Part shown: piece after piece, positions 1-56,546 of the stretch | How positions within the stretch are numbered: the first letter of the stretch is position 1 | How the letters are laid out: every line of letters begins with the position of its first letter | Source of the DNA: Candidatus Pacearchaeota archaeon | Lineage (GTDB): Archaea > Nanobdellota > Nanobdellia > Pacearchaeales > GW2011-AR1 | Assembly: GCA_017608705.1 (NCBI GenBank) | Contig: JAFCFJ010000007.1 | Span: forward strand, 1-56,546 | DNA: 56,546 bases | Direction: 5' to 3' | Made by a program: the position numbers and the translations under genes | Notes under the pieces: generated by a model | Told to the model about the DNA's origin: nothing | Database searches by the model: none | The model's input: the letters and a program-made list of their open reading frames with translations, nothing else

Positions 1-246
1 CGCTATTTTTAGGCCGAGCCATGAGGCAAGCATAACAACCAAATCGCTAACACTATGCAAAGCATCACTGAGCAAGGCGAGACTGCCTGAAATAAGAGCT
101 ACGGAAGCTTTCAGGATAGCGAGTAAAAAAGAAACAAGAGCTGCCCTCAATGAGGCAGTTTCGCCTGCTCTCAGCTTCTTGATTTTTTCTTCATGCTTCT
201 CTGACACGCTTTTCCTGCTCTTGCGCTTATGCTCTGCTATTGCCAT
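1..246 (-). CDS. cation diffusion facilitator (CDF) metal efflux transporter, N-terminal part; the gene runs off the window start
   Basis: Not in the ORF track because there is no stop in the window. The reverse complement from the ATG at 246 reads MAIAEHKRKSRKSVSEKHEEKIKKLRAGETASLRAALVSFLLAILKASVALISGSLALLSDALHSVSDLVVMLASWLGLKIA. SGSLALLSDALHSxxD is the CDF TM2 signature. The ATG overlaps the stop of the upstream gene by 10 nt. Confidence 0.7.
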   Translation of the reverse strand, partial: MAIAEHKRKSRKSVSEKHEEKIKKLRAGETASLRAALVSFLLAILKASVALISGSLALLSDALHSVSDLVVMLASWLGLKIA

Positions 247-665
247 CTTCTTCCACGGCCGGCACCATAGCCTCTACCTTGGCCCCGGCCCATACCAAGG
301 CCACCGCTACCACCACGGGCCATGCCTAAACCACGACCAAGGCCATAACCGCCAAGGCCCATCCTTCCAGGCACTGCTATTTCGCTCAACTTCCCTTCAG
401 CCAAGTCCTTGGCATTCTCTTCTATACTCTTGGTTGTGTTGCCTTGATACATAGCCACGCCAAACTGTTGCAATACAGCAAACGCTCTCGGACCGATAGC
501 ACCTGAAACAACAGCTTTCGCTCCCTTATTAATAACAAGCTGTGCAACATTGCTCAGCTTCCCTCGCTTGCCTATATCAGCTATAACAAAATAAGGACAT
601 CTACCAAAAACAGGACTCAACATGCTTCCAACGCTATTACCAGTGGAGCTAAATGCTACTCTCAT
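237..665 (-). CDS. NifB/NifX-type (dinitrogenase Fe-Mo cofactor biosynthesis domain) protein with a Gly/Arg-rich C-terminal tail
   Basis: The 142-aa ORF has VAFSS..FGRCPYFVIADI..GAKAVVSGAIGPRAFAVLQQFGVAMYQG, which matches the NifX/NifB-like fold pattern. The C-terminus GLGGYGLGRGLGMARGGSGGLGMGRGQGRGYGAGRGRR is an RGG-like repeat. Confidence 0.6.
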   Translation of the reverse strand: MRVAFSSTGNSVGSMLSPVFGRCPYFVIADIGKRGKLSNVAQLVINKGAKAVVSGAIGPRAFAVLQQFGVAMYQGNTTKSIEENAKDLAEGKLSEIAVPGRMGLGGYGLGRGLGMARGGSGGLGMGRGQGRGYGAGRGRRWQ

Positions 666-674
666 TTTACCTTT

Positions 675-887
675 CTATGCCCACTTGCCTATCATGCGTG
701 CTCCGCATTTTGGGCATGTCATGCTTGAACACGGAATGCCTCGCTGATGCACGGTTTCGTAGCCACATGCAGGACACACGCACTTACTCGGCCCACCACG
801 ACGGCCAGGGCCAGGCGGAACGCCTTGCATATTTTTCATGTCTTGGCTCTCGCTTTGGCTTATCATTTTATTTTTACCTCCTTTCAA
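675..887 (-). CDS. small zinc-ribbon protein (CPACG...CPKCG), hypothetical
   Basis: The 70-aa ORF has two CxxC pairs (CVCPACG, CPKCG) and a PPGPGRRGGP segment. It overlaps the 3' end of the DUF134 gene and lies upstream of the NifX-like gene on the same strand. Confidence 0.4.
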   Translation of the reverse strand: MKGGKNKMISQSESQDMKNMQGVPPGPGRRGGPSKCVCPACGYETVHQRGIPCSSMTCPKCGARMIGKWA

Positions 888-1158
888 GCCTTATTTTAAG
901 TGCTTTAGCATTAACAAGGAAATCTGCAATCTTTTTTCTTGCAGACCTGTAGATACGTGTAAATGTTGGCCTGCTCACTTTCATGCGCCTTGCTGCCTCC
1001 TCCTGCTTCAAGGCAAGCAAGTCCCGAAGCCTTATAGCTTCCAGTTCCTCATGCAAGAGTTCAATTTCGTTCAGGCGAGACAGTGGAATTGCTCTTGGCT
1101 TGAAATAGACTGCGAGCGGATCAAGCTCAACGCAACGCTCCTTCTTTGGCCTAACCAT
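874..1158 (-). CDS. DUF134 (UPF0251) family DNA-binding protein
   Basis: MVRPKKERCVELDPLAVYFKPRAIPL...LEAIRLRDLLALKQEEAARRMKVSRPTFTRIYRSARKKIA matches the DUF134 N-terminal motif plus a sigma-70 region-4-like HTH. I moved the start to the internal ATG at 1158; the track starts at 1167. Confidence 0.8.
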   Translation of the reverse strand: MVRPKKERCVELDPLAVYFKPRAIPLSRLNEIELLHEELEAIRLRDLLALKQEEAARRMKVSRPTFTRIYRSARKKIADFLVNAKALKIRLERR

Positions 1159-1220
1159 TATGAACATATGTTCATAACCTTTATAAATCTTTCTATTGTT
1201 GAGAAAAATAAAAAGAAAAA

Positions 1221-1562
1221 CTAGCCTTTTTCAGCCACCTCTGCCTTTCCACCTTTTTCTACACCAATAGCCACAAGGAGCAATGTTACGCCGATCAACA
1301 AATTCATTATTTCCTGGAAAAACACAAGAGCAAAAACCGGAACCAGTAACTTCTTCATCTCTGCAATTTTCTCGGTCAGGCCAGAAACCATGCTCATGCC
1401 AAACTGAGTGCCTAGGCTCTCCAGAGGACCTATCGCATCACTAATAGCTTTCGAAATTTCCTCAATCTTGGCATTAGCCATGCTGTAAGCTGCCGTAGTA
1501 AAAACAAGGGCAACTACGCTGAGAAAAATTATAAACACCGCAAGAAGCTTCGCTGCTATCAT
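1221..1562 (-). CDS. hypothetical membrane protein
   Basis: The 113-aa ORF has hydrophobic N- and C-terminal segments. I recognise no motif. Confidence 0.4.
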   Translation of the reverse strand: MIAAKLLAVFIIFLSVVALVFTTAAYSMANAKIEEISKAISDAIGPLESLGTQFGMSMVSGLTEKIAEMKKLLVPVFALVFFQEIMNLLIGVTLLLVAIGVEKGGKAEVAEKG

Positions 1563-1695
1563 GATAACCGCTTGTTTTTGTGATATAAAAATCTATCGGG
1601 AATAATTTTTGAATTATATATTTGAATATTGGAACCCTCAAAAATAGAAAATACAGGAAGCAAAAATTTATCAATGTAGCTAATAAGAAAAAACT

Positions 1696-1977
1696 ATGGA
1701 AAAGCCAAAGAATTTTGACGAGCTCGTAACTGAAGAGGAAAGAGAAATAATCCGTGAGCTTGAAGCCTCAATGACAAGGGTTTGCCCATATCTAAGGAAA
1801 GAAGAGAATTTTTTCTATTATTGTAAAGCTGGCCTCGACTGCGAGCAACTGGAGAAAAAGGAGCCAATAGTATCAAGCGCTATCTACGAAAAACGGCTGT
1901 CTATACAGGAATTACAGCTGTTCTGCATGAATAATTTTGAAAACTGCTTGTTTTACAAGATGTTTTCTGAAAGATAA
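1696..1977 (+). CDS. hypothetical small Cys-containing protein
   Basis: The 93-aa ORF has 5 Cys. I recognise no family. Confidence 0.35.
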   Translation: MEKPKNFDELVTEEEREIIRELEASMTRVCPYLRKEENFFYYCKAGLDCEQLEKKEPIVSSAIYEKRLSIQELQLFCMNNFENCLFYKMFSER

Positions 1978-2024
1978 GGCAAAAAGGATGAAACCTTTAT
2001 AAATTCCCCCGAGCTCTCGATAGG

Positions 2025-3119
2025 ATGGTAGAGGCAAAGAAATACGAGCTGGCAGAGTTCGTGCAGGAGCTTGAAAATTATAGAGGTAGGCATACAGAGC
2101 TGATCACAGTTTATATTCCTGCCGGCTACAACCTCAACGCTGTAGTGAGACAGCTCGAAGCTGAGAAAAGCACTGCAAATAACATAAAAAGTAAGACAAC
2201 GAGGAAAAATGTAATCGACGCATTAGAAAAGCTTGTGCGCTTTCTCAAGCAAATTGAAAAACTACCAGAAAACGGGCTTGCTGTCTTTTGTGGTAATGTT
2301 AGCGAAAAAGAGGGCGAACAAGACATAAGGTTATGGAGCATAGAACCACCATATCCGCTCAAAACAAGACTCTACCGCTGTGACCAAGAATTCGTGCTCG
2401 ATCCTCTGCGTGAGATGCTCGAGAGCGATGAAATATATGGCTTGTTTGTTATTGAACGTAAGGAAGCAACAATCGGCTTGCTCGAAGGGAAGCAAATCCG
2501 CATATTGCAGAGGCTAACATCAGGCATTCCAGGAAAACAGCGTGCCGGCGGACAGAGTAGCCAAAGATTCGAGAGGCTTCGTGAGGGCATGGCAAAGGAA
2601 TTCTATAGGCGTTGTGCTGACGCGTTGAAAGAACAATTCTTCCATATGCGTGACAAGCTCAAGGGCATACTCGTCGGAGGGCCTGGCCCAACCAAGGAAG
2701 AGTTTCTCAAAGAAGGCCAGCTTGTCACAGCATTGAAAGAAAAAATAATTGCTGTAAAAGATATAGGCTATGCTGACGAACATGGTCTCGAGCTTCTTGT
2801 GGAAGCAAGCCAGGACGTGCTTTCAGCTGTTGAAGTAACTAAGGAAAAACAATTGCTCGAAGAATTTTTCACATTACTTGCCAAGCAACCCGAGAAGGTT
2901 GTCTATGGTAAGGAACAGGTTGTCAAAGCGCTGGATGTTGGCGCTGTGGACAAGCTATTGATAAGTGAAAAAATACCAAAAGAGGAGAGGGCAAGGCTAG
3001 AGAAAAAAGCAGAGGAAACAGGAGCCAGCATAGAAATAATTTCGACGGAAACAAATGAAGGTCTGCAATTTTACAACCTTGGTGGTGTTGGCGCGTTCTT
3101 GAGGTTTAGTATAGATTAA
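2025..3119 (+). CDS. prf1: peptide chain release factor aRF1
   Basis: The NIKS motif (TANNIKSKTTRKN) and the GGQ motif (KQRAGGQSSQRFERLREG) are both present. A CCTTTATAAATTCC box lies about 20-25 nt upstream of the ATG. Confidence 0.95.
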   Translation: MVEAKKYELAEFVQELENYRGRHTELITVYIPAGYNLNAVVRQLEAEKSTANNIKSKTTRKNVIDALEKLVRFLKQIEKLPENGLAVFCGNVSEKEGEQDIRLWSIEPPYPLKTRLYRCDQEFVLDPLREMLESDEIYGLFVIERKEATIGLLEGKQIRILQRLTSGIPGKQRAGGQSSQRFERLREGMAKEFYRRCADALKEQFFHMRDKLKGILVGGPGPTKEEFLKEGQLVTALKEKIIAVKDIGYADEHGLELLVEASQDVLSAVEVTKEKQLLEEFFTLLAKQPEKVVYGKEQVVKALDVGAVDKLLISEKIPKEERARLEKKAEETGASIEIISTETNEGLQFYNLGGVGAFLRFSID

Positions 3120-3169
3120 ACTCTTAAACTTATTTGTTTAGGCCAGATTAAACTTTTAAATCCAGAAAC

Positions 3170-3763
3170 ATGAATAATGTCATGGAAGAAGAAGCAGAAA
3201 AAGAGGTAAATGATAACACGGTTGAAAATAAAACGTGTGAGCAAGCTGAAGAAAGCAATGAGCCCAGAAGGATAAACAGCAGGGAGCTCGAAGCTATGAA
3301 AAAAATTGAGGCTGCCCTATTTATAGCAGCAAGATTCATGACAATACAGGAACTCGTAAGCTTAACAGATATAAACCCGATAATGCTACGGGAGCTGCTT
3401 GAAAAGCTAAGAAAAAAATATTCCAACGAAACCACTGCCCTTGAGATTGCGCAGCGTGGCGAGTCATGGAAAATGGATGTCAAGCCTGCATACGTGTGGC
3501 TGGTGAATAAACTTGCAGCCGGGTCTCAGGAATTTAGCAAGGCAGAACAAGAAACTCTCGCTGTGATAGCATACAAACAGCCAATAAAGCAAAGTGTTGT
3601 TATAAAAATAAGAGGAAACAAGGCATATGACCATATAAAGAAATTTATTCAGCTCGGCTTGGTGAAAGCAAAAAAGCTCGGCCACACATACGAGCTCACG
3701 CTAAGCGATGAATTTTACGAGTATTTCCATATTAGCAAGAAAAAAGGAGGGCAAGAAAAATGA
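3170..3763 (+). CDS. scpB: segregation and condensation protein B (ScpB)
   Basis: EAALFIAARFMTIQELVSL and SKAEQETLAVIAYKQPIKQSVVIKIRGNKAYDHIKKFIQLGLV correspond to the two ScpB winged-helix domains. Confidence 0.8.
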   Translation: MNNVMEEEAEKEVNDNTVENKTCEQAEESNEPRRINSRELEAMKKIEAALFIAARFMTIQELVSLTDINPIMLRELLEKLRKKYSNETTALEIAQRGESWKMDVKPAYVWLVNKLAAGSQEFSKAEQETLAVIAYKQPIKQSVVIKIRGNKAYDHIKKFIQLGLVKAKKLGHTYELTLSDEFYEYFHISKKKGGQEK

Positions 3764-4983
3764 ATTTCATAACAAGCGTCTTCTTATTTTACATGTTTCT
3801 TGCCCTCTTTATGTTCTTCTTTTTTATATTTCTCTATATACGAAATAGGAAAACATTATTTGAATATCCAAAACCAAAAAAGCTCTATACTGTAAGCGTG
3901 TTGATTCCGGCTTACAATGAAGAAGAATGCATAGCTGCAACAATAGAGCAAGTGTTCAAGTCAAGCTACAAGGGCTTGCTTGAGGTTATAGTTATCAATG
4001 ACGGCTCCACTGATAACACGGCAAGTATAGTTAAAAGACTGATGAAAAAATACAAGAGGCTAAAGCTGATAAATAAGAAAAATACAGGCAAAGCTGACTC
4101 GCTCAACCAGGGCCTGAAAAAAGCAAGAGGCGAGCTTGTGGTTGTTGTCGATGCAGATAGTTTTCCGGAGAGGGAAGCAATAAGCAGAATGGTCGGTTTT
4201 TTCAACGACGAGCGAGTAGCTGCGGTTACAGCTTCAATATTAGTAAAAAACAAAAAAAGATTCTTAGAAAAATTGCAAGCAATCCAATACATAATAATAG
4301 CATGGACAAGGAAACTATTGGATTATATAGACGCGGTCTATGTCACGCCAGGAGCTCTAAGCATGTACAGGAAAAATGCCGTACTCAAAGTAGGCGGCTT
4401 TGATCCAAACAATCTTACAGAAGATATAGAGCTCACATGGCACTTAATCAACGAAGGCTACAAAACAAGAATGTGCTTAGCAGCAAAATGTAAAACAATT
4501 GTACCCTCAAGATTCAGAAGATTTTACGAGCAAAGAATAAGATGGAACATAGGAGGAATACAAACAATAAACAAGTATAAAAAAGCATTTGTAACTAGGG
4601 GAGGGGTTGCAAGTTTTATCTTACCTTTCTTCCTCATTGGCCTTATAGTAGGATTGTTCGGATTTGGAATATTTATCTACTTACTTTTCAAAAAATTTAT
4701 TCTCACTTACTTAAAAACTACTTACATAATAGGATCAAATCTGCCGTTGGTGACAATGGAAGACATATCATTCAACATCACAGTATTGAACTTTTTTGGT
4801 ATAGTTATGTTCTTTCTTTCTCTCGCATTCCTTTTGTTCGGCTTGAGAGTGATGAGAAGAAAAGAAAGAATAAAACAAAATGTTTTTAATATGATGTTCT
4901 ATATGTTTATTTATGCAATGATCCACCCACCAATGCTCGTAGCGGCTATGTGGCGTCTTGTAAGAGGTAAAAAAAGATGGTAA
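3760..4983 (+). CDS. family 2 glycosyltransferase, membrane-integrated (processive synthase-like)
   Basis: VSVLIPAYNEE, VVVDADS and the QRIRWNIGG (QxxRW) motif are present, with TM segments at both ends. The ATG overlaps the scpB stop (ATGA). Confidence 0.85.
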   Translation: MNFITSVFLFYMFLALFMFFFFIFLYIRNRKTLFEYPKPKKLYTVSVLIPAYNEEECIAATIEQVFKSSYKGLLEVIVINDGSTDNTASIVKRLMKKYKRLKLINKKNTGKADSLNQGLKKARGELVVVVDADSFPEREAISRMVGFFNDERVAAVTASILVKNKKRFLEKLQAIQYIIIAWTRKLLDYIDAVYVTPGALSMYRKNAVLKVGGFDPNNLTEDIELTWHLINEGYKTRMCLAAKCKTIVPSRFRRFYEQRIRWNIGGIQTINKYKKAFVTRGGVASFILPFFLIGLIVGLFGFGIFIYLLFKKFILTYLKTTYIIGSNLPLVTMEDISFNITVLNFFGIVMFFLSLAFLLFGLRVMRRKERIKQNVFNMMFYMFIYAMIHPPMLVAAMWRLVRGKKRW

Positions 4984-5645
4984 GCAAAGAAACAAAAGAA
5001 AAGAGAATAGTACTAACATTATCAATTATTTCTACCATAATAGTTTTCTCAATCGGCCTGATGATTGGAGCTTATTTTGAAATGTCCCGAGCAACTAAGA
5101 TAGAACTTCTAAGAGCAGAAGCAGAAATAGAGATATTAGACTTATTTTTACAGAAGGATCTTCCACTAGCAGATTGTAAAGCGATAGTAGAAAGCGCTAT
5201 TGAAACTGCCGACAAGATTTACCTCCAAGCGAAGATAATAGAAAAGTATGAAGAGTACGAAAAAATATCAAACACCCTTAAAATATTGCATAGGAGATAT
5301 GACCTCTTACGAACAATGTTATGGATACAACTAATAAATATTAAAAAAGAATGTAAAAACACGCCACATACACTAATCTATCTCTATAAATTTCATAACC
5401 CAAACATAGAACAAAAGGCGAAACAAAATGCGTTTTCAAAATTGCTTGCAGAGGTAAAGAGATCGCAAGGGAATAATGTTATTCTAATCCCCATAGCCGC
5501 AGACATGAATCTTAGTTCTCTGGATATGCTCCTCAAAACATATAATGTGACTGAGTTGCCAACCATACTCATAGATGAAAAAGTCAAACTAACGGACTTA
5601 GTGACAGCTGACGAGCTTATCAAGATTATAAATGAAACAAGCTGA
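4977..5645 (+). CDS. hypothetical membrane-anchored protein
   Basis: The 222-aa ORF has one N-terminal TM segment and overlaps the glycosyltransferase gene by 7 nt. No catalytic motif is seen. Confidence 0.4.
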   Translation: MVSKETKEKRIVLTLSIISTIIVFSIGLMIGAYFEMSRATKIELLRAEAEIEILDLFLQKDLPLADCKAIVESAIETADKIYLQAKIIEKYEEYEKISNTLKILHRRYDLLRTMLWIQLINIKKECKNTPHTLIYLYKFHNPNIEQKAKQNAFSKLLAEVKRSQGNNVILIPIAADMNLSSLDMLLKTYNVTELPTILIDEKVKLTDLVTADELIKIINETS

Positions 5646-5703
5646 CTAATTCGTGAATTCCTGCGAACGAAAAAAATAAATAAACTTGCCACCTAATTTT
5701 GTT

Positions 5704-6417
5704 ATGGATAAATGCTATTTTTGTGAAAGAACTTCTGACGAAGCGAGGATTCTTGAGGCAATTTATGCAGGTGAGATCATAGCCATATGTGAAGAATGCG
5801 CAGCACGTGAGAGCTTGCCCCTAATCAAGAAACCAACATTAGACCAGCTACGGGAGGCTGAACAGCCTTACACAGTGAGAGAAAGGCTAATGCGTATCTC
5901 GGGCATGCTAGAAAAAGATACTGGTAAAAAGGAAGAAGTATCTGAACAAAAAATGCAGGACAAACGAACAAAACTTGTGCCCAATTTCCATGAAATAATC
6001 GCAAAAGCAAGAGAAAAGCGCGGGCTTAGCCATGCTGAAGTTGCTAGCATGCTCGGTGAAAGCGAAGCTGCTGTAAAGATGGTAGAGCAAGGACAGTTGC
6101 CAGAAGGTTATGAGAGATTAATTAAAAAATTGGAGCAGTTCTTCATGATAAGGCTCACGGAACCAACACAAAATGAAATGCCAAAAGAAGAAACCCAGGC
6201 AAGAGAGATTGTGATAAATGCAAAAGTGGCGAGAGAGTTAACGATAGCTGACTTGCGCAGAATAAAAGAAGAAAGGGAAAAACATGCCACCGAACCTAAG
6301 AATAAAGAAGTCACAGAGAAAGAGGATGAAAAAGATACGAAAACATATGAAAAAGGAGAAAATACAACGCAAGATAAAAGCTTGCTTGGTTCTGATATAG
6401 AAATCATTGAAGATTAG
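5704..6417 (+). CDS. archaeal multiprotein bridging factor 1 (aMBF1): Zn-ribbon plus XRE-type HTH
   Basis: The N-terminus has CYFCE...CEEC, followed by the HTH IAKAREKRGLSHAEVASMLGESEAAVKMVEQGQ. I trimmed the start to the ATG at 5704. Confidence 0.7.
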   Translation: MDKCYFCERTSDEARILEAIYAGEIIAICEECAARESLPLIKKPTLDQLREAEQPYTVRERLMRISGMLEKDTGKKEEVSEQKMQDKRTKLVPNFHEIIAKAREKRGLSHAEVASMLGESEAAVKMVEQGQLPEGYERLIKKLEQFFMIRLTEPTQNEMPKEETQAREIVINAKVARELTIADLRRIKEEREKHATEPKNKEVTEKEDEKDTKTYEKGENTTQDKSLLGSDIEIIED

Positions 6418-6476
6418 CAGAATTCTCTGAAATATAAGACCGCAAAATTTAAAAACCCACACCAATAAAAGCAGGA

Positions 6477-6785
6477 ATGGAATTTTGCCAGAAGTGTGGT
6501 TCAGTTCTCGTGAAAGACGGCAAAATATTCAAATGCGCAAGGTGTGGCTATAAAACAAAAGAAAAGATAAAAATAGAAGCAAGTGAAAAGTTCAATGAGA
6601 AAACAAAAGTAGGAATAATGAAAGAGGAAGAAACCAATGTATTGCCAGTAACAGCTGCTGTATGTCCTAAATGCGGCCACCGCGAAGCATATTTCTGGAG
6701 CTCACAGACCCGTGCTGGAGACGAAGCTGAAACAAGATTCTTTCGCTGTGTTAAGTGTCAGCACACATGGCGTGAGTATAGATAA
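6477..6785 (+). CDS. tfs: transcription factor S (TFS) / RNA polymerase subunit M family
   Basis: There is an N-terminal Zn ribbon (CQKCG..CARCG). The C-terminal TFIIS-type ribbon is CPKCGHREAYFWSSQTRAGDEAETRFFRCVKCQHTW, with the acidic DE loop. Confidence 0.85.
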   Translation: MEFCQKCGSVLVKDGKIFKCARCGYKTKEKIKIEASEKFNEKTKVGIMKEEETNVLPVTAAVCPKCGHREAYFWSSQTRAGDEAETRFFRCVKCQHTWREYR

Positions 6786-6798
6786 ATAAATATCAATC

Positions 6799-7851
6799 TT
6801 AGGAAGTCACAAGCCTTATTATTCTTTTTCTAAACACTGGCAAATCCTCTACACTTACCTGTGCGCCTGTTGCATGTTTATGACCGCCCCCGGTTGCATC
6901 TTCAAGTCCTGCGATAGCTTTTCTCGTGATCTCTCGCATATCGAGTTCGCCACGTAATGAAATATTAGCTTTTGAACCCTTGATATATGCCACAACAATA
7001 ATCTTGTCTGGATAAAGATATGCCAGCTCGTTAGCAAGATCTGCACTCAAGCTCAGAGAGCCACCATACTGAAAGAACAGCACACGACCACGCGCATGTT
7101 TCCTTGCTCTCTCCAAAAGTTTTCTATATTTTTTCTCTATCTGTTTTGCCCGCCTTAACATAGTATAAGTCCTGCTATTCTCCTCAAGTAATTCATAAGG
7201 AGATTTTGCAGTAACTAAAAACTTGAGCATACGAACAACATTCGTAGTTCTGTCTTTCAGCGCAAAATTCAAAATCCTAATAATCTTACCAAGCTCTGTT
7301 TCATACATAGCATTCAAAGCCCTCCCTATACCAGGCTTCCATAAGTCTGGATATTTCCTTGCGAACTCGTCAGCAAAAGAAGGCATATACCCATCACCAA
7401 TACATCCTATCATAGCTATCCACAAATCTTCCTTTCTCGCAGTGGCTTGATAACACCAATAGCTCACTGGTTCACTACTCGGCTTCTCAGATTCGTGGGG
7501 GTTGTAATAGCGAATATAATTATTGATCTTTGCTGATTCAGAATCAAGCTTATGATGATCAATCCACACAAACTTCACCCCAGCTTTCTTTGCTTCCTCA
7601 ACAAAACCTTGTTCTATACCTGGTTTGTCAAGCACAAAAACCGTGTCGCCATTAAGCTCGTGGATCTTTCTTGCGTAACTAGCATTGAGCATAGGAAAAG
7701 ATTTTATGGCTATACCCTTCCCAGCATTTCTATAACGTCTAAGCAACAAAAAACTTGCCAAACCATCTGCATCATTATCAAAGAAAAACAGAGGTTCAGA
7801 GCTCTCATCGACAAAGTTTCTTATCTCACTCAATTGCTTCTCAGAGAGCAT
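6799..7851 (-). CDS. DHH/DHHA1 family phosphoesterase (RecJ/NrnA/c-di-AMP phosphodiesterase-like)
   Basis: DHH motifs are present: DNDADG, VLD, IDHH and GCIGDG. The DHHA1 motif is GGGHKHATG. The gene starts 63 nt downstream of the disA stop on the same strand. Confidence 0.8.
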   Translation of the reverse strand: MLSEKQLSEIRNFVDESSEPLFFFDNDADGLASFLLLRRYRNAGKGIAIKSFPMLNASYARKIHELNGDTVFVLDKPGIEQGFVEEAKKAGVKFVWIDHHKLDSESAKINNYIRYYNPHESEKPSSEPVSYWCYQATARKEDLWIAMIGCIGDGYMPSFADEFARKYPDLWKPGIGRALNAMYETELGKIIRILNFALKDRTTNVVRMLKFLVTAKSPYELLEENSRTYTMLRRAKQIEKKYRKLLERARKHARGRVLFFQYGGSLSLSADLANELAYLYPDKIIVVAYIKGSKANISLRGELDMREITRKAIAGLEDATGGGHKHATGAQVSVEDLPVFRKRIIRLVTS

Positions 7852-7914
7852 GCAAATTCTACAAAAATGTATTTTTTAAATCTTGTTTCTCAAAATAAAA
7901 GCAATACCTACCTC

Positions 7915-8913
7915 CTAAACCTTCTTTCCGACCATTACTTGCTCTCTCAGATTAGCCAACTCTTTCTGAATTTTGTTGGCTTCTTTGCCAAAAAAGGATA
8001 AGTCGGAGTTGAGGATATTGCCAAGATTTTTATAGCGCGAAACTAACAGCTTTATCAGCCTTTTCTCAAGTTTTGTTTTTGACAAAAGTCTATAACCTTT
8101 TGGCTGCACTATCTCCTCTGGCGACCTGCCAAAAACCTTGCTTGCAAGCTGGTTTATATCAATGATCTCCTCAAACTTAAGACCAATTTTGCCCAAATGC
8201 TTTAGGCTGTAATCCTCAAGCAATAATTTTTGCTCTGAATCAAGCCCAGACATCAGCTCACGAAAACGCATTCTCACTATAGTGCCTTCGTTGCCAAGCT
8301 CTATCATATAAAATTTCATCGAGGCTGCAATTTTCTTTATCATCTCTATTCTCGCAAGAACAGCGCAAACATCAGCAACAGAAACCAAGCCAGTAATTTC
8401 TAGCACATTAAGGTTCGTAACTAAATCATTATATATCTCACGCTGCTTTTCCAATATTTGAAGCGTTTCAGTTGCCCTCCTAAGAATTTCTTCTGTGCTC
8501 CTCAAAACATATTTCATATCTTGATAATAGAGCGTTACCACATTCCTGCGTTCAGAAACTGCTATAACCAGCGTGCCAACTTGCTTGGCTGTTCGTTCCG
8601 CAGCTCTGTGCCTCGTGCCTGTTTCAGCCGTAGCTATATTCTTATCGGGCACGAGAATTGTGTTAGCATAAAGAATCTTCTTCATGTCACGTGATAAAAC
8701 CACGGCACCATCCATCTTACATAACTCGACTAAACGTTGCGGCGTAAACTTGCTGTTTATTCTGAAACCTTTCTCCAAGATGTCCTGAAGACCATCAGCA
8801 TCAATAACTATGAGCGCGCCTGTCTTTGCACGCACAATATCTTCAAGAGCTGCACGCAATGCTGTGCCAGGAGCAACAAGACGCAATACATCGAGAAAAC
8901 TTTTTTCCTCCAT
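7915..8913 (-). CDS. disA: DNA integrity scanning protein DisA (diadenylate cyclase)
   Basis: The protein aligns by eye along its whole length with bacterial DisA. Matching elements are LRLVAPGTALRAALEDIVRAKTGALIVI, the DAC motifs DGAVVL and GTRHRAAERTAKQ, the linker, and PKGYRLL (PRGYRLL in Bacillus subtilis). Confidence 0.85.
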   Translation of the reverse strand: MEEKSFLDVLRLVAPGTALRAALEDIVRAKTGALIVIDADGLQDILEKGFRINSKFTPQRLVELCKMDGAVVLSRDMKKILYANTILVPDKNIATAETGTRHRAAERTAKQVGTLVIAVSERRNVVTLYYQDMKYVLRSTEEILRRATETLQILEKQREIYNDLVTNLNVLEITGLVSVADVCAVLARIEMIKKIAASMKFYMIELGNEGTIVRMRFRELMSGLDSEQKLLLEDYSLKHLGKIGLKFEEIIDINQLASKVFGRSPEEIVQPKGYRLLSKTKLEKRLIKLLVSRYKNLGNILNSDLSFFGKEANKIQKELANLREQVMVGKKV

Positions 8914-8984
8914 ATTAATTTGACTTGAGTGAAATATTTAAACTTTCTCACAAAAAATTTTAAAGCTAAAACCAATATAAAAAG

Positions 8985-9431
8985 ATGGAAAACTCTTTCG
9001 TGTTGCTCCTAAACCACACCCTTGAGGAATGGATAGATATTGTTAGGAGACACATTGATGAAACTAAAAGATGTATAGAAAGAATTAAAAATGGTGAAGC
9101 AAAGAAGCGCTTTGTTTATTACTGGATTCTCGAAAATCAAATCTTGGTAGGCAATAATTCAATAAATAAGTATATAAGTTCGGAAGAAAGAAAAAAGGCC
9201 AAGGAATTGGTAGAAAGATTTGAGGTGATAATGAAAAAATATGGATGTTTTGCTCCAGAAAGTAAGAAGATCTACGAAGACAAGAACTTTCTTCTTATCT
9301 ATAAAGAAAAACTTGGTCTCGAGGAGAAAATATTAGAGGTGCTAAAAACAGTCAGTCATCCTTGGCATAAAAAGAGCATAGCTCTTACAAAAGAAAGCCA
9401 TTTTTACCAGGAGAATCCTAAAGCTGAATGA
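8985..9431 (+). CDS. hypothetical protein
   Basis: A 148-aa ORF in a visibly more AT-rich stretch. No motif recognised. Confidence 0.35.
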   Translation: MENSFVLLLNHTLEEWIDIVRRHIDETKRCIERIKNGEAKKRFVYYWILENQILVGNNSINKYISSEERKKAKELVERFEVIMKKYGCFAPESKKIYEDKNFLLIYKEKLGLEEKILEVLKTVSHPWHKKSIALTKESHFYQENPKAE

Positions 9432-9435
9432 GGCC

Positions 9436-10209
9436 CTATAAATATTTCTTGATAATTTTAAGATAATCATTATTGAGTCCACCTAGCCGAAATATCACTA
9501 CTGTATCAATGTTTTGTTTTTTACAAAAAGATAAGTCCTTGTCTAATTTTTTTGGAGAAAGAATCGGCTCGTCTCCAAGGATTCCTCTTGCAATAGTTCC
9601 CAGTCCAACCTGCAGTTTATCACCTAATTCTTCAGCCCGTTTTTTGATATGGCTTTTTATTTTTTCCAAAACAAATTTGTTTTTTATCATACTGGAATAG
9701 AACATAACAATCTTTTTGTGAGGAAATCTCTCGATAGGATATGAAACTCCGAGCCACTCTAATTTCCGTTGCATAAAATCAGTAGCTATAGGATACTCTG
9801 CAGTCAAAATATCTAGATTCAATTTCTTTGAATCCCTGAAGATTTTTTCAATAATTTTTTTATTTCTGAAGAAAGAGAACAGATTGAATAAAAAAAGTTT
9901 TTTGTTCAGAAAAGGCAGTTCTAAATCTATAAGAATCTTGAGTGGCTTTTCTCGGCTGTTTTTCGCCAGTTCATCATAAAGATTTTTCAGCTCATATGTA
10001 TATGAGAAAGGAGAAATCCAATAAGATTTTTCAAGCACAGGCCAATAAGCTATTTCTATTTCAGAATTTATTTTTTTGATTCTCTCTTTGATTGATTCAA
10101 ACTGACTAAGAGACTTGGAAGCCAGATATAGGGTAGAATCGAAATTGATCAGCTTTAGCTTTTCGAGATTCTTCTCATTTGGAAATTCTTCAAAAAAGTC
10201 TACTCTCAT
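9436..10209 (-). CDS. hypothetical protein
   Basis: A 257-aa ORF, AT-rich and Lys/Ile/Phe-rich. No motif recognised. Confidence 0.4.
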   Translation of the reverse strand: MRVDFFEEFPNEKNLEKLKLINFDSTLYLASKSLSQFESIKERIKKINSEIEIAYWPVLEKSYWISPFSYTYELKNLYDELAKNSREKPLKILIDLELPFLNKKLFLFNLFSFFRNKKIIEKIFRDSKKLNLDILTAEYPIATDFMQRKLEWLGVSYPIERFPHKKIVMFYSSMIKNKFVLEKIKSHIKKRAEELGDKLQVGLGTIARGILGDEPILSPKKLDKDLSFCKKQNIDTVVIFRLGGLNNDYLKIIKKYL

Positions 10210-10371
10210 AATTAGTCAGATGAATAATGTATTTAAAATTATTTAGGTTAGTGCCCACCTATAACGGGCGCCATATTCAAAGTGAGAATTATCAAGGAGA
10301 GATTGGAAGATATCAGTTTGGTTTAAGAATAGGATAGTAAACTTTTTAAATTCCTAATATTTAATCAAATT

Positions 10372-10587
10372 ATGAACAAGTGGACTGAGATCATTGTCGG
10401 GCTTGTATTGCTGATAGGTATGGGCCTCATAGGTTACTATTCGCAGAATTGGGTTTGGTTTGGCAAGGACTTCAATTTCTTGCATGCAGCCTGGATATTC
10501 TTGAAAGGTGGGATTTTTTGGCTTGTGGTTATGATCGGCCTTGCGTTATTGATAATAGGAATCAGCGAGCTGAGAGAGAGCGAGTAA
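10372..10587 (+). CDS. small hypothetical membrane protein (2 TM segments)
   Basis: A 71-aa ORF with two hydrophobic helices. Confidence 0.35.
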   Translation: MNKWTEIIVGLVLLIGMGLIGYYSQNWVWFGKDFNFLHAAWIFLKGGIFWLVVMIGLALLIIGISELRESE

Positions 10588-10696
10588 GCGAATTGCAAAT
10601 TCATTTGGTTGGGTGGCCCCACGCCTACTCTGTTATATTTATTAATTTTTCTTACCAAAATGACGATAAAAATTAATAGTTCTTGCACCTTATTGT

Positions 10697-11950
10697 ATGA
10701 TGGAAAATATAATTATACCGAACGCTGAGTTATGCGCACGTTGTAAAGGCAGAGGCTATTGTGGTAGGCCTTGTCCCTTACTCGAGAAACTCAAAGCAGG
10801 AATGCCAAAGCCAAAACTTGCCTTCTCAGGAACCACACCCCCAGAAATCTTTGTGGGTAGACACAACTATCCATACGTTTATGCTGGCATCCTTGCTCCT
10901 GAAACCTATGAGGATACAGGTGAATATAGCATGCCAGAGAAATGGCATGAAAAAAAGCTGAGCATAGACCAAATCCTTGCATTACGTGGCCAGCTTGTTT
11001 ATAGCAGGTTCAGGCTCAGCATAAAAAGCGTAAAAAGTGGGTGGCATAACCAAGCAACAAGACTCCTCAGTGTTATGCAAGAAACGGCAATGGCAAGCAA
11101 ACCAACTACGGCAGAATTTAGGCTGAGAAAGCCGCCGGCAAAACGTTTGCTTCTCGACAGCCACATACCGATCATAGGAAATCCCGCACCACTCATTAAA
11201 GTTAGGCTTGAAGAAAATCCCCGTATTGAAAGAAAAGTAGAATATCTTGTGAATGATACTGATGTTAAAGCAAGCCAAGCAGTAATAGAGCTTTATAATT
11301 CAAGGATAGAAGTAAGCAATATAATAAAAGTATTGAGTGCTGGCTTGCTTGGCACGAAAACAAGGCGTAAGCTTGTACCTACAAGATGGGCTGTTACAGC
11401 CGTAGATGACACACTAAGCAAGAGAATGCTAGAGAAAATCCGTCACTATGATGAGATTTCAGAGTTCATGCTTTTCCATGCGGAGTATATCGGCAACCAT
11501 TATGAGTTCTTGCTCTTGCCAGATAAATTCGCATTTGAGGTGCTCGAAGCAAAGATGCCAGGCTCTGTGTGGAATCCTGGCATGAAACTCGTGGTGATGG
11601 AAGATTACGAAGGTTTCTATGGAAGGAAAAGCTATGCCTCTAACGTAACAGGAGCATATTACGCGAACAGACTTGCGCTTTGCGAGTATCTCATGCGTGT
11701 AAAAAGGCAAGCAGCTTGTCTAGTGATGAGAGAATGCAGACCAGAATACTATGCTCCGTGTGGCGTCGGTGTCTTGCGTGAGGCAAGCAGGCAAGCTTTT
11801 CGCAATAAGCCTGAAAGATTTGCTAATTTGCATGACGCGTTGGAAGCAGCAAACCAAAGACTAAGGTTGCCAATTGAGGAATTTACTAGGAGAAGCTGGC
11901 TACTCCGAAATTTTGGCAAGCAACAGAAACTGGATAGGTGGCTGAACTAG
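10697..11950 (+). CDS. Nre-family archaeal DNA repair protein (DUF650/DUF651, COG1602-like)
   Basis: The N-terminal cluster is LCARCKGRGYCGRPCPLLEK, followed by TPPEIFVGRHNYPYVYAGIL. The C-terminus ends in a PIP-box-like QQKLDRWL. Confidence 0.65.
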   Translation: MMENIIIPNAELCARCKGRGYCGRPCPLLEKLKAGMPKPKLAFSGTTPPEIFVGRHNYPYVYAGILAPETYEDTGEYSMPEKWHEKKLSIDQILALRGQLVYSRFRLSIKSVKSGWHNQATRLLSVMQETAMASKPTTAEFRLRKPPAKRLLLDSHIPIIGNPAPLIKVRLEENPRIERKVEYLVNDTDVKASQAVIELYNSRIEVSNIIKVLSAGLLGTKTRRKLVPTRWAVTAVDDTLSKRMLEKIRHYDEISEFMLFHAEYIGNHYEFLLLPDKFAFEVLEAKMPGSVWNPGMKLVVMEDYEGFYGRKSYASNVTGAYYANRLALCEYLMRVKRQAACLVMRECRPEYYAPCGVGVLREASRQAFRNKPERFANLHDALEAANQRLRLPIEEFTRRSWLLRNFGKQQKLDRWLN

Positions 11951-11957
11951 CGAGACA

Positions 11958-12572
11958 CTAAGTAAGCACGATAAATAAGGTTTCGATAAAAGCTGCTATC
12001 AACAAAAGAGGTACAATGAGAAGCAAGAAAACAGTCAAACCTTTCTCAAGCTCTTCAAGCAAAGCCATGCCCTTGTTTTTTGCAAAAATAAATGTACCTA
12101 TCTTTAAGCCAAAACTTGCTGCAATAAGAAAAGCAGGAAATTCAAAAATACCATGAGGCAAAAGTCTAAGTAGAATATGTATGCCGGACGATTCTACACT
12201 CCACTGCGAAACAATTCCTATAAGATATCCATTAGCGATTAAATTCAAAAAAGGAAAAATGCCAAGAGCTACGCCGCCAATAAGCACCAAAAAAGAAGTT
12301 TTGAGATTATTCTGGAAGATAAAAAGAAAAAGCTGTAAGAAATTCATTCCTTCAGTTATTTCAAGTATTCTCGAAATAAATTCCTGAACTCTCAAAAGCA
12401 AAAATTCTGGCTTATAAACAAAACTAAGAATAATTGCATTGGCAAAGAGAAGAAAAGAAAGAAAAATAAAACCTTTTGTTTCCTTGATGGAGCTGAAAAC
12501 ATAACTGTAACTCAAGCTTCTCTCAACTCTTTCGTTACTTTTCTCTCCTGCATTGAGCATTCCTAGCCCCAT
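11958..12572 (-). CDS. SpoIIM-like (DUF95) integral membrane protein
   Basis: IFQNNLKTSFLVLIGGVALGIFPFLNLIANGYLIG and PHGIFEFPAFLIAASFG are typical of the SpoIIM/DUF95 family. Confidence 0.65.
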   Translation of the reverse strand: MGLGMLNAGEKSNERVERSLSYSYVFSSIKETKGFIFLSFLLFANAIILSFVYKPEFLLLRVQEFISRILEITEGMNFLQLFLFIFQNNLKTSFLVLIGGVALGIFPFLNLIANGYLIGIVSQWSVESSGIHILLRLLPHGIFEFPAFLIAASFGLKIGTFIFAKNKGMALLEELEKGLTVFLLLIVPLLLIAAFIETLFIVLT

Positions 12573-12573
12573 T

Positions 12574-13224
12574 TCAATGTGAAAAATACCTCCTCAGTAG
12601 TCTGACCTTGCGTCTATATTTTCTTCTGAGGTAAAGGCCGTAAACAAGGCCTGCAATAGTGCCTCCAAGATGGGCTGTATTACCTATAGGCAAGCCAGCC
12701 AGGAAAGAGATTGCCCACAACCCAAAGAGCAGAACAATTATGGCTAGCCACAACGGCATTGGTACCACAAAGAATACATAAACTCGTAACCTAGGTATCA
12801 AAACAGCGAGTAAGGTGGCGAGTCCAAAAATAGCACCGGACGCTCCGACAGCATAACTGCTAAAATCTGCCTTGTAGAGAAGAGAACAAAGAATAAAAAA
12901 TAGAGCGGAAGAAAAACCTGCTATGAAATAGAAAGGTAAGAAGCGCTTTCTTCCTATAATTTGCTCTAGAAAATTCCCAATAAAAAACAAAGAAATCATA
13001 TTAACGAATAAATGAATTGCGCTCCCGTGTATAAACATATGTGTTAAGATTGTCCACAGATATTTCAGGGAAAAGATATTACTTGGCTTGAGAGCAAAAA
13101 AATCTATTATCTTTGTTTGGCCCACAAAAATCAGCAAAAGAAAAAATAAAAATGAGAGAACCACACTAATAAGGATAAGAATATTAGTCACGCTCATGCC
13201 AAAAGAATTTTTCATACGCCTCAT
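12574..13224 (-). CDS. rhomboid family intramembrane serine protease
   Basis: The catalytic GASGAIFG and the AHLGG histidine motif sit in a 6-TM context. HMFIHGSAIHLFVNM is also present. Confidence 0.85.
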   Translation of the reverse strand: MRRMKNSFGMSVTNILILISVVLSFLFFLLLIFVGQTKIIDFFALKPSNIFSLKYLWTILTHMFIHGSAIHLFVNMISLFFIGNFLEQIIGRKRFLPFYFIAGFSSALFFILCSLLYKADFSSYAVGASGAIFGLATLLAVLIPRLRVYVFFVVPMPLWLAIIVLLFGLWAISFLAGLPIGNTAHLGGTIAGLVYGLYLRRKYRRKVRLLRRYFSH

Positions 13225-13922
13225 TTTTTCCTCTTCCTGCTTTCCTTTTTCTTTTTCCCGCTTCTTTTTCTCTTTCCCCGCGCCGCAGATTTTTTCATAG
13301 TTTTCTTTTTCCCAGCAGTTTTTTTCTTCCTTTCCTTCTTCTTTTGCCTTGCCGCTTTCTTTTTGGTTTCTCTTTTCTTCTTTTCTTCCATTAACTCATC
13401 TCTTATCTTCCTTACCTCGATTATTTCTTGCTCGAGTGTTGTTGCCCTCTTTTTCAATTCTTTCAAATATTTTTGTGAGTCCACAAGTTGCAACACTTCA
13501 CCACACTCAGGACATGTAAACTCGTACAACAAGGCTGTCTCTTCACTAAACTCTGTTTCGCAAATAGGACAGACATAAAAACTTTTTGTTTCTCTTTTCT
13601 TAATTTCATGCTCTATTCTTTTTATCTCTTTGTCTATCATCTCAATAAGAAGCTCTAAAGCTCTTATGCTGTCTAATGTCCAATAATAAATATACCATCC
13701 TTTTCTCTTGTCTTTCTTCCTTATAGCACTAATAAGATTATGATGGGCAAGTTTGTAAAGCACATTTCTTACCTGATTTATGGTGAGCCCTGTTTTCTCC
13801 GCTATCTTGAACTCATTCACATCTTTTTTTCCCACCAACAACTCTATAATAGCATTAGCATTTTTGCCAGCAAGCCTTTCACCCAAAGATTTCAATAGTT
13901 TAGTAAGAAATTTCTTATCCAT
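13221..13922 (-). CDS. tfe: transcription factor E (TFE, TFIIE-alpha homologue) with a long Lys-rich tail
   Basis: The winged helix is VNEFKIAEKTGLTINQVRNVLYKLAHHNLISAIRKKDKRKGWYIYYWTL. The Zn ribbon is YVCPICE...FTCPECG. The C-terminal ~55 aa are almost entirely K/R/E. Confidence 0.8.
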   Translation of the reverse strand: MDKKFLTKLLKSLGERLAGKNANAIIELLVGKKDVNEFKIAEKTGLTINQVRNVLYKLAHHNLISAIRKKDKRKGWYIYYWTLDSIRALELLIEMIDKEIKRIEHEIKKRETKSFYVCPICETEFSEETALLYEFTCPECGEVLQLVDSQKYLKELKKRATTLEQEIIEVRKIRDELMEEKKKRETKKKAARQKKKERKKKTAGKKKTMKKSAARGKRKRSGKKKKESRKRKK

Positions 13923-14022
13923 GCATCCTGCCAGATAGGTTATAAATAAATATCTTTCGCTTTTCTGTCACCACTATAAAATTTAAGCAAACCTTTTTTA
14001 AATTGGTGGAGGGCATAGCTAT

Positions 14023-14679
14023 ATGGCTTTTTTCAAGAAATCAAAAACGAGTGAGCATGAAAAAAAAGAGGGTGAAAGTTTTGAAATCCCTGAATTGCCC
14101 CCAATAGAACAATCACTTATCAAGCCACGGATTCAACATGAAGAGATACCAAAACCACCAGCATTACCTACCTTTCCTGAAACAGAGACAGGGAGAAAAA
14201 TAAGTGAAAAGATAATAAAAGAAAGTGTTTCTATGCGAGAATCGGAGGAGCCACGGGTGATGGAATTAGGCGAGCCACCAGAAGTAATTACTTCAAAACC
14301 CGAACAAACATTGCCATCTGAGCAGACATCACCAATTTCTTCTCCTCTAGTAAACGACGAATTTTCTCCAAAACTTCCTCCGCAAACAATGACAAAAACT
14401 GCTGAGAGAGAAATGTGGAGCGAGGCAAAAGAAGAAATGAAAAGCAAAACTGTCGAGACAACGCCAGTCTTTGTGAAAATAGAGAAATTCAATGAAGCTC
14501 TCGAGATATTCAACGAGATAAAGAAAACTGCCAGCGAGATAGCAAAAGAACTAGAAGATATAAAAGAAACAAGAAAAAAAGAGGAGGAAGAAATAAAGAA
14601 ATGGGAAATGCAACTCGGAGAAATCAAAACAAAGCTTTCAATGCTTGAAACAGAATTCTTTGAGAAAGCGACAAAATGA
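14023..14679 (+). CDS. hypothetical protein: Pro/Glu-rich N-terminal half, coiled-coil C-terminus
   Basis: A 218-aa ORF. No catalytic motif is seen. The C-terminus PVFVKIEKFNEALEIFNEIKKTASEIAKELEDIKE looks helical. Confidence 0.4.
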   Translation: MAFFKKSKTSEHEKKEGESFEIPELPPIEQSLIKPRIQHEEIPKPPALPTFPETETGRKISEKIIKESVSMRESEEPRVMELGEPPEVITSKPEQTLPSEQTSPISSPLVNDEFSPKLPPQTMTKTAEREMWSEAKEEMKSKTVETTPVFVKIEKFNEALEIFNEIKKTASEIAKELEDIKETRKKEEEEIKKWEMQLGEIKTKLSMLETEFFEKATK

Positions 14680-15020
14680 GTGAGTTATATACAGCATTTG
14701 ACCTAAGGGCGATTACAGAAGCAAGAAAAAATCTGCTTTCTGCTCAACTCAACACAATAGAGATACTGAGAGTGATAAAAAGTTATAAGGAAATGAGAAA
14801 AGAGGAGCTAAACAGAAAAAGAGATATGCAAAAGAAACTCAACAAACTCAAAAGAGAGGTTGACGGGCTAATTAAGCTTCTTCCAAAAATCCCAAGAGAA
14901 AAAAAGAAGAAAGAAAAGAAGGAGACAAAAAAAGAGAAGAAACTGAAAATAGATAAGCTCGACCAAGAACTTGCAGAAATCAAGGCGAAGCTTGAAGAGC
15001 TGAACAAGAGGTTTTCCTAG
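14676..15020 (+). CDS. hypothetical coiled-coil, Lys-rich protein
   Basis: A 114-aa ORF whose ATGA start overlaps the stop of the preceding ORF, which suggests translational coupling. Confidence 0.4.
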   Translation: MSELYTAFDLRAITEARKNLLSAQLNTIEILRVIKSYKEMRKEELNRKRDMQKKLNKLKREVDGLIKLLPKIPREKKKKEKKETKKEKKLKIDKLDQELAEIKAKLEELNKRFS

Positions 15021-15188
15021 GTTTTTGATATTTGGATTGGCTGCCCTTTTTTTGCTTGATAATGAAGTATAAGAACAATAGAATATGTAACATTGTTTAG
15101 TCAAAATATGGCAAAAAGCCAAAAGCAAGTTGTGCTATAGTTGGCATGCCTCAGTAAAATTTTTAAGCCTCTGGCTGTTGTGCTTGCT

Positions 15189-16934
15189 ATGAAAGCACTT
15201 GGACGTAGAGAGCTTATCGAAGCTTATCTCAGCTTTTTCGAAAGTAAGGGCCATGTAAGAATACCCAGCGCGCCGCTTATTCCTGAAAACGATCCCACAG
15301 TTTTATTTACAACAGCAGGCATGCATCCACTCGTACCTTTCCTTCTGGGCCAACCACATCCTCTTGGTAAAAGGCTGTGCAATGTGCAGAAGTGTTTGCG
15401 TACAGATGATATCGAGAAGGTTGGTGATGAGTTCCATCATACGTTCTTCGAGATGCTTGGCAACTGGAGCCTCGGAGATTACTTCAAGAAAGAGGCAATA
15501 GAGTGGAGCTTTGAATTCTTGACAAAAGTGTTGGAAATTCCTGTTGAAAAGCTTGCTGTCAGTTGCTTTGCTGGCAACAAGGACATAGAGCGTGATGAAG
15601 AATCAGCAAAAATATGGCAACAACTCGGCATAGATAAGGAACGTATAGCATTCCTTGGCATGAAAGAGAATTGGTGGGGGCCTGTTGGCAAGACAGGACC
15701 TTGCGGTCCTGACACAGAGATGTTTGTTTATGTTGGTAAGGGCAAGCCTCATGGTAACCCGGGTGAAAATCCTGAGGACTGGTGTGAGATATGGAATGAT
15801 GTTTTCATGCAGTACTACAAGGACGAGAATGGCAACTATACAGAATTGGAACAAAAAAATGTAGATACAGGAATGGGTGTTGAGCGTGTTGTTGCCATCT
15901 TGAACGGCTTTCAAGATAATTATATGACAGAAATATTCCAGCCAATAATCAAAAAGCTTGAAGAACTAAGCAAGAAAAAATACGGGGAAAGCGAGCAAGA
16001 TACTAGGGCTATGCGTATAATAGCAGATCATTTGCGTGCTGCGGTATTCGTGCTAAGCGAGGGCATAGCGCCGGGAAATAAAGAGCAAGGTTATGTGTTG
16101 CGCCGTTTGATAAGGCGTGCAATAAGATTTGCACACATGCTCGGCATCAAAGAAAATTTCACTACAAGCATAGCAGAGATTATCATAGAACAGTACGAAC
16201 AAGATTATGGCGAGTTGAGCAAGAATAGGAATTTCATCATGGAAGAGCTAAGCAAGGAAGAAAATCGTTTCAGAAATGTACTGGAAAAAGGGCTAAGGTT
16301 GTTTGAAAAAACAATAAAACAGCTAAAAGAAGAAGGCAAGACCGAGATAGACGGCAAGACAGCATTCTTGCTTTACCAAAGTTACGGCTTCCCTGTAGAG
16401 ATGACAGAAGAGCTAGCAAAAGAGCAAGGCATGCAAGTAAATATGCATGAGTTTGAGCAAGAATACAAGAGACACCAGGAGCTGAGCAGAACTGCCACAG
16501 CAGGAAAATTCAAGTCAGGCCTGGCTGATATGAGCGAGCAAGCGAAAAAGTTGCATACAGCAACACACCTATTGCATGCTGCCCTGCGAAAAGTTCTCGG
16601 CGAGCACGTGCAGCAAAAAGGTTCAAACATTACTGCTGAACGCTTACGCTTTGATTTCAAGCTTGTGAATGAAAAAATCCAGGAAGGATTGCCTGTGAGG
16701 CGTGAAGAAATGACGCTTGAAGAGGCAAAGAAGAGAGGCGCGCTCGCATTCTTCGAGCATAAATATGGAGACAAAGTTTCGGTATATTTCATAGGGGAAC
16801 CTGGAAAGGAATTCAGCATAGAGGTTTGCGCAGGCCCGCATGTAAGCAACACGCGTGAGCTTGGCAAGTTCAAGATCGTAAAAGAAGAAAGCGTGGCTGC
16901 GGGAGTTCGTAGGATCAAGGCCGTGCTAGAATAA
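15189..16934 (+). CDS. alaS: alanyl-tRNA synthetase, bacterial-type, lacking the C-Ala domain
   Basis: DPTVLFTTAGMHPLVPFLLG and QKCLRTDDIEKVGDEFHHTFFEMLGNWSLGDYFK mark the catalytic core. The editing-domain motifs are HTATHLLHAAL and CAGPHV. The protein ends right after GVRRIKAVLE. I set the start at the ATG at 15189, about 20 nt after an AAAATTTTTAAG box; the track's TTG start is at 15141. Confidence 0.9.
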   Translation: MKALGRRELIEAYLSFFESKGHVRIPSAPLIPENDPTVLFTTAGMHPLVPFLLGQPHPLGKRLCNVQKCLRTDDIEKVGDEFHHTFFEMLGNWSLGDYFKKEAIEWSFEFLTKVLEIPVEKLAVSCFAGNKDIERDEESAKIWQQLGIDKERIAFLGMKENWWGPVGKTGPCGPDTEMFVYVGKGKPHGNPGENPEDWCEIWNDVFMQYYKDENGNYTELEQKNVDTGMGVERVVAILNGFQDNYMTEIFQPIIKKLEELSKKKYGESEQDTRAMRIIADHLRAAVFVLSEGIAPGNKEQGYVLRRLIRRAIRFAHMLGIKENFTTSIAEIIIEQYEQDYGELSKNRNFIMEELSKEENRFRNVLEKGLRLFEKTIKQLKEEGKTEIDGKTAFLLYQSYGFPVEMTEELAKEQGMQVNMHEFEQEYKRHQELSRTATAGKFKSGLADMSEQAKKLHTATHLLHAALRKVLGEHVQQKGSNITAERLRFDFKLVNEKIQEGLPVRREEMTLEEAKKRGALAFFEHKYGDKVSVYFIGEPGKEFSIEVCAGPHVSNTRELGKFKIVKEESVAAGVRRIKAVLE

Positions 16935-16969
16935 AAATAGTTTCTAAACTTTTTTTGTTTTGCTCAAAG

Positions 16970-19241
16970 TTATGCTGTCTCAACATATATAGCTGGTTTG
17001 CCTGGCTTAGCCTTAGCAGCCTTGCCCTCTGGGTCATGCTTTTCCTTGTCGTTGGTAGCATAGATAACTAGAGGTATGCCAAATACATCGAAACGCTTGC
17101 TCTCTTCCTTATAAAAAACGAGCTCCTGTGGTAAGACATAGAGATAAATCTTAACTGGCTATCAGCTTGTGGCCAGCTCGCTATGCTAACAAAATCTTTG
17201 TTGCCAAGCCTTGCCCAAAGCTCCTCGGCTGTGTGAGGCATGAACGGCGAGAGAAGCTTGATAAAGCCTTCATAGCTCTCTCGCGGCACTTCCTGTTTCA
17301 TGCTAAGGTAATCTGTAAATTTCATAAGACTAATTATTGCCTTAGGAAATTCAAAATTTTCTATAGCTTCTGTCACATCCTTGATAAGCTTGTTAAGCCT
17401 ATAAACTCCAAGCTCGTTATCAGTGTCGCTTGTAACATGCTTTTTCGAAAGCATGATAACCTTTTTCCAGAACCTATAAACACCTTCAATACCTTTATCG
17501 CTCCACTCAAGCTGGCTCTCTGGATTTGCTACAAAAAGCAGATATGCGCGTAGCGTGTCCGCATTATATTTTTCTATCATCTCGATAGGATCAACAACAT
17601 TACCCTTGCTCTTGCTCATTTTCTCACCGCCGAGCGTGACAATGCCTTGATTCCTCAATCTCAAGAAAGGTTCGCCAAAACTAATCAAGCCAAGGTCACG
17701 CAATACCTTAGTGAAAAAGCGTGCATAAAGCAAATGCATCACAGCATGCTCTGCACCGCCAATATAGAAATCAACAGGCATCCAATATTCAACCTTTTTT
17801 TTCTCAAATGCTTCCTTCTCGTTCTGTGGATCGCAGTAACGTAAGAAATACCAGCTACTATCGAAAAACGTATCAAGCGTGTCTGTCTCCCGCCTTGCAT
17901 TGCCATGACAACGAGGACATTTTGCCTCCACAAAACTTTTGTTGCTTTCAAGTGGATTGCCTTCGCCAAACCGAACATCACGGGGTAGCATGACAGGAAG
18001 ATCTTGTTCAGGAACCGGAACAATACCGCAGTTTTCACAATACAAAATAGGTATTGGTGTACCCCAGTATCTCTGTCTGCTAACAAGCCAATCACGCATC
18101 TTATACTCTATAGCCTTGCCCCCAATACCCTGCTCCTCGAAGAATTTTATCAAAGCAACCCTCGCTTCATTGCTTTTCATGCCACTGAACTTGTCAGAAT
18201 TTACAAGTATGCCTTCACCCTCGTAGGCTTCTGTCATCTCTTCAACGTTTAGCTCTTTGCCTTCTGGCTGTATCACCACCTTTATGGGCAAACCATATTT
18301 CTTAGCAAACTCAAAGTCGCGCTGGTCATGAGCAGGCACGGCCATAACACAACCCGAGCCGTATTCCATGAGCACGAAATTGCCTATATAGACAGGAACA
18401 CGCTCTCCATTCACAGGATTGACCGCATAACAACCAATAAACATGCCTTCCTTTTCTTGGCTCTTGTTCGTCAGCCTTGCTCTCCTAACAAATTCTTGCA
18501 CCTTTGCCTCGTATTCTGTACCAGCAACGAGCTCAGCCACAAGCGGGTGTTCTGGAGCGAAAACAATGAAAGTAACGCCATAGATTGTGTCAGGCCTCGT
18601 CGTAAATATCTCTATCTCCTTGCCGTTATCAAGCCGGAACTTTATCTTGGCACCCTCGCTCTTGCCTATCCAGTTTCTCTGCATCACCTTTATCTTTTCA
18701 GGCCAGTCCAAATTCTCAAGTTCTTCCAGCAGTTCCTCAGCATAGGCTGTTGTCTTGAGAAACCATTGTTCAAGATGTCTTATCTCAACCTCTGTTTCGG
18801 GATGACGCCAGCACTTTCCATCAACAACCTGCTCATTAGCCAAAACTGTCTTGCATTTCGGACAATAATCTTTTGCTGTTTCATTATCGCTTCTATGGCT
18901 TTCCTTGTGTAATCTTCAGGATGCACGCCCTCTTTTATCGCAGCATTCTCTGCTGGCAGTCCGAAGCTATCATAACCCATCGGATAAAGCACGTTGAAAC
19001 CTTGCATTCGCTTTACCCGAGCGATACAGTCACCAATAACATAATTCCTAACATGGCCCATGTGCAGGCCATAAGCAGAAGGATAAGGAAACATCTCAAG
19101 GCAATAAAACTTCTCACCATTGAAATCTTCAACTGCAAACACGCCTGCTTCTTGCCATTTCTTTTGCCATTTCTTCTCTATTCCTTCAAATTCCTTAACA
19201 ACATCATTATCTCTGCATTGGGCTGTATTTTCCATTTTCAT
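16970..19241 (-). pseudogene. leuS: leucyl-tRNA synthetase (bacterial-type), reading frame broken near 18870 and between 17068 and 17158
   Basis: The N-terminal ORF 18780-19241 carries the HIGH region ([16 protein letters not shown]). The main ORF 17068-18843 carries VLANEQV, MQRNWIGKSEG and KMSKSKGN. A third frame, 16973-17158, stays open for 62 codons (PVKIYLYV...KPGKPAIYVETA). See the findings for details. Confidence 0.85.
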
Positions 19242-19300
19242 GATACATACCTCAGCGCAGCTTTAAAATTCTTTCTCTTGTCACCAGACCAGAAAAACAG

Positions 19301-20242
19301 CTATGTCATCACTTGCCTAACAACTTCATAATAAAAAATTCTAATGTACGCATAGAAAAGTGAGGAAAGCGCGAGAATAACAAGATACATGATTCCAAGA
19401 AAGACAAAAAATCCAGTAAGCTGTGAAGCAACAGGTCCTTGCATAAGTGCCTGCTCGCTGAAGGCTGTTCCAACTCTTGCGAAAATGATAGAAGAAGAAA
19501 CAGTAACAATTATATTGTTAATAAAATAAAGAGCGCTCACAAGCATAAGGATAAACACGTATGGAAGTAAAAATGCAAATATTCTTGAATAACTTCTGAA
19601 TCCCTTAGCCAAATTATGCGCGAGTATATTTTCCCTTGTCAATAACACCAATGAAACAAAATAGACATGAGCGAAAGCGAGCAACACAAGCAAAATAAAA
19701 AGTACAGCAAAGGTCTTAAGCTTAACAACAAAAAGCAACATAACATAGAAGAGCGGGGCCAACATTACCAAGAAAATAAGGCGCAAAGCAAGAAGCTTAC
19801 CATAATAACTTAGAGTAAATCTTTCTTTCGCAGTAATTTTCCATACGAAAGCATTGAATAGCATGCCAACAAGAAAACTAGCAAGAAGAAAAAGCAAGAA
19901 GGGTCCCAAAACCGGCAAGAAAAGAGTAAGGCTAGTGTTTTCAGCAAGTTGTGGATTGCTGTAAAGCTCGAGTGTTACGCGAAAAAGAAAGGGTAGAAAT
20001 ATAAAAAGAAAAAATAACGCCCACAGCAAGGTAATCAAAATTTTACCGCCCAAGTCTACTACAAAAGATCTCCATAAACGAGAATCCAGTTTGGAGGCGT
20101 GTAAAGCATTGACAAAGCTCTCAACAGCTAATTGAGCCTTGCTCGAAACACCACCACTCTCCGAATTCTTTCCATGCTTTTTCTTATGTCTTGTCACAAG
20201 AGATCTCTCTACATTTCTCTTCCTGCCTCTTTTTTTCTTCAT
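19301..20242 (-). CDS. hypothetical polytopic membrane protein with a basic N-terminus
   Basis: A 313-aa ORF with at least 6 hydrophobic helices. No motif recognised. Confidence 0.45.
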   Translation of the reverse strand: MKKKRGRKRNVERSLVTRHKKKHGKNSESGGVSSKAQLAVESFVNALHASKLDSRLWRSFVVDLGGKILITLLWALFFLFIFLPFLFRVTLELYSNPQLAENTSLTLFLPVLGPFLLFLLASFLVGMLFNAFVWKITAKERFTLSYYGKLLALRLIFLVMLAPLFYVMLLFVVKLKTFAVLFILLVLLAFAHVYFVSLVLLTRENILAHNLAKGFRSYSRIFAFLLPYVFILMLVSALYFINNIIVTVSSSIIFARVGTAFSEQALMQGPVASQLTGFFVFLGIMYLVILALSSLFYAYIRIFYYEVVRQVMT

Positions 20243-20292
20243 GCCGTAAGCAGAAAAAATAGATTTATATATTTTTCTTGCCCCCTGTTTTC

Positions 20293-20844
20293 ATGCCAAA
20301 GAAAACAAAGAAGAAAAATAAGGCAGGCAAGAAAATCAAAGCTTACCTCATTGGCAATGTTGTTATAAGTAATACGCAAGAAGCAATCACGCTTTACGAA
20401 AAAAGCAGATTCGGTGAGTTGCGGGAAGGCAAAATATATTATGCTGCTGTCGAAGCACTTTACCTCGTGGAAACAGGAAAGATGCAGGTTTCCGAAGGAA
20501 GGAAAAAACTAAACTTTGAAAAACTCCTTGCTGTTCTTGCTGAGAATGATAAAAGGCTAAGAACAAAGTATGTTGTATTCAAGGACTTAAGGCAACGTGG
20601 CTACATTGTCAAGACGGCATTGAAATTTGGTGCAGACTTTCGTGTTTATGAGCGGGGCAAAAAACCAGGACAAGAACACGCCAGATGGATCCTCTACGCT
20701 GTTCATGAGAGCGAAGAATTTTCATGGCACGAGTTTGCAGCCAAAAGCAGGGTTGCACATAGCACAAAAAAATCTCTGTTGCTTGGCATAGTGGATGAGG
20801 AAAACGACGTAACATACTATGAGGTTAACTGGCTAAAGCCATAA
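20293..20844 (+). CDS. endA: tRNA-splicing endonuclease (EndA), short homotetramer-type size
   Basis: LRQRGYIVKTALKFGADFRVYERG and SRVAHSTKKSLLLGIVD form the catalytic domain. I set the start at the ATG at 20293, about 25 nt after an ATTTATATATTTT box. Confidence 0.85.
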   Translation: MPKKTKKKNKAGKKIKAYLIGNVVISNTQEAITLYEKSRFGELREGKIYYAAVEALYLVETGKMQVSEGRKKLNFEKLLAVLAENDKRLRTKYVVFKDLRQRGYIVKTALKFGADFRVYERGKKPGQEHARWILYAVHESEEFSWHEFAAKSRVAHSTKKSLLLGIVDEENDVTYYEVNWLKP

Positions 20845-20884
20845 AGAGGGGAAAATATTTATATCCCCCCATCATGCAAAAGCT

Positions 20885-21778
20885 ATGCAAAATTCTACAC
20901 AAGAGGTGAAAGGAAAGATTATCGAGATAATAAGGCGTAAAGGACCGAGCTTGCCTGTTGAGATAGCTCGTGAGACAGGTCTAAGCCCTTTATTTGCTTC
21001 TGCTTTTCTCTCAGAACTTGTGAAGAGCGGGACGCTGAAGCTAAGCCATCTCAAGGTAGGGGGCTCGCCTCTCTATTTCTTGCCAGGACAAGAAAAGCAA
21101 CTTGAAAATTTTATCAACCATCTTCATGAGCGTGAGCGCGAGGCTCTTCTCCTGCTTAAATCGAAGCTTGTACTAAAAGATAAGGAATTGTTGCCAGCTA
21201 TACGCGTAGCTTTGCGCAACCTCAAGGATTTTGCATTTCCGATAGCATACAAGCAGGAACTCTACTGGAAATATCTTGGTGTAAGCAACGAGCAAGTATT
21301 GGAAATAATAACAAAGCAAGAAAAAACTGGTGAAAAATCAGAAAGCAAGAAAGAAGTGGAAAGGACAGTGGATAAAAAGGCCGAAAAAAAGGAGGAAGGC
21401 AAAGAAAAGAGAAGTGAAGAAAAAGCAGAGGAAAAGGCAAAAAAAGCCGGGAAAGAAATAAACCAGGTTGGAGAATTTCTGCAAGCGGTTTTGTCATACC
21501 TTGAGAAACACGATATAAGGCTAGTTAAGGAAATAGAGAGAAAGAAAAAGCAGTTCGCAGCTATAGTAGCAACAGATTCGCGTGTTGGCGAAATAAGATT
21601 CTATATGCTTGCAAAGGATAAAAAACGGATAAGCGAAAACGATCTAGCCTTGCTTTTGCAAAAAGCGCAAGCCGAGAGAATGCCTGCTCTATTCTTGCAT
21701 AGAGGCGAACTGAACAAGAAAGCTAGGAGTTATGCTGAGAAATGGCAGGCATTGTTACGAATAATGAAAATTGAGTAG
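20885..21778 (+). CDS. hypothetical winged-helix protein with a K/E-rich linker and an uncharacterised C-terminal domain
   Basis: The N-terminus IIEIIRRKGPSLPVEIARETGLSPLFASAFLSELVKSGTLK looks like a wHTH. The rest is unassigned. Confidence 0.4.
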   Translation: MQNSTQEVKGKIIEIIRRKGPSLPVEIARETGLSPLFASAFLSELVKSGTLKLSHLKVGGSPLYFLPGQEKQLENFINHLHEREREALLLLKSKLVLKDKELLPAIRVALRNLKDFAFPIAYKQELYWKYLGVSNEQVLEIITKQEKTGEKSESKKEVERTVDKKAEKKEEGKEKRSEEKAEEKAKKAGKEINQVGEFLQAVLSYLEKHDIRLVKEIERKKKQFAAIVATDSRVGEIRFYMLAKDKKRISENDLALLLQKAQAERMPALFLHRGELNKKARSYAEKWQALLRIMKIE

Positions 21779-21842
21779 AGTATGAGCTCTAAATTTTTAA
21801 ATATCAAAATCGTATGATATAAAATAAAAAAGGAGGTGAAAA

Positions 21843-22163
21843 ATGATAGTGTTGAAACGAATTGGTGTGCTGAGCTTTGCGTTGACATGGGCCATAGTCT
21901 TAGCACTGTTCGGAGTGATAATAGGAATAATTTCGTTTATATTCGGAACAAGTGCTTTCTCTGCTATGGGAGGGATGTGGATGCACACAGGAAACAACAT
22001 GATGACTGGTAGTGTTCTGGGAGCGTTCATGATAGTAATCATGCCAATATTGTTATTCATAGAGGGTTTTATAATAGGCGCAATAACTGGTTGGCTCTAC
22101 AACCTCGTGGCCAAGTGGACTGGCGGTATAAAACTTGAATTTGCCGAAATAGCAAAAAAATAA
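21843..22163 (+). CDS. small hypothetical membrane protein
   Basis: A 106-aa ORF with 3 hydrophobic helices and GGAGGTG 5 nt upstream of the ATG. Confidence 0.4.
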   Translation: MIVLKRIGVLSFALTWAIVLALFGVIIGIISFIFGTSAFSAMGGMWMHTGNNMMTGSVLGAFMIVIMPILLFIEGFIIGAITGWLYNLVAKWTGGIKLEFAEIAKK

Positions 22164-22183
22164 TTTAAAACAAAACGGTTGCA

Positions 22184-22200
22184 AAGAAAGATTTAAATAG
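22184..22200 (+). promoter_or_regulatory. BRE/TATA-like promoter box (AAAGAAAGATTTAAATAG) for rps17e
   Basis: It lies about 30 nt upstream of the ATG at 22230. The same AAGATTTAAA core recurs upstream of tfb and rpl44e. Confidence 0.5.
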
Positions 22201-22229
22201 CCTTGCTTTTTCGCCACTATTATACTAGC

Positions 22230-22421
22230 ATGGGGAGGATAAAAACAGTATTAGTAAAGAGAACAGCAAAAGAATTACTAGCAAAACAACCAGATTTATT
22301 TAGCGACAGCTTTGAAACCAACAAAAAGCTCTTAACAGGCGTCATACCGAGTAAGAAAATAAGAAACCAAGTAGCGGGCTATATCACAAGACTGAAGAAG
22401 AAAGAAAAGCAGAAATCATGA
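22230..22421 (+). CDS. rps17e: 30S ribosomal protein S17e (eS17)
   Basis: MGRIKTVLVKRTAKELLAK... is the typical eS17 N-terminus. I trimmed the start to the ATG at 22230. Confidence 0.85.
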   Translation: MGRIKTVLVKRTAKELLAKQPDLFSDSFETNKKLLTGVIPSKKIRNQVAGYITRLKKKEKQKS

Positions 22422-22463
22422 TGAGCGTTTGCTCATAAAAATAACAAAAACAAGGAGGTCAAA

Positions 22464-22754
22464 ATGGCTGAAGAAAAACAAGACGAAAACGTTGTGTTTG
22501 TTGGCGGGAAGCCATTCATGAACTACGTAACTGCTGTAGTGATGCAGTTCACAAAAGGAGCGAGTGAAGTAGTGGTTAAGGCAAGAGGTAAGTTTATAAG
22601 CAGAGCAGTGGATGTGGCCGAAGTTGCCACAAAGAGATTCCTTAATGACCAGGGCGTAACAGTAAAAGACATAAAGATCGACAGTGAAGAATTTGAGAAC
22701 AAGGAAGGTAAGAAAGTCAACGTTAGCACAATAGAGATAACCCTTGGCAAATAA
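22464..22754 (+). CDS. albA: DNA/RNA-binding protein Alba
   Basis: [46 protein letters not shown] lies 7 nt upstream of the ATG. Confidence 0.9.
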
Positions 22755-22768
22755 ACACAGAGAAAAAA

Positions 22769-22812
22769 ATTTGTTGATTTTGTTTTTTCTTTTTCTTTAT
22801 TTTTTCTTTTCT
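22769..22812 (+). terminator. oligo-T tracts downstream of albA (archaeal-type terminator)
   Basis: TTTGTTGATTTTGTTTTTTCTTTTTCTTTATTTTTTCTTTTCT follows the albA stop directly. Confidence 0.4.
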
Positions 22813-22848
22813 GAAAAAATTTAAAAATATGTGGCGTGGAGCTAAAAC

Positions 22849-23529
22849 ATGGTTTGCATACGTGTCTGCTTAATCGGAGCTGGCGATGTAGAATTGCATT
22901 ATCAAAAATTTCTCAACATTACTGAAAAAGACTTCAGACGTGAGATAGAGCAGATTGCAAAGGTATTGGCTGAAAGTAAGGCAGAGATTGTGTTTCTTCC
23001 AGACCGTGGTGTTTCATTTGAGATAGCGAAGCTTTACAAAAGCCAGGGCGGGGAAAAGGTTATAGCTACGGTTCCGCTCAGCGATCGTGATTTCGGTATT
23101 GAGCATCTAAAGCCATATATGGAAACAAAGATCAATGGCAAAGAGCTCATAGACCAAACAATCAACACAGAAAATTGGTACAAGCAGGATTTGTTGCATT
23201 GTATCTTTGCCGATGCAGTATTGTTGCTTGGCAAATCCCTCGGTTCGCTTGGCGAACTCTGTTATGGTTTCTACCTATACAAGTTATTTGCAGGCAAGAA
23301 ACCAGGAGTTGATGCTGCAAGAGAGAGCATCCATAAAGAGGCAAGAGCCGGTAAATATATGCCGTTCACTCTCCTTGTCTATAAACCTTTTGTCAAAAAC
23401 AGGCTGGATGAGGAAATAGAGAAATATATAGAATATGTTGGCGGAAAAATCGCATACGTAAGTAATGCGAGTGAGCTGAAAAGCAAGCTTGAAGAATTCT
23501 CAGCCATGATAGAAAAATCTGCTGAATAA
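22849..23529 (+). CDS. putative SLOG/LOG-like Rossmann-fold protein (TIGR00725-like), function unknown
   Basis: The N-terminus has CLIGAGD, then VFLPDRGVSFEIAKLYKSQGGEKVIATVP, then AVLLLGKSLGSLGELCYG, which resembles the LOG-family GGxGTxxE segment. This is a weak call made by eye. Confidence 0.4.
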   Translation: MVCIRVCLIGAGDVELHYQKFLNITEKDFRREIEQIAKVLAESKAEIVFLPDRGVSFEIAKLYKSQGGEKVIATVPLSDRDFGIEHLKPYMETKINGKELIDQTINTENWYKQDLLHCIFADAVLLLGKSLGSLGELCYGFYLYKLFAGKKPGVDAARESIHKEARAGKYMPFTLLVYKPFVKNRLDEEIEKYIEYVGGKIAYVSNASELKSKLEEFSAMIEKSAE

Positions 23530-23584
23530 ACTCCAGCTAAGCATGCAATAAAACTTTTAAAACAAGCTCGCTGTTTTCAAGTAT

Positions 23585-23657
23585 GCCTCTGTAGCTCAGG
23601 GGTTAGAGCGCCGGTCTCATAAGCCGGAGGTCGTGGGTTCGAATCCCACCAGAGGCA
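23585..23657 (+). tRNA. tRNA with CAT anticodon (elongator Met or Ile2), G1-C72 type
   Basis: The cloverleaf is GCCTCTG/CAGAGGC acceptor, anticodon arm CCGGT-CTCATAA-GCCGG and T arm GTGGG-TTCGAAT-CCCAC. An AAACTTTTAAAAC box lies about 25 nt upstream. Confidence 0.9.
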
Positions 23658-23666
23658 TTTTCGTTT

Positions 23667-24410
23667 TCAGTATCCCAACTCAAAAATAGAACCGGTACAA
23701 TTCATCTCGCCCACTTTCCTCAGTGCATCTTGGAACAGTCTCCCTTTTTCTACCTCGAGAAAGATGCTATTAAGTGTTATAGTGTCCAAAACACAGGTGC
23801 CATCTCTCTGCTCGCTCGCTGCTTTTTCTAGCCCCTCGATTATTTTTGCTATTTCCTCTTCAGTTTTTCCTCCTTTCTTCAAATACTCAATTTGCTCATC
23901 CGTGAAACTCAATGATACATTAGTGAGTTGTGCAGAAAGCCTGCATAGCTTCCCTTGTCTATCTAGTGAAAAAACTATCCTTACGAAACGTGAAATCCCA
24001 GTCTTGGTAAAATTTTCTCCCAGCACAAATTCGGCTGGCCTGCAATTCTTTGTTGCTTTTACAAAACAATGAACATCCGTCTTGCAGTCAACCCTTTTTA
24101 TATTGGTAAACCAATAAACAAAAGCAAAGAGGATAAGAACAAAAATAAAGATCACCAAAACAAAGCGGTAGACTATTTTTCTTTGCCTTCTTCCCTTTTC
24201 TTCTTTCTTGCTTTCTTCTCCTTTTATTTTCTCCTCCTTAACTTCCTCTACATCATTCGCTTTTTGCTCCTCGCCTAAAATCGCAAGCTCCAACGCTTCA
24301 TTTATTTCGGAATCAGATAAGCCTTGCTTGAGAAGATATTTTGTTATTTCATCAATTGACTTGGACGGCATAGAATTCTTTATGTATTCAACAACCCATT
24401 TCTCAACCAT
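23667..24410 (-). CDS. hypothetical single-pass membrane protein with a Cys-containing extracytoplasmic domain
   Basis: A 247-aa ORF: acidic N-terminal region, one TM segment (VLVIFIFVLILFAFVYWF), then a C-terminal domain with 5 Cys. Confidence 0.4.
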   Translation of the reverse strand: MVEKWVVEYIKNSMPSKSIDEITKYLLKQGLSDSEINEALELAILGEEQKANDVEEVKEEKIKGEESKKEEKGRRQRKIVYRFVLVIFIFVLILFAFVYWFTNIKRVDCKTDVHCFVKATKNCRPAEFVLGENFTKTGISRFVRIVFSLDRQGKLCRLSAQLTNVSLSFTDEQIEYLKKGGKTEEEIAKIIEGLEKAASEQRDGTCVLDTITLNSIFLEVEKGRLFQDALRKVGEMNCTGSIFELGY

Positions 24411-24831
24411 CTTTATTCAGTACATTCCTCAGCTTCTCTGCCACTTCCTCAGCCTTACCTTCTTCATATGGCTTGCCTTTCCAGTGTTCCAGGCCATCAT
24501 TTGCGTAACGCGGAATAACATGGATATGAGCATGCATAATTAGCTGACCAGCAGCAGACATATTGTTCATCAAGAGATTAAAACCTTCTGCATTCAAGGC
24601 CTTGAGTTGAGCATAGCCTATTTTCTTCATCACAGCCATGAGCTCGCTTGCAAGGCTTTCTGGCATATCCAACAGATTGGAGAAGTGTTGCTTCGGCAAT
24701 ACAAGAGCATGGCCTGGATTAACAGGATTTATGTCGAGAAATGCTATTATGCTTTCGCTCTCGTAAATAATGCTTGCAGGAACTTCATGTCTTGCGATTT
24801 TGCAAAATATACAATCCTCTTTTTTTGCCAT
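24403..24831 (-). CDS. HIT (histidine triad) family nucleotide hydrolase
   Basis: CIFCKI and the triad HAHIHVIPR are present. Confidence 0.9.
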   Translation of the reverse strand: MAKKEDCIFCKIARHEVPASIIYESESIIAFLDINPVNPGHALVLPKQHFSNLLDMPESLASELMAVMKKIGYAQLKALNAEGFNLLMNNMSAAGQLIMHAHIHVIPRYANDGLEHWKGKPYEEGKAEEVAEKLRNVLNKDG

Positions 24832-24882
24832 AACCTAATTTAATAGAGGGAATATAAAAATTTATCCCAAGAAAATGATGAG

Positions 24883-24953
24883 TGGACCCGCCGCGAGTCG
24901 AACGCGGATCTCACCCCAGCCAAGGGTGCGTCATGCCATTAGACCACGGGCCC
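24883..24953 (-). tRNA. tRNA-Ala (GGC)
   Basis: The minus strand reads GGGCCCG TG GTCT AATGGCA TGAC G CACCC TTGGCTG GGGTG AGAT CCGCG TTCGACT CGCGG CGGGTCC A. A G3:U70 pair is present, which is the Ala identity element. The anticodon loop has U at position 37, which is unusual, so the isotype is less certain. Confidence 0.75.
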
Positions 24954-25008
24954 ACATCAAAGCTGTAAGTCAAGAATTTTAAAAAGCTTTTGATAATCGT
25001 TGTGCAGT

Positions 25009-25812
25009 TTATGACATAAGCCTCTCATATTCTTCAGGCGCATCATCGAGAAATTTCTTCATGCCTTCTGCTGTTTTATGGTGGATAAGCATCTCACGAA
25101 TTACACTGAGGGGTAGTGTAGCTATATGAGCGCCGACCAAGGCAGCCTCTCTGGCCTGTCTTGCATTACGCATGCTGGCAGCTATAACCTCTGTTTCAAA
25201 GCCATAATTCTGCAGAACCTTAACACACTTTGCCACAAGGTCTATACCGCTTACTATGCCGTTATCATCTATGAGAGTTCCGTCCTTTTCCATGCCATGC
25301 TGGGGAAAATAATCATGTTTCTCAAAACTCATTCCAAGCTTGCTCCTTATATAATCATCAACACGGCCGGCAAACGGACTTACATATTTTGCCCCGGCCT
25401 TTGCTGCGAGCAACGCCTGTTCTGGCGTGAATATGAGGGTGCAATTCACTGGCACACCAATCTCTGTCAGTTCTTTTATTGCTTTCAGCCCATCATAGCA
25501 TGCTTTTGATTCTGTAGAAGGATTGATAGGAATTTTTATCACAACATTATTGGCTATGCTGTTGAAGCTATCAAATAATCTTTCTGCCTGTTTAACCATG
25601 CCTTCGTGGTCTGTAGCTGTAATCTCTAAGCTTACAGGCAAACCATTCGCTATACGTAGGAGTTTCTCAACATAGGCCTCCATATCCTGGATCTTATGCT
25701 TCTCCACCGCTTTCTTTATCAACGAAGGATTAGTTGTTACACCATCAAGTATGCCATAGCTTCTTACCTGCTGCACCTCATCTATATCTGCAGAATCTAT
25801 AAAGATTTTCAT
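25009..25812 (-). CDS. transaldolase / fructose-6-phosphate aldolase family protein
   Basis: MKIFIDSADIDEVQQVRSYGILDGVTTNPSLIKKA and the Schiff-base region VVIKIP are present. I trimmed the start to the ATG at 25812; AGGAG lies upstream. Confidence 0.85.
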   Translation of the reverse strand: MKIFIDSADIDEVQQVRSYGILDGVTTNPSLIKKAVEKHKIQDMEAYVEKLLRIANGLPVSLEITATDHEGMVKQAERLFDSFNSIANNVVIKIPINPSTESKACYDGLKAIKELTEIGVPVNCTLIFTPEQALLAAKAGAKYVSPFAGRVDDYIRSKLGMSFEKHDYFPQHGMEKDGTLIDDNGIVSGIDLVAKCVKVLQNYGFETEVIAASMRNARQAREAALVGAHIATLPLSVIREMLIHHKTAEGMKKFLDDAPEEYERLMS

Positions 25813-25877
25813 TTTAGCATAGCTCCTGAAACTTCTTTCCTTCTCGCACAAGCTGATGCATAACATCCGCAAGCCTA

Positions 25878-27290
25878 TCAATCTAGACTTTCACCATCTA
25901 TTGTTATGCAGTAAGGTGTTCCTATCTCATCATTTCTCGCGTAACGTCTGCCAATGCTACCAGCATCATCATACACACATGTAAATCTTTCTTTCAGCTG
26001 CATATAAACCTCCCGTGCCAACTCAGGTATGCCTTCTTTATTAACAAGAGGCAAAACCGCAAGGTCGAGAGGTGCGACACGTGGCGGAAATCTGAACACA
26101 GCGGTATCGCTTTGTTCCTTGCTCTTATCATAGAAAATATCGAGCAGCGCCCAAATATTCCTGTCTATGCCAAAACTCAGCTCAATTACATGCGGGATGA
26201 AACGTTTTCCTTCGTGGAATATTTCGAGGTTCTTGCCAGAAACCTTTGCGTGGCCTTTCAAATCATGGTCTGTCCTGTAGTGCACGCCAGCAACTTCCTT
26301 GAAACCGCCAAGTGTGTCAAGCAAAAGTTCAACATCAAAGTGAATCTTGTTGTAAAATGCTCTCTCTGCCTCACCCAATTCGCGAAGTCTGAAGCGGTCG
26401 CGAGGTATGGCAACGAGGTCAAGATAAAAACGCTGTACTGCAACAAGATAGTAAAGGTAAAGTCTCGGTAAACCTTTCTTATTCAAATCCTCACAACTAA
26501 GCTCTGTCACATCATTGCTTCCAGCGAACTTTACCCTCAGCTTGTAGCCCTTAATTTCTCGCCATGCCTCCTCGCTTATGCTGTCAAGCTTCGATGGATC
26601 AAAGAAAATCTGTAATTCAGCTTGCGTAAATTCTCGAAGTCTGAAAAAAAGCTGTCTCGGCGAGATTTCATTGCGGAACGCCTTACCGATTATGGCAAGA
26701 CCGAGCGGAAGTTTCTTGCGTGTTGCCTCAAACTCTTGCTTGAAAGCAAGATATGCTTGCTGTGCTGTTTCAGGCGAAAGATAAGCTATCTCGCCGTTGA
26801 AACCAAGTTGCGTGCAGAACATCATGTTGAACCATTTCGCCTCTGAAAGTTCGCCACCACACTTCGGACATTTTAGCTCTTGCTCTTTGATTATCTTATT
26901 GATTTCATCAAGCTCAAAGCTCTCCATGTTGAAACCGCTATCCTCTATAAGCTGATCCGCACGAAACCTGAAGTGGCATTTTTTGCATTCAACAAGAGGA
27001 TCATTGAAATTTTCTATATGGCCTGAAGCCCTGAAAACAGGCTCTGGCAATATACAATTACTCTCGATTTCCCAGAAATTGTCATGCAAGGAAAGAAAAT
27101 AAGAGCGCCATAGGTTCTCGAATTTTCGTTTCATCAGCGTGCCTATATGCCCGTATGTGTAAAAACCTGCGCGACCGCCGTAAATCTCAGCTGTCTGGAA
27201 GAAAAATCCACGACGAGACGCAATAGCTAAGATATCGTTAAGCTTTTGCACCGAGCTTGCTTCTTTATTCTTGGGCTTAGCCTTAGCCAT
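25878..27290 (-). CDS. glyS: glycyl-tRNA synthetase (archaeal/eukaryotic alpha2 type), C-terminally short
   Basis: RRGFFFQTAEIYGGRAGFYTYGHIGTLMKRKFENLWR, FRNEISPR and GIDR are present. The anticodon-binding domain ends at SIGRRYARNDEIGTPYCITIDGESLD and lacks the usual last ~30 aa. Confidence 0.9.
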   Translation of the reverse strand: MAKAKPKNKEASSVQKLNDILAIASRRGFFFQTAEIYGGRAGFYTYGHIGTLMKRKFENLWRSYFLSLHDNFWEIESNCILPEPVFRASGHIENFNDPLVECKKCHFRFRADQLIEDSGFNMESFELDEINKIIKEQELKCPKCGGELSEAKWFNMMFCTQLGFNGEIAYLSPETAQQAYLAFKQEFEATRKKLPLGLAIIGKAFRNEISPRQLFFRLREFTQAELQIFFDPSKLDSISEEAWREIKGYKLRVKFAGSNDVTELSCEDLNKKGLPRLYLYYLVAVQRFYLDLVAIPRDRFRLRELGEAERAFYNKIHFDVELLLDTLGGFKEVAGVHYRTDHDLKGHAKVSGKNLEIFHEGKRFIPHVIELSFGIDRNIWALLDIFYDKSKEQSDTAVFRFPPRVAPLDLAVLPLVNKEGIPELAREVYMQLKERFTCVYDDAGSIGRRYARNDEIGTPYCITIDGESLD

Positions 27291-27383
27291 AGCTGAAAAA
27301 CTGCTGGAAGCTATATAAGCTTTTCTGAGCTTTCCAAAAAAATTATGCGGAAAATTTTAAAAGCTTCTCGCCGTGCTTAAATT

Positions 27384-27457
27384 GGGCCCGTAGCTCAACA
27401 GGATAGAGCGACAGCCTTCTAAGCTGTAGGTTGCAGGTTCGAGTCCTGCCGCAGAAA
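27384..27457 (+). tRNA. tRNA-Arg (TCT) with a non-pairing 3' acceptor strand (apparently 3'-truncated)
   Basis: GGGCCCG TA GCTC AACAGGATA GAGC G ACAGC CTTCTAA GCTGT AGGTT GCAGG TTCGAGT CCTGC is followed by CGCAGAA, where CGGGCCC is expected. Only 2 of the 7 acceptor pairs can form. Confidence 0.6.
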
Positions 27458-27510
27458 AATTTATAAATGGTTGTGCATATTATTATCACAAGTGCAAAAA
27501 ATTTGCACAA
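27456..27510 (+). promoter_or_regulatory. TATA box plus palindromic operator upstream of the trx-trxB-wHTH operon
   Basis: AAAATTTATAAATGG is followed by TTGTGCATA (27471-), then the perfect palindrome GTGCAAA-AAA-TTTGCAC (27492-27508), which ends 2 nt before the ATG at 27511. Confidence 0.55.
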
Positions 27511-27921
27511 ATGGATATCAACGAGCTGAGGAGAAAAAAGCTTGAAGAGATAAGAAAAAATTTGGAGGTAGGTAAAATGGAAAATAGAGAAAAAGTTGAA
27601 ATAGAAGTGAATGATGAAAATTTCCAGCAAGAGGTTATCGAGAAATCAAAAGAGGTGCCTGTTGTAGTAGATTTTTGGGCTGCTTGGTGCATGCCGTGCA
27701 TGATGCTCGCGCCAGTACTTGAAAAACTAGCCCATGAATATGGCGGAAAGTTTGTGTTGGCAAAGCTGAATGTTGATAATGCACCGGTAACAGCACAGAG
27801 CTATGGCGTTATGAGTATACCAACAGTAAAAATGTTTAAGAATGGCAAAGTTGTTGATGAGTTCATTGGTGCTATGCCCGAAGAAATGGTAAGGACCTGG
27901 CTCGACAAAAACCTAAGCTAA
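27511..27921 (+). CDS. trx: thioredoxin (active site WCMPC)
   Basis: VVVDFWAAWCMPCMMLAPVLEKLA...MSIPTVKMF. An alternative start is the ATG at 27577, preceded by GGAGGT, which would give a more typical length. Confidence 0.9.
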   Translation: MDINELRRKKLEEIRKNLEVGKMENREKVEIEVNDENFQQEVIEKSKEVPVVVDFWAAWCMPCMMLAPVLEKLAHEYGGKFVLAKLNVDNAPVTAQSYGVMSIPTVKMFKNGKVVDEFIGAMPEEMVRTWLDKNLS

Positions 27922-27922
27922 G

Positions 27923-28846
27923 ATGCGCGACCTAATAATACTTGGGAGCGGTCCTGCTGGACTTACAGCAGCTATTTATGCCAGTCGCTACAATATAAAG
28001 CCACTGATCATAGCCCGCGATCTTGGCATAGCCACGGAGTCGCACAGAATAGATAACTATCCTGGAATATATGGTGTAACTGGTCTTGAACTCATACAAA
28101 GATTTCAGGAACATGCAAAAAAACTTGGTGCGGAACTTGTAACAAGTGAGATTTTGTCAATAAAAAAGACAGAGGAGGGATTCAAAATTAAAACATCAGA
28201 GCAGGAGTTTGAGGCAAAAGCTATAATTTATGCGCTCGGCGGAAAAAAGAATAAGCTAGGAATTCCCGGTGAGAAAGAGCTAGTTGGTAAGGGCGTAAGC
28301 TACTGTGCAACATGTGATGCCCCATTCTACAAAGAAAAAAATGTGGCAGTAATAGGCGGTTCTGACTCTGCTTTGCAATCAGCACTACTGCTCGCGAAGT
28401 TTGCAAATAAGGTATATATCGTTTACCGTAGAGCTAAATTTTTCAGACCATTCCCTGCCCTTGTAAATGAAATTGAGAATAATAAAAAGATAGAAACTAT
28501 TTTCAATCATGTACCTATAGAAATCAAAGGCAAGGAAAAAGTAGAGAGCATTATAATTCAGCATGTCGAAAACCAGAAAAAGCAGGAGCTTGCTATCGAT
28601 GGTGTTTTCATAGAGATTGGTCATGAACCAAACACCGAGCTCGTGGCTGATATGCTTGACTTAGATGAAAATAAAAGAATAAAAGTTAATGCTGACATGA
28701 GCACAAGCATGCCTGGTTTGTTTGCTGCTGGCGACTGCACGAATGGCTCAAACATGCTGGACCAAATTGTTACAGCAGCGGCAGAAGGAGCTATTGCTGC
28801 CACCACCACCTATAGGTATCTTACAAGATTGAAAACCAAAAAATGA
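27923..28846 (+). CDS. trxB: thioredoxin-disulfide reductase
   Basis: FAD motif ILGSGPAGLTAAIYASR, redox-active CATCDAPF, NADPH motif VIGGSDSA, and AAGDC. Confidence 0.9.
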   Translation: MRDLIILGSGPAGLTAAIYASRYNIKPLIIARDLGIATESHRIDNYPGIYGVTGLELIQRFQEHAKKLGAELVTSEILSIKKTEEGFKIKTSEQEFEAKAIIYALGGKKNKLGIPGEKELVGKGVSYCATCDAPFYKEKNVAVIGGSDSALQSALLLAKFANKVYIVYRRAKFFRPFPALVNEIENNKKIETIFNHVPIEIKGKEKVESIIIQHVENQKKQELAIDGVFIEIGHEPNTELVADMLDLDENKRIKVNADMSTSMPGLFAAGDCTNGSNMLDQIVTAAAEGAIAATTTYRYLTRLKTKK

Positions 28847-29187
28847 TAACTTTCGCGTGTCGTAAAATCAAGATAGAAGAAGTAATTCGTTGTGCATTAG
28901 CCCTAAATAGAACAGAATACCAAGTTCTTATGTTTCTTTTTGATAAAAAAGAGGGTTTCAGGGTAATAGAGATAGCAAAAAATCTTGGTGTTGATAGAAC
29001 AACAGTACAAAAGGCAATAAAAAGTTTGCTGGAAAAGAACTTGGTAAAAAGGAGTCAGAAAAATCTTGTAAGGGGAGGCTACATATTCCTTTATAGCGTG
29101 AAAGATAAAGAAGAAATCAAAAAGCGAATCATAGACATAATTGAGAAATGGCATAATACTGCTGTAGAAAAAATAAAAAATCTCTAA
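28843..29187 (+). CDS. winged-helix transcriptional regulator (TrmB/MarR/ArsR-like)
   Basis: LNRTEYQVLMFLFDKKEGFRVIEIAKNLGVDRTTVQKAIKSLLEKNLVKR. The ATGA start overlaps the trxB stop. Confidence 0.6.
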   Translation: MITFACRKIKIEEVIRCALALNRTEYQVLMFLFDKKEGFRVIEIAKNLGVDRTTVQKAIKSLLEKNLVKRSQKNLVRGGYIFLYSVKDKEEIKKRIIDIIEKWHNTAVEKIKNL

Positions 29188-29226
29188 GAAAAAGTTTATT
29201 AACCAAAAAAAGAAAACTAATTCTGT

Positions 29227-29299
29227 GCAGGGGTGGCCCAGCGGCTACGGCGCACGGCTGCAGACCGTGTTTTCCCGGGTTCGAGTCCCGGCCCCTGCT
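29227..29299 (+). tRNA. tRNA-Cys (GCA)
   Basis: Acceptor GCAGGGG/CCCCTGC, anticodon arm CACGG-CTGCAGA-CCGTG, T arm CCGGG-TTCGAGT-CCCGG, and discriminator U73, which is the Cys identity element. Confidence 0.9.
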
Positions 29300-29305
29300 C
29301 TCAAA

Positions 29306-29551
29306 ATGAAAATCGCTATGCTAATATTAGGATTTGCCCTTATAATGATAGGGCTAACCATAATGCTCCTTGCAGTAAAAGAAAAGCAAGAAACAAAGCA
29401 AAAAGTTCAGATAGGTATAGGTGGTTTTATAGGACCTATACCTTTCGGATTTTTTAACTCAAAGCAAGCATTACTCCTATGGATAACAACATTGGTATTA
29501 ATGATTATACTCTTCGCCATTTTATCCATAATGTTCAGGCTCATAGGCTAA
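29306..29551 (+). CDS. small hypothetical membrane protein
   Basis: The track ORF 29225-29551 begins inside tRNA-Cys. I trimmed it to the ATG at 29306 (MKIAMLILGF...). It has three hydrophobic helices. Confidence 0.4.
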   Translation: MKIAMLILGFALIMIGLTIMLLAVKEKQETKQKVQIGIGGFIGPIPFGFFNSKQALLLWITTLVLMIILFAILSIMFRLIG

Positions 29552-29552
29552 A

Positions 29553-30458
29553 ATGAAAATCAAAATAACTTTTTTGGGCACGTCACAAGCTGTGCCGACA
29601 GCAACAAGAAACCATACAGCAATCCATATAAGTTATGCTAATGAAAATATTCTGGTTGATTGTGGTGAAGGTACGCAAAGACAGTTCAGGAAAGCAAAAA
29701 TAAATCCATGCAAACTCACCCGAATCCTCATTACGCACTGGCATGGCGACCATGTACTTGGCTTGCCTGGCCTACTGCAAACATTGGCATTGAACAACTA
29801 CAACAAGACACTTCATATCTATGGACCCCTTGGTACGAAAGATTCCCTCGATAAGATTATGGACACATTTGTTTTTGTTTCTCGCGACCAATTAAAACTA
29901 AGCATTCACGAAGTACCTGACGGGCTTGTCTTCGAAACCCCTGATTTTTTCGTCGAGGCAAGAAAAATGCATCATGGCATAGCATGCCTTGCATATCGCT
30001 TTGTGGAAAAAGACAGGGTAAAGCTGGATAAGAAAAAATTTACACGCTATGGACTGAGCGAAAGCCCTATATTGAAGGTGCTGAAAGAAAAAGGAAAGAT
30101 AAAATGGAAAGGAAAAACAATAAGATTAGAGCAAGTAAGCAAGATTGTAAAAGGAAGAAAGATAGCACTAATTCTTGACACAAAGCTTAACAAGAATTGT
30201 TATGAGATAGCAAAAAATGCAGACTTGCTTATATGTGAAGCAACATACAGCCAAGAAGATGCTGAAAAAGCTAAGGAATATAAACATTTAACAGCAAAGG
30301 AGGCTGCTGAGATAGCAAAAAAGGCAAAAGCAAAGAAACTTATTCTCACACACATCTCACAACGTTACGAAAAGAAGGAAGAAATACTGTTGAAAGAAGC
30401 AAAGAAAATTTTCAGAAACACGAGCATAGCAAAAGATCTAGAAAAAATAGAGGTATAA
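29553..30458 (+). CDS. rnz: ribonuclease Z (tRNA 3' endonuclease)
   Basis: Metallo-beta-lactamase motif ILITHWHGDHVLGLPGLLQT, plus LTHISQRY at the C-terminus. Confidence 0.9.
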   Translation: MKIKITFLGTSQAVPTATRNHTAIHISYANENILVDCGEGTQRQFRKAKINPCKLTRILITHWHGDHVLGLPGLLQTLALNNYNKTLHIYGPLGTKDSLDKIMDTFVFVSRDQLKLSIHEVPDGLVFETPDFFVEARKMHHGIACLAYRFVEKDRVKLDKKKFTRYGLSESPILKVLKEKGKIKWKGKTIRLEQVSKIVKGRKIALILDTKLNKNCYEIAKNADLLICEATYSQEDAEKAKEYKHLTAKEAAEIAKKAKAKKLILTHISQRYEKKEEILLKEAKKIFRNTSIAKDLEKIEV

Positions 30459-30493
30459 CTAAAAGAATTCTGACTAGGAGAAGAAAGCGAGAA

Positions 30494-30733
30494 CTATTGT
30501 GATGCTGCCGGAGAAATAAATATGATTGTATCGCCACGCAAGAATGTCAGGCCTATGTTTCTCTTTACCTCTCCGTTCTCTACTTCCTTGGCGTTGTCAA
30601 GCACTATATTTATGTGTATGTCAAAAGCGAGCAATGTTCCTACAAGTTGCTTCTCGTTTTTCAGCTGCACAAGTATTTCCTTTCCCTTCGAGTTGTTAAG
30701 CAAGTCAAGCGGTCGCTCGATTCCGTTTACCAT
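30494..30733 (-). CDS. Sm-like (LSm) archaeal protein
   Basis: Sm1/Sm2 motifs: RPLDLLNNSKGKEILVQLKNEKQLVGTLLAFDIHINIVLDNA...FLRGDTIIFISP. Confidence 0.9.
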   Translation of the reverse strand: MVNGIERPLDLLNNSKGKEILVQLKNEKQLVGTLLAFDIHINIVLDNAKEVENGEVKRNIGLTFLRGDTIIFISPAASQ

Positions 30734-30842
30734 GCTACTCTCTTGCGAGGTGGCTTTTTAAACTTTTCTTTTCTCCAATATCCATATTTTTCCGTCGTAT
30801 ATCAGAGGTAAATTTATTAATCCATCTATCTCTAATTTCGAT

Positions 30843-31574
30843 ATGGATATAGAAAGTTGGCTTTCTGCGCTACAGGTAAAAAATCCAAAAATGGCTATCA
30901 TGCTTGAAAGTGTGTATTCATATAACATCCAGTTTGTTACAAATAAGAAGGAAGAAGAAAAGCTGAAAAAAATTTTGCATGCTATGACAATAGCAGACAG
31001 AAAAGTATTTGTGCCACAAAACATAGCTGACTTAGCTTACCAAGATACAGCATTGCATATAGGACATGGCCAAACAATAAGTCAACCAAGCACTGTTGCA
31101 AGAATGTTGATGCTTCTGCGGGCTGAGAAAGGAAATTATGTACTCGAAGTGGGTACAGCATCTGGCTGGAACGCATGCCTGCTTGCATTACAAGATTGCG
31201 CCGTTGAAACAATAGAAAGAATACCCGAGCTTGCAAAAAAAGCAAAAACAAACATAGATCTGCTAAAAGAAAGATTGTCTAAATCAAGAATGAAAAAGTA
31301 CAGAGAAAAACTTGAAAATATCGTTGTTAAGCAAAAGAATTTTTTTGATATAGGTAGAAAAAAATATGACAGGATTATAATTACCGCAGGAATTCCTGAC
31401 AAAAAAGTAGAGATATTAGTCGAGAAAAAAATCGACGAGCTACTGAAAAACGGCGGAGTTGCTGTTTGTCCATATACCGAAGGCCCTATAGCTGTATATG
31501 AAAGGATTAACGGCAAATTAAAGAAAAGATTTACCCAAGAACATTACTTATTTGTTCCACTTCTAACTGAATAA
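30843..31574 (+). CDS. pcm: protein-L-isoaspartate O-methyltransferase
   Basis: GHGQTISQPSTVARMLMLL, the SAM motif VLEVGTASGWNACLLA, and YDRIIITAG. There is an inserted Lys-rich segment. Confidence 0.8.
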   Translation: MDIESWLSALQVKNPKMAIMLESVYSYNIQFVTNKKEEEKLKKILHAMTIADRKVFVPQNIADLAYQDTALHIGHGQTISQPSTVARMLMLLRAEKGNYVLEVGTASGWNACLLALQDCAVETIERIPELAKKAKTNIDLLKERLSKSRMKKYREKLENIVVKQKNFFDIGRKKYDRIIITAGIPDKKVEILVEKKIDELLKNGGVAVCPYTEGPIAVYERINGKLKKRFTQEHYLFVPLLTE

Positions 31575-31675
31575 TTTTATCTCTCAGATGGTAGTAATTT
31601 TTCTACGAAAACTTTATAAATTAAAAGCTGTTTCTCAACATATAGTTTTGAAAATATAGACTAAGGGAGAGCAAA

Positions 31676-31942
31676 ATGAAAGATCCATTCGATCTGTTTT
31701 TCAGAAGAAAACCAGCATTAATGCTTGTGGCATTGAAAAAAATCACAAAGGCAAAATATGGAAGTGTTCTTGCCAAAGAGGTTGATTGCACTTACAGTCA
31801 TGCTGTAAAAATTTTACAAGCCTTGGAAAAACTTGGTCTCGTAACATTTGAAAAGAAAGGCAGAACAAAGCTGATAAAGCTCACGAAAAAAGGCGAGGAA
31901 ATTGCCAACAACATAGCCAACATAAAAAGAGCATTAGAGTAA
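31676..31942 (+). CDS. small winged-helix DNA-binding protein
   Basis: YGSVLAKEVDCTYSHAVKILQALEKLGLVTFEKKGRTKLIKLTKKGEEIA. GGGAGAG lies upstream of the ATG. Confidence 0.55.
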   Translation: MKDPFDLFFRRKPALMLVALKKITKAKYGSVLAKEVDCTYSHAVKILQALEKLGLVTFEKKGRTKLIKLTKKGEEIANNIANIKRALE

Positions 31943-31962
31943 ATACCAATAACAGCGAATTA

Positions 31963-32532
31963 TTATGCTTTTCCCTTGCTTTCTCCGAGAACAATCCCTC
32001 TTGCTATGATATGCGCAACTCTGAGTGGTTCAGGAATATCTCCATGTGTGCATGACAGCCTGAGTAATTCTTTCACATCATTCTCGGTACAACCAGCAAA
32101 CTGAAAATAGATTCTTCTTTTTCCGACAGCTAGACTCTTTATACCGCCTGCTCTCTTTACATATGAAATCGCTTCAGGATTTATTTTGGAAAGAGCAGAA
32201 AGAAATTTTTTCATCTTTGGCTTTTTACGCATATATGCGATAACGCCAAGTCCTGTCTTCTCGTAAACTTGTGCAATATCCACCACATTGAAACCCCCGA
32301 GGCAAATTCCATCAAGCATAATAAACTGCAACTGTTCCTTATGTCTCGAGCCATTTATTGCCCTTATCAGCTGATTTGTAGCATCACAACCATCCCTCTT
32401 TACATAGAAACTGAGCAGTCCGTCAAGCCAATCACCACCACGAAATATTGTGGCTATACACAACACCTTTTTATCTTTCTTGCTGAATGGAGCATCATCT
32501 ATGCCAGCAATCCTAACCTGCCTTTTCAACAT
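31963..32532 (-). CDS. DUF99 (UPF0215) endonuclease V-like protein
   Basis: VRIAGIDDAPF...IATIFRGGDWLDGLL...MLDGICLGGFNVVD is typical of the archaeal DUF99/COG1628 family. Confidence 0.75.
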   Translation of the reverse strand: MLKRQVRIAGIDDAPFSKKDKKVLCIATIFRGGDWLDGLLSFYVKRDGCDATNQLIRAINGSRHKEQLQFIMLDGICLGGFNVVDIAQVYEKTGLGVIAYMRKKPKMKKFLSALSKINPEAISYVKRAGGIKSLAVGKRRIYFQFAGCTENDVKELLRLSCTHGDIPEPLRVAHIIARGIVLGESKGKA

Positions 32533-32876
32533 TTTTCCAGAAAACTTCGTAAGCCTTCTATATGGCTCAGTCCAGCTTTTAAGAGTTCATCCCTCAACGT
32601 GCTGTCAAGTCGCGCGCCCCTCATAGAAAGCTCGCGCTTGAGGAACTTGTAAAGCTTCCGTCCAGCTTTGTCGAAATCCGTCAGGATACAAATTTTATCC
32701 TTACCGCTTAGTTCAACTAATTCCTCTATTAGTTCATAGATACTTTTTCCTGTCTGATTTATTTGGAATACTTTCTCAAAGCCCAGCTCTCTCAGAACAA
32801 TGGCATCGCGTTTTCCCTCTACAACAATCCAGTAACTCTTTGCCCTATCCAGAGTCTTTTGTAATGTCTGTTTCAT
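32526..32876 (-). CDS. small Toprim-domain protein (COG1658 / RNase M5-like)
   Basis: WIVVEGKRDAIVLRELGF carries the Toprim Glu. ICILTDFDKAGRKL carries the DxD. The gene overlaps the DUF99 gene by 7 nt and starts 9 nt after the tRNA-Lys 3' end. Confidence 0.65.
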   Translation of the reverse strand: MKQTLQKTLDRAKSYWIVVEGKRDAIVLRELGFEKVFQINQTGKSIYELIEELVELSGKDKICILTDFDKAGRKLYKFLKRELSMRGARLDSTLRDELLKAGLSHIEGLRSFLEKC

Positions 32877-32884
32877 GTGTAAAA

Positions 32885-32958
32885 TGGTCCCGACGGGATT
32901 CGAACCCGCGACACCCGGCTTAAGAGGCCGGTGCTCTGCCAGGCTGAGCTACGGGACC
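32885..32958 (-). tRNA. tRNA-Lys (CTT)
   Basis: The minus strand reads GGTCCCG TA GCTC AGCCTGGCA GAGC A CCGGC CTCTTAA GCCGG GTGTC GCGGG TTCGAAT CCCGT CGGGACC A. A TTTTTATAT box lies about 25 nt upstream. Confidence 0.9.
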
Positions 32959-33816
32959 AAAACTAGCAGGAAAGCCTTGATATAAAAATTTATCTTTCTC
33001 ATCTGTTTTCTCTCCACATGTCACGATAGTTCCATCAAACTTATGCGCTTTTCCAACAGACTCATGGAAGTGTGCTGAAACAAGTTTCTTAATGCCATAC
33101 TTCTCGATAAGCATCCTCAACATGAGATTCCCCCTGTTTTCTTTTTTCTCAACAATGGGCAGTTTATCGACATCGAGCTCAAGCGCATGCTCATAGGGCA
33201 TCACACTGCCTCGTGGCATTTTCTCGAGATAGCAACCATACATAATGAAGAAATCTTCAACTACTTCAAAAAAATGCGCAACATCTATGGCATTGCTATG
33301 ATAAAACCTTGGCGGCACGTGGGAAAACACAAGAGCTTTTTCCGGATTTCTAGCCTTCCTAAGTCTCCTATCTAGAGAAACAGCATAAAAACTTCGGTCT
33401 TCATCAACCATATAACCTTCTCTATCACTGAATACAAAGCCTTTACCGATAGCATCACCTGCGTGCCAGTCAGAGCCTGGCAAAAATAAAACCTCATGCT
33501 CTCGCTGCGCGATAACAGGAACATCAACCGCACTGATTATATTCTGATATTTGTGAGAGAAGATATCGAGCAGATCATTAAACTCTTTCGCTAACTCGTG
33601 GCTTCCTGGCAAGACAAAAGTTTCAATACCGCTTTTGCCAATATATTCGAGAACCTGTTCCAAAAATTCTGAACCACTTATCTCTCTATTCTTGTCACCT
33701 ATTATATCTCCATTGAGCACAAATCTCTCGATTTCATACTCTTTCCTAAGCATATTCAAAGTTGCATAAAATAAGTCAGGACTTGCTTCATGAATGTCAG
33801 AGATAATACCGTATCT
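32920..33816 (-). CDS. calcineurin-like metallophosphoesterase
   Basis: MRYGIISDIHE, LNGDIIGD and PGSHE are present. I set the start at the ATG at 33816. The 3' end reads through the tRNA-Lys promoter and 39 nt of the tRNA itself. Confidence 0.7.
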   Translation of the reverse strand, partial: RYGIISDIHEASPDLFYATLNMLRKEYEIERFVLNGDIIGDKNREISGSEFLEQVLEYIGKSGIETFVLPGSHELAKEFNDLLDIFSHKYQNIISAVDVPVIAQREHEVLFLPGSDWHAGDAIGKGFVFSDREGYMVDEDRSFYAVSLDRRLRKARNPEKALVFSHVPPRFYHSNAIDVAHFFEVVEDFFIMYGCYLEKMPRGSVMPYEHALELDVDKLPIVEKKENRGNLMLRMLIEKYGIKKLVSAHFHESVGKAHKFDGTIVTCGEKTDEKDKFLYQGFPASFGPVAQPGRAPAS

Positions 33817-33875
33817 CATAAAAGAAAAAGCAAAGAACAATTTTTAAACCTTCCGAAAAAGTAGTCACTACAAAG

Positions 33876-35408
33876 TTAATATTCTCTCGCTATATATACA
33901 ACAGCACTTGCTTTCTTGCCACAGATCACACATGGTCCATCCGGCTTCTCGGGTTCGAGCCTCGTACCGCGAACCCTTGCCTTGAGTTCTTTTTCTATAA
34001 CTTCGGCACATTTCTCTCCTTCATGTGATACAGAGCAAAAGTTGCATCTCGCTATCTTGCCCTGGTCAAGTGCCTCTGCAATTTCGTTTTTGCTCTTGGC
34101 ATCAACAATCCTATTCTCAAAAGCCTTGTCAGCCTGCTCTATCAGATTCTTGTCTATCTCCTTGCTTACCCTCTCTATGTATGAAAGCAGCTCTATCTCA
34201 GCTATCTCTTCCTTGCTCATCGTGTCACGCCTGAACACAACAAGCCTTTGTTGCTCAAGCTCGCGAGGCCCTATCTCTATTCTCAGCGGAACACCTTTCA
34301 TTTCCCAATAATAGAATTTATCGCCCACGCTCCGCTCACTCAAATCCACATCAGCATCAATTCCGTTAGCCAGCAGAAATTCTTTCAGCTCAAGCGCTTT
34401 CTTTATCACGCCTTCATTTTTCTCGCTTGCAACCGGCACGATAATAACCTGCAAAGGAGCGATACGCCAAGGAAAACGCAAGCCGTAATCGTCACCATGG
34501 ATAGCTATTACACTAGCAAAGATTCTCGAAACAGCAGGACCATAACACGTAATATAAACATATTTTTCCCTACCATCCCTATCACGAAACTTTATGTTAA
34601 AAGGCTTGGAGAAGTTTTGGCCAAGCAAATGTGTTGACGGCTGTTGAACAACCTTGCCGTCAGGATGCAAAACATCTGCTGCAAATGTAGCTACCGCGCC
34701 TGCAAATTTATCCCATTCTGGTCGCCTGAAGAATATGAAAGGCAAACCAAAGATATCATGTAAAACCTCTTTTGTTGTTTCCATATCTTCACGAACTTGC
34801 TCCATAGCCTCGCGCTCGCTTGCGAAGGCGCAGTGTGCTTCAATCCAATAGAACTCGCGGCTACGCAAGAAAGGCCTAGTAGCTTTTGTTTCATAACGGA
34901 ACACATTCGCACGCTGGTATGTTTTGAGAGGCAAGTCACGATAGCTTCTAATCCAGTAACTGAACATTTTGTAAAATGCGGTTTCTGATGTTGGCCTTAA
35001 CGCAAGTCTTTCGCTAAGTTTTTCTCCGTCGCCATGCTCTGTGACCCAAAAAACTTCTGGTGTAAAGCCTTTCACATGCTCTGCCTCAAGCTTGAAATTG
35101 CTTTCAGGGATCAGCGTAGGAAACCAATAAGGCTTGTGTCCCTTGCGTTGCAATGTTTCTTCAAGAAAACGATACATCTTCTCCATAGCAAGGACAGACC
35201 AAGGCTGGAATACGATAAAGCCCTTAACATTATAACGCAAATCAGCAAGTTCCGCGCGCTTAACTATCTCAGTAAACCACTCAGAAAAATTTTCCTCCTT
35301 GGAAATATTGAAAGTCACCTTTTCTTCTCCTACCTGTTCTTTAGCCACTGGCTTGCTTCCCTTGCTTTTCTCTCTCTTTCCGCCGCAACTCTTTCTTGCC
35401 TTGCTCAT
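33876..35408 (-). CDS. proS: prolyl-tRNA synthetase (archaeal/eukaryotic type)
   Basis: FSEWFTEIVKRAELADLRYNVKGFIVFQPW and FRYETKATRPFLRSREFYWIEAHC are present. The C-terminal Zn domain has CNFC...CVICG and ends in ...AREY. Confidence 0.9.
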   Translation of the reverse strand: MSKARKSCGGKREKSKGSKPVAKEQVGEEKVTFNISKEENFSEWFTEIVKRAELADLRYNVKGFIVFQPWSVLAMEKMYRFLEETLQRKGHKPYWFPTLIPESNFKLEAEHVKGFTPEVFWVTEHGDGEKLSERLALRPTSETAFYKMFSYWIRSYRDLPLKTYQRANVFRYETKATRPFLRSREFYWIEAHCAFASEREAMEQVREDMETTKEVLHDIFGLPFIFFRRPEWDKFAGAVATFAADVLHPDGKVVQQPSTHLLGQNFSKPFNIKFRDRDGREKYVYITCYGPAVSRIFASVIAIHGDDYGLRFPWRIAPLQVIIVPVASEKNEGVIKKALELKEFLLANGIDADVDLSERSVGDKFYYWEMKGVPLRIEIGPRELEQQRLVVFRRDTMSKEEIAEIELLSYIERVSKEIDKNLIEQADKAFENRIVDAKSKNEIAEALDQGKIARCNFCSVSHEGEKCAEVIEKELKARVRGTRLEPEKPDGPCVICGKKASAVVYIAREY

Positions 35409-35489
35409 GCCACCCCCACGTGAGGTGCTTTAATAAATTTTGCGATGGAGAAACGCAAGATATTTAAACCCTATGCCACGAGAAAAAGC

Positions 35490-35864
35490 ATGGCCACAAA
35501 AACAGGAAGAAAAGCAAGCGGCGGAAAGTACAAGAAAGCGAGAAAGAAACGAAAGTATGAAATGCCGGGCCAGCCACGCAAAGTAAAGCTTGGACCAACA
35601 AAGAAAAAGAAAATAAGAATGCGTGGCGGCAAATACAAAACAGTTCTGCTAAGCTGTGATGAAGCAAATGTTATAATGCCTGATGGCAAGGCAAAAAAGG
35701 TAAAGATAAAAAATGTATTAGAGACGCCAAGCGACCGCTTTCTCGCAAGACAGAATATCCTAGTTAAAGGGGCAATTATAGAAACAGAGCTCGGCAAGGC
35801 AAAAATCACAAATAGGCCAAGCCAGGAAGGAAGCGTCCAGGCAGTCTTGCTGCCCGAGGAATAA
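35490..35864 (+). CDS. rps8e: 30S ribosomal protein S8e (eS8)
   Basis: GRKASGGKYKKARKKRKYE...LVKGAIIETELGKAKITNRPSQEGSVQAVLL. I set the start at the ATG at 35490, about 25 nt after an ATATTTAAACC box. Confidence 0.85.
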   Translation: MATKTGRKASGGKYKKARKKRKYEMPGQPRKVKLGPTKKKKIRMRGGKYKTVLLSCDEANVIMPDGKAKKVKIKNVLETPSDRFLARQNILVKGAIIETELGKAKITNRPSQEGSVQAVLLPEE

Positions 35865-35950
35865 TTTATAAAGATTACGAAAGATTTTTAAATAAAAACC
35901 GAAAGATTTAAAAAGTTTTCTTCCCACTTTCTTTTAGAAGATTTAAAAAT
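35863..35950 (+). promoter_or_regulatory. tandem BRE/TATA-like boxes upstream of tfb
   Basis: TTTATAAAG at 35865, GAAAGATTTTTAAAT at 35879-35893, GAAAGATTTAAAAAG at 35901-35915 and AGAAGATTTAAAAAT at 35936-35950. The last box ends 22 nt before the ATG at 35972. Confidence 0.5.
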
Positions 35951-35971
35951 TTTTCGGTTCTAAAAGTGAAA

Positions 35972-36922
35972 ATGATAGCCACAATAAAAAAATGTCCGGA
36001 ATGTGGGAGTACTCATCTTATTCACGATGAACAACGAGGAGAAATAATTTGTGCAGATTGTGGTCTGGTAGTAGAGGACAAACTTGTAGATTCAAGTCAC
36101 GAGTTCTATGGCAAAGGTGAGGAAGGAGAGAAAAAGACAAGGGGTGGCGCTCCATTAAGCTTGCAAAAATTTGACAAAGGTCTAACAACAAATGTCGGTG
36201 AGATATCAGACATATACAAGCTTGAAGCAGAACAAACAAGAAAATTTTTCAGGCTCAAGAAATGGCAAGAACGTGTTAGCACAAGCATAGAACGCAATCT
36301 TAGACTTGCTATGGCAGAACTACGTCGCATAGCCTCATTCCTTGATCTGCCTAATGTTGTGCGTGATGAAGCAGCCCGCCTGTACAACCTTGTTCTGCAG
36401 CGAGGATTTGTTCGCGGCAGGAGTATGGAAGCTGTAATAGCTGCATGTATCTATGCAGCATGTCGCAGCTACAACATACCGCGCACGCTTGATGAGATAG
36501 CTAACGCGAGTGATGTGGAAAGAAAGGAAATAGGAAGGACATACCGCTTTATCATGAGGAAACTTGGAACAAAAACAAAACCTAGCTCACCCGAAGATTA
36601 CATACCAAGATTTGCTAGTATCCTCAACCTCTCACCAAAAGCACAGAGTGACGCGCTCAAATTGCTGAAAAGAAAAGAAGTAGCTGAGCTAACCAGTGGA
36701 AGGGGTCCAGCAGGAATAGCTGCTGCAGCCTTGTACATAGCAGCATTGCTAAACGACCAGAAAAAAACACAGCGCGAGGTGGCTGATGTGGCAGGCATAA
36801 CCGAAGTAACAATAAGGAACCGCTATAAAGAACTGCTCGAAAAACTAAAACTGGAAGAGAAGATAAAAATCAAAGAGGCAGAGACAAAATCTGGAAAAGG
36901 AAACAAAGGAAAAAAGAAATAA
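35972..36922 (+). CDS. tfb: transcription initiation factor IIB (TFB)
   Basis: The Zn ribbon is CPECGSTHLIHDEQRGEIICADCGLVVED, followed by two cyclin-fold repeats (RGRSMEAVIAACIYAACR; PAGIAAAALYIAAL). GTG at 35966 is an alternative start. Confidence 0.95.
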   Translation: MIATIKKCPECGSTHLIHDEQRGEIICADCGLVVEDKLVDSSHEFYGKGEEGEKKTRGGAPLSLQKFDKGLTTNVGEISDIYKLEAEQTRKFFRLKKWQERVSTSIERNLRLAMAELRRIASFLDLPNVVRDEAARLYNLVLQRGFVRGRSMEAVIAACIYAACRSYNIPRTLDEIANASDVERKEIGRTYRFIMRKLGTKTKPSSPEDYIPRFASILNLSPKAQSDALKLLKRKEVAELTSGRGPAGIAAAALYIAALLNDQKKTQREVADVAGITEVTIRNRYKELLEKLKLEEKIKIKEAETKSGKGNKGKKK

Positions 36923-36961
36923 ATTTTGTTTCAAATTAATTTTTTTATTTATCTTCTAGTA

Positions 36962-37756
36962 TTATAAGAACACTGTAGAGATTTTGTCAAAGTTTGGGCC
37001 TGAAAGTACGAGCACATGTACCTTCCCATAAATTCTGCTACTATTTATCGTGATCAGTTTTCCACCATGTGCAAACCAAGAACCCTCACTAGCTTTGTAA
37101 GGCTGATGACTCCTTATTATTTTCTTCACACCAAAAATTCTACATATTTTACCTATGATATCATAGCCAAAATTCACGCCGAGGCCGCGGCTGAGGTTCT
37201 TATGTTCACCTTCTAAACCGTCAGGCAAAGGATCGGACCATAGCACATCCAGCTCAATATCGCGTGAAGGATGGCATAAGTCTTGACGTGAGCCAATTTT
37301 TGATGAAACACCACCATGAACGAAAAGTGCTACATTCGGAATTATTGCTGAAAGGTAAAGCTGTTGCAGAAATGGCTTAAGCTCTTTCTCAAAAAATTCG
37401 TGCCATTCCAATCCTTTTCCTTTCACATCATTGACAAAATCACAAGGTGAAAACAAGGGTTCGCCAATAATGCTATAATCTTCGTGGTTCCCTTTCAGTG
37501 CTACAACCCTATGTGGGAACTTGTTTATAAGCTCATATACTTTCCTTACCACACCAACACTATTCGGGCCACGATCAGCATAGTCGCCGAGAAATATAAC
37601 TATATCATGTGTAAAGTTGACAATCTTCAACAGCAAGGCTAGGCTAGCATAATCCCCATGCAAATCACCGACTACGAACACACGCCTTATATCTCGCAAT
37701 TCGCTTTCGTGAAATTCATAAAGGGCCGGGGTTCGTAAAAGAGATCTAATTGTCAT
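36962..37756 (-). CDS. PPP-family serine/threonine protein phosphatase (metallophosphoesterase)
   Basis: The PPP signature motifs GDLHGD, GDYADRG and GNHE are present, then HGG. Confidence 0.85.
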   Translation of the reverse strand: MTIRSLLRTPALYEFHESELRDIRRVFVVGDLHGDYASLALLLKIVNFTHDIVIFLGDYADRGPNSVGVVRKVYELINKFPHRVVALKGNHEDYSIIGEPLFSPCDFVNDVKGKGLEWHEFFEKELKPFLQQLYLSAIIPNVALFVHGGVSSKIGSRQDLCHPSRDIELDVLWSDPLPDGLEGEHKNLSRGLGVNFGYDIIGKICRIFGVKKIIRSHQPYKASEGSWFAHGGKLITINSSRIYGKVHVLVLSGPNFDKISTVFL

Positions 37757-37837
37757 ATCAAAAGAGGGAAAAGAAAGTTAATAAATATAGCAATTCACAG
37801 GAAAATTTATAACCAAGCAAAAACAACGAAAGTGTTG

Positions 37838-37921
37838 GCGGGGGTGCCGGAGTGGACAAACGGGCCAGGCTTAGGACCTGGTGGCTTAGTGCCTGCGTAG
37901 GTTCGAATCCTACCCCCCGCA
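37838..37921 (+). tRNA. tRNA-Leu (TAG), long variable arm
   Basis: Acceptor GCGGGGG/CCCCCGC, anticodon arm CCAGG-CTTAGGA-CCTGG, variable arm TGGCTTAGTGCCTGC, T arm GTAGG-TTCGAAT-CCTAC. Confidence 0.9.
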
Positions 37922-37945
37922 TCATGCTAAAAAAAGAAACAATGT

Positions 37946-40900
37946 TTAAAGCACAACAAGTATTTCTGATGTTTCCTCATCACGCACCTCGCCTTGCTTG
38001 TCCAGACACTTAGCTCTTATCACATACTTGCCCTTACCAAGCATGCCAATAACCTGACTGTTTTCATCGTATGTAAAAGAACCACTAATAACTACCTGGT
38101 CTCGAAGTAAGGATTTTGAATAAACATAATAATCAAGCTTGTCACAATTGTGCTTTATATAGATTTTTATTTCATCACCCTCTTTCGCATCATAGGTTTC
38201 TTGTCTATTAACAATAAAAGCTATTTTCTTGATCTCATAACTTTTTTCATATGTCTCAGTTCCAGCGTTTGCTCCCGAACTGTTTACATTAACCACCAAC
38301 CCATCGCCAGAAAAACATAAGGTATAGAGACCAGAATTCTGAAACAGCAATCTTGATTTGTTCAGCACAGAAATCGCATCAAAATAATCTTTCAGCTTGC
38401 TCTCATGATCCTTAAGGGCTTTGCCGTTAAGCACTATTTCACCATCATTGCTAACATCAGCAATCAAAACCTCATCATAATGATCAAAAGATGCAGTCGG
38501 AACATAATAAACAAAATATATCCGTCTGTAATCCTCACGGTAATACACAGGGATCTTCTTGCCAGAGAGATAAAGCCAAAATTGACTAGCAAGCTTCCCC
38601 TCCCGCTTCTCTTTTCTGAAATAACCAACAGCTTCTCCAAGACCTTGCTCCTCGCATACGTCCTCCTTCTCACCGGAACTTTCATTCCCTCCTTGTTGTC
38701 CCTCCAGTTTATGCTCTCCCATCCTTATTTTTTCGCTTGCAAGAAGCTTTCTAGCATAAAGCTCAAAAGCATAACCACGCCTGAACAAGGCAAGCGCTTT
38801 TTGGTCATTGAAAACAGCACGCGCTTCTATATAGTCTGCCTTATTCGCAATCCTTGTCACGAGCTCCTTTGCATGAGACAAATCCGCAGTTTCAAGTTCA
38901 TCGATAAGCTCTCTGATCTCGTCAAGTCTCTGGCTTGCATCTTCTCTCGAGAGCATTCCTGTCTCGAGCGCATTGGCTATGCTTATATTCTCGATCTCAG
39001 CGAGTGTTTGATTGAGCAAGCCTGCATTACCAGTTGTTATTGCTTCCTCCACACTTTTCTTGTCAAGCCAACATCTAATCTTCGGATTGTCACAGTAGCC
39101 AACATCTACCCATCTGCTCGGGTCTGTGCCAAGCCCTGGATTATCTGTTGAGCAAACACGTACAACGCCTACGGTGTAGGCTCTCGGCATTACCGCTTCT
39201 TCTATCCTGCCCTGTAAGCTCCCGCCGGCAAGCATACCATATGGGCTCGGCTTTCCTCCAATACACTCGCTCTCTGTCGTGATTTGTGTTGTTGTGGCTT
39301 GCTCCTCAATATATTTGTCGCGCAAATAATTCAGGGCAAAGCTCGTGCTTACCTGTTTGAAACCACATTCCTCTTGCTGATTTACACGCACACATAGCTC
39401 AGCATAACCGCTTGGCGCAGTAAAGTCTTTTGAGCGCTGAACATAACTACCACGTGCTATGTAACCAGTATCAACAACATAGAAGGCTGGTGTAGCATAA
39501 AGACCTTGACTATCTTGGCGTCGAAGATAGACAGAGTAATAGGCACCGCGGTCCTTGCCAGCATATATATGATAGAAAACCTTGTAGTGTGATGTCGGCG
39601 GCACTGTTGCATCGCTGAAAGGAATTTCATCAAACCAGGCTGTGAATTGCGGCGGTGAATCTGGCTCAACAAAAGCTTTGATGTCTGTTGGGAACCGCGT
39701 AGATACAAAGGCTTTGCAAAATGTTGAGCCTGCCTGCTCTATGCTCCTTGCCTGAAACGCCTCGAATGCTTCCTTGCCATAATACGTGGTGAAGTAATCA
39801 ACTGATTTCTCCATGTTCTGCCATGCAGCCGTGACTGTGAGGTATTCGCCACCGCCACGTGTTGCCTGACCATACGCATGCTCTATTAGTTTAGGAATAA
39901 GCATGTTTATGAAAGGCGCTGCTTGTCTCCAGAAGAACTCGCATAAATAGATGGATTTTATTTGGTCGCATATGCCTATATTCCTTCCAGTAGCTAAGCT
40001 TTCTTGCAAACAATCTCGCGTGGCTCTCAAAATACTTAGATAGTTTTCTATACCAGCATGCAAACCTGTTAAGCATACAGGTAAGTAGATACCTTCACGA
40101 TAGTTCGGCCAGCACAACACAAGACTACCGAATATTCCGCTCTGCACCACGTTAGCAACACGATAAGTGCCGCCAAAATCACACCTGCTTGATGGGCAAA
40201 TGACAGGATCGCAAACATTGAACAGGATCTGGCAGTCACGAGGAGACATGAAATCAACACACTCTATTTCAGGCACATTCACAGCAGGCTCTACCCTTAC
40301 AGGCTGTTTGAAACCAAACATAGACAAATCCAAGGTTGCTAAGCCAGGCCTATAGCGTGAAGATGCATATGCGAGAGCCTTTTGCGCTTGCTGAAACACT
40401 CTCACGGCCTCGCTATTGCTCAAACCAGGGAACTGGTCAATAGGTTGTGCAGCACCAAGATTAAATTGTCTGCATATATCATCCCCTATCACGTCAAACT
40501 CTTCACGACCATTAGGACCAACATTGCAAATCCAAAACGTGGACGGCATGCCGCTAGCATAATAAGCTTTTGTTCCTCCGAATGCTGGCAATGTCTGCTT
40601 TGTAGCCACATACCAGCCATGCTCGGCATCGAACGGAACAAGAGCAGGCAGACCGCGATAAGGTTCTGTGTCATAGTAACGGACAACAGGATTTCTATAT
40701 TTGTTATGATAAACATCATCACCATACCGCATGTAAACTATGGCAACTGGTGCCTCTGCCTCTTTCACCGACCGCACGGTTCCGTCAGGAGCAAGCTCAA
40801 GAGCATAGCTCTTCAAAACACTATATTGGTTTCCTTCTCGCATCAATACCTGTAAATAAGATCTGCCACCAGCACCTATGTAATGTGTAATAGCCACAGG

Positions 40901-43855
40901 TGTTTCGTCATCAAGCTCCTGTAATTCTGTCGGCAACTCTACACCTTCAAACCTTCCCTTGATGTCTTGCCAGACAAGACCGTTGTAAGGTTCTTTCACA
41001 ATCTTATCTGCAAGCACAACATTAACCTTTTCTTGGTCGATATCAAAACTCCTGGCAAGAGTTGAAGTGCCAGCATAAAGCTCAACAAGACTCGAGATGT
41101 CTGCTGTTGTTTCGCCTATACGTTCCAGCGCAGTCTCTTGCAAAACCTCGCTCCTCGCAGCATCCTTGACAGAAAGCCACAGGTCTAGTTCTCGCAACTG
41201 TTCAAATCTAAGATTTTCTGCCTGTAACTTCCCAAGCAACTCGCGAACAGTTGTTGTTTTTTCCCTACCTCCTTCTGTGTAAGTAATTTGCTTATCACCA
41301 TATCTCTCAAGCAATTCATGATAATACTCTTCCTTTGCCTTCTCTGTATTCACAATGGTTTCGCCAAGCAGGCCTTTCTCGCTGTACTTCTCCTCTATGC
41401 TCTTTATCCTTTCGTTAACTTCTTGAATCTTGTTAGCAACAACACTAACATCTTGTTCTATCTCAGCATTTTTATTTATCAAACACTGTTGCCTTGTAGC
41501 ATATTGCCCATTCGCTACCAATTCATCACATTTTCTCTTCCATTCTTGCATTACCGCCTGCCTAGCAATGGCCTTACCGCTGAAACCTTCTATAAGGTTC
41601 TTTATATGCAAAAATGTTGATGTTAGCAAACAAGCACCTTTCATTCCTTTCACCATCTTACCAAGTCTCTCGTTGATACTCTCCCATTGCTCGATGCTCT
41701 TGTTCAGATTTGAGATCATCTCCATTGTTTTCTCTGGAGAAAGCTTGAGAGCTCGTTTTTCTATACCAATCTTCACCTCAAGACTCGTGTCGGTATAGCG
41801 ATTATGAGATTGTGGTATAACAGTAATCTTTGCATTCATCTCAGCCTTTACCTTCTTGAGCAAAACATCATAACCGCACAAAGTTCTTGGTCTATCAAGT
41901 TCAAGCCAGACCGTGCCTTCTCTTCCATACTTGGCTTCATCATAGCATTCATAGCGCACCCTTACTTTATCTTGCGCAATCTTCTCGATCCGTAACCATC
42001 CTTTATCACCGAGCAAAATCTTCGTATCTTGGCCGGCTGTCTCCTGCCACCAGCTCGTTGCATTGCTTACAACAATAGCTACGCTCAGCTCGTCTATACT
42101 CGGCATGGAAATTGACTCCAAACGTATAACATGGAATTCATCACCAATTTGAACAAAAGTGCTTTCTCCATAAAATTGCATGCCGACTGGCCACTCACCA
42201 TAAACCTCTTTATATCTGTTCACTATGTCAGCATAAGTTTGCATCTTGTCACTGTCCTTAGCCAAAAGAGCAGCACGCTCCAATGCAAGTTGGCCAAGCC
42301 TTTCGCCATTGAATTCCTCTTGTGGGTAATCATCGGCAAGGCGCAGATAATCGCTAAACGCATTGCCAAGGACAGATTCGAGATTAGGAGACCAGTGCTT
42401 TTCCACCATCGTGCTTCTTAGCCTTATCTCAACATCATCGACAACTATGCTATCCAACCCATCCTTATCAACAAGGACAAAAGCGTTAATTCCTTGCTTC
42501 CTTGTTTCGTTCTCCACCTGCTCTTTGAATTCTTCCATGCTTTTTGGCCTCTTTGCATAGGAAAGACCAGCAGATGTCAGTAATTTCACCATACTATCCA
42601 CCTTTTCTAAGATATCCTCGCTGTAACCCTGTGTAAGTACGACAAACATTTTTTGCTCACCTGTGCCTAAACCATAACGTGATAAATAAGCTGGCGTCAG
42701 ACCAATGTAAGCAAGAGAAAAATTCGCGGTCAGCTTTTCACCTATACTGACATTAACAATCTCTCCGCCCACATCAAAATCAAGAACAGAAGGTAAAAGT
42801 CTAAGTTCCAACCTCGGATTGCCTGTACAGCTAATGCTGACACTTCCTCCATAGGCAGTTGTTTCTATCTTCGTAACCCTGCATTTGTCATCAAGAAAGG
42901 TTTCTCCCTCATAAACATAGAGCAAGCGATCATCAACTCTGAGCTTAGCTCTCTTCTCAGGCAAGACAACGTCATCAAGCCTTACTTGCAAGGCAGCCCT
43001 ACAATAAAATCCAGGCAAGTATATCTTTGGCGAGAGCTCGCCCTTTTTCACAGTAAAGCTTGCTACACGTCTCAGGTCTGGAGAATAAATGCTAATCTTA
43101 GCTCTGTCTTCACTAACAGCTTCAGCCCTTATATAGCCCTTACCATTCCAAAATGCATAAGCTTCGTGCTGTTTTTGCCATTCATCCTTGCTAAGCACAG
43201 GTAAAACAAAGCGGTCGCGTGAAATGCCGTGAATGTTAGCAGCATCATAATATATCCTTGCTGTTATATTTGCTGTAACCCAATCAGGCATCTCCTTTTC
43301 AGAAGGTTGTCTTCTCAGCACAATGATAAGATAACCAGCATTATTCAAGATTGGCGCGCCAAGCAAGTTGTCGCGCCCTACCCAAACTCTTGCCGGCTGA
43401 TACCCAATTGTTTTTATATATTCGTTCCTTTCTTGCAGTATTGGTCTTATATACTTAATACCCTCCACATCAAGAAACGGGTTGAGCTTCAAGGCATCGA
43501 TTCTGCAAAACACCGCTACATCTTGTTCTTCGAGCAAATCACTCCTGACAACAGCTGGCTGACATGCTCCAGGCAGTATCTGCAAAACAAAGTCCTGCGT
43601 CGCATTACATTTCTCCGGCTCATACATTGAAGGCCAGAACAATCCTGTCGGTTGTTGCCTAACAAATCTGCTATAAGTTGGCTGTCCATACTGCACATTC
43701 ACATAGCGATACGAATCAAAGCCTGCTGTTGGAGAAAATGACTGTGCATTAACTAAAGAGATAAGCGCAAGGAAAGCTACAATAGCCAGGGCTAGCAATA
43801 CTCTTTTCCCTACTTTAGCTTTTCTATCACATAACACTAATGATTGCCTTTGCAT
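37946..43855 (-). CDS. giant secreted protein (~1969 aa) with a Sec-type signal peptide, a coiled-coil middle and a Cys-rich module; no recognisable family
   Basis: One uninterrupted ORF; the track starts it at the TTG at 43882. I prefer the ATG at 43855, which gives MQRQSLVLCDRKAKVGKRVLLALAIVAFLALISLVNA/QS. I see no C-terminal TM segment. By my count, about 17 Cys are clustered at roughly 39070-40270. Confidence 0.7.
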   Translation of the reverse strand: MQRQSLVLCDRKAKVGKRVLLALAIVAFLALISLVNAQSFSPTAGFDSYRYVNVQYGQPTYSRFVRQQPTGLFWPSMYEPEKCNATQDFVLQILPGACQPAVVRSDLLEEQDVAVFCRIDALKLNPFLDVEGIKYIRPILQERNEYIKTIGYQPARVWVGRDNLLGAPILNNAGYLIIVLRRQPSEKEMPDWVTANITARIYYDAANIHGISRDRFVLPVLSKDEWQKQHEAYAFWNGKGYIRAEAVSEDRAKISIYSPDLRRVASFTVKKGELSPKIYLPGFYCRAALQVRLDDVVLPEKRAKLRVDDRLLYVYEGETFLDDKCRVTKIETTAYGGSVSISCTGNPRLELRLLPSVLDFDVGGEIVNVSIGEKLTANFSLAYIGLTPAYLSRYGLGTGEQKMFVVLTQGYSEDILEKVDSMVKLLTSAGLSYAKRPKSMEEFKEQVENETRKQGINAFVLVDKDGLDSIVVDDVEIRLRSTMVEKHWSPNLESVLGNAFSDYLRLADDYPQEEFNGERLGQLALERAALLAKDSDKMQTYADIVNRYKEVYGEWPVGMQFYGESTFVQIGDEFHVIRLESISMPSIDELSVAIVVSNATSWWQETAGQDTKILLGDKGWLRIEKIAQDKVRVRYECYDEAKYGREGTVWLELDRPRTLCGYDVLLKKVKAEMNAKITVIPQSHNRYTDTSLEVKIGIEKRALKLSPEKTMEMISNLNKSIEQWESINERLGKMVKGMKGACLLTSTFLHIKNLIEGFSGKAIARQAVMQEWKRKCDELVANGQYATRQQCLINKNAEIEQDVSVVANKIQEVNERIKSIEEKYSEKGLLGETIVNTEKAKEEYYHELLERYGDKQITYTEGGREKTTTVRELLGKLQAENLRFEQLRELDLWLSVKDAARSEVLQETALERIGETTADISSLVELYAGTSTLARSFDIDQEKVNVVLADKIVKEPYNGLVWQDIKGRFEGVELPTELQELDDETPVAITHYIGAGGRSYLQVLMREGNQYSVLKSYALELAPDGTVRSVKEAEAPVAIVYMRYGDDVYHNKYRNPVVRYYDTEPYRGLPALVPFDAEHGWYVATKQTLPAFGGTKAYYASGMPSTFWICNVGPNGREEFDVIGDDICRQFNLGAAQPIDQFPGLSNSEAVRVFQQAQKALAYASSRYRPGLATLDLSMFGFKQPVRVEPAVNVPEIECVDFMSPRDCQILFNVCDPVICPSSRCDFGGTYRVANVVQSGIFGSLVLCWPNYREGIYLPVCLTGLHAGIENYLSILRATRDCLQESLATGRNIGICDQIKSIYLCEFFWRQAAPFINMLIPKLIEHAYGQATRGGGEYLTVTAAWQNMEKSVDYFTTYYGKEAFEAFQARSIEQAGSTFCKAFVSTRFPTDIKAFVEPDSPPQFTAWFDEIPFSDATVPPTSHYKVFYHIYAGKDRGAYYSVYLRRQDSQGLYATPAFYVVDTGYIARGSYVQRSKDFTAPSGYAELCVRVNQQEECGFKQVSTSFALNYLRDKYIEEQATTTQITTESECIGGKPSPYGMLAGGSLQGRIEEAVMPRAYTVGVVRVCSTDNPGLGTDPSRWVDVGYCDNPKIRCWLDKKSVEEAITTGNAGLLNQTLAEIENISIANALETGMLSREDASQRLDEIRELIDELETADLSHAKELVTRIANKADYIEARAVFNDQKALALFRRGYAFELYARKLLASEKIRMGEHKLEGQQGGNESSGEKEDVCEEQGLGEAVGYFRKEKREGKLASQFWLYLSGKKIPVYYREDYRRIYFVYYVPTASFDHYDEVLIADVSNDGEIVLNGKALKDHESKLKDYFDAISVLNKSRLLFQNSGLYTLCFSGDGLVVNVNSSGANAGTETYEKSYEIKKIAFIVNRQETYDAKEGDEIKIYIKHNCDKLDYYVYSKSLLRDQVVISGSFTYDENSQVIGMLGKGKYVIRAKCLDKQGEVRDEETSEILVVL

Positions 43856-45698
43856 TTTCAATCTCCGTGTAAATATCAGCAAGCTCTTCTATACTTGATG
43901 GAACGCTGAATGCTTCTATATCTATAATAATCTTACTCGCATCCCGTAGCTGTTCTTCGCTGAAGTAATATTCTACATTGCCACCTCCGCCAGGAAGCAT
44001 GCTGAGCTCTTGTGCAGGCAACCTAATAGTAAAGCATTCCTCACGTGTCAAGCCAAAAAAGCCAAGCACGCCCTTCTGCGGAACCTCTATACATCTCGTT
44101 GTCTCGCTCTCTGGAATCCTGATGCTTCCATTACGATAAAAAACGACGCTTATGTTGTATAAACCTTGGCTAAGCTCAATGCTTTGTTGTAAAGGATAAG
44201 CTACCGTAATGCTCTTGCCATCCCCCTTCGAGAATGTTATGAAGGCTTGACCGCCAATTTGCTTGCCATCAGCCAAAATTTCAATGCTGAGATTGTAAAG
44301 TTTATCCATAACTAAATTCACACTTGTCTGCTTATTTGTAGAGATATATTTCTTGGTCTCCTCGTAGCTATGTGACCTTGCTACAATAAGGCCATTAACA
44401 CATTGTGGAAATAATGCTGTAAGCTTTGCATCATCACCGCTAATCTTCGTCTCTCCTATGTAGCATTCGGTATCAAGACATCTGAAGCTTATGTTTGCTG
44501 GCACTGCATGCAGGCCTGTATCATAGGTATAGACTGTCACAATAGTATTGGCTTTGTCACATATCTCCGGCCCTGCCAATTCAATGCTTTCTGTCATGCT
44601 CGCATTTCTTCCCACGTTCTTTTCGATAACAACCGCGACAGGGAACTGAAAAACCTCGTCTCCACTATAAATCTGCACAAGAACAGGAAAGACAAGATCA
44701 TAAACAAAATGATATTGCACATAGCAGAAACCAAGCACACCGAGCCCTGCTTGCGTGCCCATAGGCTTAGCTATCATAATACCGTTTTGTGCCGGCCAAA
44801 TTTCAACGCGCAGGGGCCATGTGTGCGAAAATAAAAACTGCACATTCTCGCCCCCGGTGTCTATGTTCTGAACAAAATATTTATGCTCTTCTTTTGCAAG
44901 TTTGTAATCGCTATCACGAAGTTTTATTGCCTGAATATTAGCTTCCAAAGCCAAAAGTAATTCTTGTGTAACGTTTGCAGCATTCCACACCATAGGAGAG
45001 CATGAAAGCTCTGCGCCGTCAACTGGAGCATATAAGCGCAATACATCAAGAGCGTAATTCTCAAGAAAGGCCCTTCTCCGCTCGTGTTGATAGATTTTCT
45101 TTGCTGTGTTGTAAAACTTTCCAAACTTGCTCCTTATGCTAATTCTATGTTCATTGATCTTGGCAATAGCATCGCCTTTCGAGATTGTCAGAGGCATCTC
45201 AAGCGTGATACTTATTCTTGTCTCGCTAATCTTAACCTTTGCCTTAGCATTTCCTGTCTCAACCCTATAGCCCTGTTCCTCAAACACAGAGAAATCACAC
45301 TTTGTTGCTTGTTCAGCAATATAACGAGCAAACTGTTCTTGTATTTCCTGCAATGTAGGAACTTGCTCTTTGGCCAGGCCATTGCCTGAAACATAATACC
45401 AGTAAGGCACAGAAAAACCCATAAACTCAAGTTGCGAGGAGAATGGCATGTAGGCTGAGCCAGGCTCGAAATCTGGCAAATACAAATAGCCTGCTTGCAC
45501 CCCGGCAAGTTTTGCTGCTTCCTTGGCTTCATTCTCAAGGCAAGAAATAAAATACTCGTAAGCAGGTCTCAATTCCTGCGGAACCTCCCTTATTGTAAGC
45601 TTTTCCCTAACCAAGAAATAGCCAGCAACGGCGGCAATAAGCAAGACCGCGACAATTATGAAAAGTGTCACCTGTCCTCTTTTTCTATTGTAATTCAT
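43827..45698 (-). CDS. 623-aa surface protein with a class III (prepilin-like) signal peptide; otherwise unassigned
   Basis: The N-terminus MNYNRKRG/QVTLFIIVAVLLIAAVAGYFLV has a basic stretch, Gly-Gln, then a hydrophobic helix. The 3' end overlaps the start of the giant gene by 29 nt. Confidence 0.6.
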   Translation of the reverse strand: MNYNRKRGQVTLFIIVAVLLIAAVAGYFLVREKLTIREVPQELRPAYEYFISCLENEAKEAAKLAGVQAGYLYLPDFEPGSAYMPFSSQLEFMGFSVPYWYYVSGNGLAKEQVPTLQEIQEQFARYIAEQATKCDFSVFEEQGYRVETGNAKAKVKISETRISITLEMPLTISKGDAIAKINEHRISIRSKFGKFYNTAKKIYQHERRRAFLENYALDVLRLYAPVDGAELSCSPMVWNAANVTQELLLALEANIQAIKLRDSDYKLAKEEHKYFVQNIDTGGENVQFLFSHTWPLRVEIWPAQNGIMIAKPMGTQAGLGVLGFCYVQYHFVYDLVFPVLVQIYSGDEVFQFPVAVVIEKNVGRNASMTESIELAGPEICDKANTIVTVYTYDTGLHAVPANISFRCLDTECYIGETKISGDDAKLTALFPQCVNGLIVARSHSYEETKKYISTNKQTSVNLVMDKLYNLSIEILADGKQIGGQAFITFSKGDGKSITVAYPLQQSIELSQGLYNISVVFYRNGSIRIPESETTRCIEVPQKGVLGFFGLTREECFTIRLPAQELSMLPGGGGNVEYYFSEEQLRDASKIIIDIEAFSVPSSIEELADIYTEIENAKAIISVM

Positions 45699-45782
45699 AG
45701 GTTAAAAACGAGAAAGCGAATATATAAACTTTATCTCTAAAATAGATAAAATTTTTATATCAACACATCGCCTGGTGATTAG

Positions 45783-45855
45783 GGGCCCGTGGTCTAGTGG
45801 CTATGACGTCGCCCTTACGCGGCGAAGGTCCCAGGTTCGAATCCTGGCGGGCCCA
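45783..45855 (+). tRNA. tRNA-Val (TAC)
   Basis: GGGCCCG TG GTCT AGTGGCT ATGAC G TCGCC CTTACGC GGCGA AGGTC CCAGG TTCGAAT CCTGG CGGGCCC A. Confidence 0.9.
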
Positions 45856-45937
45856 CTCCTTGCATGCGGTAGATGGAGCCAAAAAGATTTAAAAAGCTCC
45901 TTTCTTGTGCTACAAAAGGCACGGGGAGGCTGAAAGA

Positions 45938-46246
45938 ATGAAACTTCCGAAGACAGTAAGAAGATATTGTCCATATTGTAAGAAATACACAGAACATAGC
46001 TTGACTAACGTTTCGACAGGGCACAAAAGGTCTGCGCTGAAACGAGGTTCAAAGCAAAGAGCTAGAAAGAGAGGAGAAGCAAGAGGTTGTGGCAACTTGG
46101 GAAGGTGGAGCAAACCACCAATAAGCAAGTGGAAAAGAAAAACAAAATCAACGAAAAAAACAAACATAATGTATAAATGCAAAGAATGTGGGAAATCTCA
46201 TTATCAAAAGAAAGGTAAAAGAGCTAGCAAGATCCAAATAGAATAA
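45938..46246 (+). CDS. rpl44e: 50S ribosomal protein L44e (eL42)
   Basis: MKLPKTVRRYCPYCKKYTEH...YKCKECGKSHYQKKGKRA is a Zn-ribbon r-protein. GGAGG lies 9 nt upstream of the ATG, and an AAAAAGATTTAAAAAG box is at 45881-45896. Confidence 0.9.
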   Translation: MKLPKTVRRYCPYCKKYTEHSLTNVSTGHKRSALKRGSKQRARKRGEARGCGNLGRWSKPPISKWKRKTKSTKKTNIMYKCKECGKSHYQKKGKRASKIQIE

Positions 46247-46247
46247 A

Positions 46248-46775
46248 ATGGCAACCAAAAAGAAATGGACTGCTGTTGAAGTACCGCTAATGAAAAGAAG
46301 TTATGAAGTACTGGCAAATACACCAGAAGAACTTATTGGCAAAACCATAAAGCTAGACTTGACACGGAAACTTGGTGGCAAGAGTGTTGAGCTTGTGCTC
46401 GAGATAACGGCACAGGACAATAAACTAGTTGCAATACCAAAAAAACTTACAATTCTCTCATATTATACAAGACGTGTTGTGAAACGCGGAACAAGCTATG
46501 TCGAAGATTCATTCCCTGCTGAAACAAAAGATGCTGTTGTTAGGGTTAAACCATTGCTCGTAACAAGGCGTCGTGTTTCAAGGGCAATAAAGAAACATCT
46601 GAGAGACGTGGCCCGTGAGTGGCTACTCGAAAAACTGAAAAATACCACAATCGACAAATTATTCGAGGAATTACTTGCTGGAAAGTTGCAAAAAGAACTA
46701 AGCCTCACGCTAAAAAAGATATATCCCCTCTCTTTCTGCGATATACGAATGCTTGTAGTAAAGGCAAGAAAATAA
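46248..46775 (+). CDS. rps3ae: 30S ribosomal protein S3Ae (eS1)
   Basis: KKKWTAVEVPLMKRSYEVLANTPEELIGKTIKLDLT fits the eS1 N-terminal pattern. It starts 1 nt after the rpl44e stop. Confidence 0.75.
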   Translation: MATKKKWTAVEVPLMKRSYEVLANTPEELIGKTIKLDLTRKLGGKSVELVLEITAQDNKLVAIPKKLTILSYYTRRVVKRGTSYVEDSFPAETKDAVVRVKPLLVTRRRVSRAIKKHLRDVAREWLLEKLKNTTIDKLFEELLAGKLQKELSLTLKKIYPLSFCDIRMLVVKARK

Positions 46776-46812
46776 GAAAAAATTTAAAACCCCTAATGCA
46801 ACATAACCTTAA

Positions 46813-46885
46813 GCCCCAGTAGCTCAGCGGCTAGAGCGGCTGCCTTGTAAGCAGCAGGTCGCCGGTTCGAATCCGGCCTGGGGCT
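46813..46885 (+). tRNA. tRNA-Thr (TGT)
   Basis: GCCCCAG TA GCTC AGCGGCTA GAGC G GCTGC CTTGTAA GCAGC AGGTC GCCGG TTCGAAT CCGGC CTGGGGC T. Confidence 0.9.
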
Positions 46886-46950
46886 CTTACTTCTGTTTGG
46901 TTATGAATTTAGATAAAAAATTTTAAATAAAAAATTTCCTGCCTGGAATA

Positions 46951-48300
46951 ATGCTAGAAAAACTTGTTCTTGGAAAGGAAAAAATCAAAAAGGGACTGCT
47001 CTCAATTGTGCTGCTTGCTGGCATTTCGCTTACTGGTTGTCTGCCTGCCATTATCAGAAATCCTACAAAGCAATTTCTCATGCCTAGGGAAACGGAAGTC
47101 ATAGCAGTTTTACCATCTAGAGATACGGAGTATTTTTCTCAAGAACTAGATGAGGAAGAAGGAGAAAAAGAAAGCATGGCTCTCTACCTCGTAAACTTGG
47201 AAAACATAAAAGCAAGTAAGAGACTTTGCTTTGTAAAGGGAAAAATAGTTGATTTTTCTTTGTCCCCCAGCGGAAAGGAAATAACATATATAGAAACAAA
47301 AATAAACACAGAAGAAGTTAAAGTCTCGATAAATTGCTTAGATCTTGAAACAAGAAAGAGCAAAGTGATTGATACTCTAGAAGAAAAACTTCTTCCTTTA
47401 GCATTATTCTCCGGCTGGATTGACCACGACACATTTGCATATGGTTACATCAAAAATATGGCTCTTGAAGCAGAGCTACAAGCATTTATTTACGAAAGCA
47501 AAAGAGACAGTATTACAAAGATAGCCCAAGAAAAAATTAATCAGAACATACCATTCTTTCCAATAATAAAAAACAATACTCTTTATTTTCTTTCCTCGCA
47601 TGAAGATATAAACGAGGGAAGCATCCCTGTGATAATTGGAATAAACCTAAGAAATAATAAAAAAAGCGAAATTTATCTGCCCCCAGAAATCACAGAAATT
47701 GTGGAGTATGTAGATTTTGATATACATGATAAAAAAGTGGCCCTCACAACTGACGAAGGACTTTGGCTCATAGACAACAATGGAGAGAAAGAACAGATAC
47801 AAGCATCAGACCTTACACAGTTCCGGTTCCCTGTATGGTCTCCCGACGGAAAGAAAATCGCCTTCTGTGACCAAAAGCCGGATGACGGAAAATTTGTTTC
47901 TCACATTTACGTGTATTCTCCTGATATAAAGGTGATAAAGAGTGTATTTGCTGTGCCAAATATTACAGATGCCTTTATAAATTATGAATGGATAAACAAC
48001 GAATCTTTATGGCTAACATATTTCGGCCGAGACATGTTTGTGCAATCAAAAATTCAGGTTGATGAGCCACTAAACAATGAAGATATTCTTATTGTGCCAA
48101 CAAGCTATATTGCCCTCTCCAAGCTTTATGGCGATATTATCAGGAGCTATAGGACAAACAGGGAGATAGTAGGAGAAGATATAGAATGGTGTGAAGAACT
48201 TACCAAACCTTACAAGCTAAACGCAAAACAATGGATTAATTTACTTATGCTTTATGGCTATGAGGATGAAAGAATAAGATTTATACTTAAAAAATACTAG
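46951..48300 (+). CDS. putative lipoprotein with a TolB/DPP-IV-like beta-propeller
   Basis: The signal peptide has the lipobox SLTGC. Propeller-blade-like motifs are present: SPSGKEITYIE and FPVWSPDGKKIAF. The gene is visibly AT-rich. Confidence 0.5.
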   Translation: MLEKLVLGKEKIKKGLLSIVLLAGISLTGCLPAIIRNPTKQFLMPRETEVIAVLPSRDTEYFSQELDEEEGEKESMALYLVNLENIKASKRLCFVKGKIVDFSLSPSGKEITYIETKINTEEVKVSINCLDLETRKSKVIDTLEEKLLPLALFSGWIDHDTFAYGYIKNMALEAELQAFIYESKRDSITKIAQEKINQNIPFFPIIKNNTLYFLSSHEDINEGSIPVIIGINLRNNKKSEIYLPPEITEIVEYVDFDIHDKKVALTTDEGLWLIDNNGEKEQIQASDLTQFRFPVWSPDGKKIAFCDQKPDDGKFVSHIYVYSPDIKVIKSVFAVPNITDAFINYEWINNESLWLTYFGRDMFVQSKIQVDEPLNNEDILIVPTSYIALSKLYGDIIRSYRTNREIVGEDIEWCEELTKPYKLNAKQWINLLMLYGYEDERIRFILKKY

Positions 48301-48304
48301 TAGC

Positions 48305-48856
48305 CTACATTACGTATTCTGCCTTCCCATCCTTAACCAAGATTTCAGCAACCTCTTGCTGTAAATTTGCCACATCCCCTTTCTTGAAAGGGCCCAACAC
48401 CCTACCGCTAAAATCAAAGAATTCAGGTACATCCTGCCTGAAAACAATCATCACCGTCTTCTTCTCTTCTTTAAGCTGACCATTCAACATTTCATTCAGC
48501 TTTTTCTCGCCCTCAGTCAGGCTAGCCATAATCTTATCAAAGATCTCCTTCTCAAAATCGAGCATTAACTCATAATCACGCTTACTTATACCTGTCTCGG
48601 CAGCTATGAAAGCTAGATTAAGAAGTTTCTTTTTCCTCAGGCGCATCAACTCGTGGAACATAGCAATAGCATTTTCAAATTGTTTCTTTGCCTTTATTAC
48701 AGCCTCAGAAAACACGTTTGTTTCCTTGCTGGCAATCTCTTTTTTCTCATGCAAATATTCTACCACATCCTTTATGAAACTCTGAGGCAATGGTTGTAAT
48801 GCTTCACTATACCGTTCTTTCCTCAAGGCCTCATAAAGATCATTGTAGGTTATCAT
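48305..48856 (-). CDS. GINS complex subunit (Gins51/Gins15-like)
   Basis: The A domain is LYEALRKERYSEALQPLPQSFIKDVVEYL. The C-terminal B domain is VMIVFRQDVPEFFDFSGRVLGPFKKGDVANLQQEVAEILVKDGKAE. Confidence 0.7.
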   Translation of the reverse strand: MITYNDLYEALRKERYSEALQPLPQSFIKDVVEYLHEKKEIASKETNVFSEAVIKAKKQFENAIAMFHELMRLRKKKLLNLAFIAAETGISKRDYELMLDFEKEIFDKIMASLTEGEKKLNEMLNGQLKEEKKTVMIVFRQDVPEFFDFSGRVLGPFKKGDVANLQQEVAEILVKDGKAEYVM

Positions 48857-48921
48857 AGTCCAAAGAAGCAGAATAAGTTTTTAATAATTATTGTGCTCCG
48901 TCCCAGAATCCATTATTAAAT

Positions 48922-50187
48922 TTAAGGGATTTGGGAAGGCAGCACCTCCCCAAAAAATCTCGTTTTCACAAATAATTCCTTACCATATATCTTTCCAAGA
49001 GAACCTCGCAATGCATCCTGTTCTGTAAAATGTGATGTCTCATCATGGTGCTTGCCATCATAAAATAGCACAGGCACGGGATCGCTCGTATGTGTTTTCT
49101 TCGCGCAGGGTGTTGCATGGTCGGCGGTAACAAGAAGCTTAGCATTCTTGCATAACTTACGCATTGCTGAAAAGAATATTTTGTCAATCAGCTCAAGCAT
49201 TTGTTTCTTGTCATGTGGCTTGTTATCATGGCCAGGAACATCTGTTTCCTTGAAATGTACATAGAAGTAGTCGTAGCGCTTAGCCAGCCTGGAGATCATT
49301 TTGACACTGAACTTCGCGGCTCGCTGGAGATTTACATAGAGATTTCTGTAAACATCAAAATGGCTTAACTCAGCATATTTATAAACAAAAGTATCCATGC
49401 CGCTGGCCTTGGCTATACCGATTTCGAGAGGCATATATACCAAAGCAGCCCAACCCTTATATTGTCGAAGTTTTGGCAACTCTATTCCCGCGCCTCTGGT
49501 TAGTATAATATTCGCTGGAAGCAAACCTTTCTTCCTTCTCTCTATATTCACAGGATGATCATTGAGAATATGGTAACTTTGCTCAACAAAATCATTTACG
49601 ATATTCGCTGTATATTCTGAAAGCTCATCCTCATCTAGTGCCTCAGATTGCTTGAGTTTGTTATAGCTCATAATCTTACCCTTTGCATGGAATGACGGGT
49701 CTGTATCTGTAATATTATCTGAAAAACCGCCACGTAACACTAGAACGCCACGATGTTGGATAGTGGTATGAAACTCAAACTTGCATGGAAGCTTAACTTT
49801 CTTGTTTATCGCATCAGCTAGTATTTTCGCTTCTCTCGTCGTAAGGTTACGGCCAGCACGCCTGTCCACTATGGTTTTGTCTTCAAGTGAGCTGATGGTT
49901 GCAAAATTTGCACGCAAGGCAAGATCGCCACGCTCAAGTTTCAGACCTGCCCCAAGCGCTTCAAATACGCCACGAACCGACACGTGGTGATTTCCGAGCA
50001 AAGCAAGTGTTGCGACATCAGATTCAGGCGCAAGCTCTTCATTGACCGCATATCCATAGCCAAGCATGCCATGAGAAGCGAAGAAATCTAAATTCGGGGT
50101 TTCTGCAGCCTGCAACGGTGTCTGGTGGTTAAGCTGTTTGCATGGCAAATCAGCCATACCGTCTATAACAACGAATATCCCTTTCAT
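48922..50187 (-). CDS. apgM: 2,3-bisphosphoglycerate-independent phosphoglycerate mutase, archaeal type
   Basis: MKGIFVVIDGMADLP..TPLQAAETPNLDFFA, then HFKETDVPGHD and VTADHATP. I trimmed the start to the ATG at 50187. Confidence 0.9.
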   Translation of the reverse strand: MKGIFVVIDGMADLPCKQLNHQTPLQAAETPNLDFFASHGMLGYGYAVNEELAPESDVATLALLGNHHVSVRGVFEALGAGLKLERGDLALRANFATISSLEDKTIVDRRAGRNLTTREAKILADAINKKVKLPCKFEFHTTIQHRGVLVLRGGFSDNITDTDPSFHAKGKIMSYNKLKQSEALDEDELSEYTANIVNDFVEQSYHILNDHPVNIERRKKGLLPANIILTRGAGIELPKLRQYKGWAALVYMPLEIGIAKASGMDTFVYKYAELSHFDVYRNLYVNLQRAAKFSVKMISRLAKRYDYFYVHFKETDVPGHDNKPHDKKQMLELIDKIFFSAMRKLCKNAKLLVTADHATPCAKKTHTSDPVPVLFYDGKHHDETSHFTEQDALRGSLGKIYGKELFVKTRFFGEVLPSQIP

Positions 50188-50237
50188 ACCAGACCGAATG
50201 AAAATAGATTTATAAATTTTGTTTATCACAGCATACC

Positions 50238-51336
50238 ATGTTTTCTAAGCTACGCGAAAAGCTGAAAGAATGGTTAAGCAAGAGTGAAAAAGAGGTAAAG
50301 AAAAAAGCAAAAAAAGTAAAAAGTAAAGCCCAGACAAAGAAAGCAGGCAAGAAGAAGGCAAGAGTTGCCAAGCTTAAGAAAGCAAAGAAAGAAAAGGGGA
50401 AGAAGAAAAAGATAGCAAAGAAGGCTAGGTCAGGAAAACTAAAAGGAGAGGGCCTTGAAGAGATTAAGGAGGGAACAAAACAAGGAAGCATTTTGCAAAG
50501 AATAAAAGAAAGATTTGTTTTCAAGATCAGCGAGCAAGAATTTGAAGAACTTTTCTCCGAGCTTGAGTTGGTGTTGCTTGAAAATAATACGGCGCTCGAA
50601 GTAGTTGATAAAATTAAAGATAGGCTTAAAGAAGAGCTAGTAGATAAGGAAAAAACTGGTGATATAGAGGAAAAGATAAAAGAGGCGCTTATCAATAGCA
50701 TAGAGGAAGTGTTGCCTGAGAGCTTTGACCTGATCGCTGTGATAAAAGAAAAAATAAAAGCTGGCGAAAAACCATACAAGATTGTTTTTTTCGGTATAAA
50801 CGGAAGTGGCAAGACTACCACGATAGCAAAGTTAGCATTCATGCTCAAAAAGCATGGACTAAGTTGTGTGTTTGCTGCAAGCGACACATTTCGTGCTGCA
50901 AGCATAGAGCAACTTGAAAAACATGCTGCAAGACTATGGTGCTGATCCGGCTGCTGTTGCTTTTGATGCTGTAAAATACGCCGAAGCACATGGCATTGAT
51001 GTTGTTATGATAGACACAGCAGGAAGAATGCACACACAAGAAAACCTGCTGAGAGAAATGGAAAAAATTTGTCGCGTTATAAAGCCAGATTTGCGAGTCA
51101 TAGTGCTGGAGAGCATTGCGGGCAATGATGCTATACAACAAGTCAAGGCCTTCAACGAGGCTGTTGGCATAGATGCTATAATCTTGACAAAGGCTGATGT
51201 AGATAAAAAGGGTGGGACAGCTTTGTCTGTGAGTTATGTGACAGGAAAGCCAATCATTTTCATCGGCACAGGTCAAGATTATAAAGATCTAAAGCGCTTT
51301 GAAAAAGAAAAAATCTTGCAAGGCTTGTTTGGTTAA
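50238..51336 (+). pseudogene. ftsY: signal recognition particle receptor FtsY, reading frame broken near 50932
   Basis: ORF 50238-50945 has a Lys-rich N-terminus, then GINGSGKTTTIAKLA and ASDTFRAASIEQLEKHAARL. ORF 50914-51336 has DYGADPAAVAFDAV, IDTAGRMHT, TKADVDKKGG and the rest of the protein. About 7-8 residues are missing between the two parts. Confidence 0.85.
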
Positions 51337-51888
51337 ATGACAACATCACGCATTATAGATAAGAGCTTTGCAGAAATCTTCTTTTCACAGATAATTTCTG
51401 TTACAGGCGGTCTCATAGCTGGAACTTTTCTTGCGGTCTTCACAAACAAGCTCTTGTTTCTGCCAGGCATGCTTATCTTACTTCCCGGCTTCCTTGAGAT
51501 GCGGGGGAGTATAAGCGGAACGCTCGCGTCGAGAATAAGTTCTGGCCTTTTTCTGGGTGTAATAAAGGCGGAGAGGCCAAACAGAAGGATAATTTCAGGC
51601 AATATCATCGCTTCTTTCTTTCTTGCTCTCTGCATTTCATTTACTCTTGGAGTTCTCGCATATTTCTTCAGCTATTTTGCTTTCGGCATAGCTGAGCCAA
51701 AAATAATTTTTGTGGCTGTGCTTGCAGCATTGATTGCAAATATCGTGGAGGTACCGCTAACGCTTTTTGCAACATTGCAGATATTCAAGCATGGACATGA
51801 CCCAAACAACATAATGGGGCCTTTCATCACCTCCACGGGAGATATAACAAGCATACTCGCGTTGCTTATTGCTTTATGGATAATATGA
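51337..51888 (+). CDS. MgtE-type divalent cation transporter membrane domain protein
   Basis: LPGFLEMRGSISGTLASRISSGL and HGHDPNNIMGPFITSTGDITSI are MgtE/SLC41 TM-domain signatures. It starts immediately after the ftsY stop. Confidence 0.7.
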   Translation: MTTSRIIDKSFAEIFFSQIISVTGGLIAGTFLAVFTNKLLFLPGMLILLPGFLEMRGSISGTLASRISSGLFLGVIKAERPNRRIISGNIIASFFLALCISFTLGVLAYFFSYFAFGIAEPKIIFVAVLAALIANIVEVPLTLFATLQIFKHGHDPNNIMGPFITSTGDITSILALLIALWII

Positions 51889-52586
51889 AACCTGTAACCA
51901 CACTAGCGAAATATTTGGGAAAGTTGCAAGAAATAAGAAGACGTAGTTATCATCCGCTCGTGCATAAGGTACATAGACGTTACGGCATCTCAAAGAAAAC
52001 ATTATTCTATGTTAAAGAATATGGACCTCGCGCTAACGTGCCAAAAACCATAATAAAAGAAAGTATCAAACTGCTACTGCTAACATCGATAATAAGCTCT
52101 CTTGGTGGTCTTGCACTTGAGCATGTAAAAATGCTGCTCGTGTCTGTTATGCCACTCCTCATACTGTTGCCTACACTCAACGATATGATTGGTGATTTCG
52201 GAACGATAACAGCTGCATGCGTCTCCACGATGTTGCATGAAGGCAAACTTCGTGGCAGAGTTTTTACAGAAGAAGTGAAAAAGCTCTTCGTGCAAATTTT
52301 GCTTGTGGCCTTACTCATAAGTTTTGCAAGTGCTGTTGTTGCGCTCTCAATATCTCTGGCACGAGGCTTTGAGCTCAGCCCTGCATTTGCATTGAAAATC
52401 TTGCTAGTTGTATTGCTTGATGTTATAATTCTTGTCAGCGTACTTTTCTTTACAGCAATAAGGGCGGGGATACATTTTTACAAGAGGAGGGAGGACCCCA
52501 ACAACCTTCTTATACCGATAACCACCTCGCTCGCAGATTTCAGCAATATGTTTCTGCTTGCAATATTGCTTCTTCTGTTTTTTTGA
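51876..52586 (+). CDS. MgtE-type divalent cation transporter membrane domain protein (second copy)
   Basis: LLPTLNDMIGDFGTITAACVSTMLH and REDPNNLLIPITTSLADF are present. It overlaps the preceding gene by 13 nt. Confidence 0.7.
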   Translation: MDNMKPVTTLAKYLGKLQEIRRRSYHPLVHKVHRRYGISKKTLFYVKEYGPRANVPKTIIKESIKLLLLTSIISSLGGLALEHVKMLLVSVMPLLILLPTLNDMIGDFGTITAACVSTMLHEGKLRGRVFTEEVKKLFVQILLVALLISFASAVVALSISLARGFELSPAFALKILLVVLLDVIILVSVLFFTAIRAGIHFYKRREDPNNLLIPITTSLADFSNMFLLAILLLLFF

Positions 52587-52641
52587 AATTAAACATCAAG
52601 CTAATGTGAAATCTTATAAATGTAAATACCTTCTGTTTTAA

Positions 52642-54015
52642 ATGCTTGATAAAATCGGCGAGGCATTCAGGAAAGGTATAGATAAGATAGCATCAGCAAT
52701 CCTCATTGACAAAAAACTTATTGATGAAATAATACGTGAATTACAGCGTGCACTGCTACTGGCTGATGTCGATGTAGCTTTGGTAAAGCAGATAAGCGAA
52801 GAAATAAGGAAAGAAGGAAGCAAAAAAGTTAAGGGAATTGAAAAGCGCGAGTTGCTAATAAAACTTCTGTATGACAAGTTGCTTGAGATTCTTGGCGAGA
52901 GCCACGATCTAAAACTGAAAAAAGGCTTGAATAAGATAATGCTCATAGGTCTCTATGGTGCAGGGAAAACAACTACTGCTGTAAAACTTGCTAATTATTT
53001 TGCCAAGCGTGGCAAGAAAACATGTGTTATCGGCTTGGATGTGCATAGGCCTGCAGCAAGCGAGCAACTGGAACAGCTGGCTGAAAAAGCAAGCATAGCG
53101 TGTTTCACAGACAAGCAGGAGAGAGATGCGAGCAAGATATGGAAAAAATTTGAGCACGATATAGCTAAATATGATGTTTGTATCATTGATACCGCGGGGC
53201 GTGATGTTCTCGATAAGAAGCTTGTCAATGAAATAAAAAAGCTTGATAAGCTGATAAAACCAGACTACAAGCTCTTTGTCATCGCAGCAGATATTGGACA
53301 GGCTGCGAAAAAACAGGCAAGCGAAATGCAAAAGGCATGCAAAATAAATGGGGTTATCATTACGAGGATGGACTCAAGCGCCAAGGGCGGAGGAGCACTT
53401 ACAGCATGCGCAGAAACGAAGGCACCTGTCTTTTTCATTGGCACCGGCGAGAAGCTTGCGGATATAGAAGCATTTTCTTCACAGGCATTCATCCAGAGGT
53501 TGCTCGGTATGGGTGATTTACATAGCCTGATAGAGAAAGTGCGCAACATCGTGGATGAAAGGCAAGAACAAAAGTTAAAGCAAAAGCTAGAAGAAGGTAA
53601 ATTTACGCTTCTCGAGCTAAAAGAACACCTTGCTTCAATGCAAGAGCTTGGTCCTTTTGATAAACTCCTCGGTATGATTCCTGGATTCGGGAAGATTAAT
53701 GTTTCAGACAATGTATTACAAAAAGAACAGGAAAAGGTGAAAAGATGGCAATATGCCATAGACAGCATGACCATAGAAGAGATAGAGAACCCGGAAATAA
53801 TGGAAAAAGAAAGCTCACGCCTGCAACGTGTTGCGCGTGGCTCTGGCACGACTATAGGGGAACTAAGACAATTACTTGCCCAATACAAACTGCTCAAGAG
53901 CCTTATCAAGCAAGGGAAAAACCTTGAAAACTTAGGACCTGATATGCTCACTAGCATGAGTCAAAAAGAGCTCATGCGCTTTGCCAAAAAATTCAGGAAG
54001 AAGTTTAGATTATAA
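52642..54015 (+). CDS. srp54: signal recognition particle protein SRP54
   Basis: N and G domains: GLYGAGKTTT, DTAGR and TRMDSSAKGG. M domain: LGMGDL...LLGMIPGFG. Confidence 0.95.
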   Translation: MLDKIGEAFRKGIDKIASAILIDKKLIDEIIRELQRALLLADVDVALVKQISEEIRKEGSKKVKGIEKRELLIKLLYDKLLEILGESHDLKLKKGLNKIMLIGLYGAGKTTTAVKLANYFAKRGKKTCVIGLDVHRPAASEQLEQLAEKASIACFTDKQERDASKIWKKFEHDIAKYDVCIIDTAGRDVLDKKLVNEIKKLDKLIKPDYKLFVIAADIGQAAKKQASEMQKACKINGVIITRMDSSAKGGGALTACAETKAPVFFIGTGEKLADIEAFSSQAFIQRLLGMGDLHSLIEKVRNIVDERQEQKLKQKLEEGKFTLLELKEHLASMQELGPFDKLLGMIPGFGKINVSDNVLQKEQEKVKRWQYAIDSMTIEEIENPEIMEKESSRLQRVARGSGTTIGELRQLLAQYKLLKSLIKQGKNLENLGPDMLTSMSQKELMRFAKKFRKKFRL

Positions 54016-54471
54016 TCTACTACATTTAAGATAAATATAGTCAACATAACTGCCATAACTCACATTAATTCCGGTAAATCCCGTTCTACATCCATCTACG
54101 AGGCACAGCTCATCACCTATTAGCTTCCCGCGTGCCTCAATATTGCCAGCTATTATATCTACCTGTTTCTCAATCCTTGGATTCCAGAACGCAACCTTGT
54201 TTCTCTCTTGCGGAGCCGCTATCCTTATCTCAGTATCATTACCAGCATTGTCGCCACCAATAGCTATAATATCACCATAGTCTGTCCTCACAGCCAAGAA
54301 ATTTCCCTGAACAGGATTGTCCCAGCCTGCCTGAATCTCGCTTGCTGTGTGGCCAAGCACAGCCGGATTGCTACCACCATAACCCCTCACCAGAACAATA
54401 GCTATCAAGGCCAAGAGCAAAGGAACAATCACATACAGATGCCTCTTTTCTATGTTGATGATAATTTGCAT
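54010..54471 (-). CDS. hypothetical secreted or membrane-anchored protein
   Basis: A 153-aa ORF with an N-terminal TM segment (LYVIVPLLLALIAIVLV). It is convergent with srp54 and overlaps it by 6 nt. Confidence 0.4.
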   Translation of the reverse strand: MQIIINIEKRHLYVIVPLLLALIAIVLVRGYGGSNPAVLGHTASEIQAGWDNPVQGNFLAVRTDYGDIIAIGGDNAGNDTEIRIAAPQERNKVAFWNPRIEKQVDIIAGNIEARGKLIGDELCLVDGCRTGFTGINVSYGSYVDYIYLKCSRL

Positions 54472-54521
54472 ATCTTTGTTAATTGAACAAAATTTATAAA
54501 ATTTTTCATCCTCGCGGTAAG

Positions 54522-55139
54522 ATGGAAGAAGAAATAATTACGAGAGGCGCGGAAGCTGTATTGATAAGGCAGGGCAACAAGCTTGTAAAAAGAAGGATTA
54601 GCAAGGGCTACAGGCTCAAAGAGATAGATGAAAAATTAAGGCTAAGACGTACAAGACAGGAAGCACGGTTGCTTGCAAAAGCAACAGGCATGGTAGCGGT
54701 GCCTCGTGTGCTCGCTGTAGATGAGAAGAAAAAAGAGCTCGTTATGGAATATATAGGTGGAAAAAAGCTCAGCGAGCATCTCGATAGCATGCCTCTTGAA
54801 AAAGCAAGAATGTTATGTAAAAAAATCGGCGAGTCCATAGCAAAACTGCACGATGCAAACATCATTCATGGTGACCTAACAACGAGCAATATGATATATG
54901 TGGAAAAAGAAGATAAGGTTTATTTCATAGATTTTGGTCTTGGTTTCCATTCAACACGCATAGAAGATAAGGCTGTAGATTTACACTTGCTCAAGCAAGC
55001 TCTCGAAGCCAAGCATTTTGCTCATTGGCAAGAACTTTTCAATGCTGTTATCGATGGCTATAGCATTAGCGAAAATTCAGCCAAGGTGCTCGAGAGACTA
55101 GAAAAAGTTGAGAAGCGAGGTAGGTATAAGCATAAATAA
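54522..55139 (+). CDS. bud32: Bud32/PRPK-type kinase of the KEOPS complex (stand-alone)
   Basis: RGAEAVLI, the catalytic loop IIHGDLTTSNMIY, FIDFGL and DLHLL are present. I set the start at the ATG at 54522, about 20-25 nt after an AAATTTATAAAAT box. Confidence 0.85.
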   Translation: MEEEIITRGAEAVLIRQGNKLVKRRISKGYRLKEIDEKLRLRRTRQEARLLAKATGMVAVPRVLAVDEKKKELVMEYIGGKKLSEHLDSMPLEKARMLCKKIGESIAKLHDANIIHGDLTTSNMIYVEKEDKVYFIDFGLGFHSTRIEDKAVDLHLLKQALEAKHFAHWQELFNAVIDGYSISENSAKVLERLEKVEKRGRYKHK

Positions 55140-55193
55140 CCTAAGCTTAGTGGTGCATAAATTTTTTAACTGAAAAAAAGCGCAATAGTGTAA

Positions 55194-55266
55194 AGCCCCG
55201 TGGTGTAGCGGTCAAGCATACAGGCCTTTGGAGCCTGTGACCCCGGTTCGAATCCGGGCGGGGCTA
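55194..55266 (+). tRNA. tRNA-Gln (TTG)
   Basis: AGCCCCG TG GTGT AGCGGTCAAGC ATAC A CAGGC CTTTGGA GCCTG TGAC CCCGG TTCGAAT CCGGG CGGGGCT A. Confidence 0.9.
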
Positions 55267-55313
55267 TCCAAACACAAAAATGGAAAAAGGAACAGTTCAA
55301 AGACATATATGAA

Positions 55314-56327
55314 ATGAAAAAGTTTGCAGAAGTAACTGAAGGAATAACGAAGGACATAGCACTGATAGAAGATGAAGTTTATGGAAGACGGGCAGAGAAT
55401 AACTCAGATGCACAAGAAATCATCGAGAAAAACAAAGAATATATATTGAAACAAATAGAAGAGCTGGAAAAATACGGAAAAGCACATTTCAAGCTATGGG
55501 ATGCGAAAATGAGATGTGGAAACACAACAATAAGCTATGAAGAATATTATTTCGGAAACTTTGATGAAAAGTTATGTGGAAAAAGTGGTCCAGAATATAT
55601 AGAAAAGTTTAACAAAACGAAAATTGTTTTTACAAATAACACCCGTGTTATAGAGGAGGAAGCACTTAATTCTTTTATGATATTTATTGTAGAATCTCTT
55701 TTTTGGAAAAGAACCAACAGAAAAGATATTAAAAATATTGAGGAACTCTTCGGAACCACGCTGAGTATATATTATGACAGAATAATTTTTTATTATCTTC
55801 CTCCTAACTTTAGGTCCAATATTAACAAGAGATACAGAAGAAAGGATTCTTTTTATGGAAGGCGAGATGATATAAACCTGACTAAGGAAATAAAAGAAAT
55901 AAAAAGATTTGTAAAAGAACTTGATACGCCGAGTAAGGAGGAGATAGATAAGTTAGAGCTGGCTTCATGGTGTATGGAGGGGTACAGAAAATATGGGGGC
56001 TCGTATGAAAAGGTACCGAGGAATGCCGTGATAGCCGCAATTTCTCGTGTTCCGCTGCCAGAGAGAATTTATATTAGACTCCATATCAAGGGGATATGTA
56101 ACTGGTTTGAAAGAAAAACAAAGGAAAGAGCATATGAGATAGTAGAAAAGATAAATAGTGAAAAGAACCCATTTTTAATATTGATTTATGAAGATTATCT
56201 TAACATGTTAGTTGAGTGTAGTAAGGATATACTTACAACGACATACGGAGTACGTTACGGAGGGCTAAAATGCATAAAGGAGAGCACTAGCAAACAATTA
56301 ATAGAATGGTTAGAAAAAACAAACTAA
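55314..56327 (+). CDS. hypothetical protein (orphan, AT-rich)
   Basis: A 337-aa ORF with no recognisable motif, no TM segment and no signal peptide. It lies between tRNA-Gln and rps15. Confidence 0.4.
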   Translation: MKKFAEVTEGITKDIALIEDEVYGRRAENNSDAQEIIEKNKEYILKQIEELEKYGKAHFKLWDAKMRCGNTTISYEEYYFGNFDEKLCGKSGPEYIEKFNKTKIVFTNNTRVIEEEALNSFMIFIVESLFWKRTNRKDIKNIEELFGTTLSIYYDRIIFYYLPPNFRSNINKRYRRKDSFYGRRDDINLTKEIKEIKRFVKELDTPSKEEIDKLELASWCMEGYRKYGGSYEKVPRNAVIAAISRVPLPERIYIRLHIKGICNWFERKTKERAYEIVEKINSEKNPFLILIYEDYLNMLVECSKDILTTTYGVRYGGLKCIKESTSKQLIEWLEKTN

Positions 56328-56360
56328 AAATTTAAAAATACCCCTTCATGCCAACTTAAC

Positions 56361-56546
56361 ATGTCAGCGAAACAAGAGCAAAAACCCCCATGGCTGAAGT
56401 ATAAGCTTGAGGATGTAGAAAAGATAGTGGTGAATCTGGCAAGGCAAGGATTTACAGCAGAAAAAATCGGGCTTGTGTTGCGGGACCAGTATGGCATACC
56501 CACAGTGCGTGTTTATGGCACGAGACTTGCAGACATACTGAAGAAA
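56361..56546 (+). CDS. rps15: 30S ribosomal protein S15 (uS15 / S13e), N-terminal part; runs off the window end
   Basis: Not in the ORF track because there is no stop in the window. From the ATG at 56361 it reads MSAKQEQKPPWLKYKLEDVEKIVVNLARQGFTAEKIGLVLRDQYGIPTVRVYGTRLADILKK. An AAAAATTTAAAAATA box lies about 25 nt upstream. Confidence 0.85.
   Translation, partial: MSAKQEQKPPWLKYKLEDVEKIVVNLARQGFTAEKIGLVLRDQYGIPTVRVYGTRLADILKK

Follow-up and report, generated by a model that had tools for sequence, protein, structure and literature searches.

The question raised by this locus is what is made by two overlapping genes that lie between a tRNA-Leu and a tRNA-Val gene in the 56,546-nt stretch of a Candidatus Pacearchaeota genome analysed here (the window), and what the products do. 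Both genes are on the minus strand. The upstream gene (43827..45698, read from its ATG) encodes a protein of 623 aa, and the downstream gene (37946..43855, with 43855 as the first ATG in an open frame spanning 37946..43882) encodes a giant protein of 1969 aa. At the junction (43827..43866), the stop at 43827 and the giant ATG at 43853-43855 agree with the originally claimed overlap of 29 nt, and a GGAG (43863-43866) is found 7 nt 5′ of this ATG. A TATA-box-like TTTATATA (45721..45728, minus strand) lies 22 nt 5′ of the ATG of the 623-aa gene and, because this spacing fits the usual archaeal TATA-to-start distance, is a putative promoter for the operon that would generate a leaderless or near-leaderless transcript. 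The region of the pair contains no tandem repeats, consistent with a giant protein predicted to lack repeat architecture.

Homologs number at least 269 for the giant (E ≤ 1e-3, with E down to 0; 35-51% identity) and at least 1742 for the 623-aa protein (E ≤ 1e-3; 44-50% identity over the full length), so that neither reading frame is a product of chance. Species-representative genomes with a relative of the 623-aa protein number at least 553 and bear Pace-, Woese- or Nanoarchaeota in their titles. Whether the two genes stay adjacent in relatives had been proposed as a check. Of 83 loci, 81 have the N-terminal domain of the giant immediately 3′ of the 623-aa gene and in the same orientation, and the remaining two lack enough flank, such that linkage held in 81/81 testable loci. 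The intergenic gap in these 81 loci has a median of 1 nt, with the genes overlapping in 38 and 0-20 nt apart in 18.

The placement of the pair exactly as described, between tRNA-Leu(tag) (37838-37921, plus strand, convergent with the giant gene) and tRNA-Val(tac) (45783-45856, plus strand, divergent from the 623-aa gene) among archaeal housekeeping genes (TFIIB, ProRS, L44e, S3Ae, GINS and SRP54), could suggest that the module is an island that arrived by horizontal transfer and integrated at a tRNA gene. In keeping with such an origin, the GC content of the module is slightly higher (0.435 vs. 0.402) and its tetranucleotide distance is the largest of all same-size windows, but GC3 is ordinary and no integrase or other mobile-element gene was detected among the neighbouring genes scanned. 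The conserved synteny already speaks against an island. Of 16 relatives checked, 12 carry a tRNA-Leu at the same place and in the same orientation, (tag) in 10 and (caa) in two, with one further relative having tRNA-Leu(tag) there on the other strand, while a tRNA-Val(gac) lies 300-700 nt upstream in 11 of the 16 loci. The backbone S3Ae, tRNA-Val, pair, tRNA-Leu, TFIIB recurs in most of the loci examined that have enough flank. Because these neighbours recur in most relatives examined, the tRNA flanks represent ancestral backbone synteny; the two tRNA genes are conserved markers of it rather than functional parts of the module. The pair is vertically inherited, and while the description of a tRNA-flanked module stands, the insertion that it suggests does not, leaving an island origin barely credible.

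Neither protein matched Pfam, NCBIfam, PHROGs or PDB sequences in single-sequence searches, nor did family profiles match the PDB, and an adhesin, S-layer, protease or toxin family was matched by neither, as had originally been noted for the giant. A search for a confident family match, extended to profiles and to Foldseek with AlphaFold models, likewise recovered no curated family and only generic beta-sandwich folds. A phage or viral structural protein, such as a tape measure or tail fibre, was considered and rejected, with no PHROG match at E ≤ 0.01 and no fold match in BFVD at E ≤ 0.001.

In the 623-aa protein, a leader (aa 1-8) precedes a hydrophobic helix (aa 9-30); an alpha/beta domain follows at aa ~41-360 and beta-sandwiches at aa ~385-600. 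The protein has 10 invariant Cys and six N-x-S/T sequons. Its N-terminus, MNYNRKRG/QVTLFIIVAVLLIAAVAGYF, has the class III (type IV pilin-like) layout that had been predicted, namely a short charged leader ending in [KR]-[G/A/(S)] followed by a hydrophobic helix of ~20 aa (QVTLFIIVAVLLIAAVAGYFLV; leader and helix being codons 1-30, 45609..45698, minus strand), with a putative cleavage junction at G8/Q9. Of 120 homologs, 104 have a [KR][GAS]Q junction (position -1 being G, A or S and +1 being Q) ahead of the hydrophobic helix, and the others, with few exceptions, show a close variant; leader length ranges from 4 to 60 aa. A fixed junction behind a leader of variable length is the pattern expected if the leader is cut off, and the leader of the window's protein is putatively cleaved. 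A FlaFind-like pattern fits 90 of the 120 homologs. In the AF2 model (mean pLDDT 83) the C-terminal part forms tandem beta-sandwich domains of the CnaB or carboxypeptidase-regulatory type (codons ~385-600, 43899..44546, minus strand; AF2 secondary structure and Foldseek), which may be interpreted as a stalk. In Foldseek searches, the model matched TIE proteins, Gram-positive pilins and SlaB; probabilities reached 1.00, but the TM-scores were only 0.1-0.25.

The conserved class-III-type signal with its variable leader would be expected if the 623-aa protein were, in line with the original suggestion of display on or in a filament, a modular (minor) pilin built by a type IV filament machinery into a filament that presents the giant at its tip, in the manner of PilY1/PilC. 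Modular pilins are known, as in PilB of Streptococcus sanguinis (PMC8179133), and large adhesins have been described in archaeal type IV filament loci. Here, however, the pair sits in a housekeeping backbone and not in a filament locus, and the 56-kb window contains neither a prepilin peptidase gene (PibD/FlaK/EppA type) nor one for a pilus ATPase, a platform protein or a small pilin. Across 85 related loci (1.2 Mb) no filament ATPase, platform or other pilin gene adjoins the pair, and no further protein with a class-III-type N-terminus is encoded beside it. Published accounts differ, one paper reporting type IV pilus components to be missing in DPANN genomes and a census placing them in only "a few DPANN". 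At 623 aa and with three or more domains, the protein is far from a typical pilin. Pfam yielded nothing for the giant at E ≤ 1 and hence no PilY1/PilC family match, and no beta-propeller was matched by Foldseek in its modelled C-terminal 930 residues (1040-1969). A pilus tip complex is thus quite unlikely. [quoted passage not shown]

The giant begins with a Sec-type signal peptide (…LISLVNA / QS; codons 1-37, 43745..43855, minus strand) that has a K/R-rich n-region and recurs with the same layout in all homolog N-termini inspected. This is the sole hydrophobic segment of the giant, in agreement with the suggestion that the protein is Sec-secreted without an anchor of its own. It contains 12 N-x-S/T sequons and 35 Cys, 28 of which do not vary within the family. 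From the homolog alignment and AF2, the protein comprises a conserved Cys-rich core of ~1700 aa, a helical stalk and a variable C-terminal tip. The giant has a conserved N-terminal domain (codons ~80-350, 42806..43618, minus strand) with six invariant Cys, conservation of 0.47-0.73 per 50-aa block and the motif C-x-A-x-QDF..PGGC.PAVVRSDLLEEQNVPVFC, followed by a conserved helical block (GIEKRAIKLSPEKT...KGACF...; codons ~650-800, 41456..41908, minus strand) recognised from conservation and invariant columns. Conservation is greatest, reaching 0.81, at codons ~1050-1600 (39056..40708, minus strand), where invariant columns and AF2 delineate a beta domain (1050-1190), a Cys-rich part (1199-1305) with 10 invariant Cys, a helical bundle, a beta-sandwich (1400-1500) and an alpha/beta part. 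AF2 and Foldseek on the giant covered residues 1040-1969; the core was modelled confidently save for 1199-1270 (pLDDT 34-47), which is the most conserved stretch of the giant, and its fold matched no PDB or viral (BFVD) structure at E ≤ 0.001.

Beyond the core, long helices (codons ~1601-1715, 38711..39055, minus strand; AF2 helices 569-675 of the fragment, pLDDT 85-95) may form a coiled-coil-like stalk, and a lineage-specific tip (codons ~1716-1969, 37949..38710, minus strand) ends in a beta-sandwich, as judged from the alignment and AF2. In the tip the alignment occupancy is ~0.5 and conservation falls to 0.12-0.17. Foldseek gave FN3/Ig-like matches for it, while a search of 1.84 billion representative proteins found no relatives save one repeat-driven match to a PAS kinase. 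Polymorphic toxins and phage receptor-binding and tail proteins also combine a conserved body with an exchangeable C-terminal module. The giant shares with them a conserved N-terminal body and a lineage-variable C-terminal module, but differs from the toxins in having no Rhs/YD match and no immunity genes downstream, and from the phage proteins in having no PHROG or viral fold match. Giant DPANN surface proteins, among them the SPEARE proteins of Nanohaloarchaeota, are suspected of acting in host contact; as far as Pfam shows, SPEARE proteins have no domains in common with the window's giant.

The giant is a full-length homolog of Pace- and Woesearchaeal proteins of 1800-3100 aa (35-40% identity over ~85% of its length), and its core is shared by at least 80 species with 35-58% identity. 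The tips of these homologs are very diverse. Among the 119 homologs listed, 18 have a peptidoglycan hydrolase domain (SLT or amidase) at the tip, and in 17 of the 119 an SLT domain (PF01464) is present, always at the far C-terminus; more generally, SLT, amidase_3, glucosaminidase and M10 domains of homologs are confined to this position. Several of these homologs carry an SLT-domain or amidase annotation, for example [quoted passage not shown], while ~85% of the giant homologs listed are without a named tip domain. The family was noticed earlier as fam00969 (Castelle, 2021; PMC8204110; see also Vigneron et al., 2022; PMC9723730) and proposed to function in attachment to bacterial walls (PMC8204110). 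The window's giant putatively belongs to fam00969, that is, to the large SLT-domain proteins, with which it has full-length homology, lineage, size and extracellular location in common, but it differs in having no SLT or other hydrolase domain, even at E ≤ 1 in Pfam. Its original assignment to an "unknown family" is therefore correct as regards curated families but not as regards the literature, in which the giant family was already described. Studies of the large SLT proteins discuss the SLT domain alone (PMC8204110; PMC9723730), and the literature searched makes no mention of the ~1700-aa core, of the C-terminal place and interchangeability of the enzymatic domain, or of the linked 623-aa gene.

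The hydrolase tips of some homologs would also be expected if the giant were a surface-held scaffold for scavenging cell-wall debris, retained by the 623-aa protein and having no role in cell-cell contact. Pacearchaeota genomes have been reported to encode a muramoyltetrapeptide carboxypeptidase, and a reliance on scavenged compounds has been reported as well. However, most family members, the window's giant included, are without a hydrolase domain, the tips are very diverse, and a conserved non-catalytic core of 1700 aa is hard to justify in a simple exoenzyme, making such a role very unlikely.

There is about an even chance that the two proteins make up a surface complex, passed on by vertical descent, that contacts the envelopes of host or prey. 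Both genes would constitute one operon for a lineage-specific surface complex of the Pace- and Woesearchaeota (DPANN archaea). The 623-aa protein would be exported by its class-III-type signal and keep its N-terminal helix in the membrane with the beta-sandwich stalk pointing outward, while the giant, exported by Sec and anchorless, would be held at the surface by the 623-aa protein; that the two bind each other is suggested by operon structure and co-occurrence. The giant would then consist of a disulfide-rich core of ~1700 aa and a helical stalk carrying a lineage-variable tip at its far end, the part meeting another cell's envelope, with the orphan beta-rich tip in the window probably being a binding module. 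The hydrolase tip in a minority of relatives points to bacterial walls as the target, so that the pair may serve contact or attack. Such a complex is consistent with the tight coupling of the genes (the 29-nt overlap, the GGAG before the giant ATG and the median gap of 1 nt in 81 relatives), with an extracellular place for both proteins (class-III N-terminus, Sec signal, 10 and 28 invariant Cys, and sequons in both), and with the universal linkage, breadth and vertical descent of the pair, the stalk-like beta-sandwiches, the division into core and variable tip, and the C-terminal hydrolases. Pacearchaeota have also been found enriched in the >2.5 µm size fraction, which the authors took to indicate strong host attachment. 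Counting against a contact complex, neither a hydrolase nor a binding domain can be recognised in the window's giant, and so high a level of conservation in a housekeeping neighbourhood could also reflect a purely structural role in the envelope.

In the main rival reading, the pair would be a two-component S-layer-like coat with the giant as canopy, the 623-aa protein as membrane anchor and the variable tip as exposed face. The arrangement resembles SlaA/SlaB of the Sulfolobales (PDB 8qox), where an operon likewise encodes a large Sec-secreted protein and a smaller, tethered, beta-sandwich-rich partner. The pair is clade-wide and surrounded by housekeeping genes, the Foldseek matches of the 623-aa model include SlaB (8qox_B) with a probability of 0.99, and according to the literature the S-layer protein of a DPANN archaeon has yet to be determined. 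However, the SlaB match is to a generic beta-sandwich (TM 0.13-0.17), there is no sequence similarity to SlaA/SlaB or match to any PDB sequence, and residues 1040-1969 of the giant match no S-layer structure. The gene order is reversed, and SlaB is anchored at its C-terminus, whereas the anchor here would be an N-terminal class-III-type helix. S-layer proteins are generally poorly conserved above the genus, and a core shared at 35-58% identity by at least 80 species is far more conserved than is usual for them. It would be unusual for a lattice protein to carry fused enzymatic tips, and in Woesearchaeota the top expressed genes include others with an S-layer annotation (PMC11606122). An S-layer-like coat is accordingly an unlikely, if serious, alternative to the contact complex.

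A bolder form of the contact complex, for which the chances appear slim, is that the pair is the long-sought host-contact organelle of the Pace- and Woesearchaeota, in which the disulfide-rich core would dock to or penetrate the envelope on a class-III-tethered stalk while the exchangeable tip, hydrolytic towards peptidoglycan in some lineages and an orphan binding domain in the window, sets the host or prey. Were this so, the core, with its lack of a known fold match, would be a new envelope-docking or envelope-penetrating device, and the type of host, bacterial or archaeal, would be readable from the tip.

The two genes lie on the reverse strand, the first (43827..45698) encoding a 623-aa protein from its ATG and the second occupying an open frame at 37946..43882, in which the first ATG at 43855 gives a secreted giant protein of 1969 aa. 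The ATG of the giant is 29 nt within the 623-aa gene with GGAG 7 nt ahead of it, while a TTTATATA box is found 22 nt 5′ of the ATG of the 623-aa gene. The spacing of this box and the overlap would be compatible with a leaderless first gene and a translationally coupled second gene; a bacterial promoter and terminator scan of the region was uninformative, the DNA being archaeal. The pair is bracketed by tRNA-Leu(tag) (37838-37921) and tRNA-Val(tac) (45783-45856) and adjoined by archaeal housekeeping genes (TFIIB, ProRS, two metallophosphoesterases, L44e, S3Ae, GINS51, phosphoglycerate mutase and SRP54). Hydrophobicity analysis found no hydrophobic segment in the giant besides its signal peptide and no tandem repeats were detected in the region of the pair, in agreement with its description as a protein lacking a C-terminal anchor and repeats. 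As such the ORFs, their overlap recalculated from the coordinates, the flanking tRNAs, both N-termini, which read as previously quoted, and the anchor and repeat checks confirm the original prediction of a same-strand pair overlapping by 29 nt.

A second predicted surface protein of 449 aa (46951-48300, forward strand), with a PD40 beta-propeller repeat and a lipobox-like N-terminus (...LLAGISLTGC), is encoded 1.2 kb away from the module. Some relatives (locus L001 at 9874-10011, locus L002 at 8687-8824 and one 184-kb JGI contig) carry a 45-aa Lys/Glu-rich ORF sharing 11 nt with the beginning of the 623-aa homolog, a feature with no counterpart in the window, where tRNA-Val lies only 84 nt upstream of the 623-aa gene.

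Conservation of the adjacency in related genomes had been named beforehand as a check on the module, and the two genes do stay together. By tblastn, 81 of 83 loci have the N-terminal domain of the giant on the strand of the 623-aa homolog, beginning 80-1300 nt downstream of it; in the remaining two the downstream flank is shorter than 400 nt. The distance from the stop of the first gene to the first ATG of the second has a median of 1 nt across relatives, the genes overlapping in 38 loci and lying 0-20 nt apart in a further 18. In about a quarter of relatives (L028, L073, L074, L037 and some 20 others) the genes are 100-1170 nt apart without overlap, and the gap of 1170 nt in L028 could hold an inserted small gene.

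The neighbors of the pair are also conserved. Nearly all loci whose flank is long enough have TFIIB (75-83% identical) downstream on the other strand, most loci have S3Ae approximately 3 kb upstream, and among 16 loci checked tRNA-Val was upstream in 11 and a convergent tRNA-Leu downstream in 12 (tag in 10, caa in two). This recurrence indicates that the module is part of the ancestral backbone rather than a tRNA-targeted insertion, such that the tRNA flanks singled out in the original prediction are ancestral synteny. The module is slightly richer in GC (0.435 vs. 0.402) and deviates more in tetranucleotide usage than any other same-size window, but its GC3 is unremarkable (0.40-0.42) and the deviation is therefore more likely to stem from amino-acid composition. 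The proposal that the pair is a horizontally acquired island at a tRNA gene was dropped, since the same genes and tRNAs flank the pair in most relatives examined, and we regard its probability as negligible. On the Pacearchaeota contig of locus L080, ARAGORN calls a 94-nt "tRNA-Pyl (cta)" beside tRNA-Cys (21457-21550, forward strand), which might represent a tRNA that contains an intron or was mis-typed.

Each of the two proteins is a member of a large family, conserved and restricted by lineage. For the giant, at least 269 homologs of 1750-3120 aa were found, sharing 35-40% identity over approximately 85% of its length, with the sources, where the organism was named, being Pacearchaeota, Nanoarchaeota/Nanoarchaeia or simply "archaeon." Homologs of the 623-aa protein number at least 1742, with lengths of 608-675 aa and 44-50% identity end to end. 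In a scan taking one genome per species, relatives of the 623-aa protein were present in at least 553 stretches, the best 80 of which were titled Pacearchaeota, Woesearchaeota, Nanoarchaeota or Nanoarchaeia. One stretch among the best matches was titled "Dojkabacteria" (L057, JAFCCB010000019.1); although filed under a CPR bacterium, it carries archaeal S3Ae, a 623-aa homolog and the start of a giant, and is probably a mis-binned archaeal contig.

No credible match to a curated family was found for either protein in Pfam, NCBIfam, PHROGs or PDB sequences using single sequences, or in the PDB using family profiles, and profile-profile comparison revealed no domain common to the two families. Matches to DUF6184, PAS-A, drrA, HisF, SNF5 and BamD (E ≥ 0.005) were discarded as noise. 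A Pfam scan of every member of both family alignments for consistent weak matches yielded TPR_6 in six of 24 giants (near residues 500-560) and Mab-21 in six of 62 homologs of the 623-aa protein at E ≥ 7.5e-4, which were both treated as uninformative. Proteins of up to 3000 aa that are specific to Pacearchaeota and Woesearchaeota and carry an SLT domain have been described as fam00969 (Castelle et al., 2021; PMC8204110), with the point on large SLT proteins restated by Vigneron et al. (2022; PMC9723730) and in later MAG papers. Unlike the fam00969 proteins, the giant in the window has no SLT domain; judged by names, sizes and lineage, it is probably an SLT-less homolog of fam00969-type proteins. 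The earlier assignment of the giant to an unknown family thus stands in so far as neither protein has a curated family, but fails in that the family of the giant had already been noticed. The literature searched contained no description of a conserved core, of interchangeable enzymatic domains at the terminus or of a linked 623-aa gene, and no experiment on either protein. As such the giant is an SLT-less member of a flagged but uncharacterized family, of which the partner and modular architecture are newly defined.

The description as a surface module is borne out, as are the conserved linkage and the export signals, a Sec signal in the giant and a class-III-type N-terminus in the 623-aa protein. 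The consensus of the 623-aa family starts ...KRGQVTIFIIIAI, and a [KR][GAS]Q junction ahead of the hydrophobic helix is present in 104 of 120 homologs, with G (56), A (26) or S (22) at −1 and Q at +1 in all 104; nearly all of the other 16 have close variants. The leader ahead of the junction varies from 4 to 60 residues across homologs, and a constant junction behind a freely varying leader is the pattern expected if the leader is removed, which supports, without proving, processing of the 623-aa protein.

The original prediction further allowed that the 623-aa protein might be displayed on or in a filament, and a filament-tip model built on it would have a type IV filament present the giant at its tip. 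The 56-kb window encodes no prepilin peptidase, filament ATPase, platform protein or small pilin and no further class-III-type N-terminus, and neither pilus genes nor another protein with such an N-terminus were found in 85 related loci (1.2 Mb). Type IV pilus components have been reported to be missing from DPANN genomes (He et al.), a recent census found filament systems in "a few DPANN," and class III signals also occur on surface proteins that are not pilins, those of the bindosome among them. A filament of this kind seems distinctly unlikely, and the more parsimonious reading of the sequence is that the 623-aa protein would be tethered through its N-terminal helix. The AlphaFold2 model of the 623-aa protein (mean pLDDT 83) has a long N-terminal helix at residues 6-34, followed by a second helix, an alpha/beta domain to approximately residue 360 and beta-sandwich domains at 385 to 600. 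Foldseek searches of the PDB with this model returned only tandem Ig/CnaB-type stalk proteins (TIE proteins, Gram-positive pilins and SlaB), with high probabilities yet TM-scores of 0.1-0.25.

In the giant, per-block conservation is concentrated at residues 50-350, 650-800 and 1050-1600, being strongest at 1200-1600, with residues 350-650 and 800-1040 variable; past approximately residue 1700 occupancy of the alignment is about 0.5 and conservation drops to 0.12-0.17. The 28 invariant cysteines of the giant and ten of the 623-aa protein are compatible with disulfide-bonded extracellular proteins. The AlphaFold2 model of residues 1040-1969 was of mixed quality (pLDDT 67), with confident prediction of a beta domain (1050-1190), a beta-sandwich (1400-1500), an alpha/beta part and long helices at approximately 1600-1715 between core and tip, and poor prediction of the most conserved Cys-rich stretch (1199-1270) and most of the tail. 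Searching the PDB and BFVD viral models with this region gave generic FN3, ApaG and Ig matches only (E ≥ 0.002), with no fold match for the conserved core.

All named domains of giant homologs lie beyond the conserved core: SLT at 1900-2023 of a 2049-aa homolog, Amidase_3 at 1992-2203 of a 2207-aa homolog, M10 peptidase with SLT at 1843-2372 of a 2402-aa homolog and glucosaminidase with SLT at 2182-3056 of a 3120-aa homolog. SLT or amidase domains occur in 18 of the 119 homologs listed, and the tails beyond the core, 134 to 1363 aa long, form 33 similarity clusters among 120 proteins. The conservation profile, domain positions, diverse tails and separating helices together define a signal peptide, a conserved body, a helical stalk and an exchangeable tip. 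For the last 270 aa of the giant in the window, exhaustive phmmer found no credible relative among 1.84 billion representative proteins, the sole other match, a eukaryotic kinase with 32 PAS repeats, being rejected as repeat-driven. In the closest relative (L084, 623-aa homolog 74% identical) the contig ends in the linker ahead of the tip. That the giant is a scaffold for scavenging enzymes appears improbable.

The finding is real and biologically meaningful, with the original prediction right in part, and to the reading we favor we attach about an even chance, namely that the pair is a surface complex passed on by vertical inheritance. On this reading the N-terminal helix would hold the 623-aa protein, which would extend a beta-sandwich stalk and retain the anchorless giant at the surface; the giant in turn may present its lineage-specific tip to the envelopes of other cells. 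The sequences show how the genes are arranged and linked, their conservation, the export signals and the modular layout, and from these we infer the physical association, the orientation on the cell and the contact function. Where the tip is a peptidoglycan hydrolase, as in some lineages, the target would be the bacterial wall. The main rival, that the two proteins form an S-layer-like two-component coat, suits the universality of the pair and its anchor-plus-canopy logic, but is unlikely given that the core of the giant is unusually conserved when S-layer proteins in general show little conservation above the level of the genus, that a fold match is absent and that other Woesearchaeota genes are annotated as S-layer proteins (PMC11606122).

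Elsewhere in the window, leucyl-tRNA synthetase (17068-19241, reverse strand) is represented by two overlapping ORFs, one (18780..19241, 153 aa) with the class-I catalytic N-terminal part and the other (17068..18843, 591 aa) with the editing domain and remainder, reflecting a split gene or a frameshift. Two adjoining, slightly overlapping ORFs of 183 and 236 aa (51337-52586, forward strand), each with an MgtE divalent-cation transporter domain, could likewise be a split or duplicated transporter. A bacterial-type DisA diadenylate cyclase (7915..8913) and an adjacent DHH/DHHA1 phosphoesterase (6799..7851), both within 6799-8913 on the reverse strand, could respectively synthesize and degrade c-di-AMP, here in a DPANN archaeon. 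An Rfam tRNA match at 27389-27451 (forward strand; 63 nt, model positions 6-65 of 71, 53.8 bits) was not called by ARAGORN and may represent an atypical tRNA, such as a truncated or split one. Positions 1-2000 are without a long ORF, with a raised GC of 0.486 in the first kilobase, no Rfam family at E ≤ 0.1 and a single recognizable ORF (237..665), encoding a 142-aa dinitrogenase FeMo-cofactor-type domain.

Among uncultured archaea, Pacearchaeota and Woesearchaeota rank with the most widespread, having a minimal metabolism and a presumed life on other cells; to our knowledge their hosts and means of attachment are not known. From a scattered literature remark that large SLT proteins occur in some of them, the analysis arrives at a defined two-gene module, vertically inherited, present in at least 553 species genomes and built of a conserved body with an exchangeable tip. 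The peptidoglycan-hydrolase domain that has been cited for bacterial hosts becomes just one tip among many on a shared chassis, and the module offers concrete targets for antibodies, cryo-ET, heterologous expression of tips and host prediction.
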